In this document: positions 1 to 64,000 of the stretch, piece after piece
Layout of the letters: each line of letters begins with the position of its first letter
How positions within the stretch are numbered: position 1 is the stretch's first letter
From: Spirochaetales bacterium
Lineage (GTDB): Bacteria; Spirochaetota; Spirochaetia; Sphaerochaetales; Sphaerochaetaceae
Assembly: GCA_012838275.1 (NCBI GenBank)
Contig: DUPO01000188.1
Coordinates: forward strand, 7,623 to 71,622
DNA: 64,000 nucleotides
Direction: 5' to 3'
Notes under the pieces: generated by a model
What the model saw: the letters and a program-made list of their open reading frames with translations, nothing else
Databases searched by the model: none
What the model was told of the DNA's origin: nothing
Position numbers and translations under genes: made by a program

Positions 1-818
1 AGTATACTGTCTACTTTACCTTTACTGTAATGGAAGAGGACTGTGACGGCATGTGCTGGAAGTACCTCATTGAAGAAGAAAAGTTCAAGCCGGACTTGGT
101 TGTCTCCACAGAGCCTACCAGCTGTCAGCTGTATCGCGGACACCGCGGCCGCATGGAGATCAGGGTTATCCTCAGAGGTATTTCCTGTCACGGCAGCGCT
201 CCTGAAAGGGGTGTCAGTGCAGCATACAAGGCAGCAAAGGCAGCCCTTGCCATTGAACAGCTGAACAAGGACCTGCTTCCTGATGAGGAGAAATTCCTTG
301 GAAAGGGCACCATCACTGTCAGCCAGATGGATGTGAAAGGACCTAGCCAGTGTGCGGTTGCAGACTACGCTATGCTTTATCTTGACCGCCGTCTGACATG
401 GGGTGAAGATGCAGAACTGGCAATGGGACAGGTTCGTGACTATATCTCCAAGGCAACCGGCGATGCTCCATCTGAGATTGTCGTGGAGATGCCTGACTAT
501 GAGAAGATCGGCTGGACCAAGAAGGAGTACTCACAAGAACTCTACTTCCCCACCTGGAAGATTGATGAGGACCATCCTTTGGTAGTTGCAGGTGTTGCGG
601 GATACAAGGATCTCTTCGGGAAGAAGCCTGTGGTTGACAAGTGGACATTCTCCACCAACCTGGTGGCAACCACCGGAAGACATAAGATACCTGCAATTGG
701 TTTCGGCCCTGGTGACGAATCCCAGGCACATGCTCCCAATGAGATTACCCGTGTTGATGACTTGGAAATCTGTGCCGCATTCTACGCAATGCTTCCATAT
801 TCATTAGAGAAAAAATAA
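1..818 (+). CDS. ygeY: YgeY-family M20 metallohydrolase of the anaerobic purine/urate degradation cluster (5' truncated by window edge)
   Basis: Frame is open from nt 3 (YTVYFTFTVMEEDCDG). M20 motifs MEED, HGSAPE, QAHAPNE. Lies upstream of ygfM/xdhD/ygeW homologues. Confidence 0.85.
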   Translation, partial: YTVYFTFTVMEEDCDGMCWKYLIEEEKFKPDLVVSTEPTSCQLYRGHRGRMEIRVILRGISCHGSAPERGVSAAYKAAKAALAIEQLNKDLLPDEEKFLGKGTITVSQMDVKGPSQCAVADYAMLYLDRRLTWGEDAELAMGQVRDYISKATGDAPSEIVVEMPDYEKIGWTKKEYSQELYFPTWKIDEDHPLVVAGVAGYKDLFGKKPVVDKWTFSTNLVATTGRHKIPAIGFGPGDESQAHAPNEITRVDDLEICAAFYAMLPYSLEKK

Positions 819-847
819 ATCAAATGGTTTGTTTTGGGTAACTGATA

Positions 848-856
848 TGGTATACT
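848..856 (+). promoter_or_regulatory. Putative extended -10 promoter (TGgTATACT)
   Basis: TG at 848-849 and TATACT at 851-856. The predicted start site near 861-863 coincides with the beginning of a hairpin. Confidence 0.45.
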
Positions 857-858
857 AA

Positions 859-887
859 TAGCCACAGGGTGTTATGCCTTGTGGCTA
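859..887. other. Inverted repeat / hairpin TAGCCACAGG-GTGTTATG-CCTTGTGGCTA
   Basis: Near-perfect stem read directly from the sequence. It could be the ygeY terminator or the 5' helix of a leader RNA. Confidence 0.6.
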
Positions 888-1349
888 ATTTGACCTCTCG
901 GATACCCATTCTGTTTTTCTCAAGATGATGGATGGTAGCATTTCGGGAGAAGGAGTTCCAAAGATGGCAATCTGGCCTATTGGACAACCAATCTGCTCAG
1001 ACGTTGGGATACTGACAAAAATTCCCCGGTTATTACCACCTAACAGCGTATCTGAAAAGTCCTTAGGCAACAGTAAGGAGTGTAGGACTATACATCCTGC
1101 TTCCCTGGTTGCCATAATCGCCGGTATGCACTGCAAGCCCTTTTGTTTCTTTTGATGGAGTATCGGGCTAGGCAAGACGAACTGGATACAACAACACTTG
1201 GGAAGCCTGGTGTATCCTTGTAAATTCTGCTTCCCACCTTCCTTGCTGCCAGCGGGCAGCTTGTGATGCCGGAGTTCGGACGGACTTCACCCTCATGGAC
1301 ACTTGAAGTGTTAGTGAATCCATGGTGAAGTCATCATGTAGGAGAACCT

Positions 1350-2738
1350 ATGAAGGATTCGTTATTACTGAAGAATATCTTCTGTCTTCAAACCAGTTTT
1401 GACAAAGAGGCATATAAGGGTGCCGACCTGCTGATTGTTGGCAATAAGGTAGCCAAGATCGCTCCTAAGGGCGACCTTGTAGCTGCTGAAGGTGTGAGGG
1501 TCATCGACTGTTCGCACCATGTGGTCATCCCAGGTTTGGTAAATACCCATCACCATTTTTACCAGACATTGACGCGCAATCACCCTGCTGTGCAGAATGC
1601 AAAGCTTTTCGACTGGCTCAAGTTTTTGTACGACGTATGGAAATATGTCGATGATGAGGCAGTCTACTACTCCTCCATGCTGGCCATGGCCGAACTGATG
1701 AAGACCGGCTGTACTCTGACCACCGACCATCATTATCTCTACCCTCGCTCCTTCAAGGGCGATCTTATGGGATTGCAGTTTAAGGCCGCTGACCAGCTCG
1801 GGATGCGTTTCAGCCCGACAAGAGGTTCGATGAGCCTGAGCAAGAAGGATGGGGGACTTCCTCCTGATAGTGTGGTCCAGACCCTTGAAGAGATTCTCAG
1901 CGACAGTGAAAGGTGCATAAAGACCTACCATGATAGCGCCCCTGATGCGATGCACAAGATAGCTCTGGCCCCTTGCAGCCCTTTCAGTGTTACCAAGGCT
2001 CTGATGACCGAGACAGCGGCTCTGGCACGCAAGTATGGAGTCAGGCTCCACACTCACCTCTGTGAGACCGCTGACGAGACTGATTTCTGTCAGGAGATGT
2101 ACGGGACTACTCCCGTAGCCCTGATGCAGGAGTGCAATCTCATAGGAGCCGATGTCTTCTATGCCCATGGGATTCACTTTAACGATGATGAGTTGAAGAT
2201 CCTCAAGGATACGGGATCACATATCGCCCATTGCCCCTCTTCAAACATGCGGCTGGGCAGTGGTATCTGTCGTGTGAATGAAATGTTGAAAATGGGTATA
2301 AATGTCGGTATCGCCGTTGATGGTAGTGCAAGCAATGACAGTTCTGATATGCTTGCAGAGGTACGACAGGCACTGTTGCTACAGCGTGTCCACTATGGTT
2401 CCGATGGCCTTACAACCCAACAGGCTTTCACTATGGCCACTGAGAACGGTGCAAAGATGTTGAATTTCGGTAACGTAGGAAGGCTAGATGAGGGATGGGC
2501 GGCGGATATGGCAATCTTTGATGTCTCCACCATTCCTTATGCAGGGAGTCAGAGCGACCCTGTTGCTAGCCTGATTTTCTGTGGCAATGACCACAATACT
2601 GAGTATACGATCATCAACGGGAAGGTTGTAGTTGACCAGGGGCAGCTGGTAGGATATGACGAGAAAGAACTTGCCGATAAGGCAAATGCCATCAGCGCCA
2701 AGCTTATGGATAAGGCTGCCAGAAAGGAGGCATTATGA
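1350..2738 (+). CDS. 8-oxoguanine deaminase-like amidohydrolase (SsnA/AtzB superfamily)
   Basis: NTHHHFYQTLTR metal motif, PCSPFS motif, HTHLCET, HCPSSNMRLGSG, DGSASND. AGGAG RBS at 1340-1344. Confidence 0.8.
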   Translation: MKDSLLLKNIFCLQTSFDKEAYKGADLLIVGNKVAKIAPKGDLVAAEGVRVIDCSHHVVIPGLVNTHHHFYQTLTRNHPAVQNAKLFDWLKFLYDVWKYVDDEAVYYSSMLAMAELMKTGCTLTTDHHYLYPRSFKGDLMGLQFKAADQLGMRFSPTRGSMSLSKKDGGLPPDSVVQTLEEILSDSERCIKTYHDSAPDAMHKIALAPCSPFSVTKALMTETAALARKYGVRLHTHLCETADETDFCQEMYGTTPVALMQECNLIGADVFYAHGIHFNDDELKILKDTGSHIAHCPSSNMRLGSGICRVNEMLKMGINVGIAVDGSASNDSSDMLAEVRQALLLQRVHYGSDGLTTQQAFTMATENGAKMLNFGNVGRLDEGWAADMAIFDVSTIPYAGSQSDPVASLIFCGNDHNTEYTIINGKVVVDQGQLVGYDEKELADKANAISAKLMDKAARKEAL

Positions 2739-3568
2739 TCCAGGAATTTCTTATTGCAAAAGATACTGAGGATGCGCTCAAGCTGAAACGAAATAACCCC
2801 AGAAGCGTATTTTATGCGGGAGGGACTGAGATAAACCGTTTGAATTCCACCGTCGATGCGAAAACAGCCATCGGTCTTTCGAAGCTCGGTCTGGACTCTA
2901 TCACCGATGAGGGTGGCTCCATTCGTATCGGCAGTATGGTCACGCTCCAGCAGCTGGTGGATTCTGATAGTGTTCCTCAATGGCTGAAGGATGCCGCACT
3001 ATTTTGCGGTTCCTTCACAAAGAGGAATATGGCTACCATAGGCGGTAACATGGCCATGTGCAGCGACCACTCCTATCTTGCTCCTGCCTTGCTGGCTTCA
3101 CGGGCGAGAGTCCTGACTGCAACCATTACGGAAGAGGGTTCTTACAACGAGGACAACATGCCCATCCGGGAGTACCATGCCTACCATACCCTGTTCAGCG
3201 GTACCTTGCTTCTGGGCTTCCTTATCTCTAAGGATAGCCGGTTTGTAGGGTCTTTGCGGTATGCGAACACGCTCCAGAGCCAAGCGGCTGTGACAGTAGG
3301 GTTCGGTGCTACAAAGAATGGGGAAGGGGTCATTGACCATGTGCGTGTCTTTGCCGCAGTTAAAGGCATCGGCTTGCAGCGTCTCCCCTCCGTTGAGAAT
3401 GCGATTGAAAATGGGGAACTTACCACCAAACAGGATGTACAGATTTCCGTAGGACATGAGGTCGAGGCGAAGGATGACACGACAGGAAGTTCCTCCTACA
3501 AGCGATATATCGCTAGTGTGGGGATTGCCCAACTGTTTTCCAACTTCATCTCCGGAGGTGTAAAATGA
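2735..3568 (+). CDS. ygfM: FAD-binding subunit of xanthine dehydrogenase-family molybdoenzyme (YgfM-like)
   Basis: YAGGTEIN and RNMATIGGN motifs. Overlaps both neighbours by 4 nt. Confidence 0.8.
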   Translation: MIQEFLIAKDTEDALKLKRNNPRSVFYAGGTEINRLNSTVDAKTAIGLSKLGLDSITDEGGSIRIGSMVTLQQLVDSDSVPQWLKDAALFCGSFTKRNMATIGGNMAMCSDHSYLAPALLASRARVLTATITEEGSYNEDNMPIREYHAYHTLFSGTLLLGFLISKDSRFVGSLRYANTLQSQAAVTVGFGATKNGEGVIDHVRVFAAVKGIGLQRLPSVENAIENGELTTKQDVQISVGHEVEAKDDTTGSSSYKRYIASVGIAQLFSNFISGGVK

Positions 3569-6444
3569 ACAAGATTACTCTTACCATAAATAACAAGAAA
3601 CTGCAGGCAACCGTAGAAGGTGGTGAGTCGCTACGCTCGCTGTTAGTCAAACTCGGCTACATCAGCGTCCGTGACAGTGACGACCGGGAAGGTTTTGCAG
3701 GAAGCGACACCATCATCTTCAATGATGTGCCTGTCTATGCAAACCTGATGCTCGCCCTTCAGGCTGATGGTGCGACCATCCGTACTGTAGAGGGGCTGGG
3801 CAACAGCCGTAAGCTCAGCATCGTCCAGCAGGCCATGATCGATGCCGGAGTTGTCCAGAGTGCGTATAACGCACCTGCCGCCGCACTGCTGCTCACTTGG
3901 TTGCTGGAGAAGGAGAAGAACCCTTCAAGGGCACAGGTTGCCGAAGTGCTTTCAGGGATTTTTATCCGTGACGCAGGATATGAGCACTACTATCTTGCTG
4001 TTGAGCTGGCCAAGGAGAAACTTGCGACCGGTGAGTACAAGAGTGCTATCTCCCCGACCTTCCGCGACCATCTCAGCTATGTGGGAAAACCCAAGTCCAA
4101 AGTGGACGGCCCCCAGCTGGTAGCCGGTGAAAAGAGCTTTGTGGAGGACCGGGTACTCCCCGGATACAAGAGCATGGTTGTGCTTCGTTCCCCCTACGCT
4201 CACGCCTACATCAAGAGCATCGACACTAAAGAGGCTCTAGCTATGGAAGGTGTCGTGGAGATTTTCACCTACAAGAACAGTTCTCAAGTGACTTACATGC
4301 AGGCCGGTCAGGGCAACCCCGAGCCGAGTCCGCACGATAGGCGCCTGTTCAATGAGAAGGTCAGGCATGTCGGTGACAGGGTTGCCGCAATAGTGGCGGA
4401 TACCTTGGAGCAGGCTATTGCCGCCCGTGATGCCATCAAGGTGGAGTATGAGGTGCTCAAACCTGTCTTCACTGTTGAAGAAGCCATGGAAGAGGGTGCG
4501 CCGATCATTCACAACGGTGTGGTTGAGTACAAGGTTGGCGCTCCTGAGGATCTTGCTGAGTACAACAAGAAGGCCGATCCTCGTGACGGCAAGGTCATCT
4601 ACCAGTTCCCGCTGCACGGAGATATCCGGAGGAACGTCGCCTCAGCTGCCCATGGGCAGATAGGAGATGTGGAAAAAGGGTTCAAGGAAGCTGATGCCGT
4701 AGTCGAGCAGACCTACCAGACCAGTCAGATCCAGTGTACCCCGCTCGAGCCGCATCTCTGTTATGCGAAGATTGACAATGGGAGGCTGGTAGTACATGCC
4801 TCGACTCAGGTTCCTTTCCACGTCAGGCGTATCGTCGCCTGGGTCTGTGAAATTCCTGAAAACAAGATTCATGTCATCAAGGAGAGGGTCGGTGGCGGTT
4901 ACGGTTCCAAGCAGGATGTGCTGGTTGAGGACCTTGTGGGCTATGCGACCTGGATAACAGGCGAGCCTATCTACTACCGCAATACACGCGAGGAGGAGTT
5001 TGTTGCAAACTCGACCCGCCACCCCATGCGGATGACAGTGAAGATGGGGGCAAAGAAGGATGGTACCCTGACCGCCGTTTACATGGATGTCCGGGCCAAT
5101 ACCGGTCCTTACGGCAACCACTGTCTTACCGTTCCCATGAATGCATGTTCCAAAACTCTGCCTTTGCTCAAATGTGACAACATGAAGTTCGATGTCATTA
5201 CCTACTATACCAACATCCTGCCTACCGGAGCCTATCAGGGCTATGGTGCCCCTAAGGGTTCCTACTCTCTGATGGTCTGTATGGCGGAGCTGGCTGACAA
5301 GCTTGGCATCGACTACTACCAGATGGCCCTTAAGAACAAGGTGGAGCCGGGCTATATGCTGGAGATTCTCAAGGGCCTTGGGGAGGGCAGAGAGGGTACC
5401 GTCGTTCCTGTCGGCTCCTGTGGCCTTGAAGAGGCGCTCGTTCAGGGTGCGGCGATGATCGAGTGGGGCAAGAAGGTGGAGCCTGATGATCCTGACTGGA
5501 AGGTCGGCAAGGGCTTTGCCATGATCCAGCAGGGATCCGGTCTTCCCGGACTTGATCACTCGAACGCTTGGGCGAAGCTGCTCACCGACGGGACGTTCCA
5601 GATCTTCAGCGGTGGGGCTGATTTGGGAACGGGACTGGATACCATCAGCGTAAAGATGATAAGTGAGGCCTTCTGTGTCCCGATGGACCTGGTGACAGTC
5701 ATCAGTGGCGACACTGACTCCTGTACCTTCGATACCGGTGCCTACGCCTCCAGCGGTACGTTCTTCAGCGGAAACGCATCCTACTATGCTACAGAGGACT
5801 TGAAGAAGAACCTGCTCGCAGAGGCCGCTAAACAGATGGGTGAGAAGGCAGAAGACCTTGTTTGCCGCGCACCGGGGGAGGTGTACAGCACCAAGACAAA
5901 GAAGAGCCTCTCCTATGCAAAGCTCAGTCATGATGCCCTTACCGGCACAGGGTCGGGCCAGGTTATGGGACGTGCTTCATTTACAACGAACCACAACTCC
6001 ATCCCCTATGGCGCCCACTTTGCCCAGGTTGCGGTGAACGTACGCACCGGACAGATAAAGGTGCAGAAGTTCTATGCCCTGCAGGATGCGGGTACTCCGA
6101 TCAACCCCGAACTTGCTCTTTGCCAGATGTACGGCGCTGCTCTCAAGTCCATCGGTCATACGCTCTACGAGGATATGGTCATTGATGAGAATGGCGTTTG
6201 TCTGACGGCTAACCTCACCGATTATGGTGTACCCATGATTAGTGAGATGCCTGAGGATTTCAAGGCTGTCCTTATCGATATCAATGATGAGGTGGGTCCG
6301 TATGGAGCCAAGTCCATCAGTGAAATCGCAACCAACGGCGCTGCTCCGGCAATAGCCATTGCCATCCACGATGCCGTCGGTGTCTGGATGCGTTCGTGGC
6401 CGTTCTCAAGTGAAAAGATCCTCAGGGAGCTTGGGAAGATTTAA
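3565..6444 (+). CDS. xdhD: XdhD/YgfN-like molybdopterin-binding subunit with N-terminal Cys-less 2Fe-2S-like domain
   Basis: GGGYGSKQ, YQGYGAPKG, GAKSISEIATNGAAPA motifs. N-terminal VRDSDDREGFAGSD resembles E. coli XdhD as recalled. Confidence 0.85.
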   Translation: MNKITLTINNKKLQATVEGGESLRSLLVKLGYISVRDSDDREGFAGSDTIIFNDVPVYANLMLALQADGATIRTVEGLGNSRKLSIVQQAMIDAGVVQSAYNAPAAALLLTWLLEKEKNPSRAQVAEVLSGIFIRDAGYEHYYLAVELAKEKLATGEYKSAISPTFRDHLSYVGKPKSKVDGPQLVAGEKSFVEDRVLPGYKSMVVLRSPYAHAYIKSIDTKEALAMEGVVEIFTYKNSSQVTYMQAGQGNPEPSPHDRRLFNEKVRHVGDRVAAIVADTLEQAIAARDAIKVEYEVLKPVFTVEEAMEEGAPIIHNGVVEYKVGAPEDLAEYNKKADPRDGKVIYQFPLHGDIRRNVASAAHGQIGDVEKGFKEADAVVEQTYQTSQIQCTPLEPHLCYAKIDNGRLVVHASTQVPFHVRRIVAWVCEIPENKIHVIKERVGGGYGSKQDVLVEDLVGYATWITGEPIYYRNTREEEFVANSTRHPMRMTVKMGAKKDGTLTAVYMDVRANTGPYGNHCLTVPMNACSKTLPLLKCDNMKFDVITYYTNILPTGAYQGYGAPKGSYSLMVCMAELADKLGIDYYQMALKNKVEPGYMLEILKGLGEGREGTVVPVGSCGLEEALVQGAAMIEWGKKVEPDDPDWKVGKGFAMIQQGSGLPGLDHSNAWAKLLTDGTFQIFSGGADLGTGLDTISVKMISEAFCVPMDLVTVISGDTDSCTFDTGAYASSGTFFSGNASYYATEDLKKNLLAEAAKQMGEKAEDLVCRAPGEVYSTKTKKSLSYAKLSHDALTGTGSGQVMGRASFTTNHNSIPYGAHFAQVAVNVRTGQIKVQKFYALQDAGTPINPELALCQMYGAALKSIGHTLYEDMVIDENGVCLTANLTDYGVPMISEMPEDFKAVLIDINDEVGPYGAKSISEIATNGAAPAIAIAIHDAVGVWMRSWPFSSEKILRELGKI

Positions 6445-6451
6445 GGCTTAT

Positions 6452-6504
6452 TGCAACAAACTGCAACAAAGAAACTAGACATTGGATTATGGCCGTGCTA
6501 TGAT
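6452..6504 (+). promoter_or_regulatory. Sigma70-type promoter for ygeW with upstream tandem direct repeat
   Basis: TGCAACAAA at 6452-6460 and 6462-6470. TAGACA (6476-6481), 17 nt, then TATGAT (6499-6504) with extended TG. Confidence 0.6.
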
Positions 6505-6550
6505 ACCAGTGTCTGGTTTTTTTCTAGAAATACTATGGAGGAAGGTGCGA

Positions 6551-7750
6551 ATGAAGGATAATGCCACTATTAAGAAAATGATTGAGGAGTTAAAGACTCT
6601 CAAGACTGAGGACATGTACCTCAATGATTTTTTCCATACTTGGAAAGAGTCTGATGATGAGATCAAGGCTGTCTTTGATGTAGCTGAGATCTTGCGTGCA
6701 ATGCGCGAAAACAACATTTCCACCAAGGTTTTTGATAGTGGACTTGGGATCTCCGTTTTTCGCGACAACTCGACCCGAACCCGATTCAGCTTTACCAGCG
6801 CTTGCAACATGCTCGGCCTTGCCATCCAGGACCTGGATGAAGGAAAGAGCCAGATCGCCCATGGTGAGACAGTTCGTGAGACTGCCAACATGATAAGCTT
6901 CATGGCCGACGTCATTGGTATCCGTGACGACATGTACATTGGCAAGGGCCATACCTACATGAAAACCGTCGCAGATGCTGTACAGGAAGGCTATGACGAA
7001 GGGATCCTGGAGCAGAGACCTACCATCGTGAACCTCCAGTGCGACATCGACCACCCTACCCAGAGCATGGCTGACATGCTTCATGTCATCAACCATTTCG
7101 GTGGGGTCGAAAATCTCAAGGGCAAGAAAGTAGCCATGACCTGGGCATACAGCCCTTCCTACGGCAAGCCCCTCTCTGTCCCCCAGGGAATCATAGGATT
7201 GTTCACTCGCTTTGGCATGGATGTGGTCCTTGCTCACCCTGAAGGGTATAACGTGATGCCTGAAATCGAAGAGATTGCAAAGGAAAATGCAAAGAAGGGC
7301 GGTGGTTCCTATAAGAGGGTAAAGACCATGGAAGAGGCTTTCAAGGATGCAGACATTGTCTATCCCAAGAGCTGGGCTCCCTTTGCTGTCATGGAAGAAA
7401 GGACTAAGATCGTTGAGCATAATGATGAGAAGGCCCTGCATGCACTTGAGCAGAGTTGCCTCGCCAGTAACGCCAAATACAAGAATTGGACCTGTACTGA
7501 AGATTTGATGAAGACCACCAAGGATGGTGAAGCCCTCTACATGCACTGCTTGCCTGCCGACATCACAGGTGTCTCCTGCAAGGAGGGTGAGGTTGAGGAA
7601 GCTGTCTTTGACAAGTATCTTGTCCCACTCTATAAGGAAGCAAGTTACAAGCCTTACATCATCGCAGCTATGATGTTCCTCGCCAAGTTCCAGAACCCTT
7701 CTGCGAAGTTGGAAGAGCTGCTTGCCGAGGCAAAGAAGAGAATCAAGTAA
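6551..7750 (+). CDS. ygeW: Knotted carbamoyltransferase YgeW
   Basis: DNSTRT, HPTQ, HCLP carbamoyltransferase motifs plus YgeW-type WAYSPSYGKPLSVPQG. Start placed at ATG 6551 after GGAGG. Confidence 0.9.
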   Translation: MKDNATIKKMIEELKTLKTEDMYLNDFFHTWKESDDEIKAVFDVAEILRAMRENNISTKVFDSGLGISVFRDNSTRTRFSFTSACNMLGLAIQDLDEGKSQIAHGETVRETANMISFMADVIGIRDDMYIGKGHTYMKTVADAVQEGYDEGILEQRPTIVNLQCDIDHPTQSMADMLHVINHFGGVENLKGKKVAMTWAYSPSYGKPLSVPQGIIGLFTRFGMDVVLAHPEGYNVMPEIEEIAKENAKKGGGSYKRVKTMEEAFKDADIVYPKSWAPFAVMEERTKIVEHNDEKALHALEQSCLASNAKYKNWTCTEDLMKTTKDGEALYMHCLPADITGVSCKEGEVEEAVFDKYLVPLYKEASYKPYIIAAMMFLAKFQNPSAKLEELLAEAKKRIK

Positions 7751-7775
7751 GGTTCGCTTATCGGCGATCGGACAT

Positions 7776-7801
7776 GAGGTCAGGAGAAATCCTGACCTCT
7801 T
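7776..7801 (+). terminator. Hairpin after ygeW
   Basis: Perfect 10-bp stem GAGGTCAGGA-GAAA-TCCTGACCTC. Weak U tract. Confidence 0.6.
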
Positions 7802-7855
7802 GATCAGTAAGGGCCAGCATGTTTCGAAGATGTGTCCGGATTGGACCTGTCCATG

Positions 7856-7902
7856 AAAAGAAACCCCAATCCAGACCACCCAACATAGAGGTGGGGATGG
7901 GG
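7856..7902 (-). terminator. Probable terminator for the VOC gene
   Basis: Imperfect GC stem followed by TTTCTTTT on the minus strand. Confidence 0.45.
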
Positions 7903-7936
7903 TGAGGTTCCTTTAGTCCGAATTTCAGGAGTTGAA

Positions 7937-8308
7937 TTAAAGTCTCTTCTTCTGCTCCACAAATTGGATGCGAAGTCCATTGGGATCTAGGACATAGAAG
8001 AACCTGATATGTTCATTGGGCTTGAAGGGGCCTCCCAAGATAGGGATTCCTCTATCGGTGACAAACTTCATCATGACATCGAGGTCATCCACAAAGAAAC
8101 CCATAGAGATGTCCTGTCCGTAGTGGGCAGGCTTCTCGCCCTTTCGCCAGATCAGTTCGACTTTTGTCTCCCCCGAACCAAGGAAAGCGAGTTCCATGCC
8201 ACCTTCAAGATCTGATCTGCCTTGCAATGGCAATTGCACAATTTCCTGGTAGAAAGCCAATGATTCTTCCATATCATTTACCCGTATGGTCGTCCAACTA
8301 AAATCCAT
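7937..8308 (-). CDS. VOC family / glyoxalase I-like protein
   Basis: TTIRVNDMEESLAFY and FFYVLDPNGLRIQF motifs. Confidence 0.85.
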   Translation of the reverse strand: MDFSWTTIRVNDMEESLAFYQEIVQLPLQGRSDLEGGMELAFLGSGETKVELIWRKGEKPAHYGQDISMGFFVDDLDVMMKFVTDRGIPILGGPFKPNEHIRFFYVLDPNGLRIQFVEQKKRL

Positions 8309-8341
8309 CTGTCCCTCCTGTATGGTACGATCTGAAATCCT

Positions 8342-9568
8342 TTACTTCATTATAGCATCAGCTGCTAGTTTTGCAGTTGAAAATGCCGCCTGCAAGTTAT
8401 ACCCGCCTGTATCCCCATCAATATCCAGTATCTCTCCACAAAAATAAAACCCCTTATGGATTTTCGACTCCAGGGTCTTGCGGTCGACCTCTGGCAGGGA
8501 GATCCCTCCCGCTGTTACCATGGCAGCATTGAATCCTTTTTTTGAAGAGACGGTGAATGGGTGTGCACTCAGCAACTCAATGAGGTCCTTTCTTTTTTCC
8601 TTGGTGAGGTTAGCGCAGGTGGTCTGGGTTGTCAGGGAAAGTGATTCGAGCAGCCGTTCGGCCAGGTGTGCTATGATGCCCTCTTGTTTCAAAAGGGTGT
8701 AAAGTTGTTTTTTAGGGTTGTTTGCAACCAGTTCGACCAGGTCATCTCTCAGTGTCTCCCTGTTTGAGCAGGGAAGAAGGGAGACCTTCATACGATCACC
8801 CTTTCTAATCTCTCGTGAATTGTTCAGTATTACAGGGCCTGAGAGTCCGTCATGGGTGAAGAGCAAATCCCCAGTTGACAGAGTGTACCGCTTGGTATCC
8901 CCGGCATGGAAGAACTCAACCAGAGATTCTCTGATAGAGTTGCCGGCTATGGAGGTATAAGGATAGCCAGTTACTGAAATGGCTACGAGGGCCGGGGAAG
9001 GGGAGACGATGCTATGGCCCAACATTTTAGCCAGAGCGAAACCGGATCCATCGCTGCCGGTTGCCGGGTAACTCATCCCTCCGGTAGTCAGTACAACTGC
9101 CTTTGCTTGGAACTGCTCGTGTTCAGTGTGTACGGTATAGGTTTCGCCTTGTTCGTCTTTGGTTAGCGAAATAACCTTTGCATTGGTCTTTGCTTCAACC
9201 TTGTTCCTTGATGCTTCTCCCTTCAGGAGGTCCACCACAGCCTCTGCTCTCATACATGAGGGGAAGAGCTTCCCATCATCACGCTCGGTCAGTGGCAAGC
9301 CATGGCTTTCAAACCAGAGCCTTGTTTGCCGTGTAGTCAGGTTCAGCAGGGCAGGTTTGAGGAAGTTGGCCTGGGTTTTGTTCCCAAAGTGCTTGAGAAA
9401 TGATGAGGTGTCCTTATTGTTGGTGAGGTTGCACATCCCTCCTCCCGTGATAAGGAGCTTTTTGCCTAAACGGGGAGTTCCTTCCAGAAGCAATACGTTT
9501 TTTCCTGTTATGTTCGCAGCTAGGAACAGGCCAGCCGCCCCTCCGCCGATAATGATTACGTCGTACAT
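8342..9568 (-). CDS. HI0933/YhiN/BaiN-family flavoprotein
   Basis: IIGGGAAG, GKKLLITGGGMCNLTN, TTGGMSYPATGSDG, GEILDIDGDTGGYNLQAAF. Start moved to MYDVIII. Confidence 0.9.
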   Translation of the reverse strand: MYDVIIIGGGAAGLFLAANITGKNVLLLEGTPRLGKKLLITGGGMCNLTNNKDTSSFLKHFGNKTQANFLKPALLNLTTRQTRLWFESHGLPLTERDDGKLFPSCMRAEAVVDLLKGEASRNKVEAKTNAKVISLTKDEQGETYTVHTEHEQFQAKAVVLTTGGMSYPATGSDGSGFALAKMLGHSIVSPSPALVAISVTGYPYTSIAGNSIRESLVEFFHAGDTKRYTLSTGDLLFTHDGLSGPVILNNSREIRKGDRMKVSLLPCSNRETLRDDLVELVANNPKKQLYTLLKQEGIIAHLAERLLESLSLTTQTTCANLTKEKRKDLIELLSAHPFTVSSKKGFNAAMVTAGGISLPEVDRKTLESKIHKGFYFCGEILDIDGDTGGYNLQAAFSTAKLAADAIMK

Positions 9569-9649
9569 GCCTTTCATCATAGCAGAGAAGCAGGAGCGGT
9601 TTCCATGTTTGGAGAGCACCTGTGTTGGAAAAAAATCCCTTGTGTGGGA

Positions 9650-10660
9650 TCAGATATCATAATAGGTCTTGTACCACTGTACGAACCGGTCAATGCCGAC
9701 TGAAAGGGCAGTATCAGGCTTGAAGTCGAAGTCCTCCATAAGGGCAGAAACATCCGCATAGGTCTGGTACACATCACCTGGTTGCATGGGCAGGAACTCT
9801 ATCTTTGCCTTCCTTCCCAGGGATTTTTCCAAGGTTTCAATGAAATACAGGAGTTTTTCCGGACTGTTGTTGCCAATGTTGTAGAGCTTGTACTTGTTTC
9901 CCTGTTCATTGGGAAGGGGAGGATTGCAGAGGATCCTCTGGAGGGCTTCGACTATATCATCGATATAGGTGAAGTCACGGTACATGTCTCCCTGGTTGAA
10001 GACCTTTATGGTTCTTCCCGCAAGGATCTTTTCAGTGAAGGAGAAATACGCCATGTCGGGCCGGCCGTAGGGTCCGTAAACAGTGAAGAATCTCAGCCCG
10101 GTCGAGGGTATGCCATACAGGTGACAATAAGAGTGGGCGAGCAGCTCGTTGGATTTCTTGGTTGCCGCATAGAGGCTGACAGGGCTGTCGCTCTTGTCGG
10201 CGGTGGAGAATGGGATCTTGCTGTTCATCCCGTAGACTGAGCTTGATGAGGCATAGAGCAGATGTTTGACAGGAAAATGCCTGCAAGCTTCCAACACATT
10301 GAAAAAACCTACCAGGTTCGCTTGCAGGTAGGCCTGTGGATTGTCTATGCTGTAGCGAACTCCTGCCTGGGCAGCAAGGTTCACCACTATTTGCGGCTTG
10401 AATTCAGCGAAGGTGGCGTCAAGTTTTTCCTTGTCAGCGAGATCCCCTTCGATAAAGGTGAAGAGCAAATCATGTTGAGAGAGGACTTCCAGTCTTGCCA
10501 TCTTTAGGGCTGGATCGTAGTAATCGTTGAGATTGTCATAGCCTATTACCCTGCATCCCAGTTCTAGCAGCTGTTTGGTAAGATGAAAGCCGATGAAGCC
10601 GGCACTCCCTGTAACAAGATATGTATAGCTTGTATTGAGCTTCTGATAGTCCTTTCGCAT
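9650..10660 (-). CDS. UDP-glucuronate 4-epimerase-like NAD-dependent epimerase
   Basis: GSAGFIG, NLAAQAGVRYS, YAATKK, GRPDMAY, PMQPGDV. Confidence 0.88.
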   Translation of the reverse strand: MRKDYQKLNTSYTYLVTGSAGFIGFHLTKQLLELGCRVIGYDNLNDYYDPALKMARLEVLSQHDLLFTFIEGDLADKEKLDATFAEFKPQIVVNLAAQAGVRYSIDNPQAYLQANLVGFFNVLEACRHFPVKHLLYASSSSVYGMNSKIPFSTADKSDSPVSLYAATKKSNELLAHSYCHLYGIPSTGLRFFTVYGPYGRPDMAYFSFTEKILAGRTIKVFNQGDMYRDFTYIDDIVEALQRILCNPPLPNEQGNKYKLYNIGNNSPEKLLYFIETLEKSLGRKAKIEFLPMQPGDVYQTYADVSALMEDFDFKPDTALSVGIDRFVQWYKTYYDI

Positions 10661-10722
10661 AACACCCCTCTTCTTTTACCGTAATTCTACAGCATTAGTG
10701 AACTCTTGAGTAGTCTGGACGT

Positions 10723-10753
10723 AAAAAATGGGCTCCTCTGATGGAGCCCATTT
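10723..10753 (-). terminator. Rho-independent terminator of the NCS2 permease
   Basis: AAATGGGCTCC-TCTGAT-GGAGCCCATTT, with a poly-U run on the minus strand. Confidence 0.8.
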
Positions 10754-10767
10754 CTCGTTCTTAACGC

Positions 10768-12054
10768 TTATAGGGCGCTGAATACAACCTTGAGAACGAA
10801 CAGGGCAAAAACTACCCATGTCATTACGGAAACATCTTTGGACTTCTTGGTGAAAAGTTTCAAGAGGACGAAAGAGAGGATTCCGAACATGATACCATCG
10901 GCGATGCTGTAAGCAACAACCATGAAGATGATGGTCAAGAAGGAAGGAATGGCTTCGGTCATATCGTCCCATTCGATGTCCTTGACAGGAGTCATCATCA
11001 TGACACCAACGATGATCAGTGCGGGAGAAGTTGCAGCACTGGGAATAGAAGCAAACAGTGGTGCGAAGAAAAGGGAGAGGGCGAAGAGAATTGCAACAGT
11101 AAGTGCTGTCAATCCCGTGCGTCCGCCTTCTACGACACCTGAGGAGGACTCCACAAAAGTGGTGACCGTTGAGGTACCAAGAACAGCACCGACGGTGGTT
11201 CCGACTGCGTCGGCAAAAAGAGCTTCCTTACAGTTAGGAATGGAGCCATCTTCCTGGATCATGTCAGCCTTGGTGGCACAACCGATGAGAGTGCCGACCG
11301 TATCGAACATATCCACAAACAGGAAGGTGAATGTGATTACGACAAAATCAATGGAGAGGATGTTGGAGAATTCAAAGGGGAAGAAGTAGGGGGCTGGGGG
11401 AACGTAGGAACCGCCTGCATATTTGGTAATTCCAAAAGGAATTCCTATGATGGTGGTTGCTATGATTCCGATCAAAAGGGCGCCCTTCACTTTAAAGGCC
11501 AATAGAATTCCAGTGATGATAAGACCGATCATCGCAACACCAGCGCTTCCTGTGAACCAGCCGGGGTTGAGGCCGACAAGAGTGGCGCCTCCGATGATGA
11601 TTCCTGCATTCTGCATTCCGATGAAGGCAATGAAGAGGCCGATACCAACTCCGATAGCCCGTTTGATGTTTGCCGGGATGCTGTTGACGATAGCTTCCCT
11701 GATATTGACGGCAGTCAGGATCAGGAAGATGATACCTTCAACGAAAACAGCGGTAAGGGCAAACTGCCAAGAATGTCCCATGCCCAATACGACAGTATAT
11801 GCCATGAACGCATTCAGTCCCATTCCCGGGGCCAATGCAAAGGGCAAGTTTGCCAAAAGGGCCATTACCAGCGTGGCTATTGCAGAAGCTATAGCAGTTG
11901 CTGCAAAAACCTTGGAGAAATCCATTCCAGTGTCTGAGAGGATTCCAGGGTTGACGGCAAGAATGTAAGCCATGGTGAGGAATGTTGTAATTCCTGCCAA
12001 TACTTCTGTCTTGACGTCCGTCTTTCTTTCTTTAAGTTTAAAGAATTTTTCCAT
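10768..12054 (-). CDS. NCS2/AzgA-type purine (adenine/guanine/hypoxanthine) permease
   Basis: EVLAGITTFLTMAYILAVNP, APGMGLNAF, FDTVGTL, VESSSGVVEGGRTGLTA. Multiple TM helices. Confidence 0.9.
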   Translation of the reverse strand: MEKFFKLKERKTDVKTEVLAGITTFLTMAYILAVNPGILSDTGMDFSKVFAATAIASAIATLVMALLANLPFALAPGMGLNAFMAYTVVLGMGHSWQFALTAVFVEGIIFLILTAVNIREAIVNSIPANIKRAIGVGIGLFIAFIGMQNAGIIIGGATLVGLNPGWFTGSAGVAMIGLIITGILLAFKVKGALLIGIIATTIIGIPFGITKYAGGSYVPPAPYFFPFEFSNILSIDFVVITFTFLFVDMFDTVGTLIGCATKADMIQEDGSIPNCKEALFADAVGTTVGAVLGTSTVTTFVESSSGVVEGGRTGLTALTVAILFALSLFFAPLFASIPSAATSPALIIVGVMMMTPVKDIEWDDMTEAIPSFLTIIFMVVAYSIADGIMFGILSFVLLKLFTKKSKDVSVMTWVVFALFVLKVVFSAL

Positions 12055-12357
12055 CGATGCACTCCTTGCAGATGATTGTCGGTTCTATTCTAGTACAAGA
12101 GTATGGAGTAGTACAGTAAAATCTTTATTTTTGAGTGTTTCGTTACTATTTTAACATTTTTAAATTACAAAATACCTTTAAATTAAAGAGAAAATATGAT
12201 ATATACAGAAGTATTGTAAATTGAAATGATATGATATTGAATTTTTATGTAAATTTAGTTTTTGGACAAATTTCACTAATCCTCCCCCTTGAACTATCAA
12301 TGTAAGATGGTACACTGGGAAGTAAGAACATGTGTTATTCTAGATAAAGGAGGAGAC

Positions 12358-14109
12358 ATGCCTCAAAGCAGACAGATCAAAGAACAAATGAAGCGTGTTT
12401 TAGATGTGGCCACAGGTCGCCAAGAGGCTGACCTTTGCATAACAGGGGCTCACATTCTTGATGTATATAACAAAGAGTGGTTCTCTTCTGACCTGCTCAT
12501 CGCTGATGGACTCATTTGTGGCTTTGCCAAAAGTGGGAAAGGGCGGGGCAAAGAGGTTGTTGATGCCAAAGGAAAGTATCTTCTCCCCGGTTTCATCGAC
12601 GCCCATGTGCACATAGAGTCTTCACACAGTACCCCTGAGGAGTTTTCCAACCTGGTGGTCCCTTGCGGTACCACTACAGTGGTGGCGGATCCCCATGAAC
12701 TGTGCAATGTGACGGGTCTTGCAGGACTGGACTATATGATCAGGGCAACGGAAAACACCCCCTTGCAAGCATTCTTCATGGTCCCCTCATGCGTCCCGTC
12801 CACTGAGTTTGAAAATAGCGGTGCGGTCTTGCATGCCCCTGAAATAGCGAAGCGCATCGGACATGATCGGGTGCTGGGGCTTGGGGAGATGATGGACTAT
12901 CCGGGGATAATAGCTGGTAATGACCTTGTGTTGGACAAGATACTGGAAGCAAGGAAGGTGGGAAAACCCACCGATGGACATAGCCCTGCGATCTTTGGTT
13001 CCGACCTGGATGCCTATGCCTCCACCGGTATCAGGACTGACCATGAGTGTGAGACAGCTGAAGAGTTGCACAGTAGGGTGCGTCGCGGCATGTATGTCAT
13101 GCTCCGTGAAGGTTCTGCCTGTAAGAATGTCTTGGGCTTGCTCGGCGGGGTGACCCCTTCCAACAGCAGGCGCTGCCTCTTCTGTACGGACGACCGGCAA
13201 CCCAAGAGCATCCTGAAGGATGGACATATCAACAACAACGTGCGCATTGCCGTCTCTGATGGTCTTGATCCCATAGAGGCCATCTGCATGGCGACTATCA
13301 ACAGCAGCGAGTGCTATAATCTCAAAGACCGCGGAGGGATCGCCCCCGGGCTGAGAGCTGACCTGGTGCTCTGCAATGACCTTACGGATTTTTCAATGAG
13401 CCGTGTCTATATAGGAGGTGAATTGGTTGCCCGCGACGGACAGATTCTCACGAAGATCCCTCCCCATCATGACAAGAAGGTCGCCGGCAAGATGCACGTC
13501 AAAGGGTTTTCCGTCTCCCGGTTCGAACTTCCTCTGAAGAAATCACATGTGCGTATAATCGATATCGTTGCTGGGGGAGTAGTGACCAAAGCCGGAGAGG
13601 CTGAGGTAAAGCTTGAAGAGGGGAAATGGGTGCATGATCCGGATGTTGATATCGTCAAGCTTGCCGTGATCGAAAGGCACAAGGGAACAGGCAACATGAG
13701 TGTTGCCCTGATCAGGGGCCTTGGATTGAAGGGTGGGGCGATAGTCTCATCGGTAGGACATGATTCGCACAATATAGTTGTAGCAGGAGACAATGATCAG
13801 GATATGGCTTTTGCTGTAGAGCATCTCATACGTCTCGGGGGAGGGATGGCCCTGGTCAAGGATGGCAAGGTCCTTGCCTCGCTTGCCCTGCCCATAGGCG
13901 GCCTGATGAGTGATAAGAGCAGCCTGGAGATCGCCAAAGCCCTGGATAACCTGCATGAGGTTGGGCAGGAGGAATTCTCCCTACCCAAGGACCTGGACGC
14001 ATTCACGACCCTCAGTTTCATGGCGTTGCCGGTGATACCTGCCTATAAGCTCACCGATATAGGACTATTTGATGTGAGCAGCTTCTCATTTGTTCCTCTG
14101 GAACTGTAG
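12358..14109 (+). CDS. ade: Adenine deaminase
   Basis: DAHVHIES, GLGEMMD, DGHSP, TDHE, CTDDR, HDSHN. AGGAGG RBS before ATG 12358. Confidence 0.92.
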   Translation: MPQSRQIKEQMKRVLDVATGRQEADLCITGAHILDVYNKEWFSSDLLIADGLICGFAKSGKGRGKEVVDAKGKYLLPGFIDAHVHIESSHSTPEEFSNLVVPCGTTTVVADPHELCNVTGLAGLDYMIRATENTPLQAFFMVPSCVPSTEFENSGAVLHAPEIAKRIGHDRVLGLGEMMDYPGIIAGNDLVLDKILEARKVGKPTDGHSPAIFGSDLDAYASTGIRTDHECETAEELHSRVRRGMYVMLREGSACKNVLGLLGGVTPSNSRRCLFCTDDRQPKSILKDGHINNNVRIAVSDGLDPIEAICMATINSSECYNLKDRGGIAPGLRADLVLCNDLTDFSMSRVYIGGELVARDGQILTKIPPHHDKKVAGKMHVKGFSVSRFELPLKKSHVRIIDIVAGGVVTKAGEAEVKLEEGKWVHDPDVDIVKLAVIERHKGTGNMSVALIRGLGLKGGAIVSSVGHDSHNIVVAGDNDQDMAFAVEHLIRLGGGMALVKDGKVLASLALPIGGLMSDKSSLEIAKALDNLHEVGQEEFSLPKDLDAFTTLSFMALPVIPAYKLTDIGLFDVSSFSFVPLEL

Positions 14110-14112
14110 GCC

Positions 14113-14868
14113 TCAGTAAATAAGGGTCTTTTCTCCAACCGTGCATACGGTCATTTCAGTATCATAGAGGGTGGTCAGCAGAGAACTGGTGACTACCCTC
14201 TCTTTTGTACCGAAGGAGAGCAATTTGCCGCCCTTGAGCATCGCCACATGCGTAGCCAACTCATAGGCAAACTGCGCATCATGAGTCGTAAAGATGATTG
14301 TCTTTCCCTGGTCGTGAAGCAGGTTGAGTATCTCGATGACTTTTCTCCTGTTGGCAGGGTCTAAGGCAGAGGTCGGTTCGTCCAAGAGGAGGACCTTGCT
14401 CCCCTGAGCTATGGCACGGGCTATGAGGACCAGCTGGCTTTCACCACCGGAGAGGGTGGTGACTGACCTCTTTGCAAAGGAAGCCATCCCTACCATTTCA
14501 AGTGCCTCATAAGCAATACGGACATCCCCGTCGGAGGGAGAGGCCATCTCTTTCAGGTAAGGTGCCCTGCCGAAGAGCGTATACTCCAGCAGGGTGAAAG
14601 AGAAGTTGTAGTGTTCGCTCTGAGGGACAAGGGCTATGTTTCTTCCCAATTCCTTCCTGCCGTACTCCTTCAGCGGTTTTCCAAACAGAAAGATGTTCGA
14701 GGAAGGCTTCCAGCCGAAAAGCAGGTCCAAAAGCGTGCTTTTCCCCGCACCGTTCGAGCCGAGCAGTGCAAGGGTTGTGAATTGTCCTACCTCAAGGGAG
14801 ACATTCGAGAGGGCTCTGGTCCCGCTTGGGTAGGTAAAGCTGAGATTGTCTATTTTGAGAGCTGTCAT
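14113..14868 (-). CDS. FecE/BtuD-type ABC transporter ATP-binding protein
   Basis: GSNGAGKS, LSGGE, LLLDEPTSALD. Confidence 0.9.
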   Translation of the reverse strand: MTALKIDNLSFTYPSGTRALSNVSLEVGQFTTLALLGSNGAGKSTLLDLLFGWKPSSNIFLFGKPLKEYGRKELGRNIALVPQSEHYNFSFTLLEYTLFGRAPYLKEMASPSDGDVRIAYEALEMVGMASFAKRSVTTLSGGESQLVLIARAIAQGSKVLLLDEPTSALDPANRRKVIEILNLLHDQGKTIIFTTHDAQFAYELATHVAMLKGGKLLSFGTKERVVTSSLLTTLYDTEMTVCTVGEKTLIY

Positions 14869-15887
14869 GCCTTGCCCCCCTGGTGCTTGAGCGAAAGGAT
14901 CACAATGAAGATTATCGCTCCGATAAAGCTGGTGAGCAGCCCTATGGGTATCTCCGTAGGAAGGAGCGTCCTGCCTACGGTGTCACACAACAGCAGGAAC
15001 AGCGAACCCATCACCATTGAGCCGGGAAGGGCTGCCTTGCTGTCGGATCCGAACAGTTTCCGGGCTAGATGGGGCATGATGAGACCTACCCATCCTATGA
15101 GGCCTGTCAAGGAGATTGTCAGGGTCGTCCCTACCGTGGCAACGACCAGTAGGACAGTCCTGTCCACCTTGGGGTTGAGCCCTACCGAGTAGGCGCTCTT
15201 CTCCTGCAAGGAGAGCAGGTTCATTCTCCAGCGGTAGCTGAACAGGATAGCCAGACAGACGAGCACTACCGGCATGATGGTGAGTATTTGCTTCCAGTTG
15301 CTGTTCCATAGGCCTCCCATCATCCAAAATGTGATGTCCTGAAGGTCCTTTGTGGGTTCGGCAACCAACTTGACCACCCCAAGGGCTGAGGAGAAGATTG
15401 CTGAAACGGCAATGCCGGAGAGCACAAGCCTGAGCAGCCAACCTCCAAAACGAAACCGTTTTGCCAGGAAGTAAGAGGCGCCCAGGGCGAGCAGTCCGAA
15501 AAAAGTTGCACTGACCTGCACCATGGCTGAATTGTTGGTTCCGGCTACGATGACAAGTGCTGCCCCAAAAGCCGATCCCTGACTGACGCCGAGGAATCCC
15601 GGCTCTACCAAAGGATTGGAGAAAAGCATCTGGAAGGTAAAGCCCGCGGCACTGAGTATCGCCCCTGCTATGAGGGCGAGCAGTATCCTGGGCAGACGGA
15701 CATTGAGCATGATATTTTGCATCAGATGGTTGGTCGCAAGGTCGCTGGGGAAGGTTAATCCCCCCTTGGGGTATCTTCCAGCAAACAGGAAGAGGACGGA
15801 GAGCAGAAGCAAGGTTGTGAGAAGCAGCAGCAGGATACGCCTGTTGCGCTTGGCTTCACTGCGGTAGGTACGTTCTGTTTCCATCAT
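14865..15887 (-). CDS. FecCD/BtuC-family ABC permease
   Basis: RLPRILLA, NPLVEPGFLGVSQGS, IGWVGLIMPHLAR, EIPIG. Confidence 0.9.
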   Translation of the reverse strand: MMETERTYRSEAKRNRRILLLLLTTLLLLSVLFLFAGRYPKGGLTFPSDLATNHLMQNIMLNVRLPRILLALIAGAILSAAGFTFQMLFSNPLVEPGFLGVSQGSAFGAALVIVAGTNNSAMVQVSATFFGLLALGASYFLAKRFRFGGWLLRLVLSGIAVSAIFSSALGVVKLVAEPTKDLQDITFWMMGGLWNSNWKQILTIMPVVLVCLAILFSYRWRMNLLSLQEKSAYSVGLNPKVDRTVLLVVATVGTTLTISLTGLIGWVGLIMPHLARKLFGSDSKAALPGSMVMGSLFLLLCDTVGRTLLPTEIPIGLLTSFIGAIIFIVILSLKHQGGKA

Positions 15888-16987
15888 TTTTTGTTCGCAG
15901 CTATAGAGGCATTGAAGCGTCCTACAAGATAATCGAGTTTTTCACTCTCATTGATACCGTACATCTCCCTATAGAATGAGCGTACCTGATCCTCCATTCG
16001 CATATCAGTGAAAAATTCGGGGTAGAGATCCTTGGCCATCCACTCAGCTCCGAGTATCCAGCTGGACACCGGCTGCATGTAGCTCATCACATCTGCAGGG
16101 AATCCCTTTACCTGTTTGTTCTGTACGGCTTTCAGGCTGGCCCAAAGGGGAGAATTGTACACTTCCTCGACAAAAGGCTCGGAACTGCTCTTATAACTTA
16201 CAATATAGATGACCTGGGGATCCCAAGCCGCTATCTGTTCAAATGATACGGTAGACCAGCCGCTGGAGGCGACATTAGCTCCCTTCCATACGGCATTGGC
16301 GCCCACCTGGTCGACTATCCAGCTCTGCATCCAAGCGTCTGGTGCGACCTTGAAGGAGTTGACATTGTCACTGCTTACACCTTGCAGCAGCAATACCCTG
16401 ACCTTTTCATCACCAGCTAAGGTGCTTACCTTGTCAGTGATGGTATTCAAGCGGTTTTCATAGAGGGCGAGAATCTCTTGTGCCCGGGCAGTGTTTCTCA
16501 GCAGTTTGCCCAATTCCCTTATCTCAGTTTTCCACTCATCATAGGTTTCCAGGTTCATGGTGAAGTTCGGCACTCCGAGCTGGTCGAGCTTCTGTCCTAT
16601 CGACTCATAGTGTGCGGCCTTGATCAGGACAAGCTCGGGATTTTGGGAGAGTATCTCCTCCACACTTGCCCGCTGGGAAAATCTGGGCGTTTCATCCAGG
16701 GAAGGGCGCAGCAGGGAAAAAAAATCCCCCAGGCCCTGGTCCGTTTTGGAGAGCTGCAAATCCATGGCTTCAACCTCAGGGAAAAGAAAGAGCGCATTAG
16801 CCGGCATGACTGCAGCCTTACCTGCTATCATGACCGAAGTTGGCGTTTCATCCAGCAGGAGAGTCCTGCCGTTTGCATCTGTAGCACGGAAGGAGTCGCT
16901 CACTTGTCCCTGCATCTCTGCAGGTCCTTGGGCGAACAAAGGTAGGGATAGTGCCAGGACCAAGAGGAAAAGTACCGTTTTTTTCAT
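15884..16987 (-). CDS. Iron-complex/cobalamin-type ABC substrate-binding protein
   Basis: Signal peptide LFAQGPAE, VEEILSQNPELV, FEQIAAWDPQVI, LKAVQNKQV. Confidence 0.85.
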   Translation of the reverse strand: MKKTVLFLLVLALSLPLFAQGPAEMQGQVSDSFRATDANGRTLLLDETPTSVMIAGKAAVMPANALFLFPEVEAMDLQLSKTDQGLGDFFSLLRPSLDETPRFSQRASVEEILSQNPELVLIKAAHYESIGQKLDQLGVPNFTMNLETYDEWKTEIRELGKLLRNTARAQEILALYENRLNTITDKVSTLAGDEKVRVLLLQGVSSDNVNSFKVAPDAWMQSWIVDQVGANAVWKGANVASSGWSTVSFEQIAAWDPQVIYIVSYKSSSEPFVEEVYNSPLWASLKAVQNKQVKGFPADVMSYMQPVSSWILGAEWMAKDLYPEFFTDMRMEDQVRSFYREMYGINESEKLDYLVGRFNASIAANKK

Positions 16988-17142
16988 AGTTCAGAGCTCC
17001 TTTAATTGGTAAGACCGGATGCAGTTTACCATTGTATTTATGGAAATGCAATCGCATTTTGCCAATTGGACCCTCTGTTTTCTCCTTGATACCTTCCCTT
17101 ATTCAGTTTACTGTATACATACTATAACAAAGAGGTTACCAA

Positions 17143-18471
17143 ATGGGTGGCAGACGCATTCAAGAAGATATACAGAGGCTGAAAAAGAGCGCTACCATGC
17201 TTTCAGGCAGTAGCGAGTCAGCACGTAACGCCCTGTTGCGCTCGATTAGGGAGGGCTTGTCTAGGGACTGGGCTCTGATCAAGGAAGCGAACAGTTTGGA
17301 TATTACAGAAGCCAGGGAGTCTCAGCTCTCAGACGCACTAATCAAGAGATTGGTTTTCGATGAGGATAAGCTTGCATCAGTACAGCTCGGCCTTAGTCAG
17401 GTGGCGACGCTTAAAGACCCCATAGGAGAGGTTCTGGAACGCAGGCTTCTCGACGAGGGCCTGCTGCTGGAACGGGTCAGTTTTCCGATAGGGGTCATCG
17501 GCATGATCTTTGAGGCTCGCCCGGATGCCTTGGTGCAGATAGTCTCTCTCTGCCTGAAAAGCGGCAACGGTATAATACTCAAAGGTGGCAAGGAGGCTTT
17601 CAGGACGAACTCTGCCTTGGTCGCTTCCATCAAGAGGAGTGCCCGATCCTCACCTCTGGGCGAGGAGTGGGTTACCCTGTTGGAAAGTCACAGCGATGTT
17701 AGTTCGATGCTGAAGATGGATGATGCGATAGACCTGCTTATCCCAAGGGGCTCGAATGCCTTTGTCCGGTATGTCATGGACAATACACATATAGCGGTGC
17801 TTGGGCATGCAGACGGCATCTGCCACATGTATGTGGATGAAAGTGCTGACCTGCAAAAGGCCGTAGCCTGTGCCGTTGACGCAAAGACACAGTATCCGGC
17901 GGCCTGCAATGCTATCGAGACGCTCTTGGTGCACAAGAGTGTTGCCGAGGAATTTATCCCTCTCGTCGCTGCGGCTCTGAGCGGGAAGGGAGTCAGCATC
18001 CATGGAGATGAAGCCACCGCTTCGCTTATCTTTTGCACACCCTTCAAGGAAGGGGACTATCTGATGGAGTATCTCGCTTTGGAGTTGAATATCCGGATAG
18101 TGCAAGACATTGAAGAGGCGATGGAACATATAGCCAGCTATGGCTCCAGGCATACCGATGCGATAATCAGTGAGGATAAGAGTGCCATCAGGCGCTTTAT
18201 GCGCGACGTTGATTCCGCTGATGTCTTCGCCAACTGTTCCACACGATTTGCCGACGGATTCCGCTTCGGCCTGGGGGCCGAGGTCGGGATCAGCACGGCA
18301 AAGATCCATGCTCGCGGTCCTGTGGGGCTTTCGGGCCTTATGAGCAGCAAGTGGCTTCTCAGCGGCAGCGGCCAGACAGTCTCCACCTACAGCGGCCCTG
18401 AAGCGAAGGCTTTCCTCCATACAGAACTGGACACTGAAGGGCAGAGTGTCATAGCGGGGGATGCGAAATGA
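17143..18471 (+). CDS. proA: Glutamate-5-semialdehyde dehydrogenase
   Basis: IFEARPD, ILKGGKEA, IPRGS, CNAIETLL, NCSTRFADG, GAEVGISTAKIHARGPVGL. Confidence 0.95.
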   Translation: MGGRRIQEDIQRLKKSATMLSGSSESARNALLRSIREGLSRDWALIKEANSLDITEARESQLSDALIKRLVFDEDKLASVQLGLSQVATLKDPIGEVLERRLLDEGLLLERVSFPIGVIGMIFEARPDALVQIVSLCLKSGNGIILKGGKEAFRTNSALVASIKRSARSSPLGEEWVTLLESHSDVSSMLKMDDAIDLLIPRGSNAFVRYVMDNTHIAVLGHADGICHMYVDESADLQKAVACAVDAKTQYPAACNAIETLLVHKSVAEEFIPLVAAALSGKGVSIHGDEATASLIFCTPFKEGDYLMEYLALELNIRIVQDIEEAMEHIASYGSRHTDAIISEDKSAIRRFMRDVDSADVFANCSTRFADGFRFGLGAEVGISTAKIHARGPVGLSGLMSSKWLLSGSGQTVSTYSGPEAKAFLHTELDTEGQSVIAGDAK

Positions 18472-19592
18472 ATCGAGACCTATCCGCGATACAGAGGGTC
18501 GTGGTGAAAGTAGGCACGAACCTGCTTTCCACCAAGGACGGAATTGATGAGGGGTGCATTGACCGCATCGCCGGGCAACTTGTCCAGTTGCAGCAGAAGG
18601 GCCTGCAGGTTCTGTTGGTGACATCAGGGGCCATCGGGATGGGGGCCAAGGAGTTGAAGCTGAAAGGTCCTGTCAAGCAGGTCGCCATGCGCCAGGCCTG
18701 TGCCTCTATCGGTCAGCCGCTGCTTATGAGCAGTTATCGAAGGGCTTTCAAGAAGCACGGGGTGCTATGTTCGCAGATATTGCTTACCCGCAAGGAGATG
18801 AACAACCGCCATACCTATGTGAATCTTAGGAACAGCTCCTTTACCCTTTTGGACTTGGGTGTGATTCCCATCTTTAATGAGAACGACACCGTCAGTACTG
18901 CCGAGATAGGTTCGGCCTTTGGCGATAATGACCGCATGAGTGCAATGGTCGCAAGCAAGATTGATGCCGACCTTCTGATCATCCTCACAGATATCAGCGG
19001 GCTCTATACTTCAGATCCCAAGAAAGACCCTAAGGCTGAGCTGATCAGGGATATAGAGATTCTTGACGACGAGATACTTGCCTGTGCAGGCGGTGCGGGA
19101 AGCCTCTTCTCCACAGGCGGCATGAAGACCAAGCTGCTTGCCGCAAAGATTGCTGCTAATGGCGGTTGTGGTTCCATCATAGCCAGTGGGTATGAGCCCG
19201 ATGTTCTGGTCCGCCTGATGGACGGCGAGCCTTTGGGCACGTATATCCATCCCAAGAAGCGCATGAGCCAACGCGAGCGCTGGCTTCTCAACAACTCCCA
19301 CCTCGGGACGATAGTGGTCGACGAAGGGGCGAAGAAAGCCCTCCTCTCCCACAAAAGCTTGCTGCCCAAAGGGGTGGTGCGGGTTGAAGGCGGGTTTGAA
19401 GCCGGGGATGTTGTTGAGATCTGTACGACAGACGGCAAGGCTTTTGCCAAAGCCGCGCCTTATCTCAACAGTACGGACATAGCAAAAATCGCAGGACATG
19501 AGAGCCGTGACATCCTCTGCCTGCTGGGTGAAGGACATAAGGACGTACTGTTCCGTCCGGAGGATTTGGTGCTGTTAGACGATGACGAGTAA
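18468..19592 (+). CDS. proB: Glutamate 5-kinase with C-terminal PUA domain
   Basis: VVKVGT, NENDTVS, FGDNDRMSA, TGGMKTKL. Confidence 0.95.
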   Translation: MNRDLSAIQRVVVKVGTNLLSTKDGIDEGCIDRIAGQLVQLQQKGLQVLLVTSGAIGMGAKELKLKGPVKQVAMRQACASIGQPLLMSSYRRAFKKHGVLCSQILLTRKEMNNRHTYVNLRNSSFTLLDLGVIPIFNENDTVSTAEIGSAFGDNDRMSAMVASKIDADLLIILTDISGLYTSDPKKDPKAELIRDIEILDDEILACAGGAGSLFSTGGMKTKLLAAKIAANGGCGSIIASGYEPDVLVRLMDGEPLGTYIHPKKRMSQRERWLLNNSHLGTIVVDEGAKKALLSHKSLLPKGVVRVEGGFEAGDVVEICTTDGKAFAKAAPYLNSTDIAKIAGHESRDILCLLGEGHKDVLFRPEDLVLLDDDE

Positions 19593-20496
19593 CTACAGGA
19601 TATACAGAAGACGCCTCGACCTGGGATCGCGGATGAATCAGCTGCACAATACAGAGCAGCTGGCCATCGGTATCCTCGACACAGGCACACCCGAACAGCT
19701 TATTGAGAATCTCAGCTGGTATGTGGAGAATATGAATTATGCACTGCATGTTGTAACCCAAGAGGGTAGGTTGGACATAACGGAGATGCAAGAAGCGTAC
19801 AAGGAGGTCACATTCCTTGTATTCCCTTCCTCAGCCTTTACCGGAGAGATGGTCAATGCTGTGGCTAATGAGTGTCAGACCAGCTACTTCCTCATTGTCC
19901 GCAGCGATCTGCTTCTGGTGCGTTTTGACGGGGCGGCTCTTTTTTCGCTCATGGGGCAAAAAGAGGCTCCCGCAGCCATTGCCTCCCTCATAGCCAATAT
20001 GGACAAGGAGATAGTTCCGACGATACGCTCGCCGTATCTTGAGGAAAAAAAACTGGAACCCCGTTCCCATTTCCCCACAGCCGACCTTCCCGGAGGAGAG
20101 AATACGCTCTATCCGGTCATGGCTCTAGGCATGTATGACCGTGCACTCTTCCAACGCCTTCGAGGGTTCGATGAAAAGATTCACAGTGAGTATTTTCAGG
20201 TCCTCGATTGGGGGATAAGGTGTTACCTGTTGGGACATACGGTGAAAGCATCCTCCCATCTTCTGATGCAATTCACTGACCGCCAGTCAGTCATTGAGGA
20301 CCGCAGTGAAAGTGAAGGCTACAAACGTTGCTACACCAAGGCTCTCTCTGTCCAGCAGTTCAAAGGGAAAAACATCATACGCAAGTATAAGGGGTTCGTT
20401 GACAAGGATGCCCTTTCTGATGAGGTGAAAAAACGATTGCTCTGGCTGCAGAAGAGTGATTTCTTCCAACTGCTCGAACATTGGGAGAAAACTTGA
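19582..20496 (+). CDS. Hypothetical protein with degenerate GT2-like fold
   Basis: Tiles between proB and the amidase. MYDRALFQRLRGFDEKI...LDWGIRCYLLG resembles the GT2 C-terminal region. Confidence 0.6.
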   Translation: MTSNYRIYRRRLDLGSRMNQLHNTEQLAIGILDTGTPEQLIENLSWYVENMNYALHVVTQEGRLDITEMQEAYKEVTFLVFPSSAFTGEMVNAVANECQTSYFLIVRSDLLLVRFDGAALFSLMGQKEAPAAIASLIANMDKEIVPTIRSPYLEEKKLEPRSHFPTADLPGGENTLYPVMALGMYDRALFQRLRGFDEKIHSEYFQVLDWGIRCYLLGHTVKASSHLLMQFTDRQSVIEDRSESEGYKRCYTKALSVQQFKGKNIIRKYKGFVDKDALSDEVKKRLLWLQKSDFFQLLEHWEKT

Positions 20497-20497
20497 T

Positions 20498-21250
20498 GTG
20501 AAAAAGCGACTGCTCGCCTTCTGCTTCATTGTGCTTGTCCTCTGCCTTTCGCCGTTGCTTGCGGCAAAGGACCCGTTCTCCTTGCCTGTATCCACTGTAG
20601 TGCTTGATGCAGGTCATGGGGGCAAGGATCCGGGGACGAGCGCCTCCTACGGTTTCAGCGGGGGCACGATCAATGAGAGTGAGCTTGTGCTGGACATTAC
20701 CAAAAGGGTGTACTCACTGCTTTCGGTCGAGAGACCCGATCTTCGACTGGTCATGACGCGCACTGATGATACCTATGTTTCCCTCGCCGAAAGGTCAAGG
20801 GTTGCCTACAGTACGGAACTTCCTCCCCAGAGCAGCCTGCTCTTTGTCTCCATTCACGTCAACAGTGCCCAGAGTCGCGAAGCCTCAGGCTTTGAAGTGC
20901 TGACCAAACGTCAGGAAAAACGTGTCGCCTTCCTGGATGAACATACCCCTATCAAGAATATTCCCCTGTTTGCCCCTTTTACCGCCTTGGAGCTTAACAG
21001 GTTGCTCAATCAGCGGAACCTCTTTGTTGCCCAGACGTTTGAGGAAGTGCTCTCGCAAAGGATGGTCACGTCCCGTAACAGGGGGATAAAGGAGAGAGAC
21101 CTTTATGTGCTCAATGCGAGCAGGGGCCCTGCAGTCCTGCTTGAGTTGGGATTCTTGTCAAATGAGGGTGAAGCCCGAAATATCATCTCTCCGGCTTGGA
21201 GGCAACAGGTCGCCATGGCTATAACCGTAGCCATAATAGCTTGTGTGTAG
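20498..21250 (+). CDS. N-acetylmuramoyl-L-alanine amidase (Amidase_3)
   Basis: LDAGHGGKDPG, NESELVL, SIHVNS, LLELGFLSN. GTG start, signal peptide. Confidence 0.9.
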   Translation: MKKRLLAFCFIVLVLCLSPLLAAKDPFSLPVSTVVLDAGHGGKDPGTSASYGFSGGTINESELVLDITKRVYSLLSVERPDLRLVMTRTDDTYVSLAERSRVAYSTELPPQSSLLFVSIHVNSAQSREASGFEVLTKRQEKRVAFLDEHTPIKNIPLFAPFTALELNRLLNQRNLFVAQTFEEVLSQRMVTSRNRGIKERDLYVLNASRGPAVLLELGFLSNEGEARNIISPAWRQQVAMAITVAIIACV

Positions 21251-21259
21251 GAGTTGATC

Positions 21260-21856
21260 ATGGAACCATTCAACCGTAAGAAGCAATTCAAGTCTCTCTA
21301 CTCCCCCAAAACCGAGCCCTCGTTGGTAACCGTGCCACCTTGTCCGTATTTTGTTGTTGAGGGCGAAGGTTCCCCGCTGGATGAGGCATACGACAAGGCT
21401 GTTGAACTCCTGTATCAGCTGAGTTACACGCTGAAAATGGAGTTTAAGGATGAGCCATGGTACCGGGAGTTTGTCGTTGCACCTCTTGAGGGCCTCTGGA
21501 GTGCCGTTGAAGTGGAGAACATGGATAGATGGCGGTGGACAAGCATGATAGCCCAACCTCCGTTTGTGAATGAAGCGATTTTTTCCAAGGTGGCCGAGAG
21601 GTGTAGTTTTGCCAAAGGCATCTTGGTGAAGGATGCTAAGTTTAGGCGTATCGAGGATGGGCTGTGTGTTACCATGATGCATGTCGGTCCCTATTCCATG
21701 GAGAACCGTTCCTTTGCAAGGATGAATCGCTTCAGCCTTGATAACCGGCTTCAAAGAATTGATGCGACCCACCGTGAAATATATCTCTCAAACCCTAAGA
21801 AAACAGAATCGGAGCGACTGAAAACAGTGCTCCGATTCCGTGTTGAACGAATTTGA
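21260..21856 (+). CDS. GyrI-like small-molecule-binding domain protein
   Basis: VAPLEGLW, WRWTSMIAQP, MHVGPY, HREIYLSNP, LKTVLR. Confidence 0.8.
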   Translation: MEPFNRKKQFKSLYSPKTEPSLVTVPPCPYFVVEGEGSPLDEAYDKAVELLYQLSYTLKMEFKDEPWYREFVVAPLEGLWSAVEVENMDRWRWTSMIAQPPFVNEAIFSKVAERCSFAKGILVKDAKFRRIEDGLCVTMMHVGPYSMENRSFARMNRFSLDNRLQRIDATHREIYLSNPKKTESERLKTVLRFRVERI

Positions 21857-21857
21857 T

Positions 21858-23315
21858 CTAGTAGACTACCTCTTCCTTTGCCTTTTTCCTTTGCGCTACA
21901 AGCAGGTCCATCTTCATCTTCTTCAGTTTTGAAGAGAGGCTGACCTTGTAGATATGCGGGTTTATCTGGCGCAAGTAGGTCTTATGAAAATGCGAGACAT
22001 TTTCGATGGAGAACTTCTGTATCTCCTGCAAGGTAGGCTTCTCCCCGATGCGCTTGCCTCCCTTGACCTTCATGGTTAGCAGGGGGACGCATGTGGCGTA
22101 GCGGGTGGGAACCATTTCAAAGAAATCCACTTCAGAGAAGGGATGGAAAAAAGTATATGACTTGCCTTTGGTGATTTTTTCATTTTCCAAGGTGATCAGG
22201 TCGGCCAAGGCCCCTTCCTCACGGTCGAAAAACCTCCAGACCTGTTTGATCCCAGGGTTGGTGGTCTTTTCATAGGTGTTGGATATCTTCATGGTAGGGG
22301 TCAGGGGCCCTCCGTTATCCTGTTTTGCCACAAGCTTGTAAACCCCGTTGAGAGCCGATTGCTTGCCTCCGGTCACCAGATGGGTGCCGATGCCCCAGCT
22401 GTCGATGGGAACCTCATCGTGGATGAGCGTCTGTACGATCTCCTCATTGAGATCGCTTGAGACTGCTATGGTTGCATCGTGAAGACCGACATCATCTAAC
22501 TTTTTGCGCACCACACGGGGAAGATAGGCGAGGTCTCCGCTGTCGATTCTGACACCGATCTTCTTGCCTTTTTTCTTCTGTTCAAGGCCGACAATAATAG
22601 CGTTCTCTATGCCGGATCCCAGGGTGTCGTAGGTATCTATGAGCAAGATGGTGTTGTCAGGGTAATACTTGGCGAAGGCTCTGAAGGATTCCAGCTCGGA
22701 GGGGAAGCTCATGACCCATGAGTGGGCCATGGTGCCGACCACAGGAATGCCGTAAGTCTTGCCTGCAAGGGTGTTGCTGGTGACTTGGGCCCCTCCAATG
22801 AATGCCGCTCTAGAGGCGGTCAGGGCTCCGTCCTGGCCTTGGGCACGTCTCAAGCCGAACTCCATGAGCGAACCGCGTCTGGAGGCTAAGGATATCCTGG
22901 AAGCCTTGGTGGCTATCAGGCTCTGGAAGTTCAGGTTGTTGAGCATCAGGCTCTCGATGAGCTGGGCTTCGATGAGGTTGGTATGGACTCGAACCAAAGG
23001 TTCTCCAGGGAAGACCACCGTCCCTTCTGACATCGCATAGATGTCTCCAGAGAAGGAGAACCCTCTCAGGTACTCCAGAAATTCAGGGCTGAAGGTGTTG
23101 AGACCGGCAAGGTACTCAATATCCTCATCACTGAAAGAGAGACCCTCAAGCTTGTCTAGAAAATCGTTGAGCCCGGCAAATATCACGTACCCGCCCTCAA
23201 AAGGATTGGTACGGTAGAACATCTCAAAGACGACATCAGGGTTATGTTTTTCGTTGAAGTATCCCTGCATCATGGTAAGCTCATAAAAATCTGTAGTGAG
23301 TGCGCTTGTATACAT
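21858..23315 (-). CDS. pncB: Nicotinate phosphoribosyltransferase
   Basis: LTTDFYELTM, EFGLRRAQG, GTMAHSWV, VRIDSGDL, GVYKLV. Confidence 0.93.
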   Translation of the reverse strand: MYTSALTTDFYELTMMQGYFNEKHNPDVVFEMFYRTNPFEGGYVIFAGLNDFLDKLEGLSFSDEDIEYLAGLNTFSPEFLEYLRGFSFSGDIYAMSEGTVVFPGEPLVRVHTNLIEAQLIESLMLNNLNFQSLIATKASRISLASRRGSLMEFGLRRAQGQDGALTASRAAFIGGAQVTSNTLAGKTYGIPVVGTMAHSWVMSFPSELESFRAFAKYYPDNTILLIDTYDTLGSGIENAIIVGLEQKKKGKKIGVRIDSGDLAYLPRVVRKKLDDVGLHDATIAVSSDLNEEIVQTLIHDEVPIDSWGIGTHLVTGGKQSALNGVYKLVAKQDNGGPLTPTMKISNTYEKTTNPGIKQVWRFFDREEGALADLITLENEKITKGKSYTFFHPFSEVDFFEMVPTRYATCVPLLTMKVKGGKRIGEKPTLQEIQKFSIENVSHFHKTYLRQINPHIYKVSLSSKLKKMKMDLLVAQRKKAKEEVVY

Positions 23316-23333
23316 TGCTTGTTCCAATCCTTG

Positions 23334-24611
23334 TTACAGTGCTTCTATCCGGTCAAATCCGGTATAGGGTACCAATGAGGGTGGAATCGTGACCGATCCG
23401 TCCTCATTCTGGAAGTTCTCCAACACAGCGACCATGGCCCGGCTGAGGGCGATGGCTGTCCCATTGAGCATGTGGACGAACTGGGTGGAGCCTTCATCAT
23501 CACGATAGCGGATACCCAGTGCCCGCGCCTGGTAATCGGTGCAGTTGCTTGTGGAGGTGACTTCACCGTATTCGCCCTCTTCTCCACGTCCTGGCATCCA
23601 GGCCTCGATATCAAACTTTCGGTAGGCGGGGGAGCCCAGGTCGCCGGTAGCTGTATCGACTACACGGTAGGCGAGTCCCAGACCGCTGAATATTTCCTCT
23701 TCTATACCTAAGATAAGGTTGTGATAGTGTTCGCTCTCCTCAGGGAGGCAGTAGATGAACATCTCCAGCTTGGAGAACTGGTGCACACGGTACAGACCTT
23801 TGGAGTACTGTCCAGCCCCTCCTGCTTCGCGACGGAAACAGTGGGAGAGCCCGCACATCTTGATAGGGAGCTTTTTCCTGTCGAGAATCTGGTTTGCATA
23901 GTACCCTCCAAGGGTTATCTCCGCTGTCCCTACCAGGCAGGTATCGGTACCTTCGAGGTTGTAGATGTTGCTCTCTTCCCCTCGGGGGTTAAAGCCGATG
24001 CCGAGAAGGATTTCCTCTTTGGCGATGTCTGGGGTGATGAAAGGGGTAAAGCCATTTTTCATCACTATATCAAGGGCATAGCGTTCCATCGCCATCTGGA
24101 GGATCACAGCCTGGTTTTTCAGGTAGTAGAACTTGGGTCCCGATACCCTGGTGGCCGAATCAAAGTCAATGAGGTCCAGACTCTCTCCAAGCTGGACATG
24201 GTCCTTGGGCTTGAATGAGAAAGTGGGGACCTGCCCAACCAGTTTCACTGTTGTGCTGTCCTTGTCCTCTTTCCCGATGGGTGCGTCCTCATGGGCGTAG
24301 TTGGGGATGGTTCTCGCCTTTTCCTGGAAAGCCGTTTCGACTACAGCGAGTTCTGTCTCCAGTTTGGCGATGGTCTCCTTGATTTGCTTTCCTTCTGCAA
24401 TGTAGGCATCGCGGGTCTCTTTGTCGAGTTTGGCCTTCATCTTCTGGGCATTCTCATTTCGTTTTGCCCTGTACGCCTCGCTCTCCTGTAGTAAGGCAGA
24501 GCGTTTCTCTTGCAAGACGATTATCTCATCTATGTCGACATTCATGTAACGGTTGCTGATATTCTGGGCTATCTCGTCCCGTCTCTCTTTAAGTTCTTTC
24601 AAGTCAATCAT
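23334..24611 (-). CDS. serS: Seryl-tRNA synthetase
   Basis: LVGTAE, FRREAG, GLYRVHQFSKLE, NCTDYQAR, HMLNGTA. Confidence 0.97.
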   Translation of the reverse strand: MIDLKELKERRDEIAQNISNRYMNVDIDEIIVLQEKRSALLQESEAYRAKRNENAQKMKAKLDKETRDAYIAEGKQIKETIAKLETELAVVETAFQEKARTIPNYAHEDAPIGKEDKDSTTVKLVGQVPTFSFKPKDHVQLGESLDLIDFDSATRVSGPKFYYLKNQAVILQMAMERYALDIVMKNGFTPFITPDIAKEEILLGIGFNPRGEESNIYNLEGTDTCLVGTAEITLGGYYANQILDRKKLPIKMCGLSHCFRREAGGAGQYSKGLYRVHQFSKLEMFIYCLPEESEHYHNLILGIEEEIFSGLGLAYRVVDTATGDLGSPAYRKFDIEAWMPGRGEEGEYGEVTSTSNCTDYQARALGIRYRDDEGSTQFVHMLNGTAIALSRAMVAVLENFQNEDGSVTIPPSLVPYTGFDRIEAL

Positions 24612-24649
24612 GATACTTCCTCATTAGTATGATATTCAAAGTACAAGGT

Positions 24650-25453
24650 TCATTGTCTGTTCTGGCCGGCCATTTTTTCCAGGAGCCGGAACTTGTCGCT
24701 CGATGCCGAAACTGCAGCCATTACAGTGGCATCAAAGTTTCCTTCGGCGAGGGAGCGCATCCCCTCGATGGTCGTCCCTCCGGCAGAGCAGACCTTGGTG
24801 GCAAGCGCGATAGGGTTGGCGTCCTCTTGTTTCTGTAAGGCTACAGCACTTAGGCAGGTATCGCGTGCTATCGCCAGAGCTTGAGGATAGGGAATTCCCT
24901 CACTGACCCCACCCATGGCAATGGCGTGGAGAAATTGGAACACATAGGCAATAGCTGAGCCGCTTATGCCGGTAAAAGCCGCTATCTGATCCTCAGGGAG
25001 GAGAAAGGCCGAGCCGAACAGCTGTGCTATCGCCATGGAGGTCTCCTTCAGGGAGTCTGAAGCCTTGGCTCCAGGGGTTACTGCAGTGACGGACTGCCGT
25101 ACCTGGGCGGCGAGATTGGGCATGTATCGCACAACATTTTCAGTGCCGAGGTTTTCTGTCAGTGTCTCCAGGCTGACCCCTGCTGCAATGCTTATCCACT
25201 TCTTTTGCCTCGAGCCGAGGTTACGCAAGAGGGGGTAGAGGGATGGAAGCACTTGAGGCTTAATTGCAAGCAAGAGCAGATCCTCACTCTGAAGAAGCTC
25301 TTGCAGTGATTTGGCGATCGTACAATCACCGAGGCCCTCTAACTTGCTCATGTCGGTGTCATAGACTGCCACGTGCCAATCTTTCTCTGAGCTCAGGGCT
25401 CTGGCGATGGCACTGCCCATATTGCCGGCTCCGATGATTCCTATCTTTTTCAT
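24650..25453 (-). CDS. proC: Pyrroline-5-carboxylate reductase
   Basis: IGAGNMG, RYMPN, SGSAIAY, VCSAGGTT. Confidence 0.92.
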   Translation of the reverse strand: MKKIGIIGAGNMGSAIARALSSEKDWHVAVYDTDMSKLEGLGDCTIAKSLQELLQSEDLLLLAIKPQVLPSLYPLLRNLGSRQKKWISIAAGVSLETLTENLGTENVVRYMPNLAAQVRQSVTAVTPGAKASDSLKETSMAIAQLFGSAFLLPEDQIAAFTGISGSAIAYVFQFLHAIAMGGVSEGIPYPQALAIARDTCLSAVALQKQEDANPIALATKVCSAGGTTIEGMRSLAEGNFDATVMAAVSASSDKFRLLEKMAGQNRQ

Positions 25454-25959
25454 GTTGCTTGCCCCCAAGAGAGTCTGTGTAGAGTCCCATCCTGTAGAAG
25501 GGACGGGAAATTTTGTTGTCTCATGTATTCGTATGCGGCTATGGCCACTGTATTGGAGAGGTTGAGGCTTCTAGCTTCCTCAAGCATGGGGATCCGGACA
25601 CACCCTTTTTCCTGGTTGATGAGGATATGTTCGCTGATGCCCCGGCTCTCCTTGCCAAAAATCAGATAACAGTCACCTTCAGGATATTTGACTTCCGAGT
25701 AGAGGCGATGTGCCTTTGTAGTGAAGAAAAAAAGCTTGTCATCCTTATGTTCTCGCATGAAGGAATCAATGCTGTCGTGCTCAACAAGGGTAAGCAGATG
25801 CCAGTAGTCCAGCCCTGCACGCTTGAGGTGCTTCTCATCCAGGGAGTACCCAAGAGGGTGCACAAGGTGCAAGCTCGCACCTATGGCGGCACAGGTACGG
25901 GCTATATTGCCGGTGTTTTGTGGTATCTCTGGTTCAAACAGTACAATATGTAGGGCCAT
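25450..25959 (-). CDS. trmL: tRNA (cytidine/uridine-34-2'-O)-methyltransferase
   Basis: EPEIPQNTGNIARTC, KRAGLDYW, FGKESRG, RSLNLSN. Confidence 0.93.
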   Translation of the reverse strand: MALHIVLFEPEIPQNTGNIARTCAAIGASLHLVHPLGYSLDEKHLKRAGLDYWHLLTLVEHDSIDSFMREHKDDKLFFFTTKAHRLYSEVKYPEGDCYLIFGKESRGISEHILINQEKGCVRIPMLEEARSLNLSNTVAIAAYEYMRQQNFPSLLQDGTLHRLSWGQAT

Positions 25960-26098
25960 GGGCAGTTCCTTATGCATGCAAATCTACCACTTAACTCAAA
26001 TCCGTACAAGGTATGACAAGCTTTGGAAGGGGTAATTGAAGAAGCTTGAACTGTGACAGATTATGCTCTAGACTTGCGAAGGAGTTTAGGAGGCGGCT

Positions 26099-26923
26099 AT
26101 GCTTGAGGTTTTGAAGGCGTTGTTGTTGGGTGTCGTGCAAGGAATTACTGAATGGCTTCCGATAAGCTCGACCGGGCACCTTCTCCTGCTTGATGAGTTG
26201 ATATCACTATCCATGGGCCCAAAGGGAAAGGAACTCTTCATGGTCATCATACAGCTCGCCTCCATCCTGGCTGTCATTATCCTCTACTTTACCCTGCTCA
26301 ATCCCTTCTCCTGCAAGAAAGATACAACTGAAAAAAAAGATACGTGGAGACTCTGGGCAAAAGTCATTGTCGCCACCATCCCTGCCGGGATAGCAGGCGT
26401 CCTGCTTGATGACCTGATGGATACCTACCTCTACAAGTGGCAGGTAATCGTCATAGCCCTTGCCGTGTACGGTTTGATCTATGTGGTGGTTGAGAAGAAG
26501 GGAAGGGGTTCCAGGGAGCCTAGGATTACAAGCCTGGACGCTCTGACATTCAAGGATGCGGCAGCGATGGGGGCCTTTCAGATGCTTGCCCTGGTACCCG
26601 GCACCAGCAGGTCAGGCTCTACCATCCTGGGAGGGATTTTTTTTGGGATTGAGAGGTCTGTAGCCGCACAATTCTCCTTCTTCATGGCTATCCCTGTCAT
26701 GGCAGGTGCCTCGCTGCTGAAACTTCTGAAGCTTGGATTTTCCTATACGAGAAGTGAGTACCTGCTGATAGGGGTGGCATTCGTCGCTTCCTTCTTGGTT
26801 TCGCTTGTCTGTATCAAGGGCTTGGTGGCCTATGTTCGCAAGCATGATTTCTCAATCTTTGGGTTCTATAGGATCGCACTGGCTGTGGTCGTAACAATCT
26901 ATTTCCTCTCAACAGGACGGTAA
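26099..26923 (+). CDS. uppP: Undecaprenyl-diphosphate phosphatase
   Basis: QGITEWLPISSTGH, PGTSRSGST. Confidence 0.95.
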   Translation: MLEVLKALLLGVVQGITEWLPISSTGHLLLLDELISLSMGPKGKELFMVIIQLASILAVIILYFTLLNPFSCKKDTTEKKDTWRLWAKVIVATIPAGIAGVLLDDLMDTYLYKWQVIVIALAVYGLIYVVVEKKGRGSREPRITSLDALTFKDAAAMGAFQMLALVPGTSRSGSTILGGIFFGIERSVAAQFSFFMAIPVMAGASLLKLLKLGFSYTRSEYLLIGVAFVASFLVSLVCIKGLVAYVRKHDFSIFGFYRIALAVVVTIYFLSTGR

Positions 26924-26924
26924 T

Positions 26925-28073
26925 ATGGCACTCTTGATCATCATTTATGTTTCATTTATCAGTTTGGGGCTTCCTGATGCAGTGCTTGGCAGCGCTTGGC
27001 CCGTCATGCATGTCAGCCTTGGGCTTCCCCTTTGGAGTGCAGGGGTCATCGCTGCGACCACCAGCATGGGGACCGTCATCTCCGCCCTGCTCAGTACAAA
27101 GGTCATTGCAAGGTTCGGTACCGGTAAGGTTACGCTCATCAGCGTGCTGATGACAGCCGTAGCCCTGGTCGGCTTTTCATTCTCCCACACTATTGCGATG
27201 CTGCTGATATTCGCCCTACCGTTGGGTTTGGGTGCAGGTTCTGTCGATACCGCCCTGAACAACTATGTCGCCTTGCACTATAAGGCCAGGCACATGAGTT
27301 GGTTGCATAGTTTTTGGGGTGTGGGGGCAAGCTTAGGTCCTGCCATTGTAGCTTTGACTCTCTCATTGGGTTTCAGCTACAAGGGAGGATACCGCACCAT
27401 CGGCGCTCTGCAGTTCATGTTGGTCATCGTGCTCGCGCTCTCCCTCTCCAGGTGGAGTGACCATGAAGCGAAGGAAACAACAGAAATCGCCAAAGGAAAC
27501 AGGGAAGTGTTGAAAATCAAAGGGGTCTCCTCAGCCCTGCTTACCTTCTTCCTCTACTGTGCCCTTGAAATATCAACAGGACTTTGGGCTACAACCTACC
27601 TTGTGCAGGTTAAAGGCCTTGACCCTACCAAAGCCGCCTTATGGGGAGGACTCTACTATATGGGCATAACAGGAGGAAGGATGCTCAGCGGTTTCATCAC
27701 CTTCCGGGTTTCAAACAACCAGATGACCTTTGGAGGCCTGGGCCTGTGTCTTGTTAGCTTGCTCCTGTTTCTCTCTCCCGATGCGAATGTGGCAGGGTTT
27801 GCCCTGGTTCTTCTGGGTCTGGGAAGCGCTCCTATTTTCCCCAGCATGATCCATGAGACCCCGAGGCGTTTTGGAGTCGGGGCGAGCCAGGCGATCATAG
27901 GCTTGCAGATGGCTACCGCATACGTGGGTAATACCGTCATGCCGCCGGTCGTAGGAGTCCTTGCTTCTACTATAGGCCTGGTCTGGCTTCCTGTCCTGCA
28001 GGCTGTCTTGGTAGTGGGCATGATGCTTACCGTACTGCGCCTGGTGCTGCTGCAAAAGAAGAAGAGTCAGTAA
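26925..28073 (+). CDS. MFS transporter
   Basis: 12-TM pattern, GLPDAVLGSAWP, HSFWGVGASLGP, APIFPSMIHETP. Confidence 0.85.
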   Translation: MALLIIIYVSFISLGLPDAVLGSAWPVMHVSLGLPLWSAGVIAATTSMGTVISALLSTKVIARFGTGKVTLISVLMTAVALVGFSFSHTIAMLLIFALPLGLGAGSVDTALNNYVALHYKARHMSWLHSFWGVGASLGPAIVALTLSLGFSYKGGYRTIGALQFMLVIVLALSLSRWSDHEAKETTEIAKGNREVLKIKGVSSALLTFFLYCALEISTGLWATTYLVQVKGLDPTKAALWGGLYYMGITGGRMLSGFITFRVSNNQMTFGGLGLCLVSLLLFLSPDANVAGFALVLLGLGSAPIFPSMIHETPRRFGVGASQAIIGLQMATAYVGNTVMPPVVGVLASTIGLVWLPVLQAVLVVGMMLTVLRLVLLQKKKSQ

Positions 28074-28162
28074 GACTCTGGCAAATCCAGCATCATCGGG
28101 CTCCGTGCCTTGTTATATTTGAATCCTAACAGTATGCTTTACTTATGATTAACTAATTCTCC

Positions 28163-28193
28163 TTTCAAAAGGGACAAGTGGATCCTTTTGAAA
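28163..28193. promoter_or_regulatory. 10-bp perfect inverted repeat upstream of small membrane ORF
   Basis: TTTCAAAAGG-N11-CCTTTTGAAA in an AT-rich intergenic region. Confidence 0.4.
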
Positions 28194-28221
28194 TGTTGGA
28201 TTTTCCAGTCAGGAGAAAAAC

Positions 28222-28425
28222 ATGGTAACATATCTGATTGTTCTTTTTGTCATAGTAGCAGTGCTCTTCGGCTCATCGGCAGCGGGTTTCCTGGCCCTAC
28301 GGGTTGTCCTTTGGATAGTGGTGATACTTGCAGTCCTCTCATTCTTCGGTTTCGGCGTGTTTTATTTGAGGACCCCCTCCGGCTTTGCGTCAGTAGGGCA
28401 TATGACAGCGTATTTCCTGGCTTAG
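28222..28425 (+). CDS. Small two-helix membrane protein (67 aa)
   Basis: AGGAGA RBS before the ATG. Two hydrophobic segments. Occupies an otherwise empty intergenic space. Confidence 0.6.
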   Translation: MVTYLIVLFVIVAVLFGSSAAGFLALRVVLWIVVILAVLSFFGFGVFYLRTPSGFASVGHMTAYFLA

Positions 28426-28483
28426 TGTAAGGAAAAGCTTCGGCAAAGTCCGTCATGACGGTCCTGCTGCGCACGGTCCTCCA

Positions 28484-29668
28484 CTACTCAGCACCTCTGC
28501 CCTTTTCCTCTTCCAGGTTGGTAGCCTTGAATACCTGCTGGCCTTTTTTCTGCATCTTGAGGATGACCTTCTCAAGTTCCCTTCTCTTCTGGAAGGGATC
28601 TTCAAACAACTCCTCCTGTAGGGGCTTGTCCCCATCATAGAGCTGGTAGAGGCCAACTCCTATAAGCCTGACAGGCATGCCTTCATGCCACTTTTGGTAG
28701 AGCAGTTGTTTTGCATGGGAATACACTTGTTCTGCACTGTAGATATTGGATTTGGGGGTTATCTGGAGCGTATAGGTGGAGAAGTCCGGCTCCCTCAACT
28801 TGATCCCGATAGTCCTTCCTATCTGTTTCTCATCCAAAGCACGGAACATCACCTCATGGCTCATCTGCAAGAGATTCTGCTCCAACACAGCAGCTGTATG
28901 CACATCCTCAGGGAATGTGGTCTCTGTAGAGATCGAGTGGCTCTTTGCCTGGGCGGTGAAGATTCCAGGATCGATCCCCCTGCATGCATGATAGAGGAAG
29001 CTTCCCATGGAGTTTCCGAAGATTGCGTGTAAAGAGACAAGGGAGTACTGGCGCAGTTCAGCCGTGGTAGTGATATGCTTCCTGGCCAACAGTTCCTGGG
29101 TGACCTTGCCGACGCCCCAGAGTTTCTTCAACCCTACGGCGTCGATGAAATCCTCTTCCCTTCCCGGTGATACCCTGCAAAGCCCGTCGGGCTTGTCAAA
29201 GTCACTGGCCATCTTGGCGATGAAGTGTGAAGGGCCGATGCCTACCGATATCGTAAGCCCTGTCTCATCCTTGATTCTACTCTTCAGCATACGAGCCGCT
29301 TCCCTGGGGAGACCGTAGAGGCGACGGGTTCCTGTCATGTCTAGAAACGCCTCATCTATGGAGAGCTGCTGGACAGAGGGGCAGAAGGAGCGGCAGATAT
29401 CCATAACCGCCTTGCTGACCTGACTGTAGCGTTGCATGTTTGGTTTTACTACAAGGACAGTAGGGCAGAGCTGTAGTGCCCGGCTCATCGGCATGGCAGA
29501 GTGGAGGCCGAACTTGCGAGCTTCATAGGAAGCCGTTGCCACCACACTTCTTGGGCCCAAACCTCCGATCACCAGAGGTTTTCCTACAAGGGAGGGGTTG
29601 TCATGCTGTTCTATCGCAGCATAGAAGGCATCCATGTCCACATGAAAGATAACCTTTTCCATCTTCAT
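28484..29668 (-). CDS. dinB: DNA polymerase IV
   Basis: HVDMDAFYA, TASYEARKFG, SIDEAFLD, AKMASDFDKPDG. Confidence 0.95.
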   Translation of the reverse strand: MKMEKVIFHVDMDAFYAAIEQHDNPSLVGKPLVIGGLGPRSVVATASYEARKFGLHSAMPMSRALQLCPTVLVVKPNMQRYSQVSKAVMDICRSFCPSVQQLSIDEAFLDMTGTRRLYGLPREAARMLKSRIKDETGLTISVGIGPSHFIAKMASDFDKPDGLCRVSPGREEDFIDAVGLKKLWGVGKVTQELLARKHITTTAELRQYSLVSLHAIFGNSMGSFLYHACRGIDPGIFTAQAKSHSISTETTFPEDVHTAAVLEQNLLQMSHEVMFRALDEKQIGRTIGIKLREPDFSTYTLQITPKSNIYSAEQVYSHAKQLLYQKWHEGMPVRLIGVGLYQLYDGDKPLQEELFEDPFQKRRELEKVILKMQKKGQQVFKATNLEEEKGRGAE

Positions 29669-30834
29669 GCCTCCGGTGGTCGGTAGGTACGAAGCATCTC
29701 TTCCTTTTTACGTTTCACTGCATGGTCTATGAGTGTCTGCAGTACCTTTTCCATGGAAAATCCTGCATCTTTCATAAGAAGGGGGAAATGACTCTTATCC
29801 GTCATTCCCGGAGAGGTGTTTATCTCATTCAAATATATGTTTTCGCCAGCCACAAAGAAATCCATTCTGGCATACCCTTCGCCTCCGATAGCCCTGAAAG
29901 CTTGTACCGCATAGTGGCGGATCTGGTTTTCTATCGCTTGGGGGTAGGTAGAGGGGATCGTTAGATATGCGCTGTCAACTTGCGAGTATTTGTACTCATA
30001 ACTGAGGAAATGGTTGCTAGCCTTGCCGGGATCCACCACTAGGGCGGGACCCCCTACGACAATGTTCCCATCCTCTGTTTCAAGCAGGGCACACTCCAGT
30101 TCATCCATCTCTTCAATGAGGGTTTGCACTAATACTTGCCTGCTATGCTTCTTGGCTTTCTGGACAGCGTTTCTGAAGTTTTCCGTATTGGGAGCGCGAA
30201 GGGCAGTCACCCCAAGCGAGGAACCGCTGTCTTCAGGTTTGATAAAGAGAGAGGGACCTACCTGCCCTGTCAGTGTCTGACAGGCAGTTGTCCATCGGTC
30301 TGTTGTGATCGTAGCTGTGTGATTGTCTGTATTATCAGGTCTAAAAGAGATCCAAGAGGGAGCATCAAGCGCTCCTCCTTCCAGCCATTGCAAAGCTTGC
30401 CAGTCCAATACGATCGAGGGGACAGTAGGAATGCCTTCCAAGGCGAAGAGCTTTGAAGCCTTGTCCTTATGCATTCCTATCGCGCTGGAGAGAGTGTCGC
30501 ACCCGCATAGAGGGATGTTTGCCAGCATGCAAAGGCCTTGCAGGTTTCCATCCTCCCCTCCAAAGCCGTGGGTTACGGCAAAAGCCGCATCCAAGAGGAG
30601 TTTGTTCCCTCCGCAGTAGAGCCCATCCCCTGGGATTACCGATAGGGGATGGTCAGTTTGTATGGTTTCTTGTATCTCTTCACCCACCTGCAGGAACCAT
30701 CTCCCCTCCAAGCTAATGCCTATGAGGTGGATGGTATGCCCTAGGTTGCATAGTGGGGCATGGATGCCTTTGGCGCTGTTGATCGAGACCTGGTGCTCGC
30801 CTGACCGTCCTCCATACATAAGGGCTATGTTCAT
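29665..30834 (-). CDS. ddl: D-alanine--D-alanine ligase
   Basis: GGRSGEHQVS, HGFGGEDG, GSSLG, YEYKY, NEINTSPG. Confidence 0.92.
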   Translation of the reverse strand: MNIALMYGGRSGEHQVSINSAKGIHAPLCNLGHTIHLIGISLEGRWFLQVGEEIQETIQTDHPLSVIPGDGLYCGGNKLLLDAAFAVTHGFGGEDGNLQGLCMLANIPLCGCDTLSSAIGMHKDKASKLFALEGIPTVPSIVLDWQALQWLEGGALDAPSWISFRPDNTDNHTATITTDRWTTACQTLTGQVGPSLFIKPEDSGSSLGVTALRAPNTENFRNAVQKAKKHSRQVLVQTLIEEMDELECALLETEDGNIVVGGPALVVDPGKASNHFLSYEYKYSQVDSAYLTIPSTYPQAIENQIRHYAVQAFRAIGGEGYARMDFFVAGENIYLNEINTSPGMTDKSHFPLLMKDAGFSMEKVLQTLIDHAVKRKKEEMLRTYRPPEA

Positions 30835-32306
30835 AGTGCTTCCACCTTTTTGTTTTTCAGCATGGTGCGGACTGTCTCTTCCTCATTCCACGGACGTTTG
30901 CCTCCGCTGCCTTCTATGGTCGTCTCATGCCCTTTGCCCAGGAAGAGGAGGGTGTCCCCCGGCTTTGAAAGTTCAATGGCCCGTTGTATGGCAGCAGTAC
31001 GGTCGCCGATCTCCTCTATGATGCAGTTGGTGTTTTCCATTTGTGAACGGATATCCTTGCATATATTGGCATCGTCCTCGCCTCTGGGGTCCTCTTCAGT
31101 GAGAATGATCCGATCGGCATAGTGGGAAGCTATGCGCCCCATATGAGGGCGCTTTGAGGTGTCCCGTTCGCCTGCCGAACCGAAAAGAGCTATAAGATTC
31201 CCTCCCTTTGCGGTTTTTTTCATATGGGAAAAGAGCTGTTCATACGCATCTGCGGTATGTGCAAAGTCTATGATGACCCGCAGGGAGTGAGAATTGTCTA
31301 TGCTGATCATCCTCCCTGCTACAGTATCGAGGTTGGCGAGCAGGGGGAGCAGCTCTTCTGCCTCCACATCCAGGATCAGCGAAGCGGAGAACAGGGCGAG
31401 CATCGCATTGTTGGCGAGGCAAGGAAGGGCCAAGGGTGTAAAGATTGTCGTTTGCTTGTGCTGTATGTCAACCGTACCCAGGTCACTCTCCACTGTGGTG
31501 AAGGGAAGACTCTTTTCAAGGAGGTGGGCGTAGCTGAAAGGGGGAAGGGCATCCAAAAACTGTGTCTTGTAGGGATTCTGTCTGGTAGTAAGAAAGGTGC
31601 CACCGGCTCGCAGCGCCCTGACCAGGTTGCACTTTGCATCTACATATGCCTCCAGGCTCTTATGGAACTCCAGATGTTCGCTGCTGATGGTTGTTACCAG
31701 TGCCTGGGAGAATTCTATGGTTGCAAGCCGGTCATATTCCTTGCTCAGGGCATGACTTGTGCACTCCAGGATTACGTGGCTCAGGTTATTCTCCTTGCAC
31801 CGGGAGAGAAAAAAGTGCAACTGGTCAGCTTCCGGGGTACTTTGCCTATAGGGGGAGGGACGCTTTCCTCCTCCGTCATCCATGCTGACAGTACCCAGCA
31901 GGCCGACCTTGCACCCCTTGGCTTGCAATATCTGGTAGAGGTAGTCGCTTGTGGTGCTCTTGCCATCGGTGCCGGTGACGCCGATTATCTCCATGCTTCT
32001 GCTGGGCCAGCCATAGAAGGCTGCGCACATCTGGGAAAATAGGGTACGGGGCTTTTCGGTGACATAGTAGAGAATCTTTTCCTGTTTCTTTAGTACAGGG
32101 CGGGTGCTGAAAATACAGATAGCCCCTCGTGCGATCGCATCCTCAATATAGAGCTCCCCCTGCGTATGCATGCCTGGGAAGGCAAAGAAAACACTCGATT
32201 CAATGCACTCTTTGGAGTTATGGCAAATTTTTTTTATGACAGGTGTTTGAACAAGATGGGACTCTTCGATGCCTATAGCGTTCAACAGACCCAATAGCGT
32301 ATTCAT
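30831..32306 (-). CDS. murE: UDP-MurNAc-L-Ala-D-Glu--diamino acid ligase
   Basis: GVTGTDGKSTT, STPE, TSHAL, DFAHT, GERDTSKR, EDPR. Confidence 0.9.
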   Translation of the reverse strand: MNTLLGLLNAIGIEESHLVQTPVIKKICHNSKECIESSVFFAFPGMHTQGELYIEDAIARGAICIFSTRPVLKKQEKILYYVTEKPRTLFSQMCAAFYGWPSRSMEIIGVTGTDGKSTTSDYLYQILQAKGCKVGLLGTVSMDDGGGKRPSPYRQSTPEADQLHFFLSRCKENNLSHVILECTSHALSKEYDRLATIEFSQALVTTISSEHLEFHKSLEAYVDAKCNLVRALRAGGTFLTTRQNPYKTQFLDALPPFSYAHLLEKSLPFTTVESDLGTVDIQHKQTTIFTPLALPCLANNAMLALFSASLILDVEAEELLPLLANLDTVAGRMISIDNSHSLRVIIDFAHTADAYEQLFSHMKKTAKGGNLIALFGSAGERDTSKRPHMGRIASHYADRIILTEEDPRGEDDANICKDIRSQMENTNCIIEEIGDRTAAIQRAIELSKPGDTLLFLGKGHETTIEGSGGKRPWNEEETVRTMLKNKKVEAL

Positions 32307-32482
32307 GCTGATATCCTAACAGGGAAGGGGTGAGCTTGCAACTGCTAGTGGTGTTGTCAAAGGTTTTTTGGTATGCTGTTGGTAAGACCCTTGATCTCGT
32401 GCTATAAAGCAGTATCGAATATTTCCAGGGTGGGGTTTTTGAGGGCATGAGCCAGCTGAGATCACACCCTCAAGGCAGATGC

Positions 32483-33556
32483 ATGAAACGATTATTACTT
32501 GTACTTTTTTGTATGGCGATTTGCATCACCTCTCTGTTTGCCTATCCTCCCTTTGTCCAGACAGAGAGAGGTACGATAGCGATGGGCTCGGCTGGGGTTG
32601 CACTTTCCACATCCCCTTCATCGTTTTTAGCAAACCCTGCATTGCTCTTCATCAGGGAACGGGAGAAGAGCCTGTTTACCCTCAGCGGTAGTTACATCGA
32701 CTCGATACGACCCGCTTACTTTCAAAATAATTTACCCAATCCGCTGCTTCAGACACCTTTCACACATTTAAGTGTATCCTTCAGTGGTAACAATGCCGCC
32801 CTTACAATTCAAAATCAGGTTTCCCTCTACGATCGCAATGATGATAACGTCGGTTACACACGTTATCACGGTCTTACCCACACCCTTTTGCAGCTTGACT
32901 GGGCTACTGGCCGCTCTTTCTTCGCTTTCGGCTTGAATGTTAAGGCGCTTTCAGTATCAGAGCGGAATCCGCTGGATATAAGCCACGATCGGATCCTATC
33001 CGACTTTATTGTCCAAACCTCCTTGGGGCGGTATGAACCTCTGGAAAATGAGGCCTTCATCTCAGTAGGCATCGGACTCTTGCTTGACTATGACTGGTTC
33101 AAGATGGGGATCACCAGTGACACCTTTGCATTTGCCCTGGGCAACGAATCCCTGCAATTCAACGCAGATGAGATTTACAAGTCCCTTGACTGGGGCTTCT
33201 CATTCAGCACCCCCACCTATGACTCTAACAACCTGCTCCATCTTCTGAAGATCCAGGCGGTTTGGGACTTTGTCGATCTGGGATCGGAAGAGAGCAGGGA
33301 GATCAGGCTGGGCTTTGATGTGAAGCTGCAGCTTTTGCCAACCTGGTCAGTGAGCTTCAAAACCGGGTATAGGGAGAAGAAGTACCTCCCTAGTGACCTG
33401 TTACGGTTCAATTTCAACAATGGGACGCATACGCTAGGCCTCTCTGCCCAACTGGGAACCTTTACCCTCGATTTGGCTTTCGAGATTCCCATCAGTTGGT
33501 ACCTAGGGGATACGGATGCCGTCGAAGGGGTACTGGCACTCAGCTTCTCCATCTGA
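32483..33556 (+). CDS. Putative outer-membrane beta-barrel protein (FadL/PorV/UPF0164-like)
   Basis: Signal peptide, AMGSAGVA...LANPALL N-terminal motif, alternating beta-strand pattern, C-terminal LSFSI. Confidence 0.6.
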   Translation: MKRLLLVLFCMAICITSLFAYPPFVQTERGTIAMGSAGVALSTSPSSFLANPALLFIREREKSLFTLSGSYIDSIRPAYFQNNLPNPLLQTPFTHLSVSFSGNNAALTIQNQVSLYDRNDDNVGYTRYHGLTHTLLQLDWATGRSFFAFGLNVKALSVSERNPLDISHDRILSDFIVQTSLGRYEPLENEAFISVGIGLLLDYDWFKMGITSDTFAFALGNESLQFNADEIYKSLDWGFSFSTPTYDSNNLLHLLKIQAVWDFVDLGSEESREIRLGFDVKLQLLPTWSVSFKTGYREKKYLPSDLLRFNFNNGTHTLGLSAQLGTFTLDLAFEIPISWYLGDTDAVEGVLALSFSI

Positions 33557-33602
33557 TCGGGCTTCTTTTGCCTTTTGGGGACAAAACTGCAATTGGCCAT
33601 AC

Positions 33603-33631
33603 TTGACACTCCAAACGGTGAGCTATATAGT
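33603..33631 (+). promoter_or_regulatory. Sigma70 promoter of the Zn-finger ORF-murC operon
   Basis: TTGACA, 17 nt, TATAGT. Confidence 0.7.
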
Positions 33632-33669
33632 CAAACGGTAGATTGTTGTAACCGTAAGGAGTAAAGTAT

Positions 33670-33846
33670 ATGTCCAAAGCACATAGAGGTAGTGGTATCC
33701 GCGAGGAATTTAACCATGGACGGGGCACTTGCCCAGTCTGCAAGCGAACTCAAGTAAAGATTCTGTTTGAAGCCACTGTTGATGGCGAGAAGGCAAAAGT
33801 TTGCAAAGCATGCAATGCCAACATCAAGGCTGCTGCAGCAAAATAA
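33670..33846 (+). CDS. 58-aa basic Zn-ribbon protein (absent from the ORF track)
   Basis: MSKAHRGSGIREEFNHGRGTCPVCKRTQVKILFEATVDGEKAKVCKACNANIKAAAAK. AGGAG RBS, own promoter, two CxxC motifs. Confidence 0.85.
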   Translation: MSKAHRGSGIREEFNHGRGTCPVCKRTQVKILFEATVDGEKAKVCKACNANIKAAAAK

Positions 33847-33919
33847 GCATTACGAGTTTGAATGTGAGACTGTCCTTGTTGGCAGTCTTTTTTTTCCTTT
33901 TTTAGACAGAGGAGCCAGG

Positions 33920-35401
33920 GTGAATTTTTCAAGACGCAAGGTGTATCTTGTAGGCATAAAAGGGACAGGAATGGCTTCGTTGGCAATCCTGCTCAAAGCA
34001 TCTGGCGCCCTTGTTTCAGGTTGTGATGTAGCTGAAAAATTTGCCACTGATGAGCTCCTCGTTTCCCATGATATACCCTTGCAAGTGGGATTTTCCGCCT
34101 CACTCTTGAGCCGCGACATCGATATGGTGATCCATAGCACAGCTTATCAGCTTACAATTCCTATCCTTGCTGAGGCATCACGCTTGGGCCTGAGCATATA
34201 TTCCTACCCTCAATTCCTCGCGTATCTCTCCACGCAGAGCGACAGCTATGCTGTAGCTGGAACTCATGGAAAGACCTCGACAGTAGCCCTTGTATCCTAC
34301 CTGTTGTCCTCGGGGACACTTACAACCTTCCCGTTTTACAGTGTTTTCGGCTCCAGTGTTAAAGGTATTCCCATGCCCTTTTACCAAGGTAGCGACTCAG
34401 CTTTGTTTGAGGCTTGTGAATATCAGGACCATTTCCTTTCCTATCACCTGCGGGGGGCGCTGGTAACCAATGTAGAACACGACCATCCTGACTACTTTAG
34501 CTCTTTCCCCCAGGTACAGAGAAGCTTCGAAACGTTTGTGGACAATCTTGCTAGTGGGGGATTCCTTATCTGCTGCAGCGACAACCCCGGTTCGAAGAGC
34601 CTGGCATCCTATGCCAGACGCGAAAGGGCGGACCTGACTGTCATTACCTATGGATTTGATGACAACGGGCCTTTTCGCATCATGAAGAGAAGCTATGAGG
34701 ATATGTATACCCTCTCCTGCCTTGACGGGTCGGGCTTTGCTCTTCCCGTACAGGAGCGGGTGCTGGTGGCTAATCATATCGGATCGGTGGTCCTGGCGCT
34801 CTCCATGATTCTTGATAGGGAGAATCCTAAGCTGTATCTGGAAAGTGGAACGCTGATAACTTCTGAAATCATCCCAACCCTAGCGCTCATGCTCAGCAAG
34901 AAACTCTCCTCCTTTCCCGGTGTGGTGGGAAGGTGCGACCTGATGAAAGAGGAGGGAGGGGTGCTCTATTTCGATGACTATGCCCATCACCCTACTGAGA
35001 TAATCGCCACCTTGGCAGAGTTGCGCACCCGTTACCCGAACAGGCCCATCCTGGTGATGTTCACCCCCCATACATCAAGCAGGACCAAAACCTTTCTCAA
35101 GGAGTTTGTCACTGCCCTTGGCATGGCTGACCGCCTCATCGTACAGAGCTGCTACGGCTCTGCCAGAGGGGACAACAATTCGGATGAGGATATGGGCAAG
35201 GTGCTCGCCAAGGCCATGGCACAGAGGATCATGAGGACTAAACTCTGCCGTCTCCATGCCAGCGTATATGCCGCGGATGACGAAGAGGCTGTTGCAATCG
35301 CCAGCGGCTGGTTGCAACCCTATGATTTGTGCATTACGATGGGTGCTGGTAACAACCGAGCCCTCACCGAGCGGATAGCTCGTTCAAGAAGGAGTCTTTG
35401 A
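33920..35401 (+). CDS. murC: UDP-N-acetylmuramate--L-alanine ligase
   Basis: GIKGTGM, AGTHGKTST, EACEY, DHPDYF, DDYAHHPTEI. GTG start after AGGAG. Confidence 0.88.
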   Translation: MNFSRRKVYLVGIKGTGMASLAILLKASGALVSGCDVAEKFATDELLVSHDIPLQVGFSASLLSRDIDMVIHSTAYQLTIPILAEASRLGLSIYSYPQFLAYLSTQSDSYAVAGTHGKTSTVALVSYLLSSGTLTTFPFYSVFGSSVKGIPMPFYQGSDSALFEACEYQDHFLSYHLRGALVTNVEHDHPDYFSSFPQVQRSFETFVDNLASGGFLICCSDNPGSKSLASYARRERADLTVITYGFDDNGPFRIMKRSYEDMYTLSCLDGSGFALPVQERVLVANHIGSVVLALSMILDRENPKLYLESGTLITSEIIPTLALMLSKKLSSFPGVVGRCDLMKEEGGVLYFDDYAHHPTEIIATLAELRTRYPNRPILVMFTPHTSSRTKTFLKEFVTALGMADRLIVQSCYGSARGDNNSDEDMGKVLAKAMAQRIMRTKLCRLHASVYAADDEEAVAIASGWLQPYDLCITMGAGNNRALTERIARSRRSL

Positions 35402-36270
35402 TGAAAAGCATGACAGGGTATGGATCGGCAGAGGAGTTGAGCGAAGAGTTTCAGCTCTCCGTTGAATTGAAATCCTACAACAACAGGTATCTGGATATAA
35501 ATCACAATATCCCTTTCTTTCTCGCCCCCTTCGAGATCGAGATAGATGAAGAGATCAAGAAGGTTGCCAGCCGTGGGCATGTCGAGGTGAACATAAGGGT
35601 AAAGACCCTCTCTTCCGATATGGAGATAGTGGTGGACAAGCTCGCCGTCAAGCGCTATTCAGAGGCGTTTGCCCAGATAGCGGCTCTCAGTGGCAAAGCC
35701 CTCAAGCCCTCGCTCTCAGACTTCCTCGGCAGTGAAGGTGTGCTCACCAGCGTCAGGCCGGGTGACAGTGAAAAGTATCGCTCTTCGCTGTTTTCGACCC
35801 TTGCCGCCGCCTTGGTGCAGTTGGATCAGAGTAAGGTACGTGAAGGTGCCCATACGAAGGAAGACCTGAAGAGGATGGGAAAGATTGTTGCTGAGGGACA
35901 TGCTGTCATAGCAGAGCATGCTACCGAGCTTGAGGAGCTGGTCAAGACAAGCTTACGCGCTCGTTTCGACGAGATGCTTGCAGACCAGAACTATGATGAG
36001 AATAGGATTCTCTCCGAAATAGCTGTCATGTTGGTCAAATACTCAGTCAATGAGGAGATCAAGCGGCTGGCCGTCCATCTGAAGGAGTTCTTCAACCTCC
36101 TCGAACAGGATGAGCCTGTTGGCAAACGTCTGGATTTTCTCTGTCAGGAGATGCATAGGGAGATCAACACCATCGGCAGCAAAAGCCAGATGGTGGAGAT
36201 GAATCTTCAGGTTGTCCGAATGAAAGACGGCCTGGAAAATATACGCGAACAGATTCGCAACATTGAGTAG
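35401..36270 (+). CDS. yicC: YicC/YloC-family endoribonuclease
   Basis: MKSMTGYG, NNRYLD, GKRLDFLCQEMHREINTIGSK, REQIRNIE. Confidence 0.93.
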   Translation: MKSMTGYGSAEELSEEFQLSVELKSYNNRYLDINHNIPFFLAPFEIEIDEEIKKVASRGHVEVNIRVKTLSSDMEIVVDKLAVKRYSEAFAQIAALSGKALKPSLSDFLGSEGVLTSVRPGDSEKYRSSLFSTLAAALVQLDQSKVREGAHTKEDLKRMGKIVAEGHAVIAEHATELEELVKTSLRARFDEMLADQNYDENRILSEIAVMLVKYSVNEEIKRLAVHLKEFFNLLEQDEPVGKRLDFLCQEMHREINTIGSKSQMVEMNLQVVRMKDGLENIREQIRNIE

Positions 36271-36279
36271 GGGCATCGT

Positions 36280-36813
36280 GTGCGCATAGCTATAAGTGGT
36301 AAAAGTGGTTGTGGAAACACCACAGTAAGTAACATGGTTTCCGAAGCGTTGGGTTTTGTAATGATCAACTTCACCTTTCGCAGCCTTGCCCAGGAATATG
36401 GCATCGAATTTTGGGAATTTTGCAAGCTTGCGGAACAGAGTGATGACTACGACCTTGAGGTTGACCGCCGCCAGGTTGAGATGGCCCTAGCGGTAGAGGA
36501 CTGTGTTTTGGGAAGTCGTCTTGCCATCTGGATGCTCAAGGAGGCAGATCTGAAGATCTATCTTACAGCAACCACAGAGGAGCGGGCCAGGAGGGTCCTC
36601 AAGCGCGAAGGCGGAACCCTCGCCCAACGTTACGCAGAGACCACAAAACGTGACAAGAATGACAGTGCGCGCTATGAACGTCTCTATGGTATCAACAACA
36701 GCGACACATCCATAGCCGATATGGTCATCGACACCACAAACCTCCAACCCGATGAGGTGGCGGCCATGATAATCGCTGAAGCAAAGAAATTGCAACAAAA
36801 AGGAAATGCATGA
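36280..36813 (+). CDS. cmk: Short cytidylate kinase-like protein with atypical P-loop
   Basis: IAISGKSGCGNTT, DLEVDRRQ, GSRLAIW, DLKIYL, RYERLYGIN. Confidence 0.75.
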   Translation: MRIAISGKSGCGNTTVSNMVSEALGFVMINFTFRSLAQEYGIEFWEFCKLAEQSDDYDLEVDRRQVEMALAVEDCVLGSRLAIWMLKEADLKIYLTATTEERARRVLKREGGTLAQRYAETTKRDKNDSARYERLYGINNSDTSIADMVIDTTNLQPDEVAAMIIAEAKKLQQKGNA

Positions 36814-37298
36814 AAAAGCCGGTGGCAGTAGTTCTTGTATCCGTTTTTCTCCTTTTCTGCTTGCCAGCGGCACCCTATGTGGGAATCAGCCAGGGCCCGC
36901 TCTCCACTTCTGTGGAAGTGGGGTTCCTTACCCGTTCAATAGACCAGAACCTGGTGGTTTCACTGCCTCTGCTTGGAGCCTTGGATAGCGGGGATGACTG
37001 GTACCGCTACCCTGGACTGAGCATGAATATCCTCTACAAGGGAAGGCTCGGCAGTGTTGTGGCCGTAGGAGTCGGGCCTACACTGCGTATGGGTTGGGAG
37101 TATGGTGAGGCTATCAGTTTTCAGCCGGGCTTTGCCCTGCAACTCTCATTGGAGGCCGCAGGGATGATGGATATCCTGTTTTGCGAGCTGGCTTATATCC
37201 CAAAGGGATGGAAGCTGCTCCAAGGGACTCCTTCATCAGCGCTCATGGAAAAAAGTACGGGGCAATTTATCAGGTTCGGGTACAGGCATGCTTTTTGA
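36810..37298 (+). CDS. Hypothetical exported protein, possible small beta-barrel
   Basis: Signal peptide, amphipathic beta pattern, C-terminal FIRFGYRHAF. Overlaps cmk by 4 nt. Confidence 0.6.
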   Translation: MKKPVAVVLVSVFLLFCLPAAPYVGISQGPLSTSVEVGFLTRSIDQNLVVSLPLLGALDSGDDWYRYPGLSMNILYKGRLGSVVAVGVGPTLRMGWEYGEAISFQPGFALQLSLEAAGMMDILFCELAYIPKGWKLLQGTPSSALMEKSTGQFIRFGYRHAF

Positions 37299-37368
37299 GT
37301 GCTGTACATTCTTAGTGTAATTCATTATAGTAATAGAGTTGTATCATATAGTAGAAGGAGTATCGATA

Positions 37369-37572
37369 GTGAGCATCCCATTGGACACCCTTATTGATTA
37401 CGAAGGAAATATTTATGAGATTACTTGTGTGGCCATCAAAGAGGCTATCATTTTAAGTAATCCCGGTTGTGGTGGTCAGGAGATAGAGGAAAATAATGGC
37501 AAAATTGTCAGCGAAGTACTCAAGAGAGCCCTTAACGGTGAAATCCACTTCGAAGCCCCTGACCTGCTCTAA
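37369..37572 (+). CDS. rpoZ: RNA polymerase omega subunit (spirochaete type)
   Basis: PLDTLIDYEGNIYEITCVAIK...KIVSEVL. AAGGAG RBS, GTG start, located before miaA. Confidence 0.7.
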   Translation: MSIPLDTLIDYEGNIYEITCVAIKEAIILSNPGCGGQEIEENNGKIVSEVLKRALNGEIHFEAPDLL

Positions 37573-38482
37573 TCCTTTTGAGTCTGTAGTTTTTCTGTTC
37601 GGACCCACGGGCGTAGGGAAAACTGAACTTCTTTTGGATCTTGATCCTGAGAAGTATTCCGTGGTCAATGCCGACTCCATCCAAGTGTACAGACACTTGG
37701 ATATCGGGTCGGCCAAGGCCAACACCGAAACACTTCAAGCAATTAAGCACTATCTTATCGACGTTTATGACCCCTGGCAGCAATTCAGCGTAGGGGATTT
37801 CGTCGCGTATGCCGATGAGGCATGCCGTGAGATCCACGCACAGGGGAAAATCCCTGTCCTCAGTGGTGGCACGGCTTTCTATTTCAAACATTTTTACTTT
37901 GGCCTGGCTGAAGCTCCTCCCAGTGATGAAGGTGTGCGTCAGCGCTTGGCTGAAGAGATTAGAGTTCGTGGGGATGCTTGGGCATTTGAGCGCCTGACTC
38001 AAGTTGACCCTCTCTCCGCCAAACGGATACACCCTTCGGACATGTACAGGGTCTCGCGTGCCTTGGAAGTCTATGAAGGTTCGGGCAGGCCCTTAAGCAG
38101 CTACAAGATACCCTCTACCCCACGAAACGGGATGAAGCCTCTCATACTCGGTCTCTGGCGGGAGGGGGATGAGCTGAAACAGCGAATAGCATTGAGGGTC
38201 GGTCAGATGTTCGCTGAGGGTTTGGTCGATGAGATACGCCGTCTTATCGAGATGGGGGCATCTGAGAGCTGGCCGGGCCTGCAAGGCATTGGCTATAAGG
38301 AGTTCTTCCAGGCGAGGAAGAGCGGTGAGGCCTCCCTGTCCATGGTACGGGAACAGATCGACCGCAACAGTCGCTTCTATGCAAAGCGGCAGATGACCTT
38401 CTTCAAGAGCTTTGCCTCTGTACATTGGATGAATCCGAAAGATAAAAGAGAGATACTCTCCCTTATTGAGGGATATCGATAG
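37538..38482 (+). CDS. miaA: tRNA dimethylallyltransferase (start uncertain)
   Basis: GPTGVGKT, ADSIQVY, DIGSAK, GGTAFY, IGYKE, YAKRQMTF. Confidence 0.93.
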   Translation: MKSTSKPLTCSNPFESVVFLFGPTGVGKTELLLDLDPEKYSVVNADSIQVYRHLDIGSAKANTETLQAIKHYLIDVYDPWQQFSVGDFVAYADEACREIHAQGKIPVLSGGTAFYFKHFYFGLAEAPPSDEGVRQRLAEEIRVRGDAWAFERLTQVDPLSAKRIHPSDMYRVSRALEVYEGSGRPLSSYKIPSTPRNGMKPLILGLWREGDELKQRIALRVGQMFAEGLVDEIRRLIEMGASESWPGLQGIGYKEFFQARKSGEASLSMVREQIDRNSRFYAKRQMTFFKSFASVHWMNPKDKREILSLIEGYR

Positions 38483-39947
38483 CTGTCGTCTCTTTGCGGT
38501 AGGTAGGTACCTTGAGGCTCCCCAGCCTGCGCAGGGTCCTGTTTTCAAGGGAGGTGATCTCAAGCCATCCCCGTTTGCTGGGCTCTATCCTAAAATATTG
38601 CACCTGTTCATACCTGAAAATAATCAGTTCGCCCTCCTCGGCAATGGCACCCTCCTGATCTTCGAAATATGGGAAGGGGGAGTAAAGTATGCTGCTCACC
38701 TCGTAGTCAGTAGTATTGATCGCCCTGATGGTGACGTCGGTAATTCCATAGAGGAAAGTCCCTTCCAGCAGTGGCGGCCTGCCACTCCCTATCCAGGTGT
38801 TGGGGTCTATCTGTGTGTCGATGCCCTCATAGGCCTTGCGTGTCTGGCGTGAGACAAATAGGTTGGTCACCTCCATGGCCGCAGGGTTTTTGGCTTTCTT
38901 TCCTAAAGAAGCTTCCATCTTCTGCAGATCAAGTTCATTCTGCGCGGTATAGTACTCTTGGATGACCTGTTCAGCAGCCATTCCTGCCGTATATGGGGGA
39001 GCAAGGGCATCTCTGATCCTACCGGTGGTAAACCAGACTACAAGCGTGACCGCTACAACGACGCTGATAACTATCCAACCCTTTTTTCTCCAGAAAACAC
39101 TTCTGTCCGACCGTTTCTTCTGATCCTCCAAAAATGGTGCGCTGGAGCCTACATTTCTCATATCTTCATAGCTAGGGGCCTCAGTACGGTTCTTTAGGTT
39201 CCATTCGAGGCCCTCTGTAGCCTCTACAAACCAAAAGAGAGCTTTCTGGGTTTCTAGGTTTGCACTGGCTTCACGCTGCTTTGACAAGCTTAAGCGTAGG
39301 GTTGCGTCGATAAATGCCATGCTTTTCTGTTCCAGCCCCACTGAGCTCAAACTGAGAGGAAGAGCCCTAAACCCATCCTCCCTGGTCTCTTTGGCCCCGA
39401 AAGGGGGAAAGCCCATCGCGGCAAAGTAGAGCAGCTGGGTCATCTGGTCACAGAGTGAGAAGGGGGTATGGATACCATGGTGCACCCATGCTGACAGCAT
39501 GCTGTAACGTACATCATCTTCGGCACAGGAAGAGAAAAGGTCCGCCAGATCCTGACTTAGGATAAGGAATCCCCCCTCCTCAATACCCCATATCCTCCAG
39601 ATGGGGAGGGTATTGCTGGAAAGGTCGAGGAAGGTGAGGGGAAGCATCTCAAGGGCTTGGGCTAGCTCCCTGATCAGGGGGAGGGCATCGCTTCGCTTGG
39701 TTGTTGCAATATCGGTGATGGGAAAGAGGTTGATGCTTTCGAAGTAGAGACAGCGCTGGTCATCCGCCACGGCAAACCCTTCCCAATACCATTTTTTGGG
39801 TTTTTCTCCCGGGACAATGATGTATCCGGGGCTTTTCTGCCCCTGCAGCAGATAGGAGGGAAGGCTCACTCCCTTGGGACCTATAGCGATGCAGGTATAG
39901 GGTTTCTGTTCGATGACAGATGTGAAGACTCTAGGGGAAACAACCAT
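38463..39947 (-). CDS. Single-pass membrane protein with pseudokinase-like N-terminal region
   Basis: RBS and ATG immediately after the amrB-like stop. LLYFAAMGFPPF motif, one TM (GWIVISVVVAVTLVVWF). Confidence 0.65.
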   Translation of the reverse strand: MVVSPRVFTSVIEQKPYTCIAIGPKGVSLPSYLLQGQKSPGYIIVPGEKPKKWYWEGFAVADDQRCLYFESINLFPITDIATTKRSDALPLIRELAQALEMLPLTFLDLSSNTLPIWRIWGIEEGGFLILSQDLADLFSSCAEDDVRYSMLSAWVHHGIHTPFSLCDQMTQLLYFAAMGFPPFGAKETREDGFRALPLSLSSVGLEQKSMAFIDATLRLSLSKQREASANLETQKALFWFVEATEGLEWNLKNRTEAPSYEDMRNVGSSAPFLEDQKKRSDRSVFWRKKGWIVISVVVAVTLVVWFTTGRIRDALAPPYTAGMAAEQVIQEYYTAQNELDLQKMEASLGKKAKNPAAMEVTNLFVSRQTRKAYEGIDTQIDPNTWIGSGRPPLLEGTFLYGITDVTIRAINTTDYEVSSILYSPFPYFEDQEGAIAEEGELIIFRYEQVQYFRIEPSKRGWLEITSLENRTLRRLGSLKVPTYRKETTAIDIPQ

Positions 39948-39948
39948 T

Positions 39949-40803
39949 TCAGACCTCTTTCCTTTTTGCACTGGCATGCCAGACAATACGTTCTTTTGTT
40001 ATGAATTCATGGGGAATTCGGGCAAAGGGTTCACCCTCTGTGCTAAAGGAGGTAAAAACCCACCCGTTATTTCCCCATTTCTGATAGCGCAAGGCTTCAA
40101 AGGCAGCTATGCCACAACTGCTGATCTGCTTTGATCGTAAGCTCTCAAGCAGAGGCTCTCCATCTTCCAGCAACCTGACAAGCGTAGAGGCATGCTCTGT
40201 TGCCAGCTTTGATGGGAGGTTTGCATTCAGGTTTGCAGAGAGTACGAACAGGGTCTCTGGAACCAGGGCTGTTATCTTCTCCAGAATTGAGGCATATGTC
40301 CTGCACTCCGTTGCATCGTGGGTATTGGTGAGCATAGGCAGCACCGGCACCCCCTTTGCATAGGAATCTGTCAGGGGGAGGGTAAGTTCGACCGCAGGCT
40401 CCTCAATGAAGTAGCTGTTCTCCGCCTTGATATCATCACCGAAGAGCGAGAGCAGGGTATTCCGTATCTCTGTAGCATAGTGAATATCGGTATGGGGCAG
40501 CCTGATACCCTCTCCTGTCGGGACGAAGAGGAAGTGCGGCTTGTCCACATCCAACGCCTCCTGGTGCAGTGGAGCGAGTATTACAACCAGTTTTGGCTGC
40601 AGGGAGGAAACGGCAAGGAAGCTTTTATGCAACAGCTTCAGGACATGCGTATAGCTGGCATGGGGGGTGAGGATCGCAGAGGGGAGGCTTGATAGCTTAT
40701 CCCCTTTGTCTGTCTGTCCGATCCGTATTGCGCACTGGGCGGAGAGGGTCTCCCTGTCATGAGGGTAAAATATGGTGTGATGTTCACTTTTATGCATCTT
40801 CAT
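39949..40803 (-). CDS. MEMO1 / AmmeMemoRadiSam protein B-like (degenerate)
   Basis: IFYPHD, ILTPHASY, LAPLH, SCG motifs of the Memo fold. Confidence 0.7.
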   Translation of the reverse strand: MKMHKSEHHTIFYPHDRETLSAQCAIRIGQTDKGDKLSSLPSAILTPHASYTHVLKLLHKSFLAVSSLQPKLVVILAPLHQEALDVDKPHFLFVPTGEGIRLPHTDIHYATEIRNTLLSLFGDDIKAENSYFIEEPAVELTLPLTDSYAKGVPVLPMLTNTHDATECRTYASILEKITALVPETLFVLSANLNANLPSKLATEHASTLVRLLEDGEPLLESLRSKQISSCGIAAFEALRYQKWGNNGWVFTSFSTEGEPFARIPHEFITKERIVWHASAKRKEV

Positions 40804-42223
40804 CCTCCGAAAGTAGTCTTGCAAGGCGTCCTTCGTCCAGTGTTACCGAAAGATTTTTCTCTTGAGTTGGTATGACCTCTCCGGTCTTCCCTTTCTTGGG
40901 TCGCCTGAGATACTTTACCTGCGTGTAGTAGAGGTCTGCCTTGCCCTGGTTCTTGGCCTTGCTGAAGACAAGGGCGAGGTTTGCCGCATCAAGGAGCACA
41001 TCCAAGGGGACGCTCTTGTCCCTTTTGAATTTGATGAATACATATCCTCCCGGGGTGTCGCGCGTATGCATCCAGTAGTCGTTTCCTCGTACCCAGCGGC
41101 GCAGAAGCTCATCATTTTCCTTGGCATTCCGTCCTACCAGCAGCGTAAACTGCCCGCTTTGAATGGTGAGCCCCGGGGATCTGACCTTGGTCACCTTGTC
41201 TGCAGTCTCACTTCCCAGTTCACGTTTCAGGAGCCGGATGTCTGATTTTTCATCCCCGCTGGAGGTGAGAAGCCTGGCATACTTAGCCACACAAGCTTGC
41301 AGTTCAAGCTGGACCTTCTCGTACTCCGCCCTGGCATTCTCGAAGGTGCCTTTCAACCTTTGGTAACGCTCATAGTAGTTCTGGATCTGGAGACTGGGGC
41401 GAATGGTTTCCTTCAGGGGGATGGTGATTCTCTCTGCGCTCTCCCAGTCGTCAACCTCAATAGATGTCGAATGCTTTTCGATCAGGTGGATATTGGCACT
41501 GAGCAGGTCCCCCATCTTCTTGAAATGCTCGAACTTCCCGCTTTCGGCCATCTTCCGTTCGAGGGAAAGCGCACTTGACTCTATCTGCTGTACCTCCCTG
41601 TCACGTTTGCGCCGTATCTTGAGCAGCAGGTCTTCGAGTGTCTGGGAATTGCTGGCCTGACCGTACTCCTCCTCTATCTGGCGATTGAATGAGGTTTCGC
41701 CTCGCTCGCGGATGGGGAACTTGCCCCCGTCATCCGGTTTCTCTTCAGGAGGGACAAAGACAGCTCCGCTTTTCTCTCCCCTGTTGGGGCGGCGATAGAG
41801 CAGGTCCAAAATAGTGTTGTCCTCATCGGTTATGAAGATGTTTGCTCCAGGGCCGCTATAGAAACGAAAATGGAGGTAGAGCGTGCGACCGTGATTGTCC
41901 GCCTTCAAGGTGATCATGCGGTCAAAAGGAGTCTGTGCGACACTTACTATCCTGGCCCCTTCCAGGTTGGCACGACAGAACTGCACAAATCTCTGGAGCT
42001 TGGCTGTCTTTCCCATCTGCTGTACGGCGATGGGGTGGCTAGCCATATGCATCCGGCTGTAGGGGGTGCCGACCTCCGTATACAACGTCCATCTGCCATG
42101 GCTGGGATGGTATAGGTGCCAGCTCAACGAGTGAAAGTCGTGCTGTACCACAGATTGCAGGCTACTTCCCTCCAAGGGGAGCTCTTCCAGTATGAGCGCA
42201 AGTTCACGCCAGTTTAACGACAT
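40790..42223 (-). CDS. NFACT family protein (RqcH/FbpA-like)
   Basis: N-terminal NFACT-N, coiled coil, GRNAKENDEL...DYWMHTRDTPGGYV NFACT-R domain. Confidence 0.9.
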   Translation of the reverse strand: MSLNWRELALILEELPLEGSSLQSVVQHDFHSLSWHLYHPSHGRWTLYTEVGTPYSRMHMASHPIAVQQMGKTAKLQRFVQFCRANLEGARIVSVAQTPFDRMITLKADNHGRTLYLHFRFYSGPGANIFITDEDNTILDLLYRRPNRGEKSGAVFVPPEEKPDDGGKFPIRERGETSFNRQIEEEYGQASNSQTLEDLLLKIRRKRDREVQQIESSALSLERKMAESGKFEHFKKMGDLLSANIHLIEKHSTSIEVDDWESAERITIPLKETIRPSLQIQNYYERYQRLKGTFENARAEYEKVQLELQACVAKYARLLTSSGDEKSDIRLLKRELGSETADKVTKVRSPGLTIQSGQFTLLVGRNAKENDELLRRWVRGNDYWMHTRDTPGGYVFIKFKRDKSVPLDVLLDAANLALVFSKAKNQGKADLYYTQVKYLRRPKKGKTGEVIPTQEKNLSVTLDEGRLARLLSEDEDA

Positions 42224-43568
42224 TGTCTCTCCGTAGGGTATCGTAAGCTGTTTTTACCCCGCCTGCAAGATAGAACGATCCGCAGACGAGGATGGCCGCA
42301 CCGGGTGGTGTGTTGGCCATAGCGTTTGCAAGAGCCTGCCCATTGTCCTCTATCAGGCGGATGTCATACTCTGTCGGGCGTGTGGTGGCCAACTGCCTGA
42401 GTTGTTGTTCGATGAGGGAGATATCGCTCTTCTTGAACGTTCCAGGTCTGGATATGATGACTTTACTGAAGTGATCAAGGACCAAGGATCCCATATGGGT
42501 GTGGTCCTTATCCTCCAAAGCCCCGTAAATGATCGTATTTTCCTTTGAGGGGTGGAGGGAAGAGAAGGATTCGAGCAAGGCCTGGAGCGAGTGTGAGGTA
42601 TGGGCTCCGTCCAGATAGATGTCAGGGGCATCCGAAATCTTTTGGAACCTCCCGGGAAGTGTGTTGCGTTGCAGGGCATCTGCTGTATGTTCGCCGAAAA
42701 GCCCTAGCTTTCTGAGCACCATGAGGGCAAGGGCGCAGTTTTGGGCTTGGACCTTGCCCATCATGGAGAGAGTGAGCCGCTCATGGGTCTTGTCTTTCCA
42801 CCAGTACTCTACGATCTCTCCCCCGCTGGTGATCTTGTAGCTGTAGGTAAGGAGCTCTTCAGAGAGGGTGGTGACAGGACTCTGCTGCTGTTGTGCCTCC
42901 TTTTTAAAGACCTCCATTACGGCAGGCTCCTGGTAGCCGATGAAGCAAGGAACCTTATGTTTGATGATTTTGCTTTTTTCATAGGCTATCTTTTCCAACG
43001 TGTCACCGAGGATCTTCGTATGTTCCATCTCTATGGGGCAGAGGACAGTAGCATCTGCAATGATGGTATTCGTCGCATCGAGGCGACCACCCAGCCCGGT
43101 CTCTATGACGGCCCACTGGCACCCTGAAAGGGAGAAGAGCAGATAGGCAAAGGAGGTGAACAGCTCGAAGGTGGTCGGATAGGTCTCTCCCCACTGGTCA
43201 CTGAAGCTGAATCCCTCAAGCCTGCATCTGAGTTCGTTGCCTGCTTCGATCAGCTGGCTGTCAGGAAAAAAGGTGCCGCTTTGGGTGAAGCGCTCGCGGT
43301 AGTCGACCAGATGTGGAGATACATACAAGCCTGTCTTGTACCCTAGGGAGGTAAGACCGCTTGCCAGATAGGAGGCTGTGGAGCCTTTGCCCTTGGATCC
43401 TGCAAGATGGATCTTCTTGAAGGATAGTTCAGGGTTGCCAATATAGGAGAGGATCGCATGCATGCGATCCAGACGATAGGTTCTGGTGGTATAGTGGTCT
43501 GTCTGCTTTTCCAGGTTGGTAAAGCTTTCCATGTAGGTGACCACCTCTTGGAAAGAAGTAAACTGCAT
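42204..43568 (-). CDS. folC: Folylpolyglutamate synthase / dihydrofolate synthase
   Basis: HLAGSKGKGS, SPHLVDYRER, ETGLGGRLDATN, LDGAHT, GSFYL. Confidence 0.93.
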   Translation of the reverse strand: MQFTSFQEVVTYMESFTNLEKQTDHYTTRTYRLDRMHAILSYIGNPELSFKKIHLAGSKGKGSTASYLASGLTSLGYKTGLYVSPHLVDYRERFTQSGTFFPDSQLIEAGNELRCRLEGFSFSDQWGETYPTTFELFTSFAYLLFSLSGCQWAVIETGLGGRLDATNTIIADATVLCPIEMEHTKILGDTLEKIAYEKSKIIKHKVPCFIGYQEPAVMEVFKKEAQQQQSPVTTLSEELLTYSYKITSGGEIVEYWWKDKTHERLTLSMMGKVQAQNCALALMVLRKLGLFGEHTADALQRNTLPGRFQKISDAPDIYLDGAHTSHSLQALLESFSSLHPSKENTIIYGALEDKDHTHMGSLVLDHFSKVIISRPGTFKKSDISLIEQQLRQLATTRPTEYDIRLIEDNGQALANAMANTPPGAAILVCGSFYLAGGVKTAYDTLRRDNVVKLA

Positions 43569-43634
43569 AGCTGTAAACACCTCGCGACAACTGTAATAGC
43601 ATACGCGCCTTTGGTCAACGAGAGGTGCTTTGGC

Positions 43635-46600
43635 TTATGGCTTTACGAGGACATCTTCTGCTGTGTCGGCGCTGAGAATCCTATCCATCTCGTCTAGGAC
43701 GCCTTGGGTAAGGGGGCCAAAGTCAAACATTGGCCTGAGACGGGCAAACAGTGGACGCACGAAATGTCTCAACTGGCTCTTGTCCTTCTCCAAGGTGCTT
43801 TTGCTTTGAAGGGTGAGAACGGTAACTTCTGAAGGAGAGTAATAGGTTCCAACCTCCTTGAATCCGAACTTCTTGTAGAGTTTTATGGTCTTCAGGTCGT
43901 CGGCAAATACATCGATGACTAGGTTCTCGACCCCCTGGCTGCGGGCGAGCAGGAAGACCAGAATGATGAGACCGATGGAGGCGGAGGTGTTTCTCATCTC
44001 CGGCAGGACCGCAAGGCGGATAATTTCAGAGCAGTTGCGTGATTGCAACACCGATTCAATGTCGAAATACTCGGAGATGGGCAAGGGCCAGAAATGCTCG
44101 CTTGTCATCAGGGAGACAGTCCCGACCGGATGCAGCCCCTTGAAGGCCAGGATGTGCATCGCCTTCTCGTCCTCTTGCCGGTGGATGGACTCCTCTAGGT
44201 AGCCTTTTTCCCCGACCAGCACCTTCCTTTGGATAAAGAACACATCATTCATCCCTGCCTGATCATTGACCAGAGCGAATCGAATGATGTCCCTTCTCTC
44301 ATCATTGGCTGGGAATATAATGGTAAATTCCGTGCCTACACCAATTTCGCTTTTCACTCTGATCCTCCCTCCCATCTTGTCTACAATATTATAACAGTTG
44401 GAGAGCCCGAGGCCTGTGCCCGAACCCGGTGCCTTTGTAGTGAAGAAAGGGGTGAATATCTGGTTGATATCCTCGTCTGCGATACCGCACCCGGTATCTG
44501 CGATCCTGATGGTTACCAGCCCGTCACTCTCTATGCAGGAGAGTGTGAGCGTCCCATCACCGTCCATGGCTTGGATGGCGTTTACAATGAAGTTCAAGAA
44601 GAGCTGTTGCAGCTTGCCTTCGTTTGCTTCAAGGAAGGGAAGGGCGTGGTAGTTCCTTCTGACATCGATATTCTGGGAGTCTATGCCCCGCAATGCTAGT
44701 CTGAGGGAAAATTCCAGTATCCTTACGAGTTCTACGGATTGGTCCTCTTTGGCCTCGTCATTCTCTTCTTTTCGAGAGTAGAGAGCAAGCTCTCTTATGA
44801 CATCCGCGGCTGCCTTTGAATAGGAGAGAATATCCTCTAGATATTCGTGGTGGGCATGGTTTTGCTCCACTTCACTAAGCATGATCTCTGTGGTGCCGAG
44901 GATCCCTGCAAGCGGATTGTTCAGCTCATGGGCGATTCCGGCAGCCAAGGTTCCGATACCTGCCATCTTCTCAGTCCTTACCAGCTCCTCTTGCAGTTTT
45001 TTCTGTTCGGTAATGTCGTTTATGATCTCAATGAATACATTCTTGGCATTCTCAGGTACCTTCACATTATGGAACTGAAAGGAGTAGATCTTATCCTTGA
45101 TCGTAGTCTCCGTCTCCTCCACAGCTCCGTTGTGCAGGCAGTCGAGGGCCTGGCAGAACGGACAGGGCCTCGAACGCTGGAAGAAGGCTCGATAGCATTT
45201 GCTTCCTATGAGGCAGTTCTTGTTGTTGCCGAAGAATGCGACAGCAGCTGTGTTTGCTTCCTGGATGGTGAAGTCGATGTCGATCAGGCATACGGGGGAA
45301 GCTATGCCGTTGAAGATGGCCTCCATCTTGTTCTTGCTTATGGTAAGCTCATCTCCCTGTTCCTTGAGCCGTTCGAAGGAAAGGGCGTTTTCCAGTGAGA
45401 GGGAACTTTGGGCAGCGAGGATTTCAAGCGCTTCAAGCTCGATCGGGCTGATAAGGGATTTGGTATAGTCATATCCGATGAGAATGTATCCTGCGATTTG
45501 TTTCCTGAAGACAAGGGGTATGAGCACATCGGCAGGAGGGAGTTGGGCGCTGACTTCGAAGCGCTGCTCGTCTGGGTTCACATTGAGTATTGAAGAGGTG
45601 TTTTCAAGCCTGAGTTTATGGAGTTTCTCCTCTACGATCGGGGGGAAGTTGAAGAGTACCTCATCTCCCTCCTGCAAGGAGGTCGGGCATTTGCTGTTGG
45701 CCACCATGGTGAATTCCCCGTTACTGTCCAGGCGTTTCACTACAAATATGACCCATTCGGTTTTCAGTCCGGAACTCAGGTTTTTCACCACCTCGTCACC
45801 CAGTTCCTTGAGATTGACTATTGTCGTCAGCTTATGGCTGAGATTCTTGATGGTTGTCTGGTAGGGGTGCCGTTTGGGGATGATGACGCTGTCGACCAGA
45901 TATACGAGCAGGTTCCTTACCGGATGGATGATTATGGCAGTCACCACTCCGAGGATGAGTGTGAGTTGCAACGTGTTTCCTGTGAACAGATTGCTGTTGA
46001 ATAGCTGGATTACGAATATGATGATGTAATATGATACTGAGGCTACGATGATCAGGATGGTGGAGTAGATGATGTTGATGGCAATGCGTGAGTAGCTGAT
46101 CAGCTTGTACCTGTAGATGGTGTAGAAGAGCAACAGGGCATTGATGGTGGCTGCAAATATGTCGATGGGGTATTTTCCCAGTTTAGGGAAAATGTTCATG
46201 AAGATACCGATGAGCATGACCACTACTCCGATAAGGGGAAGCAGCAGGTTTTTGTGGGTCTTCTTCAGCGGTTTGTATTTGGTCCCGAAGAGAAGGATGA
46301 TGAGGGTGAGTATCAGATAGGCGTAGCTGATCGAGTAAGCCGAAATGTATCCCGGTGCCAGGTTGTAGTAGAAAGCCCCATCAGCGGTGAAGCCTGCGGA
46401 TTGCACGATATTACCGGTGAAGTTGAGGATCATGAGGGGGATGATCAGGAGATAACTTATGGCGATGAATATCCTGATGGACCGTTTGCGTATTTCCAGC
46501 ATATCAACGATGAAGTTGCTCAGGGCGAAGGGTACTGATACCAACCCTATGAGCATGACCCTATTCCAGAAGATAGGTGTCATGAAGCCGCTGTTGAGGT

Positions 46601-46763
46601 GCATCATCATCGAGCCGAAACTCCAGATGGAGACAAAGACCATATAGAGCTGGAATGACCAGTAGAATCCATCCTTCTTATACTGCATGAAACCGAACAC
46701 AGCAAAAAACACATAGAGTATAAAAGCCACTGCAGGTATGATTGTGGATATGTCAATGATCAT
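43635..46763 (-). CDS. Sensor histidine kinase: multi-TM (HisKA_7TM-like)-GAF-PAS-HisKA-HATPase plus C-terminal FeeM/LuxI-like GNAT domain
   Basis: H-box AHELNNPL, N-box NAIQAM, G1 DTGCGI, F-box PFFTTK, G2 GTGLGLS. A further ~220 aa follow with VGTVSL, EIIRLAV, LYKKFGF. Confidence 0.9.
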   Translation of the reverse strand: MIIDISTIIPAVAFILYVFFAVFGFMQYKKDGFYWSFQLYMVFVSIWSFGSMMMHLNSGFMTPIFWNRVMLIGLVSVPFALSNFIVDMLEIRKRSIRIFIAISYLLIIPLMILNFTGNIVQSAGFTADGAFYYNLAPGYISAYSISYAYLILTLIILLFGTKYKPLKKTHKNLLLPLIGVVVMLIGIFMNIFPKLGKYPIDIFAATINALLLFYTIYRYKLISYSRIAINIIYSTILIIVASVSYYIIIFVIQLFNSNLFTGNTLQLTLILGVVTAIIIHPVRNLLVYLVDSVIIPKRHPYQTTIKNLSHKLTTIVNLKELGDEVVKNLSSGLKTEWVIFVVKRLDSNGEFTMVANSKCPTSLQEGDEVLFNFPPIVEEKLHKLRLENTSSILNVNPDEQRFEVSAQLPPADVLIPLVFRKQIAGYILIGYDYTKSLISPIELEALEILAAQSSLSLENALSFERLKEQGDELTISKNKMEAIFNGIASPVCLIDIDFTIQEANTAAVAFFGNNKNCLIGSKCYRAFFQRSRPCPFCQALDCLHNGAVEETETTIKDKIYSFQFHNVKVPENAKNVFIEIINDITEQKKLQEELVRTEKMAGIGTLAAGIAHELNNPLAGILGTTEIMLSEVEQNHAHHEYLEDILSYSKAAADVIRELALYSRKEENDEAKEDQSVELVRILEFSLRLALRGIDSQNIDVRRNYHALPFLEANEGKLQQLFLNFIVNAIQAMDGDGTLTLSCIESDGLVTIRIADTGCGIADEDINQIFTPFFTTKAPGSGTGLGLSNCYNIVDKMGGRIRVKSEIGVGTEFTIIFPANDERRDIIRFALVNDQAGMNDVFFIQRKVLVGEKGYLEESIHRQEDEKAMHILAFKGLHPVGTVSLMTSEHFWPLPISEYFDIESVLQSRNCSEIIRLAVLPEMRNTSASIGLIILVFLLARSQGVENLVIDVFADDLKTIKLYKKFGFKEVGTYYSPSEVTVLTLQSKSTLEKDKSQLRHFVRPLFARLRPMFDFGPLTQGVLDEMDRILSADTAEDVLVKP

Positions 46764-46820
46764 GGAGGATCCTTTTTTACTTTCAAATGAAGATGATTTG
46801 TATTAGTATAGAGCCATTAT

Positions 46821-47327
46821 ATGGGATTAATCAAACTGTTTCTTATAGGAGCCACCGGATATTTGCTTGCAGGACTCTACGATGTGGCTATTTTGTATGA
46901 CAAGCCCTTGGTGAGGAAGCTCCTCTATGTAGGGTTTTTCATCACGGCAGTACCGTACCCGGTGATTTTTTTCACCAGGGTCTCGCCCCTGCCCGGCTTT
47001 GCCGCCTGGATCGTCTTTCCCCTGGTCATACCCTTTGCCCTGCTGCTGGTCTATTCGGTATTGGTGGAGATCGCACTGCATTCGGGAAGCAGTGGGAAAC
47101 TTTACCAAGGGGGTACCTATAAAATATCTAGACACCCCGGTTTCATATGGTATACAGTGATCAATATGTTGGTTTCTATATACTATTGGAACTATCATGT
47201 TACTATGCTTTTTCTAGGACTCACCCTATGCAATCTTGTCCTGATAACTGTGGAGGACCGGATACTTTTCCCTAGGATGTTTGATGAGTACAGGGAGTAT
47301 AGAAGAAGCACGCCATTCATTCTGTAG
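46821..47327 (+). CDS. ICMT/PEMT-like membrane methyltransferase-family protein
   Basis: 4-5 TM helices, GTYKISRHPGF, EDRILFPRMFDEYREYRRSTPF. Confidence 0.7.
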   Translation: MGLIKLFLIGATGYLLAGLYDVAILYDKPLVRKLLYVGFFITAVPYPVIFFTRVSPLPGFAAWIVFPLVIPFALLLVYSVLVEIALHSGSSGKLYQGGTYKISRHPGFIWYTVINMLVSIYYWNYHVTMLFLGLTLCNLVLITVEDRILFPRMFDEYREYRRSTPFIL

Positions 47328-47350
47328 ATACACCTTTGGAGATACTTGCA

Positions 47351-48376
47351 ATGGATAAACACATAATAACGACCGATGATGACCAGGCAATACGCAAGGT
47401 CCTACAGATATTGCTGCGAAAGGAAGGGTATCGGGTTACCGTATGCTCCAGCGGTGATGAGTTGCTCTCCATCCTCAAGAAAGATTCCCCTACAGTGGAT
47501 CTGGTGCTTTTGGACATAAAGATGCCGGGTCTATCCGGTATGCAGGTCCTTGAAGCCCTGCGACGCAACTACCCACGCATCCCAGTCGTCATGCTTACAG
47601 CATTCAATGATCTTGAAACCGGCATGAAGGCGATTCGCATGGGTGCGAGCGATTACCTCACCAAGCCTGTCCGCCGTGAAGTGCTGGTCGAGTGTGTCAG
47701 CCGGGTGCTCAATGCGACGGCCCTCAAGCAGGACGAGGTAGCCGAGATGGTCCATTCACAAGCTCAGCAGAAGAAGTTGGAGGACCAGCTTCAGAGCGCT
47801 CTTATCGCCTTGGAGAGTACGACGTTGGCTACCCTTGAAGCATTTACTGAAACAATCGAACAGAAAGACCCCTATACCAAGGGGCATTGCAGTCGTGTCC
47901 GCACCATCTCCCTGGCCATAGCACAGGCCCTTGATTTTACAGATGAGAGGCTGCAGATCCTTGAGGGGGGTGCGTTGTTGCATGATATCGGCAAGATTGG
48001 AATTCCTGAAGAGATATTGAACAAGGCGGCCAAACTGACAAAGAGCGAGTATGACATCATACGGGAACACCCTGCCTCAGGAGAGAGGATAATCAAGCAT
48101 ATCGATATGTTCCAGGCGTACCGTCCCATCATCCGCAGCCATCATGAGCGGATGGACGGCAAAGGCTACCCGGACGGGCTGAAGGGGGAGGATATCCCCG
48201 TCGATGTCCGCATCGTATCCCTTGCAGATGCATTCGACGCGATGACCACCAGCCGGGCATACCGCTCTGCCCTGCCCACTGAGTTTGCAGTCGAGGAACT
48301 GAAGCTTAATACCGGCACCCAGTTCGACCCCGATCTGGTGAACCTGTTCATAGAGCGGGAGATTTTCCTCCTCTAA
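47351..48376 (+). CDS. REC-HD-GYP response regulator (RpfG-like cyclic dinucleotide phosphodiesterase)
   Basis: TDDD, LLDIKMPG, TKP receiver residues. HTxRV-equivalent HCSRV, HDIGK, HHERMDGKGYP, ADAFDAMT. Confidence 0.92.
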   Translation: MDKHIITTDDDQAIRKVLQILLRKEGYRVTVCSSGDELLSILKKDSPTVDLVLLDIKMPGLSGMQVLEALRRNYPRIPVVMLTAFNDLETGMKAIRMGASDYLTKPVRREVLVECVSRVLNATALKQDEVAEMVHSQAQQKKLEDQLQSALIALESTTLATLEAFTETIEQKDPYTKGHCSRVRTISLAIAQALDFTDERLQILEGGALLHDIGKIGIPEEILNKAAKLTKSEYDIIREHPASGERIIKHIDMFQAYRPIIRSHHERMDGKGYPDGLKGEDIPVDVRIVSLADAFDAMTTSRAYRSALPTEFAVEELKLNTGTQFDPDLVNLFIEREIFLL

Positions 48377-48400
48377 GAGGCAAGTGTTGTCCGTATGCCC

Positions 48401-49156
48401 TCAAGAGAACAGATAGCGAGGTCCTCGTCTGCCGGATACCTCCGTACACTCCACATTGAAGACCCGTTCAATGGCCTCGGACCGCAGCAACTCAGCCGGT
48501 GTCGCATACGTAGCGACCTTACCCCCATCCAACAGGCATATGTGATCTGAAACCTCAAGTGCCGAGCCTAGGTCATGCATCACCGCTATGATGCACTTGC
48601 CCTGGTGTTTGAGAGTTTTCAACAGGTGGAGTATCTCCCTCTGCACTGCAAGGTCCAGATACGTCGCAGGCTCGTCCAAGGCGATGTAGGGCGTGTCTTG
48701 GGCAAGGGCCATGGCAAGGTATGCCTTCTGCCTCTCCCCTCCGCTTATTCGGAGAAGACTTTTGTGCCGCAGGGCATTCAGGCCCATGGTTTCCAATGCC
48801 CTTTCCACCAGGAGGTGGTCCTGTTCGTCCCTCTTTTTTGAAAAACCCAGATGAGGGTACCGGCCATGGGAAACCAATGAGTGGACGGTGCAGTTCGAGT
48901 CTAGGTGATCCTGGCTCAGGAACGCCACTTTTTTTGCCCACTGCCTACGGGTATATTCCTGTTGGCCCTTGCCATCCAGGACCACGCTTCCCGAAAGGGG
49001 GCTGAGCAGGGAACAGGCGCTTTTGAGCAGAGTGGACTTTCCTGTCCCGTTCTTACCTATTATGGTTGTAATCTCTCCGGGACGAAAGGTGAGGGAGACA
49101 TCGCAAACTACCTCCCTGCCCCTGTACCCTACACTTATGTTCTTGAGTTCAAGCAT
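48401..49156 (-). CDS. FecE/BtuD-type ABC ATP-binding protein
   Basis: GKNGTGKS, ISGGE, LDEPATYLD. Confidence 0.9.
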   Translation of the reverse strand: MLELKNISVGYRGREVVCDVSLTFRPGEITTIIGKNGTGKSTLLKSACSLLSPLSGSVVLDGKGQQEYTRRQWAKKVAFLSQDHLDSNCTVHSLVSHGRYPHLGFSKKRDEQDHLLVERALETMGLNALRHKSLLRISGGERQKAYLAMALAQDTPYIALDEPATYLDLAVQREILHLLKTLKHQGKCIIAVMHDLGSALEVSDHICLLDGGKVATYATPAELLRSEAIERVFNVECTEVSGRRGPRYLFS

Positions 49157-50171
49157 GGCAATCGCTTCTTTTTCGTTTGAAGAGCAGGAAGAGAAAGAAG
49201 GGGCTCCCTAAAAACGAAAGGACTATCCCCACAGGCAGTTCATACGGGCTGAAGACAGTCCTGGCCACCAGATCACATCCAAGGGTGATGATGGCACCTG
49301 CCAGTGCGGTCAAGGGAAGTGAGAGGGCACTCTCCTCTCCAACTAGAGAGCGCATCATGTGGGGTACTACCAATCCGACAAATCCTATCAGGCCGCACAT
49401 GCTGACCACGCTCGCACTGAGCAGGGATGCGAGCATCAGGGCCAGAAAACGGGTTCTGCCCACTTCAAGGCCCAAGGAGAGAGCCACTTCATCCCCCAAG
49501 GCGAGGATGTTCAAATCCTTGCCTAGCAAAAAAGAGAGGAGGACTCCCCCTATTATGTAAGGGGAGGTTTGCGACACTTGTGAGAAGGGGACATGGGCGA
49601 ATGAACCGATGAGAAAATCCAACCTGCCCATCTGTGTGTCCGGTCTGAGGGTGAGCAGGGTGTCGGTAAAGGAGCCCAGCAACGAAGAGACGGCGACCCC
49701 TGCCAGGATGATGGTGAGGCGGGTCGAACCCGAACGGCGTGCCAAGGCATATACCAGTATGCTCGATCCCAGCGCACCGACAAAAGCAAACAGGGTCCCC
49801 AGGGGTATCAGATGAGGGAAAAAGGCTGAAGCAAGCAGGGCGAACAGCCCGGCTCCTGAGTTGACTCCGATGATGGAAGGTCCTGCAAGGGGATTGTGCA
49901 GCACTTTCTGAAGAAGGTGGCCGGAGAGAGCTAGGGCCATACCACAAAATAGTGCTGCAAGTGTCCTGGGGAGTCGGATATGACGCACTATCCTGTATGC
50001 TGCACTGAGCCTGTCTTTCCCTTGAAGGATAAGAAGCAGGCCTTTGAGCCCTATCCGTGTCGAACCGATGGAGAGACTTAGGGCGAAGAGGCTGCATAGG
50101 CAGAGGATGAGCAGGCCCAGAAGCATCGCTTCTTTTTTCTTATCGGGCGAGGAGCTTTGCAAGATAGGCAT
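49149..50171 (-). CDS. FecCD/BtuC-family ABC permease
   Basis: IRLPRT, NPLAGPSIIGVNSGA, IGFVGLVVPH, ELPVG. Confidence 0.9.
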   Translation of the reverse strand: MPILQSSSPDKKKEAMLLGLLILCLCSLFALSLSIGSTRIGLKGLLLILQGKDRLSAAYRIVRHIRLPRTLAALFCGMALALSGHLLQKVLHNPLAGPSIIGVNSGAGLFALLASAFFPHLIPLGTLFAFVGALGSSILVYALARRSGSTRLTIILAGVAVSSLLGSFTDTLLTLRPDTQMGRLDFLIGSFAHVPFSQVSQTSPYIIGGVLLSFLLGKDLNILALGDEVALSLGLEVGRTRFLALMLASLLSASVVSMCGLIGFVGLVVPHMMRSLVGEESALSLPLTALAGAIITLGCDLVARTVFSPYELPVGIVLSFLGSPFFLFLLFKRKRSDCHA

Positions 50172-51141
50172 AACTTTCCCCCCATCGGTTGTTTGGTTTG
50201 TAATGGAACAGGTTTTTGGGCAAGAGGTGGTAGCGTCCGCCCTTTACCGCTTTGAGGGCTGCAAAAGCCTTGTTTGTAGCCAAAAGATGATCCATGGTCG
50301 CTTGTGCGGCTTGTTCGTCACCCATGGGTATGACAAAAATATAGGAGGGTTCTTCCCAGACAATGCTCTCCATGCTCAACTCCTCAAGCAACGAAGGGTG
50401 CAGGTCGGTGAGGTTGGTATACCCCAGTTCATCCAGCATGGTGGAGACCATGTTGTCTCCCCCCTTTGCCCTGATTTTTGTGGAGTATGAACGGAGCAGG
50501 AGGTAGGTCCGGTTGTTTGTCTGAGCAGGATCCTTGTGATTTGCCAAGATACGCTCAACACCCTTCAGGGTATCCAATCCGTTTGTCTGATAGAGGTCCT
50601 TGCGCCCTGTGAGGGTGGTGCACGCCTGTAGCATGAAAAGGTAATCCTCCACTCTCTCCACATGGAAGTACGCATGTGGTATTCGGCACTCTGTGAGCAG
50701 GGGCGATAGGGCGAGATGGGAGGGGATTTCGGTGGTGAGCAGGACAAGGTCAGGCTCCAGGGCGATGATCGCTTCGCTGTTGGGGTCCTTTATTGTTCCG
50801 ATGGTCCGTACGTCTTCGCTAAGGGTGAAGGTCTTTCGGGTGTGTGAATCGGAGGTGGTTCCAACCAGGGAGCCTCCGCTGAGTAACCAGGTCTCGGCAA
50901 AGGATGCGCTGAGGGCGATCACCCGCTCAGGTCTATGGGTAAGTGTGACTTCCCTCCCTAATGAATCTGTAAATCGGAGAGGATCGGTCTGCTTGCCCGC
51001 AATCTGGTCGGGGTGGGAACCTCTCTCTTTGCACCCTGCCAAAAGCAAGATGCAAAGAGAGAGCAGGAGTACTGTTTTACCTGTTTCCAGTGCGAAAAGG
51101 ATACCGGTAGGCACCCCCCTGCAAGTTCCCTTATCAGCCAT
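50140..51141 (-). CDS. Iron-complex/cobalamin-type ABC substrate-binding lipoprotein (start uncertain)
   Basis: LLAGC lipobox, FTDSLGREV, PERVIALS, EAIIALEPDLV. Confidence 0.85.
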   Translation of the reverse strand: MADKGTCRGVPTGILFALETGKTVLLLSLCILLLAGCKERGSHPDQIAGKQTDPLRFTDSLGREVTLTHRPERVIALSASFAETWLLSGGSLVGTTSDSHTRKTFTLSEDVRTIGTIKDPNSEAIIALEPDLVLLTTEIPSHLALSPLLTECRIPHAYFHVERVEDYLFMLQACTTLTGRKDLYQTNGLDTLKGVERILANHKDPAQTNNRTYLLLRSYSTKIRAKGGDNMVSTMLDELGYTNLTDLHPSLLEELSMESIVWEEPSYIFVIPMGDEQAAQATMDHLLATNKAFAALKAVKGGRYHLLPKNLFHYKPNNRWGESYAYLAKLLAR

Positions 51142-52051
51142 GGCTGATAATCTCCTCCTTATGCAGGAGCAGGTCATCTGACAGGAGCTTCTGTTCGACT
51201 TCAGCCATTCCCAAGCGTTCGATAACTGTAGAGAAGCGCTCGCCTTGCTTCCCCTCGTCCTTAAAGAGCAACAGGGATTTTTCTATCAGGTTGAGAACCT
51301 CCTCCTTTGTAAAAAGTGTGCTCATGGGTGTCCCCATGCGTATCTGTTTTCCCCACCGGCCACCCAGGAATACCTTGTAGAGTGTCCGCTCGGCCCTAAT
51401 CGCACCGAAAGGGCAGGCTTTGATGCACCTCCCACAGTTGTTGCAGGAGGCCCTTTCAATGCAGGGGACCTCTGCTGCTGTGCGCCGGATTGCCTTTTGA
51501 GGGCAACCCTCCTCTGCTGCGCAGAGCCTGCACTGTTTGCAGATGCTTGCATCCAGCAAGGGTACCCTCTGTCCTACGATGCCAAAATCGTTGAGTTCGG
51601 GCTTTATGCAGTTGTTCGGGCATCCGCCGACACCTATCTTGAATTTGTGGGGGAGGTTCACAGATCGGTACCCTTCATAGAAACGGTTGTGAATTTCAAG
51701 GTTGAGGGCATTGGTGTCATACAGGCCGAAGACGCATGTGCTGCCTTTACAGCTGGTCACCGGACGCACTTTTGCACCGGTGCCTCCTGTCATCAGACCC
51801 GCTGCATGAATGTGTCGCTTGAATGGTTCAATCAGGTCATAAGGGATGTGGGGAAGTTCAACGGTCATTCGACTGGTGAAACTGACCTTCGAATCCCCGT
51901 ACAATTTTGCGGCTTCCCCAATTGCTATGGTCTGCTCGGCACTAAGGGATCCTCCGACCGGGATGATCCTTGCAGAGAAGCTCTCAGTTCCTCTGTTGTG
52001 TAAGAACCCTTCAGCTTTCAGGGTGCGTATCGCTGTTGCTGTCAATTTCAT
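51134..52051 (-). CDS. Sulfite/nitrite reductase-like protein with 2x[4Fe-4S] ferredoxin insert (AsrC/Dsr-like)
   Basis: FTSRMTVE, SCKGSTC, LPHKFKIGVGGCPNNC, CKQCRLC, CNNCGRCIKACP. GAGGAG RBS. Confidence 0.85.
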   Translation of the reverse strand: MKLTATAIRTLKAEGFLHNRGTESFSARIIPVGGSLSAEQTIAIGEAAKLYGDSKVSFTSRMTVELPHIPYDLIEPFKRHIHAAGLMTGGTGAKVRPVTSCKGSTCVFGLYDTNALNLEIHNRFYEGYRSVNLPHKFKIGVGGCPNNCIKPELNDFGIVGQRVPLLDASICKQCRLCAAEEGCPQKAIRRTAAEVPCIERASCNNCGRCIKACPFGAIRAERTLYKVFLGGRWGKQIRMGTPMSTLFTKEEVLNLIEKSLLLFKDEGKQGERFSTVIERLGMAEVEQKLLSDDLLLHKEEIISHG

Positions 52052-52124
52052 GTTCTGCTCCTCAAATTGGTTGCAGTATGGGTATTTTTTCGTATATAGT
52101 AAATAATATGTTTTATATGTTATA

Positions 52125-52142
52125 TATAGGTAAAAACCTATA
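52125..52142. promoter_or_regulatory. Palindrome TATAGG-N6-CCTATA, probable LysR operator
   Basis: Perfect inverted repeat in the AT-rich divergent intergenic region, just before the LysR RBS. Confidence 0.55.
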
Positions 52143-52154
52143 GAAGGAGATCTG

Positions 52155-53036
52155 ATGACCCTGCGTGACCTGAGGATATTTATTGAAGTCGCCAGAACCC
52201 TTTCCATGAGTGAAAGTGCGGTGAACCTCGGCTGTGCACAACCGACGGTAAGCCAGGTAATTTCCAATATGGAGAGTGAGTATGGGGTGCGGCTTTTCGA
52301 ACGCCTCGCCAGAAGGCTGTACCTTACCGATGATGGCACGTACCTGCTCTCCTACGCCCAAGGCATTCTTGCACTCTACGATGAGGTCGATTCGAATCTG
52401 GGTTCCTATGCGCTGCCCGTGGTCCTGCGCATGGGGGCTACGATAACTGTAGGCAGCAGCATCATGGGGGAATTGGTTTCCCGTTTTGAAAAGGAGCACC
52501 CCCTGATAACTGTAGAGGTGTACGTGGATAATACGCAGACCATCGAGAGCATGCTGGCGGAGAGTCGCTTGGACCTTGCCTTGGTTGAAGGCCAGGTGTT
52601 CCATCCAGCCCTTGTTACGGAAGATATACTTCCTGACACATTGGTATTGGTTGCGACGAAGGGGTTTCCCATCGCTGATGAGGTAGGACTTTCCGATCTG
52701 TCTTCCTTGCCCTTCATCCTGAGGGAGAAGGGTAGTGGGACCCGAAACCTATTTGTGAACCTGCTGGAGGAGAGGGGTATAACCATCAAGGAGAAGTGGG
52801 TGTGTCACTCAAGCGATGCCATCCTGAGTGCTGTGCGCAGCGGTCAGGGTCTGACGGTTATCTCCAAAAGGTTGGTAGCACCTGAACTTTCGGAGGGGAT
52901 TCTTCGTGAGATTGCCATACGGGGTGTGAGTTTTGCAAGGACATTCTCTTTGGTTTTCCACAAGGACAAGTTCTTCACACCCCCTTTGGAAAGCTTGGTA
53001 AAAGAGATCAGAGAGCTGCGGAAAAAAGAGTCTTGA
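52155..53036 (+). CDS. LysR-family transcriptional regulator (CysL/CbbR-like)
   Basis: SMSESAVNLGCAQPTVSQVI HTH, LFERLARRLYLT, REKGSGTR. Confidence 0.92.
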   Translation: MTLRDLRIFIEVARTLSMSESAVNLGCAQPTVSQVISNMESEYGVRLFERLARRLYLTDDGTYLLSYAQGILALYDEVDSNLGSYALPVVLRMGATITVGSSIMGELVSRFEKEHPLITVEVYVDNTQTIESMLAESRLDLALVEGQVFHPALVTEDILPDTLVLVATKGFPIADEVGLSDLSSLPFILREKGSGTRNLFVNLLEERGITIKEKWVCHSSDAILSAVRSGQGLTVISKRLVAPELSEGILREIAIRGVSFARTFSLVFHKDKFFTPPLESLVKEIRELRKKES

Positions 53037-53151
53037 TACACATTACACAATTACGTAATGCGAAATTGTGTCATGAAAACCTTGTTTTTTTAAATACTTG
53101 TGCTTATAGTATAGAGATAAGACGGCAAAATGCTGTTAAGGAGTTAAGCAC

Positions 53152-54900
53152 ATGGCAAATAAGAGTACTGCTCCAACGCCTTGGGATTTTCTAGATGAGT
53201 TTCGCGGTAAGGTATTTACCGGCGAGTGGCCTACAGTTAGCCAGATGTTTGACATCTCTGTTATCAGATATCCGGATAACAAGTGTTTTTCGGCTTTTGT
53301 GCCCATAAAGGAGACTCTTACCTATACCGAAGTCCAAGCGTATGTGAAGGGCCTGGCCAACTATATGCTCTCCAAAGGGGTCAAATCGGGAGATAAGATT
53401 GCGGTAACCGGCAAGAACAGCCCCGAATGGGCTATTGCCTATCTGGCCATCCTCGATGCCGGGGCTATCGTAGTCCCCCTGGACAACACCCTCAACGACA
53501 AGGATATGGGAAAGCTTATGTCCTTTGCAGATGTGAAATACATGTTTGCCGACCTTGATCGCCTGCAGGATTTCGACAAGGAGGGCAAGCTGGGTATTGC
53601 TGGAAAGGTCAGCTTGGAACCGACTGATGAGTTTACCTTTATCCTTGATGCGCAGGAAAAGACAAGGCAGGAGCGGACGGAAGCCAAGGCTTCCGACACT
53701 GCAGCTATCCTCTTTACCAGTGGTACCACAGGGACTCCTAAGGGTGTTATGCTCAGCCATAGCAACCTGGTCGCAGACTCTTACCTTTCACAAAACAATA
53801 TGGAAGTGCTTTCCACCGATGTGTTTTATGCAATTCTCCCCATCCATCATGCCTATACGATGATGGCTGTCTTTATTGAGGCCATCAGCACTGGGGCATC
53901 CATTGTATTTGGCAAGAAACTTGTTATCAGCCAAGTGCTCAAGGAGCTCAGGGAAGGGGAAGTTACCATGTTCCTCGCCGTTCCCATGCTGTTCAACAAG
54001 ATGATCGGAGGCCTGATGAGTGGGGTCAGGGAGAAGGGCATCATTGTCTACGGCCTGATCCGTGGCATGATGAAGTTCTCCGGCCTGATAAAGAAGGTGT
54101 TCAAGGTGAACATCGGCAAGAAGATGTTCGGCTTCCTTCTGAAGAAACTTTCCTTGGAAAACAACCGTATCTGTATCTCTGGCGGCGGGCCCCTCCCTGC
54201 CTCCACGTTCAAGATGTTCAACGAGCTCGGTATCGATTTTGTGCAGGGGTACGGGCTTACCGAAACCAGCCCCATCACGCACCTCAACCCGACTGATGCT
54301 TATATAGAGACCTCTGTCGGCAAGGTAGTCGCCAATACCCAGGTGAAGATCGTCGATCCTGATGCAAATGGGAATGGCGTCATCCATATCAAGGGACCCA
54401 TGGTCATGCAGGGCTATTACAACAACCCCGAAGCAACTGCTGAGATCCTGAAGGATGGATGGCTCAATACCGGAGACGTAGGTCATCAGGATGCGAATGG
54501 ATATCTCTACCTCACCGGAAGAGCTAGGAACATCATTGTCACCGACGGCGGCAAGAACGTATTCCCTGAAGAGATTGAGGATCACTTCCAACTGTATGAA
54601 GAGATCGAAACTATCTGCGTATGCGGCTACATAACTGATGTGAAGCATCAGAGTGAAGGTATCCGCGCCATTGTCTATCCTGCTGAGAAGTATACCCAGG
54701 CCATGGAAAAAGAGCATGGCAAGGATGCGGCGAAGGCTCTCATCGAGAAGCGTATCGAGGCTATCGTAAGTGAGGTCAACAAGGAGTTGCAGGCTTACAA
54801 GAAGGTCACCCGCGTAACAGTGGTCGATGAGCCCCTTGAGCTGACAAGCACCAAGAAGATCAAGCGTTTCATAGTTGAAGAGAAGTATCGGGACAAGTAA
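53152..54900 (+). CDS. Long-chain fatty acid--CoA ligase (AMP-binding)
   Basis: FTSGTTGTPKGVMLSH, QGYGLTET, GWLNTGDVG, GRARNIIV. Confidence 0.9.
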   Translation: MANKSTAPTPWDFLDEFRGKVFTGEWPTVSQMFDISVIRYPDNKCFSAFVPIKETLTYTEVQAYVKGLANYMLSKGVKSGDKIAVTGKNSPEWAIAYLAILDAGAIVVPLDNTLNDKDMGKLMSFADVKYMFADLDRLQDFDKEGKLGIAGKVSLEPTDEFTFILDAQEKTRQERTEAKASDTAAILFTSGTTGTPKGVMLSHSNLVADSYLSQNNMEVLSTDVFYAILPIHHAYTMMAVFIEAISTGASIVFGKKLVISQVLKELREGEVTMFLAVPMLFNKMIGGLMSGVREKGIIVYGLIRGMMKFSGLIKKVFKVNIGKKMFGFLLKKLSLENNRICISGGGPLPASTFKMFNELGIDFVQGYGLTETSPITHLNPTDAYIETSVGKVVANTQVKIVDPDANGNGVIHIKGPMVMQGYYNNPEATAEILKDGWLNTGDVGHQDANGYLYLTGRARNIIVTDGGKNVFPEEIEDHFQLYEEIETICVCGYITDVKHQSEGIRAIVYPAEKYTQAMEKEHGKDAAKALIEKRIEAIVSEVNKELQAYKKVTRVTVVDEPLELTSTKKIKRFIVEEKYRDK

Positions 54901-54960
54901 CAGGTTTGGCAGCAAGGGAAACCCTTGGTTCCAGACTGGTTGTCCAGGCAAAAATGAAAG

Positions 54961-54999
54961 CCTCTTGCTTGTTCCCTTTGAACAGGCAAGAGGTTCTTT
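54961..54999 (+). terminator. Rho-independent terminator
   Basis: CCTCTTGCTTGTTC-CCTTT-GAACAGGCAAGAGG followed by TTCTTT. Confidence 0.75.
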
Positions 55000-55050
55000 A
55001 CAATGTAGGAACCTGATTAATTCATTGCTTCGTAGTTGAACAGGAGTGCA

Positions 55051-55377
55051 ATGAATAGGTATAGTGGGGATATGAATAGTAGTGTACGTAGTTTCCTGAA
55101 GGCGAAGGCCCAGGAATTAAAACCAGTGGTAATGGTTGGAAAGGGTGGTGTCGATCAGAGAATCATCCAAGCCCTTGACGAAGCCCTTGCCAGCCATGAG
55201 CTGGTAAAGGTTAAGTTCCAAGCATTCAAGGACGAGAAACGCGAGCTTTCAGAAGAGCTTGCCCTCAAGACAGAGAGCGATCTGGTAACCATCATAGGGT
55301 TCATTGCAACCTTCTATCGCCCAGGTGATCAGCACATCATCAATATCCCTAGGGATCTGATCAATAAGGGCGAATGA
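55051..55377 (+). CDS. yhbY: YhbY/CRM-domain RNA-binding protein
   Basis: LKPVVMVGKGG, HELVKVK, IIGFIATFYR. Confidence 0.9.
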   Translation: MNRYSGDMNSSVRSFLKAKAQELKPVVMVGKGGVDQRIIQALDEALASHELVKVKFQAFKDEKRELSEELALKTESDLVTIIGFIATFYRPGDQHIINIPRDLINKGE

Positions 55378-55398
55378 AAATTCACCAAGCATTGCATG

Positions 55399-55427
55399 GC
55401 ATCAGGGGAGACTCTGGTGCTTTTTTT
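55399..55427 (+). terminator. Terminator after yhbY
   Basis: GCATCAG-N8-CTGGTGC followed by T7. Confidence 0.65.
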
Positions 55428-55442
55428 ATCCCTCTATAAGAT

Positions 55443-55475
55443 GCAGGCCCTCCTTCCAACGGAAGAAGGGCCTGC
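55443..55475. terminator. Strong hairpin between convergent yhbY and GH20 genes
   Basis: GCAGGCCCTCCTTCC-AAC-GGAAGAAGGGCCTGC. Confidence 0.6.
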
Positions 55476-55540
55476 GTTTAGAGAAAATCCACCAGAAGGT
55501 GGTACCCAATTAGACCACATCGGCTTTTCTCTTGCAACAC

Positions 55541-57022
55541 CTAGGTGCTCTTTCCCCTGTAGAGATTGATATCAAGTTTGGAAAGCTTCTTCTCCAGGCT
55601 TGCTCTTCGTTTTTCAACCGAAGGGAGATCCTGGGGGTTCCAAAGTCGCTCCGCCATCACCGACAGGCGGGGGAAGAGCATGTACTCAGCCAGGCGCGAA
55701 CTGGTGACCTTCTCTGTCCAGAGGTTGCCCTGGCCCCCGAGAATCCTTGACCGCTTCTCTTTCTCCAAACTCTTTGGGATGGGGTTGAACTCGCTGGTCT
55801 TCTGTATTGTGGTGACTCCGATGTTCCCAGGCTCTTCAAAGGAATCAATGGATTTGTAGTCGAAATAACACCCTGCTGTATTGGGGCACATGATAACATC
55901 GTGACCCCTGTCACTTGCCTCGATACCGCCCTGGTCCCCTCTCCAGGACATGACTATCAAGGATGGGGGAAGGCCTCTCTTTTCAGTGCCTTCCAACACC
56001 TCGTCCCACCCTATAGGGCGTTTTCCCTCCTGTTCAACCATCTTGCAGATCTCGCTGGTCATCCAGCTCTGCAGTTGTTTGGCCGAGGCAAGGCCCTCCT
56101 TTTCCATCCGAGCCTTGCACTTGGGACAGCTCTCCCAGGCGGTATGGGGACATTCGTCACCGCCTATGTGAATGTATGGGTCTGTAAATAGTTTGGCAGT
56201 CTTTGCAATGGTCTTTTGCAAGAAGTGCAGCAAATCGTCATTGCCGGCACACATCACCTCATCAAAGATTCCCCAGCGGTCCTGCACCTCATAGGGGCCT
56301 TGCGTGCAACCGAATTCCGGATAGGCCGCTAACAGGGCTGAAGCGTGCCCCGGTGTCTCTATCTCTGGGACCACCATCATATGGCGCCGATGGGCAAACT
56401 GCTGGATTTCCAGAATATCCTCATCGCTGTAGATGCCGCCGTACTGCCTGCCATCGGTATAGTTCAGAAGAGTTCTCTTTGAAGCGATTGTTTCAAGCTT
56501 GTCAAACCCTTCGACTTTTATCCTCCACCCCTGGTCGTCTGTAAGATGCCAATGGAATCTGTTGAGATGATGCATTGATGCGACATCTATGAGTTTTTTT
56601 ATGAAGTCCACTGAGAAGAAATGACGGCTGGTGTCGAGCATGAACCCTCTCCAGGAGAAGGATGGCTCGTCTTCGATCATGCAACAGGGAATAATGTTGT
56701 CGTTGGCCAAAGCCATCTGTCTGACTGTCTGCAGGCCGCGGAATGCTCCCGAAGGTTCGCTCGCTTTGACCACTATCTGGGTTTTTCCAACCTTCAGGTG
56801 GTATGCGTCTTCCCCAAGGGAGTCTGTCCTCTTGAAAAGTATATCTTCTCCTCCGATAGTGCAGGACAACTGCTCGGTGGCCAGGTCGCCTACACCAGCG
56901 AATAGGGGATCAAAACTTACCGTGCGTCCGTTGTGGAGGCGAAAAGCACCTTCTTTCTCTTCCAAATGTCTGGGCAGCGGCATCAAGAGCTCACTGGCCG
57001 TAAGGGGTTTCGTTTTTTGCAT
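55541..57022 (-). CDS. Beta-N-acetylhexosaminidase (GH20)
   Basis: WRGFMLDTSRHF, HWHLTDDQGWR, HIGGDEC catalytic pair, GNLWTE. Confidence 0.95.
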   Translation of the reverse strand: MQKTKPLTASELLMPLPRHLEEKEGAFRLHNGRTVSFDPLFAGVGDLATEQLSCTIGGEDILFKRTDSLGEDAYHLKVGKTQIVVKASEPSGAFRGLQTVRQMALANDNIIPCCMIEDEPSFSWRGFMLDTSRHFFSVDFIKKLIDVASMHHLNRFHWHLTDDQGWRIKVEGFDKLETIASKRTLLNYTDGRQYGGIYSDEDILEIQQFAHRRHMMVVPEIETPGHASALLAAYPEFGCTQGPYEVQDRWGIFDEVMCAGNDDLLHFLQKTIAKTAKLFTDPYIHIGGDECPHTAWESCPKCKARMEKEGLASAKQLQSWMTSEICKMVEQEGKRPIGWDEVLEGTEKRGLPPSLIVMSWRGDQGGIEASDRGHDVIMCPNTAGCYFDYKSIDSFEEPGNIGVTTIQKTSEFNPIPKSLEKEKRSRILGGQGNLWTEKVTSSRLAEYMLFPRLSVMAERLWNPQDLPSVEKRRASLEKKLSKLDINLYRGKST

Positions 57023-57137
57023 GATATCTTCCTACCATGGGAACTGTTCGCTGTCAAGTACAACCGTTGAACAAACCTCTTTTGCGATACTCCCGACATA
57101 GTGTTTGTGTTGGAATGCAGGGTATGAAAACTTTTTG

Positions 57138-57190
57138 TTGACAGATGGATTTGTGAATGGTAATCTTAGTTTGTACAAAGAGCAAACAAA
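57138..57190 (+). promoter_or_regulatory. Sigma70 promoter plus ROK-type operator 1
   Basis: TTGACA-N17-TAATCT, then TTAGTTTG-TACAAAGAG-CAAACAAA (57166-57190). Confidence 0.75.
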
Positions 57191-57262
57191 CTGATCGTGC
57201 TGACAAAGAAGATATGTTCAGTCAGGATAGTAAGGAATTCCTCTTTTAGTATAGGGAAGGCC

Positions 57263-58468
57263 ATGAGAATAAACAACAATAACTTTCAGAAGAATGCAAA
57301 TACCTCCTTGGTTGCCCAATTGATTTGGAAAAGTCCTGGGATCAGCCGGGTGGATATTGCCCGTGAGCTGAGCTTGTATCGCTCGACTGTCACCAATATC
57401 ATTTCCGCCCTGATAGATAATGACGTGGTCTATGAAGGGGAGGAGGGCAGCGGAGTGAGCAGGGGAGGGCGTAAGCCCATCATCCTCAGGCTCAACGAAA
57501 AATTCGGCTGCGTAGTCGGTTTCGACATTCAGCCTTCACACTTTCGGGCGGTGGTGCTGGACATAAGCGGCTCCCTGCTCTATCAGGAAAAGGGCCCCCT
57601 TCCCAAAATTGGTTTTGAAGGGATCCTTGTCTACCTTATGGATGTTGTCCTTAAAGGTGTGGAAAAGATTGGGTTGCCCCTGCTTGCAGCTTGTGTCGGT
57701 ATCCCGGGTATCGTAAATTCTGACAAGGGCGTGATCGTATATGCCGAGCCGTTCAATCTGCATAATTTTGATATCCATTCCTTTTTCGCCGAGCGGTACT
57801 CCGTACCCCTGTTTGTAGAGAACGATGCCAACTGCACGGCCTGGCTGGATATGACAATCAACCGTACTATCAAGCTTGGGGACTTCTTGTGTTTGCTTGC
57901 AGACTACCATGAAGGTAACTATCAGTTTGGTGACCGGTCGGGCATTGGTGTGGGGATCGGTCTTTCCATAGGAGGGAAGGTCTACCGGGGCTCGCATTAT
58001 AGTGCCGGAGAGTTCTGCTCCCTGACCTGGAGAGGACAGAGCGTAGGCCAGACAGGCCTGGATGAGGATCTGCTCATTCGCTCAGCCACTGATGAGGAGG
58101 CGTGGAGGGTCTGGATGATAGACCTGTTTTCCTCCCTTGTCCCAGTGGTTTCAGTCCTTGACCCGAGAGTTGTGTTTATTCATGGCAAGCCTTTCAGCGA
58201 TCAGAAGAAGATAACTGCACTGCTGGAGGAGGATTGCCCTCAATTTTTGGCTATCTTGAAAAAAATCAATTGTAAGCTGGTCTTTGATGCTGAAGATGAG
58301 TCGGTGGTCGCAAAAGGGGCCGCAATGATGTACTTGCAGAAGCTTTTTGCAGTTCCGGAGTTATCAGAAATGGAAAGTAGGGCTCACTTTACCTGGGATG
58401 ATGTGATCGACCAGGCTAATCGCAAGAGGATTTACAAGAAGTACCCAATGGGGGGAAGTGATGAGTAA
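57263..58468 (+). CDS. ROK-family transcriptional repressor
   Basis: N-terminal HTH ISRVDIARELSLYRSTVT, GGRKP, ENDANC, GIGVGIG, AGEF. Confidence 0.9.
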   Translation: MRINNNNFQKNANTSLVAQLIWKSPGISRVDIARELSLYRSTVTNIISALIDNDVVYEGEEGSGVSRGGRKPIILRLNEKFGCVVGFDIQPSHFRAVVLDISGSLLYQEKGPLPKIGFEGILVYLMDVVLKGVEKIGLPLLAACVGIPGIVNSDKGVIVYAEPFNLHNFDIHSFFAERYSVPLFVENDANCTAWLDMTINRTIKLGDFLCLLADYHEGNYQFGDRSGIGVGIGLSIGGKVYRGSHYSAGEFCSLTWRGQSVGQTGLDEDLLIRSATDEEAWRVWMIDLFSSLVPVVSVLDPRVVFIHGKPFSDQKKITALLEEDCPQFLAILKKINCKLVFDAEDESVVAKGAAMMYLQKLFAVPELSEMESRAHFTWDDVIDQANRKRIYKKYPMGGSDE

Positions 58469-59384
58469 GGTCCTGTCTGGGAAAGATGCCCTTTCATCCG
58501 CACGTAAGGAACAGAAACGGTCGTATTGGATGTTGGTTCTGCCGGCTGTAGTGATCTACTTGTCTGTCATGGCCTTTCCTACAGTATTTTCCATCGTGCT
58601 CAGCATGACCAGCTACAATGGTGGAAAAATATTCGGAGGACGGATTCCTGTGGAGTTCGTCGGGTTCAAATGGTACAAGAGGCTCTTTGTCGATGAGTAT
58701 TTCTATCTGGCCTTGAAGAACAACATGTGGATAGTCCTTGTTTCGGTGTTGGGCCAGATACCTCTTGGATTTTTCCTAGCCTATGTGCTTTACAGGGGAC
58801 TGGTGAAACTGACCGATTTTTTCCAGACCATGATCTACCTGCCCTGTGTCATTTCCACTGTAGTGATCGGTATCCTTTGGAAGTCCTTTTTCTCTCCCCA
58901 TGGTGCCTTTCCTGAAATAGTGAGGTTGTTCAAGCCCTCCTATGAGTATGGGGTGTCGAATCATCCGATCCTGCCGGTCCTGTTTGTCATCCTATGGATG
59001 TATACAGGAACGTATCTGATAATCTTTATGGCAAACCTCCAGAAGATAGACAGTGCTGTCATAGAGGCTGCCCGTATCGACGGAGCCAGCGAGGGGCAAT
59101 CCTTGCGATATATCATCCTGCCGGCCCTTTCCGGAGTGATAGTCACCAGTTGCATCCTGGCTATCAGCGGATCCCTGAAGAGTTTTGACCTGATATACGT
59201 AATGACAGGCGGAGGGCCTGCAAACCAGACCAGTGTACTCTCCGTATATATGTTTGACAAGGCTTTCAAGGGGGCTCCGAACTACCCGCTGGCCAATGCC
59301 ATCAGCACCGTGATGGTCACCATAAGTTTCATCCTCATCGGTCTGACCAAGTGGGCTGAGAGCAAGTTTGGGGGGAGGGAGTGA
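58461..59384 (+). CDS. Carbohydrate ABC transporter permease 1
   Basis: EAARIDGAS motif, six TM. Confidence 0.9.
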   Translation: MSKVLSGKDALSSARKEQKRSYWMLVLPAVVIYLSVMAFPTVFSIVLSMTSYNGGKIFGGRIPVEFVGFKWYKRLFVDEYFYLALKNNMWIVLVSVLGQIPLGFFLAYVLYRGLVKLTDFFQTMIYLPCVISTVVIGILWKSFFSPHGAFPEIVRLFKPSYEYGVSNHPILPVLFVILWMYTGTYLIIFMANLQKIDSAVIEAARIDGASEGQSLRYIILPALSGVIVTSCILAISGSLKSFDLIYVMTGGGPANQTSVLSVYMFDKAFKGAPNYPLANAISTVMVTISFILIGLTKWAESKFGGRE

Positions 59385-59385
59385 T

Positions 59386-60237
59386 ATGGCTGACATCAAG
59401 GATACGAAAAGTGCAAGAGCTAAGGTAAACAAGGCTTTGACGTATGCTGTTATGTTCTTCTTTACATTCATGGCAATCTATCCCCTGTTCTGGCTGCTGA
59501 TGAACTCCTTCAAGACAACCACTGAGTTTCAGCTTAACAAACTTGGGTTTCCCCAGCACTGGACTCTGATCAACTACAAGGACGCCTGGGTGCGTGGCAA
59601 ATTTCCCCACCTTATCCTTAACAGCATGGTCTATACCGGTGTGACGACCGTGGTGACCCTGGGCTTGTCGTTCATGGCAGGTTTCGGATTTGCCAAGATA
59701 CCCCATAAGGCGACAAAAATCCTGCACGGTTCATTCATCATAGGCTTGTTGCTTACCCTTCAGTCGATCATGGTCCCTCTCTTTTTGCTGATCAACTGGA
59801 CAGGACTCTACAACACGCGCTTAGGTGTCCTGATACCCTATATAGGCATTGCGATGCCGATGGGGATCTACCTTGGGACGGATTACATAAAGAGCATACC
59901 CAATGCACTCATAGAGTCGGCCAGATTGGACGGAGCTACATACTTTAGGATCTTTCGTTCGATCATCGTGCCCATGGCGCTCCCTGTGGGGGTAACCCTT
60001 GCCATACTTACAGTGACCGGGACTTGGAATGAGTTCATGCTCATCAATATCCTGACGAGTAGTGATGCTCTGAAGAGTCTTCCTGTGGGAGTCCAGAAGT
60101 TTGCAGGAGCGCTTTCCAGTGACTTTGGAAAACAGTTTGCCGCTCTTGTAATTGGACTTATCCCTATGCTGGCATTCTATTTAGGGTTCAGGAAAGAGAT
60201 TACCAAGGGTGTGGCAGCTGGCGCAGTAAAAGGGTAA
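59386..60237 (+). CDS. Carbohydrate ABC transporter permease 2
   Basis: ESARLDGAT motif, WNEF. Confidence 0.9.
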   Translation: MADIKDTKSARAKVNKALTYAVMFFFTFMAIYPLFWLLMNSFKTTTEFQLNKLGFPQHWTLINYKDAWVRGKFPHLILNSMVYTGVTTVVTLGLSFMAGFGFAKIPHKATKILHGSFIIGLLLTLQSIMVPLFLLINWTGLYNTRLGVLIPYIGIAMPMGIYLGTDYIKSIPNALIESARLDGATYFRIFRSIIVPMALPVGVTLAILTVTGTWNEFMLINILTSSDALKSLPVGVQKFAGALSSDFGKQFAALVIGLIPMLAFYLGFRKEITKGVAAGAVKG

Positions 60238-60281
60238 TTCATTCAGGTTTTCTATTCCTGTCAATTCCTTTGCAAAAAAGT

Positions 60282-60334
60282 TTGACAGGTAGTAATCACC
60301 GTGTTACTATTAGTTTGTACAAAGTATGAACTAA
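60282..60334 (+). promoter_or_regulatory. Sigma70 promoter plus ROK-type operator 2
   Basis: TTGACA-N17-TACTAT, then TTAGTTTG-TACAAAGTA-TGAACTAA (60310-60334). Confidence 0.75.
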
Positions 60335-60426
60335 TGAATTTTGGAAGTTTCTCCTGCTCCGATAGGGGAGAACGATGCAGGAAGTGATGCTTTCACAAGG
60401 TTACAAAGAGTCATTAGGAGGTAACA

Positions 60427-61785
60427 ATGACTGGTATGAAGAAAATTTCAATTTTGGCCCTAGCTCTGCTTTTGGTCGTCTCGACGGCCTTTGCTCAAGG
60501 GACCAAAGAGGACTCGGCTGCCGCTGGGCAGGTAGAATTGACTGTTCTGAACTATATCGACATGTCAGAACCGAACAGTGCAAATGAAGTTGCAATGATC
60601 TGGGATAAGTTCAGTGCAGAAAACCCTGATATCAAGGTTGTTCGCGAAGACCTGTTCAACGAACCCTTCCACCAGAAGACAGAAGCCTACGTTGCTAGCG
60701 GACAGCTTCCTGATGTCCTCTACATGTGGCCAAGTGGCCGTTCTACCAGCCTCCATACAACCGGTAGCGTAAAAGACCTCATGCCGTTCCTGGAAAAGGA
60801 TGGTCTGGTCGATTCTTACAACCCCGCCACCTTGGCTCCACAGTATGCCGGGTATCTTGGTGAGCTTCCCAATGGCATCACCACTACCCACATGCTCTAT
60901 GTAAACAAGAAGGTCCTGAGGGAAAATGGCCTGGAAATGCCCAAATCCTATGCTGCCATGAAGGCTATGGTCAAACCTTTGAAAGCAAAGGGTATCGATC
61001 TGATCGCCATGGACAACATGGATGCTTGGGTCATGCAGAGCTGCCTTTTCTCAATGGTCGTAGGCCGCTACGGTGGCGTCGACTGGTTTGAAAGAGTTGA
61101 AAATAAAGAGGCTTCCTTCACCGATTCATGGTTTTTGGATTCCCTCAAGCTTATCGATGACATGTATGCATCCGAAATGATCAAGCGCAACAGCCTGACA
61201 AGCCCTTACGGTTCCAGCCGTGGTCGCTTCGCTGCAGGTAAGGCGGCCTTCTACATCGACGGTGACTGGTCGGCAGGTGCTTTCCAGACTGATATCACCA
61301 CCGGTCAGGCGCTGATCAGCAAAGAGGCTCAGGCCAATGACTTTGAGATGATTGTCATGCCTGCTCTTCCAGGCGAAGTCATAAGCAACTCCAATAGTGG
61401 TGTCATCGGTACCGGTTTCGGTATGAGTGCCAATCTCCCCAGTGGCTCTGCCAAAGAAGAAGCTGCTTGGCGTCTGATCAAGTTCTTGCAGGGTGAGTAT
61501 GTGCAGACCTACCGCCTTACCACTGGTGCTTCCTTCCCCTCAAATCTCAATGTTGATGTGGATAAGGTTGTTAAAGAAGCCAACCTTGAGCCGTTCGTAG
61601 CCAAGAGGGCTGCCTACTATGCAAACTACAATACGATTACACCGGTTGTCGACGGTGTGCTTCCCGCTGATGTCAATAACGTAGTCAATACTGGTCTGCA
61701 GGAAATTGGTCTTGGAAAGAAGACTCCTGTCCAGGTTGCTCAAGCCGTTCAGAAGGCTTGGAATGAATGGGAATCCAACAAATAA
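60427..61785 (+). CDS. Carbohydrate ABC substrate-binding protein
   Basis: Signal peptide AFAQGTKE, GQLPDV, GKAAFYIDGDW, AAWRLIKFL. Confidence 0.9.
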   Translation: MTGMKKISILALALLLVVSTAFAQGTKEDSAAAGQVELTVLNYIDMSEPNSANEVAMIWDKFSAENPDIKVVREDLFNEPFHQKTEAYVASGQLPDVLYMWPSGRSTSLHTTGSVKDLMPFLEKDGLVDSYNPATLAPQYAGYLGELPNGITTTHMLYVNKKVLRENGLEMPKSYAAMKAMVKPLKAKGIDLIAMDNMDAWVMQSCLFSMVVGRYGGVDWFERVENKEASFTDSWFLDSLKLIDDMYASEMIKRNSLTSPYGSSRGRFAAGKAAFYIDGDWSAGAFQTDITTGQALISKEAQANDFEMIVMPALPGEVISNSNSGVIGTGFGMSANLPSGSAKEEAAWRLIKFLQGEYVQTYRLTTGASFPSNLNVDVDKVVKEANLEPFVAKRAAYYANYNTITPVVDGVLPADVNNVVNTGLQEIGLGKKTPVQVAQAVQKAWNEWESNK

Positions 61786-61807
61786 GCATCTGTTTTGTTT
61801 AATGTAC

Positions 61808-61835
61808 CAAGAGGGACCAGCGATGGTCCCTCTTG
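61808..61835. terminator. Bidirectional terminator hairpin
   Basis: Perfect 12-bp stem CAAGAGGGACCA-GCGA-TGGTCCCTCTTG between convergent genes. Confidence 0.75.
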
Positions 61836-61960
61836 TGCCTGACAGGTAAAGGGTGACAAGGATGTATGGTGGAAGCATGGGCTTGCTGGTACATGAAACA
61901 TGCTTTGCTTCCAATATGACTGCCGAAGGCGCAGAGCCCGGCACCTCCTGCAAATGTACT

Positions 61961-64000
61961 CTATAGAACTCTTTGTTGCCTGCTGTTCCCATAGAGGTCG
62001 AAAACCTTGAGGTTCTCCTTGAACTCCTTGAGGCTGATTTTCTCCCGGGTCTTGAATATGACCATCTTTTGGGCAGTAGGCCTCACGCAGAAGAGATTGT
62101 CACTGAAGGTCCCCTTGAGCTTGCCTGCATCCAGTGCGACCTGGAAGGCAGGGGCCTTGCTGCTTACAGTGACGGCGAACCCTCCCTGTGCCTTCTCAAC
62201 TTTCAAGTTGAGAGTAGGATCCTGCATGGCGCATCTTTTCGGGCGGTCTAGCAGCATGACGTCCTCGATATAGAGCTCGTCCGTCTCCAGCTTGATGGAG
62301 AGGAACATCTGCTTGGCTTCGATGTTGTTCTTATCAAGTTCAATGGTACAGACATGTGTGCTGCTCTGCCCTGGGATATTCAGGACATATTTCTTTTTTG
62401 AGATCTTTTCACCGTTGAAACGGTAGGTCTTTACTGAAACCTTCATCTCGGGAAGTGCTTCGACCTTATCATGGACTACATAAACTTCAACCTTACCTTG
62501 TTCCTTCATGTAGGCAATGGGCAGGGTAGGGGCAAAGAACTGTTTCGCGCTGTAGTGCAGCAGTTTCCACTTGCCGGTGTAGTCGATGGAGGACCAGGAA
62601 GCGACCGGCCAGTTGTCGTTCAGCTGCCAGTAGAGGGCGCCCATACAGTGGGGGCGCAACGTTCTCCAGTATTCGATGGCACTCTTCATTGCCATCGCCT
62701 GCTGGACCTGTGAAAGGTAGAGCATCTGTTCAAAGCCATGGGGGAAGCGGAAGTAGCGGGTGAAATTCTCGATGATAATTGAATTGCCCCGTTCATTTTT
62801 CTGATGGTGCTCCATGATCTCACTGGTAAGGTTGTGCTCCGATACTGGGGCGTACTCCTCTACTGTCGAGAGGGAAGGAAAACTCTGGTAACCGAATTCA
62901 CTGACAAATCGGGGTTTGATGGAGTAATACTCCTCAAACGGTTTGCCCTCATGCCAGACCGACCAGAAGTGCATATCCCCCTTGTTGTCATTGTGCCAGT
63001 TGTCCGAATAGTCCCCGGGTCCTGCAGAGGGGCTCGATGGCCACCACTGTCTTGTGGGGTCAAGCTCTTGGATCACTCGGCCCACAGTTCCCTCATTTAG
63101 CCGATCGTAGTCGATGACATACCGCCAGGGATTGTTCTTTGACTCCTCATACCAGCCTATCGCTCCCAGGTCCTCATTGTTCCCGCACCACAGGGCTATG
63201 CTGGCATGGTCGCGCAAACGGGGTATCTGGTAACGAAGCTCAGACTCGACATTGGCAAGAAATTCCGGATGAGAGGGATACATGGAGCAGCTGAACATGC
63301 AGTCCTGCCAGATGAGCAACCCTTTTTCATCACAAAGGTCATAAAAGCAATCCTTCTCATAGAGTCCGCCGCCCCAGACGCGGAGCATGTTCATGTTGGC
63401 ATCGACGCAAGACTGCAACAGATGTTCGTAGCGATCCTCCGTCAGACGGGAGAACAGGGCGTCGGCAGGTATCCAGTTGGCTCCCTTGGCAAAGATATCC
63501 CTTCCATTTACCGAGAAAGTCATGCTCTTGCCCTGCTTGTCCTCATCCTCGTCTCTCTTCACTTCTATGGTCCTGAAGCCTATGCGTTTTGTAAGCTCCT
63601 GCTCTCCGATGACTATATCCAGCGTATAGAGTGCTTGCTTGCCTTCACCAGCCGGCCACCAAAGCTCCACATCTTTGCACAGCAGTGTATAGGTAAGCTT
63701 GTTAAGTCCCCTTTTCAGTTCGACGTCGCCCTTCTGGCGGGCCTTTCCAAGGGTAGCCGCACTAGGGAGCTTCTGGTCTTTAGAGGAGTTGTAGATCACG
63801 CTGATCCTGGCCTCCCACACCCCTTCTTCAAGTTGTTTCGTATCAGTTACGACAGACTCGATGATGCCTTCGTCGATGAACTGGAAATCTATCGGTTCAT
63901 ACACCCCGAAGCTCATGATGCAGGGTCCCCAGTCCCATCCGCTGTGACACTGGGTCTTGCGTATCAGGTTGCGGTGTTTTGCTGAGACCGGATAGATGGA
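61961..64000 (-). CDS. Beta-mannosidase (GH2), 5' truncated by window edge
   Basis: Frame continues to the edge (RKTQCHSGWDWGP). KGANWIP, NMLRVWGGG, WCGNNE, RFVSEFGYQS. Confidence 0.92.
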   Translation of the reverse strand, partial: SIYPVSAKHRNLIRKTQCHSGWDWGPCIMSFGVYEPIDFQFIDEGIIESVVTDTKQLEEGVWEARISVIYNSSKDQKLPSAATLGKARQKGDVELKRGLNKLTYTLLCKDVELWWPAGEGKQALYTLDIVIGEQELTKRIGFRTIEVKRDEDEDKQGKSMTFSVNGRDIFAKGANWIPADALFSRLTEDRYEHLLQSCVDANMNMLRVWGGGLYEKDCFYDLCDEKGLLIWQDCMFSCSMYPSHPEFLANVESELRYQIPRLRDHASIALWCGNNEDLGAIGWYEESKNNPWRYVIDYDRLNEGTVGRVIQELDPTRQWWPSSPSAGPGDYSDNWHNDNKGDMHFWSVWHEGKPFEEYYSIKPRFVSEFGYQSFPSLSTVEEYAPVSEHNLTSEIMEHHQKNERGNSIIIENFTRYFRFPHGFEQMLYLSQVQQAMAMKSAIEYWRTLRPHCMGALYWQLNDNWPVASWSSIDYTGKWKLLHYSAKQFFAPTLPIAYMKEQGKVEVYVVHDKVEALPEMKVSVKTYRFNGEKISKKKYVLNIPGQSSTHVCTIELDKNNIEAKQMFLSIKLETDELYIEDVMLLDRPKRCAMQDPTLNLKVEKAQGGFAVTVSSKAPAFQVALDAGKLKGTFSDNLFCVRPTAQKMVIFKTREKISLKEFKENLKVFDLYGNSRQQRVL

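Follow-up and report, generated by a model that had tools for sequence, protein, structure and literature searches.

Several translational riboswitches, for example preQ1-II, SAM-II and SAM-V, are built on H-type pseudoknots that lie beside the ribosome-binding site (RBS), and the purine-related riboswitches include the guanine/adenine class and the NMT1 xanthine/urate class. Degraded genes can be exapted into regulatory small RNAs, and translational coupling operates at junctions where a stop codon overlaps the Shine-Dalgarno sequence (SD) of the next gene. Decaying pseudogenes are found among the intergenic spacers of Buchnera (PMC3164680).

The reductive uric-acid pathway of anaerobes has been described recently (PMC12507026). 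In this pathway, XdhD reduces uric acid to 2,8-dioxopurine, whereas YgfK and SsnA are responsible for dearomatisation and ring opening (PMC12507026). Given these roles, the genes ssnA-ygfM-xdhD form an operon of the reductive uric-acid pathway. We found no paper that links ssnA, ygfM and xdhD, the genes of this operon, to a riboswitch. Here we describe the spacer that precedes the operon in one window, that is, the whole stretch of 64,000 nucleotides of spirochaete DNA that was analysed. The features of the spacer are listed in Table 1.

Table 1. Features of the spacer and the adjacent gene, with positions in the window
Feature	Position	Strand	Remarks
Extended -10-like element TGGTATACT	848-856	+	Presumed operon promoter, inherited from the lost xdh genes
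Hairpin H1	861-885	+	Stem of 10 bp; close to, or at, the 5′ terminus of the presumed transcript
Tentative hairpin H2	906-931	+	CCATT/GATGG base, AT-rich top; base arms conserved in clades 1-3; read by eye
SD and ATG of the lost Mo-subunit gene	950-955, 964-966	+	From blastn alignment to G042
Drifting remnant ORF, 63 codons	964-1155	+	No coding substitution pattern
Neutrally evolving, indel-rich middle	~969-1176		p-distance 0.34-0.49, compared with 0.41 at ssnA 4-fold sites
Constrained 3′ block, non-coding FAD-subunit remnant, candidate structured leader	1177-1349	+	p-distance 0.107
P1 hairpin	1184-1190 with 1211-1217	+	7 bp
P2	1199-1206 with 1229-1236	+	8 bp; all cells (100%) paired; varies solely by G-C to G-U, in 4 species
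CU-rich core CCTTCCTT, then GC	1237-1246	+	Predicted mostly unpaired in clade 1, P(paired) 0.3
P3 hairpin	1245-1260	+	U-A to C-G compensatory change in 2 species
P4 mini-hairpin	1269-1279	+	Three pairs; one G-U to G-C change; weak by itself
P5 long hairpin	1283-1332	+	Outer 9 bp 1283-1291/1324-1332; apical 1298-1302/1308-1312
SD AGGAG (1340-1344) and ssnA start (1350)	1338-1352	+	Invariant in clade 1; local 5-bp hairpin possible
ssnA-like amidohydrolase gene	1350-2738	+	Directly 3′ of the spacer

Origin of the spacer

The spacer (819-1349, 531 nt) lies between a gene for an M20 peptidase (ygeY-like, ending at 818) and the ssnA-like amidohydrolase gene, which is followed by genes for an FAD-binding YgfM-like protein, a 959-aa XdhD-like molybdoenzyme and a YgeW-like carbamoyltransferase. 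The location of the spacer in front of a purine-catabolic operon, reported in a preliminary description of this DNA, is borne out by the ygeY-like and ssnA-like neighbours and by the ygfM-like and xdhD-like genes beyond them. The sequence of the window is also met in anaerobic-digester, biogas, manure and wastewater samples.

The comparison set consisted of 47 genomes of the genus Sphaerochaeta and outgroups; an ssnA orthologue is present in 47 of 48 Sphaerochaeta genomes. We denote as clade 1 the 14 species in which SsnA is at least 92% identical and the spacer can be aligned with that of the window. The 4-fold degenerate sites of the clade-1 ssnA genes, with a mean pairwise difference of 0.41, served as the neutral yardstick.

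In the preliminary description, about 490 nt of the spacer were taken for a single, highly structured leader. Only the two ends, ~85 nt on the 5′ side and ~170 nt on the 3′ side, are constrained: the mean pairwise difference within clade 1 is 0.21 for 844-927, 0.38 for 928-1168 and 0.107 for 1177-1349. The predicted fold of the whole spacer is only modestly better than that of shuffled sequences, and the z-scores for the sense and antisense strands are similar (-2.4 and -2.8, respectively), so that a highly structured leader of 490 nt is unsupported as such.

Three congeners (G006, G042 and G058) lack the long spacer and carry three genes of the xanthine-dehydrogenase family directly upstream of ssnA. 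In G042, these genes encode a 715-aa Mo-binding subunit, a 180-aa 2Fe-2S subunit and a 288-aa FAD subunit that contains FAD_binding_5 and CO_deh_flav_C domains. The order 2Fe-2S subunit, FAD subunit, ssnA is found also in ten more distant outgroup Spirochaetia, and the gene arrangement upstream of ssnA is therefore ancestral. In the intact congeners, the stop codon of the FAD-subunit gene overlaps the ssnA SD.

On the 5′ side, G042 possesses the promoter-like motif, H1, a second hairpin and an SD, all upstream of its first gene, and the clade-1 spacer can be aligned with G042 by blastn (68%, E = 1e-13) from the promoter through 19 nt (~6 codons) of that gene; the SD and ATG in this part of the spacer are hence the start of the lost Mo-subunit gene. 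On the 3′ side, a tblastn search with the G006 FAD subunit matches all 14 clade-1 spacers at one place, corresponding to residues ~228-273 (39-49% identity, E from 5e-7 to 2e-3 in a 7-kb database), and the blastn alignment of the 3′ block with G006 DNA reaches the SD, with E down to 3e-14. The match to the start of the Mo-subunit gene at one end and to the tail of the FAD-subunit gene at the other identifies the leader of the window as a deletion scar. Judging from these alignments, the spacer is the scar of a deleted set of Mo, 2Fe-2S and FAD genes that once lay between ygeY and ssnA, and 1177-1349 is a remnant of the last ~60 codons of the FAD-subunit gene. A match to a decayed protein-coding gene had been named beforehand, in the preliminary description, as grounds for giving up its proposal, and such a match is what was found, in the form of this scar of a three-gene xanthine-dehydrogenase set. 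An assignment of the middle of the spacer to FAD-subunit residues ~158-220, suggested by eye, was discarded, as the blastp match was not significant.

Both homology to genes at the same position in relatives and a disrupted reading frame, the marks of a gene remnant, are observed here. The third mark, evolution at the neutral rate, is seen in 969-1176 (0.38 vs 0.41) but not in 1177-1349 (0.107). By origin, the 3′ block is thus a remnant, but at present it does not behave as one.

Most Sphaerochaeta species have lost the three-subunit xanthine-dehydrogenase-type enzyme that is kept by their relatives (G006, G042, G058 and the outgroups L061-L080). The loss of this enzyme, encoded upstream, implies an altered entry of purines into the reductive urate pathway in the genus.

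At the 5′ end of the spacer, the element TGGTATACT, initially read as an extended -10, is invariant in 14 of the 14 clade-1 genomes and in 17 genomes of clade 2 (see below), and a related motif precedes the intact Mo-subunit gene of G042. A consensus promoter scan did not list this element because its -35 is weak. The pairing in the adjacent hairpin H1, also recognized from the window, is retained through A-U/G-C and other exchanges in clades 1, 2 and 3; the hairpin is not followed by a U-run and is therefore not a canonical terminator.

The preliminary description saw no credible long ORF in the spacer. A frame of 63-76 codons (925/964-1155) does exist but is a gene remnant that is not maintained. 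Its translation, from 925/928 or from 964, looks conserved; the pN/pS ratio is 0.79, compared with 0.82-0.98 in the other five frames, and codon periodicity is absent. The frame is broken in 4 of the 14 species and the stop position shifts, the ATG at 964 is missing in 4 of 14, and a search against 5.8 billion proteins returned one near-identical entry only. We therefore rejected this frame as a real gene, leader peptide or uORF, given the lack of a coding pattern, the broken frames, the unstable ATG and the single database match. The middle of the spacer has undergone large deletions in 4 of the 14 clade-1 species. The helix initially proposed at ~1060-1079 falls within this neutrally evolving stretch, is partly deleted in relatives and is not confirmed.

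Constraint and predicted structure of the 3′ block

The divergence of the 3′ block (0.107) is about one quarter of that at synonymous sites (0.41). Divergence drops at position 1179, from 0.34-0.49 to 0.06-0.20, with an abrupt step from 0.34 to 0.06. The sequence that flanks the block on either side shows neutral divergence in the same 14 genomes; in ssnA, 4-fold divergence is 0.33-0.47 over codons 1-400 and 0.22 over codons 400-462. The FAD-subunit frame is interrupted by stops in the window (G000) and in G054, no frame on either strand of the block is both open and characterized by a low pN/pS, and the variable sites occur in patches rather than at every third position. The block is no longer coding but constrained. 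A lack of conservation or covariation in relatives had been named as a further ground against the initial proposal; these 170 nt are kept in 14 species far below neutral divergence, without a coding signature in any frame, and their sense-strand helices are retained through compensatory and wobble changes.

A separate observation concerns the 3′ end of ssnA. The low 4-fold divergence of 0.22 in codons 400-462 (2550-2738) is found just upstream of the 4-nt overlap with the start of the ygfM-like gene (2735) and may reflect nucleotide-level constraint, for example, from translational coupling or RNA structure.

The structure of the 3′ block was derived from the alignment of 14 related species and tested on those same sequences, in which 98.3% of the 532 pair cells are standard; when the partners are slid by 1-3 columns, this fraction falls to 34-46%. 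Double-sided changes are observed in 3 pairs, compared with 0.6 in shuffles (1 of 500 shuffles reaches 3). Furthermore, 59 cells are G-U pairs that become mismatches if read on the opposite strand; this points to a sense-strand RNA rather than to a DNA signal. These pairing statistics are suggestive of a maintained RNA structure. Covariation within clade 1 is thin, with three compensatory pairs among 14 related species, and part of the complementarity may have been inherited from the coding sequence, because R1, a covariance model of the block, scores the gene end of G006 at 48 bits (among intact relatives, the scores are 48-50 bits for G006 and 6.8 bits for G042).

P1 shows one G-C to A-U compensatory change, which is the window's own, and three G-U variants. 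Alignment columns 3-37 (35 nt) are invariant except for four positions, all of which are in P1 and preserve its pairing. P1 and P2 interleave and would form an H-type pseudoknot with linkers of 8, 4 and 11 nt, which is sterically feasible; no other patch of the block varies as much as the 11-nt linker. The hairpin at P3 had been recognized from the window alone and is indeed conserved, with a compensatory change, and P4 sits within an invariant stretch of 19 nt (1263-1281). Of the compound stem originally described at P5, the outer part stands, being conserved with a single compensatory change (C-G to A-U) and several wobble variants, whereas in several relatives the inner CATGG/CCATG helix is disrupted. 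As described, the stem ends 7 nt upstream of the RBS, the AGGAG at 1340-1344. RNAalifold pairs 1338-1342 with 1347-1351, that is, it predicts a hairpin of the SD with the start codon.

RNAalifold also predicts a long-range helix, 1182-1189/1355-1361, that joins the 5′ arm of P1 to codons 2-4 of ssnA and encloses the whole block; this helix shows no covariation and is absent from clade 2. A role of the CU-rich core as an anti-SD was considered and rejected, as ensemble folding gives a core-SD pairing probability of ~0 in clade 1 and 0.06 in clade 2. No consistent long-range partner of the SD and no consistent switching helices appeared in the ensemble folding.

Contigs assembled from RNA libraries in three studies run unbroken from ygeY through the leader to ssnA. 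They are compatible with co-transcription of ygeY, leader and ssnA; such contigs carry no start, strand or level, and could stem from DNA carry-over. A contig break at 803/804 in one RNA run counts as no evidence. In two studies, the RNA contigs (683-2141) represent one shared strain variant, whose leader differs at 6 positions, namely 989, 1145, 1164, 1252, 1347 and 1348. The first three fall in the neutral middle, the fourth falls in the loop of P3, and the last two (CC to TT at 1347-1348) convert G-C to G-U in the SD hairpin, whose pairing is kept; no stem is disrupted by any of the 6.

The second lineage and the distribution of the block

Clade 2 comprises 30 other species that bear a scar, with a leader of ~250 nt that has the promoter and H1 in common with clade 1 and a different body. 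The CU-rich 8-mer CCTTCCTT is present in all 47 leaders of the genus (47/47), ~55-145 nt upstream of the start codon, and in 45 of the 47 it is extended by GC to a 10-mer, followed by a hairpin and then by a conserved short motif. In clade 2, an invariant hairpin analogous to P3 occupies the same place. One clade-2 stem contains five compensatory pairs, and a second stem presents a conserved G-rich loop in every species, on arms with quite different sequences. The G-rich loop is complementary to a C-rich hairpin loop, with A-U to G-C exchanges between both. A structured RNA is a well-supported prediction for the clade-2 leader, with a topology analogous to that in the window, namely, a G-rich loop/C-rich segment 5′ of the core and then a hairpin. 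Judged by covariation, the clade-2 leader is a better candidate for a riboswitch-like element than the block of the window.

The clade-2 leaders (L025-L057, e.g., L033:494-703), with their two strongly covarying stems, also contain a second CCUUG element, 10-12 nt upstream of the SD, with which it could pair locally.

In the SsnA tree, clade 1 is monophyletic (99/96), gene-bearing species are the sister group of clade 1 (89/88) and clade 2 is paraphyletic. The junctions differ as well, in that clade 1 retains the SD and ATG of the first gene and clade 2 does not. The tree and the different junctions together indicate that at least two separate deletions left and preserved the tail of the FAD-subunit gene. 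In a sister lineage, this gene tail seems to have been reshaped into another fold.

Searches of 150 genomes of the family with R1 detected only the window's clade and the coding homologue in G006, besides one marginal hit. This hit, L024 in another genus (G149:C1:1387357-1387473), scores 24.6 bits, is not located beside ssnA or ygeY homologues and is probably spurious. The structured core, flanked by hairpins, is present in one copy per genome; additional copies of the core elsewhere in five genomes were dismissed as chance-like matches that lack the hairpin. A metagenome scan with an 18-mer yielded 23 stretches, of which just 2 are true relatives, and the power to detect covariation was not raised.

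Proposed role and comparison with known systems

The comparisons above establish the origin of the 3′ block, its constraint, its loss of coding and the maintenance of its pairing. Its action as RNA, in cis, on translation is what we infer, and we consider it somewhat probable that a gene remnant now serves the ssnA-ygfM-xdhD operon as a structured leader that acts in cis. A deletion removed the Mo, 2Fe-2S and FAD genes between ygeY and ssnA and spared the old promoter with its 5′ hairpins, the first gene's SD and start codon, and the end of the third gene; most of this material now drifts neutrally. On this reading, the last ~170 nt (1177-1349) would have been taken over as a non-coding element of the sense-strand RNA, consisting of the P1/P2 pseudoknot, an invariant, exposed CU-rich tract, three more hairpins and a small SD/AUG hairpin.

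The element would act in cis on the ssnA-ygfM-xdhD mRNA, most probably by governing how accessible the RBS or how stable the message is. A putative effector, be it a protein, a small RNA, the ribosome or a small molecule, could make contact with the tracts that are invariant and unpaired (the core, the 8-nt linker of the pseudoknot and 1263-1281), and the helices and the SD hairpin would jointly determine initiation at 1350 or message stability. Translation of the FAD subunit presumably influenced initiation at ssnA before the deletion, given the stop/SD overlap, so that the gene tail would have mattered for ssnA expression already at that stage. The cis-regulatory RNA of the preliminary description is accordingly narrowed: it is a reasonable reading of 1177-1349 only, the leader as a whole being a deletion scar. 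The other possibility it had raised, an independent ncRNA, is unlikely, because neither a terminator nor a dedicated promoter is seen; no intrinsic terminator (a GC-rich hairpin followed by a U-run) was detected in 600-1600 on either strand. From the compared sequences, the 3′ block appears to behave like a functional non-coding RNA element and is a candidate for one that is absent from Rfam; the origin of this structured mRNA leader is unusual and well documented.

More specifically, a metabolite riboswitch could reside in the 3′ block, with an aptamer for a purine catabolite such as urate, 2,8-dioxopurine or xanthine and an expression platform that controls translation of ssnA, a possibility that we deem unlikely. 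The long invariant unpaired tracts between conserved helices, the pseudoknot adjoining the RBS, the clade-2 leaders with their riboswitch-like covarying stems around conserved loops, and an operon that encodes the reductive uric-acid pathway (PMC12507026) are all in line with it. The distribution weakens this reading and makes it less likely: the block is found in a single copy per genome, at one locus in one genus, and does not recur across taxa or pathway genes as a riboswitch class does. Furthermore, clades 1 and 2 differ in architecture, as a ligand pocket seldom does, the element arose recently, after a deletion within the genus, and ensemble folding did not reveal consistent switching helices. 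There is also no match to an Rfam family. The search of the 64-kb window returned nothing at the gathering score of any family, among them purine (RF00167), NMT1/xanthine, ZTP, preQ1 and SAM-II, in agreement with the preliminary description, which could not match the leader to purine, NMT1/xanthine, TPP, B12 or c-di-GMP aptamers; within 600-1600, nothing was found at E ≤ 1, the best matches (E of 1.8 and 5.9) being to unrelated families. The leaders of six congeners gave no match either, and the purine and NMT1 xanthine/urate models matched neither the window nor the congener leaders, even at E ≤ 1-10. Slightly more doubtful still is the version of this idea under which a urate-pathway riboswitch arose de novo in one genus, from the 3′ coding end of the FAD-subunit gene, with two lineages that reached two folds around a shared invariant core.

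Similarly improbable is conservation of the 3′ block as DNA, as an internal promoter, as operator sites for a transcription factor that controls ssnA-ygfM-xdhD, or as both. Strong conservation immediately upstream of the operon start is compatible with such a function, and the end of the ancestral gene could have held an internal promoter, but no pair of sigma-70-like hexamers was found in 1177-1349, and a sigma-54-like reading fails: in the would-be sigma-54 promoter at 1207-1225, the -12 element falls in the most variable patch. Near-invariance over 170 nt is long for an operator, and the variable positions in the stems keep the pairing, including G-U pairs that are meaningful only in the sense-strand RNA.

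A non-functional remnant with incidental conservation, due to a recent recombination tract or a mutational cold spot, is disfavoured and in our view very unlikely. The block is, to be sure, a demonstrable gene remnant, and the rest of the scar drifts neutrally; this reading nevertheless runs against the neutral divergence on both flanks in the same 14 genomes, variable sites that are patterned by the predicted structure, and the presence of the core 8-mer in every one of the genomes examined. Continued translation of the block, e.g., as the C-terminal part of a small protein through frameshifting or an unusual start, is extremely unlikely, for although G061 has a single frame of 116 codons from the old start into the block and the homologous frame is open in most clade-1 species, that frame contains the stops in G000 and G054 and has a pN/pS of ~1 with other frames no better, the variable sites cluster in loops and not at third codon positions, and the rejected 43-codon frame inside the block has lost its ATG in the window and meets an immediate stop in G060.

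If the reused gene tail is a working leader, it documents the birth of a structured regulatory RNA whose coding ancestor survives in sister species; an internal control is then available in those portions of the scar that evolve neutrally, and a second lineage has reshaped the same material differently. The block would also be a point at which the reductive uric-acid pathway of anaerobes is controlled (PMC12507026). If the block is not functional as RNA, the case illustrates how a deletion scar can pass for a ‘long structured leader’, and that signal and drift are told apart only by comparison with relatives.

The structured leader proposed here resembles preQ1-II, SAM-II and SAM-V in its two interleaved helices, short linkers and invariant unpaired nucleotides, and in its location at most ~100 nt from the SD, without a terminator. 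Unlike these riboswitches, the block has no Rfam match or known ligand and is confined to one locus in one genus; it is larger, with three extra hairpins, and in its predicted fold the pyrimidine tract does not capture the SD. With the purine-related riboswitches, the block shares the context of purine/urate catabolism, but its architecture is unrelated and their models do not match it. Like the pseudogene remnants of Buchnera (PMC3164680), the scar is syntenic with an intact gene, has a broken frame and for the most part drifts neutrally. Unlike a decaying pseudogene, its last 170 nt are under strong non-coding purifying selection, with RNA helices kept. The overlap of the FAD-subunit stop with the ssnA SD in the intact relatives corresponds to the junctions at which translation is coupled; in the window, no ORF reaches the ssnA junction, and such coupling can therefore no longer operate. 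As in the small RNAs that derive from degraded genes, a former coding sequence would here have gained a non-coding function, the difference being that the product would be a cis-acting 5′ leader rather than a trans-acting sRNA.

What the first reader, a model, noticed from the sequence alone, without database searches (positions are those of the whole stretch)
43635..44290. C-terminal FeeM/ExoAT-like GNAT domain fused after the HATPase domain
Seen in frame with no stop after the G2 box: DVFFIQRKVLVGEKGY, EDEKAMHILA, VGTVSL, PLPISEYFDI, EIIRLAV, LYKKFGFKEVG. This matches the N-acyl amino acid synthase pattern (R..VY...GY; D....H; GT.RL; E.SRLAV). Tyr in place of the LuxI Trp favours FeeM-type. 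The LuxI-type RL Arg is Ser here, so activity may be altered. Established: both TM-GAF kinases (PrsK) and FeeM-like acyltransferases associate with PEP-CTERM/exosortase loci in Proteobacteria, so this may be a Rosetta-stone fusion. Enzymatic output domains at the C-terminus of a kinase are rare. It could alternatively be an acyl-CoA/acyl-ACP sensor modulating the kinase.
Basis: partly seen in the sequence, partly recalled or inferred. Interest (0 to 1): 0.75.

Follow-up and report, generated by a model that had tools for sequence, protein, structure and literature searches.

The report
Sensor kinase fused to lipid-signal-type acyltransferase
A Sphaerochaeta membrane sensor kinase really does end in a conserved FeeM-type (N-acyl amino acid synthase-like) acyltransferase domain. 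Its gene neighbours, and a related operon elsewhere that encodes the same components as separate proteins, suggest a lipid-signal synthase wired directly to a receptor kinase and a c-di-GMP-degrading regulator, but not an exosortase system.

Summary
ORF 43635..46763 (-) encodes a 1042-aa protein with the architecture 7TM(HisKA_7TM)-GAF-like-PAS-HisKA-HATPase_c-GNAT. The last ~215 aa pass Pfam's cut-off for FeeM (38 bits vs 27) and fold as a confident GNAT (pLDDT 87.6). They keep the FeeM catalytic Glu (E913, invariant in 44 orthologues).

The fusion is not an artefact. In the full-length search, 94 of the 96 close homologues (90%-identity cluster representatives, 39-100% identity, sources naming Sphaerochaeta/Sphaerochaetaceae) carry it. 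Four independent metagenome assemblies are base-identical across the junction.

The PrsK/exosortase reading is not supported. PrsK and TIGR03694 fail their cut-offs, and no exosortase gene lies in the 64 kb window or in related loci.

A different Rosetta-stone link appears instead. In distant, unclassified bacteria, stand-alone or REC-fused relatives of the domain sit in a conserved operon: FeeM-like, then SAM methyltransferase, then 7TM-GAF histidine kinase. This operon is often accompanied by extra 7TM kinases and a FadL-like channel.

In Sphaerochaetaceae the fused gene is always paired, divergently, with an ICMT/PEMT-like membrane protein and a REC-HD-GYP regulator.

Best reading (inferred): a kinase-coupled N-acyl amino acid-type synthase whose product is probably methylated, signalling to c-di-GMP turnover. 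This is a new variant of known kinds and is untested biochemically.

The parts
46098..46730 (-). HisKA_7TM membrane sensor region (aa 12-222) of the 1042-aa kinase
   Evidence: Pfam PF16927, 43.8 bits against a cut-off of 28.6. Seven helices in the AF2 model.
45360..46088 (-). Two further long helices plus a GAF-like alpha/beta domain (aa 226-468)
   Evidence: AF2 secondary structure H226-312, then an alpha/beta domain at 318-468. Pfam GAF/GAF_2/GAF_3 are recorded for distant orthologues such as P0096-P0104.
45006..45335 (-). PAS domain (aa 477-586)
   Evidence: Pfam PAS_9, 28.6 bits against a cut-off of 27.
44763..44951 (-). HisKA / DHp domain with phospho-acceptor His612
   Evidence: Pfam HisKA, 43.9 bits. 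H612 is invariant in 44 orthologues.
44307..44621 (-). HATPase_c catalytic domain (aa 715-819) with N, G1 and G2 boxes
   Evidence: Pfam, 92.9 bits. N724, N728, D756, G758, G760, G782, G784 and G786 are invariant.
43806..44285 (-). FeeM-family GNAT acyltransferase domain (aa 827-986). The putative catalytic Glu913 is encoded at 44025-44027.
   Evidence: Pfam FeeM, 38.4 bits against a cut-off of 27. AF2 pLDDT 87.6. Foldseek hits to FeeM, BjaI, EsaI and SACOL1063. The profile alignment to FeeM 2g0b shares the GT(I/V)S motif, the GLP(M/I)(D/E)..Y insertion and the Glu on strand beta-4. This domain and DHp are the two most conserved parts of the protein, at 71% mean identity each.
43635..43805 (-). 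Conserved helical tail after the GNAT core (aa 987-1042) plus the stop codon
   Evidence: Helices 990-1012 and 1016-1031. The first helix and its YEK-type motif are also present in stand-alone relatives. The FDFG..TQ.V..EM helix is specific to the fused family.
46821..47327 (+). Divergently transcribed 168-aa membrane protein, a putative ICMT/PEMT-superfamily SAM methyltransferase
   Evidence: It lies next to the kinase gene in 5 of 5 loci examined, down to 40% kinase identity. Matches are sub-threshold: Pfam ICMT in 4/4 members and PEMT in 3/4. The only PDB hit is Ma-ICMT 4a2n, E 0.03, over the C-terminal motif region. Invariant residues include R104-H105-P106-G107-F108, E145-D146, F150, P151, F154, Y157 and Y160.
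47336..48376 (+). REC + HD-GYP response regulator, 8 bp after the membrane protein; the likely cognate regulator
   Evidence: Pfam Response_reg 105.5 bits and HD_5 135 bits. The HHERMDGKGYP motif is in the translation. It is conserved beside the kinase in all orthologous loci examined.

Best explanation
The gene encodes a bifunctional inner-membrane protein: a competent 7TM-GAF-PAS histidine kinase whose CA domain is followed, after an ~8-residue linker, by an active FeeM-type N-acyltransferase domain.

Shown: the architecture, its conservation, the GNAT fold, retention of the FeeM catalytic Glu and surrounding motifs, and the conserved neighbours.

Inferred:
1. The domain transfers a fatty acyl chain, probably from acyl-ACP as FeeM does (given the non-canonical CoA-pyrophosphate loop), onto an amino acid or similar amine at the membrane.
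2. The product's free carboxylate is methylated by the adjacent ICMT/PEMT-like membrane methyltransferase. In the unfused relatives a soluble class-I methyltransferase would do this.
3. Kinase conformation and acyltransferase activity are coupled because the enzyme rides on the mobile CA domain.
4. The kinase phosphorylates the adjacent REC-HD-GYP regulator, which changes c-di-GMP hydrolysis.

Whether the lipid product is the ligand of the kinase's own 7TM/GAF sensor (autoinducer logic) or a regulated output is open.
For: The kinase catalytic residues and the GNAT residues R846, E852, G854, Y855, H870, G881, T882, P895, E913, R916 and R924 are invariant in 44 orthologues spanning 39-86% identity. 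The GNAT domain is as conserved as DHp (71%) and more conserved than CA (65%) or the 7TM region (62%).

The fold is supported. The profile alignment to FeeM (E 1.3e-7) puts E913 on the FeeM Glu of 'LAEVVQF', residue 96 of the deposited chain. I infer this is the Glu95 of the literature. PMC4897644 reports Glu95 as FeeM's proposed active site, and the equivalent Glu103Ala abolishes the activity phenotypes of Nas354. The LP(I/M)(E/D)..Y insertion is shared with FeeM and absent from the acetyl-CoA enzyme SACOL1063.

The CoA motif R-x-x-G-x-G/A reads R-N-T-S-A-S here and R-G-N-I-V-P in distant orthologues.

The module ICMT-like + REC-HD-GYP next to the kinase is conserved in 5/5 loci while downstream genes vary.

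Independent link: relatives of the domain at 23-31% identity lie in operons ordered FeeM-like, methyltransferase, 7TM-GAF kinase. The methyltransferase is present in 6/6 loci with downstream DNA, and the kinase in 4/4. That kinase aligns with the window kinase over aa 37-481 as well as the core. Other relatives are REC-FeeM and PilZ-FeeM fusions.

Precedent: NAS-PilZ proteins make N-acyltyrosine (PMC4897644).
Against: No biochemistry exists for any member.

Pfam FeeM is only ~11 bits above its cut-off. The best sequence and structure neighbour is an acetyl-CoA GNAT, SACOL1063 (TM 0.89; profile E 4e-16), not FeeM. Donor and acceptor are therefore not defined.

The ICMT/PEMT assignment is below Pfam's cut-offs.

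The methyltransferases in the two lineages are not homologous, so 'same pathway' is an argument from analogy. The unfused operons come from only about 6 loci of unclassified metagenomic bacteria.

No ACP, acyl-activating or export gene is conserved in the Sphaerochaeta module. Inter-domain geometry is unresolved (full-length pTM 0.39).
Confidence: 0.55

Rival explanations
1. The GNAT domain is a ligand-binding, non-catalytic or slow sensor of acyl-ACP/acyl-CoA (fatty-acid status) that tunes kinase activity from the cytoplasmic side.
For: The CoA-pyrophosphate motif is degenerate. The domain is attached directly to the CA domain with a short linker. No conserved ACP or exporter gene lies in the module.
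Against: The catalytic Glu and surrounding motifs are invariant over 39-86% identity. Relatives occur as stand-alone proteins in operons with a methyltransferase, which fits a small-molecule pathway better than a sensor. Characterised NAS-PilZ fusions are active enzymes.
Confidence: 0.15
2. The GNAT domain is a protein lysine acyl/acetyltransferase that modifies the kinase itself or its REC-HD-GYP partner, adding acylation control to phosphotransfer.
For: The closest structural neighbour is an acetyl-CoA-dependent GNAT, and many N-terminal or protein acetyltransferases appear among the Foldseek hits. The fusion would hold the enzyme next to its presumed protein substrates.
Against: The best Pfam family is FeeM. 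The FeeM-specific insertion and Glu are present. The acetyl-CoA motif is non-canonical. A protein substrate does not explain the conserved methyltransferase partner or the FadL-like channel in relatives.
Confidence: 0.12
3. It is a PrsK-type kinase fused to the exosortase-associated N-acyl amino acid synthase, reporting on a PEP-CTERM/exosortase system.
For: The overall multi-TM + GAF + kinase layout resembles PrsK. [quoted passage not shown] 2011, cited in PMC11631085 and PMC4897644).
Against: PrsK TIGR02916 scores 92.9 bits against a cut-off of 300 and matches the kinase core only. TIGR03694 gives no hit at E<=1. No exosortase/EpsH family was found among 48 window proteins or among the genes of related loci.
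Confidence: 0.03
4. The fusion is an assembly or frameshift artefact that joins two genes.
For: One homologue (P0059 in L012) is called as two overlapping ORFs, the kinase at 883 aa and FeeM at 182 aa.
Against: 94 of the 96 close homologues found are continuous. Four independent assemblies are base-identical across the junction. In L012 a neighbouring gene is also fragmented.
Confidence: 0.01

Closest known systems
[quoted passage not shown]
   Same: GNAT fold. Pfam score above the cut-off. Shared GT(I/V)S motif, GLP(M/I)(D/E)..Y insertion, catalytic Glu on strand beta-4, and lack of the canonical acetyl-CoA loop.
   Different: FeeM is a stand-alone soluble enzyme in a biosynthetic cluster with its own ACP. 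Here the domain is the C-terminus of a membrane histidine kinase, shares only ~15% structural-alignment identity with FeeM, and carries an extra conserved helical tail. Substrates are unknown.
Nas343/Nas354, NAS-PilZ two-domain N-acyltyrosine synthases (PMC4897644)
   Same: A FeeM-type synthase covalently fused to a signalling domain tied to c-di-GMP. Here the link to c-di-GMP is the adjacent REC-HD-GYP, and a PilZ-FeeM relative also exists (P0133).
   Different: The partner domain is a whole sensor kinase rather than a PilZ receptor. The order is signalling module first, then synthase.
Xanthomonas Rpf/DSF system (RpfF synthase, RpfC sensor kinase, RpfG REC-HD-GYP; e.g. PMC3744752)
   Same: A lipid-signal synthase, a membrane sensor kinase and a REC-HD-GYP regulator form one module. 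From my own knowledge, RpfC also binds and restrains RpfF physically, which is analogous to a covalent fusion.
   Different: RpfF is a crotonase-fold enzyme and RpfC is a hybrid kinase with REC/HPt domains. There is no homology to the synthase domain or the sensor region here.
Ralstonia Phc quorum sensing (PhcB methyltransferase makes methyl 3-hydroxymyristate; PhcS kinase senses it; PMC8578825)
   Same: A lipid methyl-ester signal made by a SAM methyltransferase and sensed by a membrane histidine kinase encoded alongside it. This parallels the FeeM-like / methyltransferase / 7TM-kinase gene sets.
   Different: Phc has no GNAT step. Homology of the methyltransferases was not tested.
PrsK (TIGR02916) with exosortase-associated N-acyl amino acid synthase (TIGR03694)
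   Same: A multi-TM + GAF + kinase layout, and a FeeM-superfamily enzyme in the same biological context.
   Different: Neither model's cut-off is met. No exosortase or PEP-CTERM genes are nearby. The lineage is Spirochaetota, not Proteobacteria.
SACOL1063 / YjcF-type GNAT acetyltransferases (5jph, 1q2y)
   Same: Best sequence-profile and structural match. Shared N-terminal R..VFV.E.G motif and core fold.
   Different: These enzymes lack the FeeM-type LPxE insertion and have the canonical RGxGxG CoA loop, which is degenerate here.

Membership tests
[quoted passage not shown] | Profile score at or above the gathering cut-off (27 bits) | tested here: met
   35.0 bits in the full protein and 38.4 bits on the isolated C-terminus. 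PF21926 is precomputed for 94 of the 96 close homologues.
FeeM / type I NAS | GNAT alpha/beta fold similar to FeeM and the LuxI-type synthases | tested here: met
   AF2 pLDDT 87.6. Foldseek: 2g0b E 8e-8, TM 0.74; BjaI 5w8e E 2e-8; EsaI 1kzf E 8e-7.
FeeM / type I NAS | Active-site glutamate (FeeM Glu95 / Nas354 Glu103) | tested here: met
   E913 aligns with the Glu of FeeM 'LAEVVQF' and is invariant in 44 orthologues. The role of this Glu is taken from PMC4897644. Equating residue 96 of the deposited chain with Glu95 is my inference.
FeeM / type I NAS | Acyl-ACP-dependent N-acylation of an amino acid | not testable with these tools
   Needs expression plus LC-MS or an in vitro assay. Only indirect support exists: the degenerate CoA loop.
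Exosortase-associated NAS (TIGR03694) | NCBIfam model hit and an exosortase/PEP-CTERM neighbourhood | tested here: not met
   No TIGR03694 hit at E<=1. No exosortase family was found in the window or in the gene tables of related loci.
PrsK (TIGR02916) | Full-length equivalog score of at least 300 bits | tested here: not met
   92.9 bits; only residues 587-818 match model positions 459-679.
LuxI-type AHL synthase (Pfam Autoind_synth) | Profile hit | tested here: not met
   Not among the Pfam hits at E<=1. Only structural similarity to EsaI and BjaI.
Canonical acetyl-CoA GNAT | Q/R-x-x-G-x-G/A pyrophosphate-binding loop after strand beta-4 | tested here: not met
   R924-N-T-S-A-S aligns to RGQGMG of SACOL1063. 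Distant orthologues read R-G-N-I-V-P and R-G-S-I-I-P. The Arg is invariant but the two Gly positions are not kept.
Class I histidine kinase (HisKA + HATPase_c) | H box His and N, G1, G2 boxes | tested here: met
   Pfam scores are above cut-offs. H612, N724, N728, D756, G758, G760, G782, G784 and G786 are invariant.
HisKA_7TM sensor kinases (PF16927) | Profile score of at least 28.6 bits at the N-terminus | tested here: met
   43.8 bits over aa 12-222.
HD-GYP response regulator (RpfG type), neighbour gene | REC + HD_5 domains with the HHExxDGxGYP motif | tested here: met
   105.5 and 135 bits. HHERMDGKGYP is in the translation.
ICMT/PEMT membrane methyltransferases, neighbour gene | Profile score above cut-off and the SAM-binding C-terminal motifs | tested here: inconclusive
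   PEMT 19.4 bits (cut-off 25) and ICMT 16.3 bits (cut-off 24). There are weak hits in 4/4 and 3/4 orthologues. Ma-ICMT 4a2n is the only PDB hit, E 0.03. RHPGF and E-D...F..Y..Y are invariant.

The most novel reading that the evidence does not exclude
The protein is both the synthase and the receptor of a membrane-soluble N-acyl amino acid (methyl ester) autoinducer. If so, it defines a new quorum-sensing-like class in which signal production is covalently coupled to its 7TM sensor kinase and read out through an HD-GYP c-di-GMP phosphodiesterase. The unfused FeeM-like / methyltransferase / 7TM-GAF-kinase operons, with arrays of paralogous 7TM kinases and a FadL-like channel, would be the multi-component form of the same system. 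[quoted passage not shown]
Probability: 0.25. Interest if true: 0.85.

Novelty: new variant of a known kind. Interest (0 to 1): 0.65.

Why it matters
Histidine kinases almost always end at the ATPase domain or in phosphorelay domains. A conserved biosynthetic acyltransferase attached directly to the CA domain is an unusual way to couple sensing with small-molecule synthesis.

Full-text searches found no paper describing such a fusion. Databases label these proteins only as 'GNAT family N-acetyltransferase' or 'histidine kinase'.

The physiological role of bacterial N-acyl amino acids is still unclear. Here their synthase family is tied, by fusion and by conserved gene order in two lineages, to two-component and c-di-GMP signalling and to a methylation step. 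That gives a concrete, testable hypothesis for what these lipids do.

Cultured strains carry the gene (Sphaerochaeta pleomorpha Grapes, WP_014270983.1; Sphaerochaeta sp. PS), so experiments are feasible.

Tried and rejected
- A search with the C-terminal domain alone returned only 11 hits. The three looked up sit at contig ends and the rest lie on contigs of about 1-1.6 kb, so they say nothing about stand-alone genes in Sphaerochaeta.
- The genome-contig scan with the distant-family profile found one MAG of an 'uncultured bacterium'. The taxonomy of the unfused operons therefore remains unknown. Cluster look-ups gave no names for them either.
- The promoter/terminator scan around the module was no better than shuffles for promoters (8 found vs 5.7 expected) and was not used.
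- Full-length AF2 gave pTM 0.39, so no conclusion was drawn about GNAT-CA or dimer geometry.
- Literature searches for FeeM + histidine kinase, and for GNAT domain + output domain + histidine kinase, found nothing relevant. Craig et al. 2011 (PMC3187218) was not held.
- The PrsK/exosortase, LuxI-membership and artefact readings were tested and rejected.
The FeeM alignment obtained starts after that motif.
Full report
**1. Observation**

The minus-strand ORF 43635..46763 encodes 1042 residues without interruption. Pfam places these domains:

| Domain | Residues | Bits | Cut-off |
|---|---|---|---|
| HisKA_7TM | 12-222 | 43.8 | 28.6 |
| PAS_9 | 490-586 | 28.6 | 27 |
| HisKA | 605-667 | 43.9 | 26.9 |
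| HATPase_c | 715-819 | 92.9 | 26.4 |
| FeeM PF21926 | 854-973 | 35.0 (38.4 on the isolated C-terminus) | 27 |
| Acetyltransf_1 | 860-968 | 28.8 (31.7 on the isolated C-terminus) | 20.7 |

The interval 43635-44290 is residues ~825-1042.

**2. Is the fusion real?**

A full-length search returned 96 close homologues at 39-100% identity, each the representative of a 90%-identity cluster. Of these, 94 carry PF21926 together with the kinase domains and are mostly ~1020-1055 aa long, the rest being shorter partial sequences. The next hits drop from 753 to 194 bits and lack the domain. Sources name them Sphaerochaeta, Sphaerochaetaceae or Spirochaetales, and label them 'GNAT family N-acetyltransferase' or 'histidine kinase'. 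Cultured strains are included: S. pleomorpha Grapes (WP_014270983.1, annotated with a late start at 776 aa) and Sphaerochaeta sp. PS.

At least 20 public metagenome runs hold the junction sequence. Contigs from four independent samples (biogas, manure, soil, wastewater) match window 43400-44700 with no difference or gap.

The only split homologue (L012) has overlapping kinase and FeeM ORFs in a contig where a neighbouring gene is also fragmented. That indicates frameshift errors.

**3. What the C-terminal domain is**

An AlphaFold2 model built on 54 aligned sequences is confident (pLDDT 87.6, pTM 0.84). It shows the GNAT strand-helix order followed by two long helices.

Foldseek against the PDB gives these hits:

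| Structure | E-value | TM (target) |
|---|---|---|
| SACOL1063 (5jph) | 8.6e-10 | 0.89 |
| CoA-dependent AHL synthase BjaI | 2e-8 | 0.63 |
| FeeM (2g0b) | 8e-8 | 0.74 |
| EsaI | 8e-7 | 0.57 |

A profile of the domain and its distant relatives hits SACOL1063 (4e-16), YjcF (2e-11) and FeeM (1.3e-7) by sequence.

The alignments are informative:
- The N-terminal R..V(F/L)V.E.GY motif is shared with the YjcF/SACOL1063 type.
- The GT(I/V)S motif, the 'GLP(M/I)(D/E)..Y' insertion and the Glu in 'AE(I/V)..(L/F)A' are shared with FeeM. SACOL1063 has a gap at the insertion.
- That Glu (E913 here) is invariant in 44 orthologues, as are R846, E852, G854, Y855, H870, G881, T882, P895, R916 and R924.

PMC4897644 reports Glu95 as FeeM's proposed active-site residue. 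It also shows that the equivalent Glu103Ala abolishes the haemolytic and surface-active phenotypes of Nas354. Equating the aligned FeeM Glu (residue 96 of the deposited chain) with Glu95 is my inference.

The acetyl-CoA pyrophosphate loop (RGQGMG in SACOL1063) reads RNTSAS here and RGNIVP or RGSIIP in distant orthologues. FeeM also lacks the motif.

The GNAT domain (71% mean identity) is as conserved as DHp (71%). It is more conserved than CA (65%) or the 7TM region (62%). This argues for a selected function.

**4. The rest of the protein**

The kinase H, N, G1 and G2 residues are invariant. The full-length model (pLDDT 73.6, pTM 0.39) shows:
- seven TM helices, then two further long helices;
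- an alpha/beta GAF-like domain at 318-468, recognised as GAF by Pfam in distant orthologues;
- PAS, DHp and CA domains;
- the GNAT domain starting about 8 residues after CA.

Inter-domain geometry is not reliable.

**5. Neighbourhood**

The kinase gene is separated by 57 bp from a divergent 168-aa membrane protein (46821..47327). That gene is followed 8 bp later by a REC + HD-GYP regulator (47336..48376; HD_5 135 bits, HHERMDGKGYP motif).

This three-gene module is present in all five orthologous loci examined, down to 40% kinase identity. The genes on the other side differ between loci: folC, a short-chain dehydrogenase, or an unknown gene.

The small protein has no Pfam hit at threshold. 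However, all four divergent members give weak ICMT hits and three give weak PEMT hits. Its only PDB match is the Methanosarcina ICMT 4a2n (E 0.03), over the C-terminal region that carries the motifs. RHPGF and E-D...FP..F..Y..Y are invariant. From general knowledge of ICMT, that region binds SAM. I treat this protein as a probable ICMT/PEMT-superfamily methyltransferase, unproven.

**6. The exosortase hypothesis**

- PrsK TIGR02916 reaches 92.9 bits against a cut-off of 300 and covers only the kinase core.
- The C-terminal domain gives no TIGR03694 hit at E<=1.
- Pfam scans of 48 proteins across the 64 kb found purine catabolism, ABC transport, peptidoglycan, tRNA and sugar-utilisation genes, but no exosortase/EpsH family at the thresholds used.

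The reading is not supported.

**7. A different Rosetta-stone link**

An exhaustive HMMER scan of 1.84 billion representatives found only 78 proteins at E<=1e-3. Beyond the fused family, the nearest relatives (roughly 22-34% identity) fall into two groups:
- ~190-aa stand-alone FeeM-Pfam proteins;
- fusions to other signalling domains, namely REC-FeeM (P0130) and PilZ-FeeM (P0133).

For the relatives whose contigs could be fetched, gene tables and tblastn show a conserved order: (REC or an unknown N-domain) FeeM-like, then a ~220-aa class-I SAM methyltransferase, then a 7TM-GAF histidine kinase. The methyltransferase follows in 6/6 loci with downstream DNA. The kinase follows in 4/4. Several loci add two to four further HisKA_7TM kinases, REC proteins and a Toluene_X/FadL-like outer-membrane channel.

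The kinase after the methyltransferase aligns with the window kinase across the 7TM-GAF region (aa 37-481, E 1e-11) as well as the core.

So the same three functions, a FeeM-like enzyme, a methyltransferase and a 7TM-GAF kinase, are linked by gene order in one lineage. In Sphaerochaetaceae they are linked by fusion plus adjacency, with a non-homologous methyltransferase.

**8. Mechanism**

The best-supported model is a kinase-coupled N-acyl amino acid-type synthase.

*Shown:* the architecture, the conservation, the fold, the catalytic-residue retention and the two conserved gene contexts.

*Inferred:*
- the acyl donor (acyl-ACP, by analogy with FeeM and the degenerate CoA loop);
- an amino-acid acceptor;
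- methylation of the product's carboxylate. From general knowledge, ICMT enzymes methylate the carboxylate of a lipidated amino acid, a chemically similar substrate;
- phosphotransfer to the REC-HD-GYP protein, and hence control of c-di-GMP hydrolysis.

Functional analogues exist:
- the Rpf/DSF system, with a lipid-signal synthase, sensor kinase and REC-HD-GYP (PMC3744752);
- the Phc system, with a methyltransferase-made lipid methyl ester sensed by a kinase (PMC8578825);
- NAS-PilZ enzymes (PMC4897644).

N-acyl alanine methyl esters are known bacterial products whose genes have not been found (PMC11580390).

Rivals that remain open are a non-catalytic acyl-thioester sensor and a protein acyltransferase acting on the kinase or regulator.

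**9. Novelty**

The domain is a new, divergent member of the FeeM family. Its fusion to a histidine kinase, and the associated gene sets, were not found in the literature searched. In databases they exist only as automatic annotations.

I rate this a new variant of known kinds, with moderate-to-high interest that depends on biochemical confirmation.

Noticed in passing
L008 (1-12870), L010/L011, L014, L017, L009: An undescribed operon family in unclassified metagenomic bacteria. The order is FeeM-like gene (with an unknown ~100-aa N-domain or a fused REC), then class-I SAM methyltransferase, then 7TM-GAF histidine kinase. It is flanked by up to four or five further paralogous HisKA_7TM kinases, REC proteins and a FadL/Toluene_X outer-membrane channel.
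   Followed up: partly
window 46821..47327 (+): A 168-aa multi-pass membrane protein with no Pfam hit at threshold. It has invariant RHPGF and E-D...F..Y..Y motifs and weak ICMT/PEMT matches, and always sits next to the kinase-FeeM gene.
   Followed up: partly
L012 389-1412 and 3487-6635: This contig carries the kinase-FeeM gene split into two overlapping ORFs. It also has a peptidase/BAAT-like gene broken into three pieces. These look like frameshift errors that could mislead domain-architecture surveys.
   Followed up: yes
P0085 (S. pleomorpha Grapes WP_014270983.1): The reference-strain orthologue is annotated at 776 aa and lacks the 7TM region. Other orthologues are ~1040 aa, so its start codon is probably called too late.
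   Followed up: no
window 1350..14109 compared with L006: A purine-catabolism cluster: amidohydrolase, xanthine-dehydrogenase-like FAD and Moco subunits, carbamoyltransferase, xanthine/uracil permease, adenine deaminase. In L006 it directly flanks the kinase module, but here it lies ~30 kb away, so the region has been rearranged between relatives.
   Followed up: no
window 14113..16987 and 48401..51177 (-): Two paralogous ABC uptake operons (Peripla_BP_2, FecCD, ABC_tran) of the iron-siderophore/cobalamin type lie within one 64-kb window.
   Followed up: no
window 38463..39986 (-), 32447..33556 (+), 19582..20496 (+): Three sizeable ORFs (507, 369 and 304 aa) have no Pfam match. The 507-aa one is syntenic with Memo-like and NFACT genes in L004.
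   Followed up: no
window 53152..54900 (+): A 582-aa AMP-binding (acyl-CoA-synthetase-like) gene lies ~6 kb from the kinase. It is also present near it in L004/L005 but not in L006 or L007. It is a possible but unconserved source of activated acyl groups.
   Followed up: no
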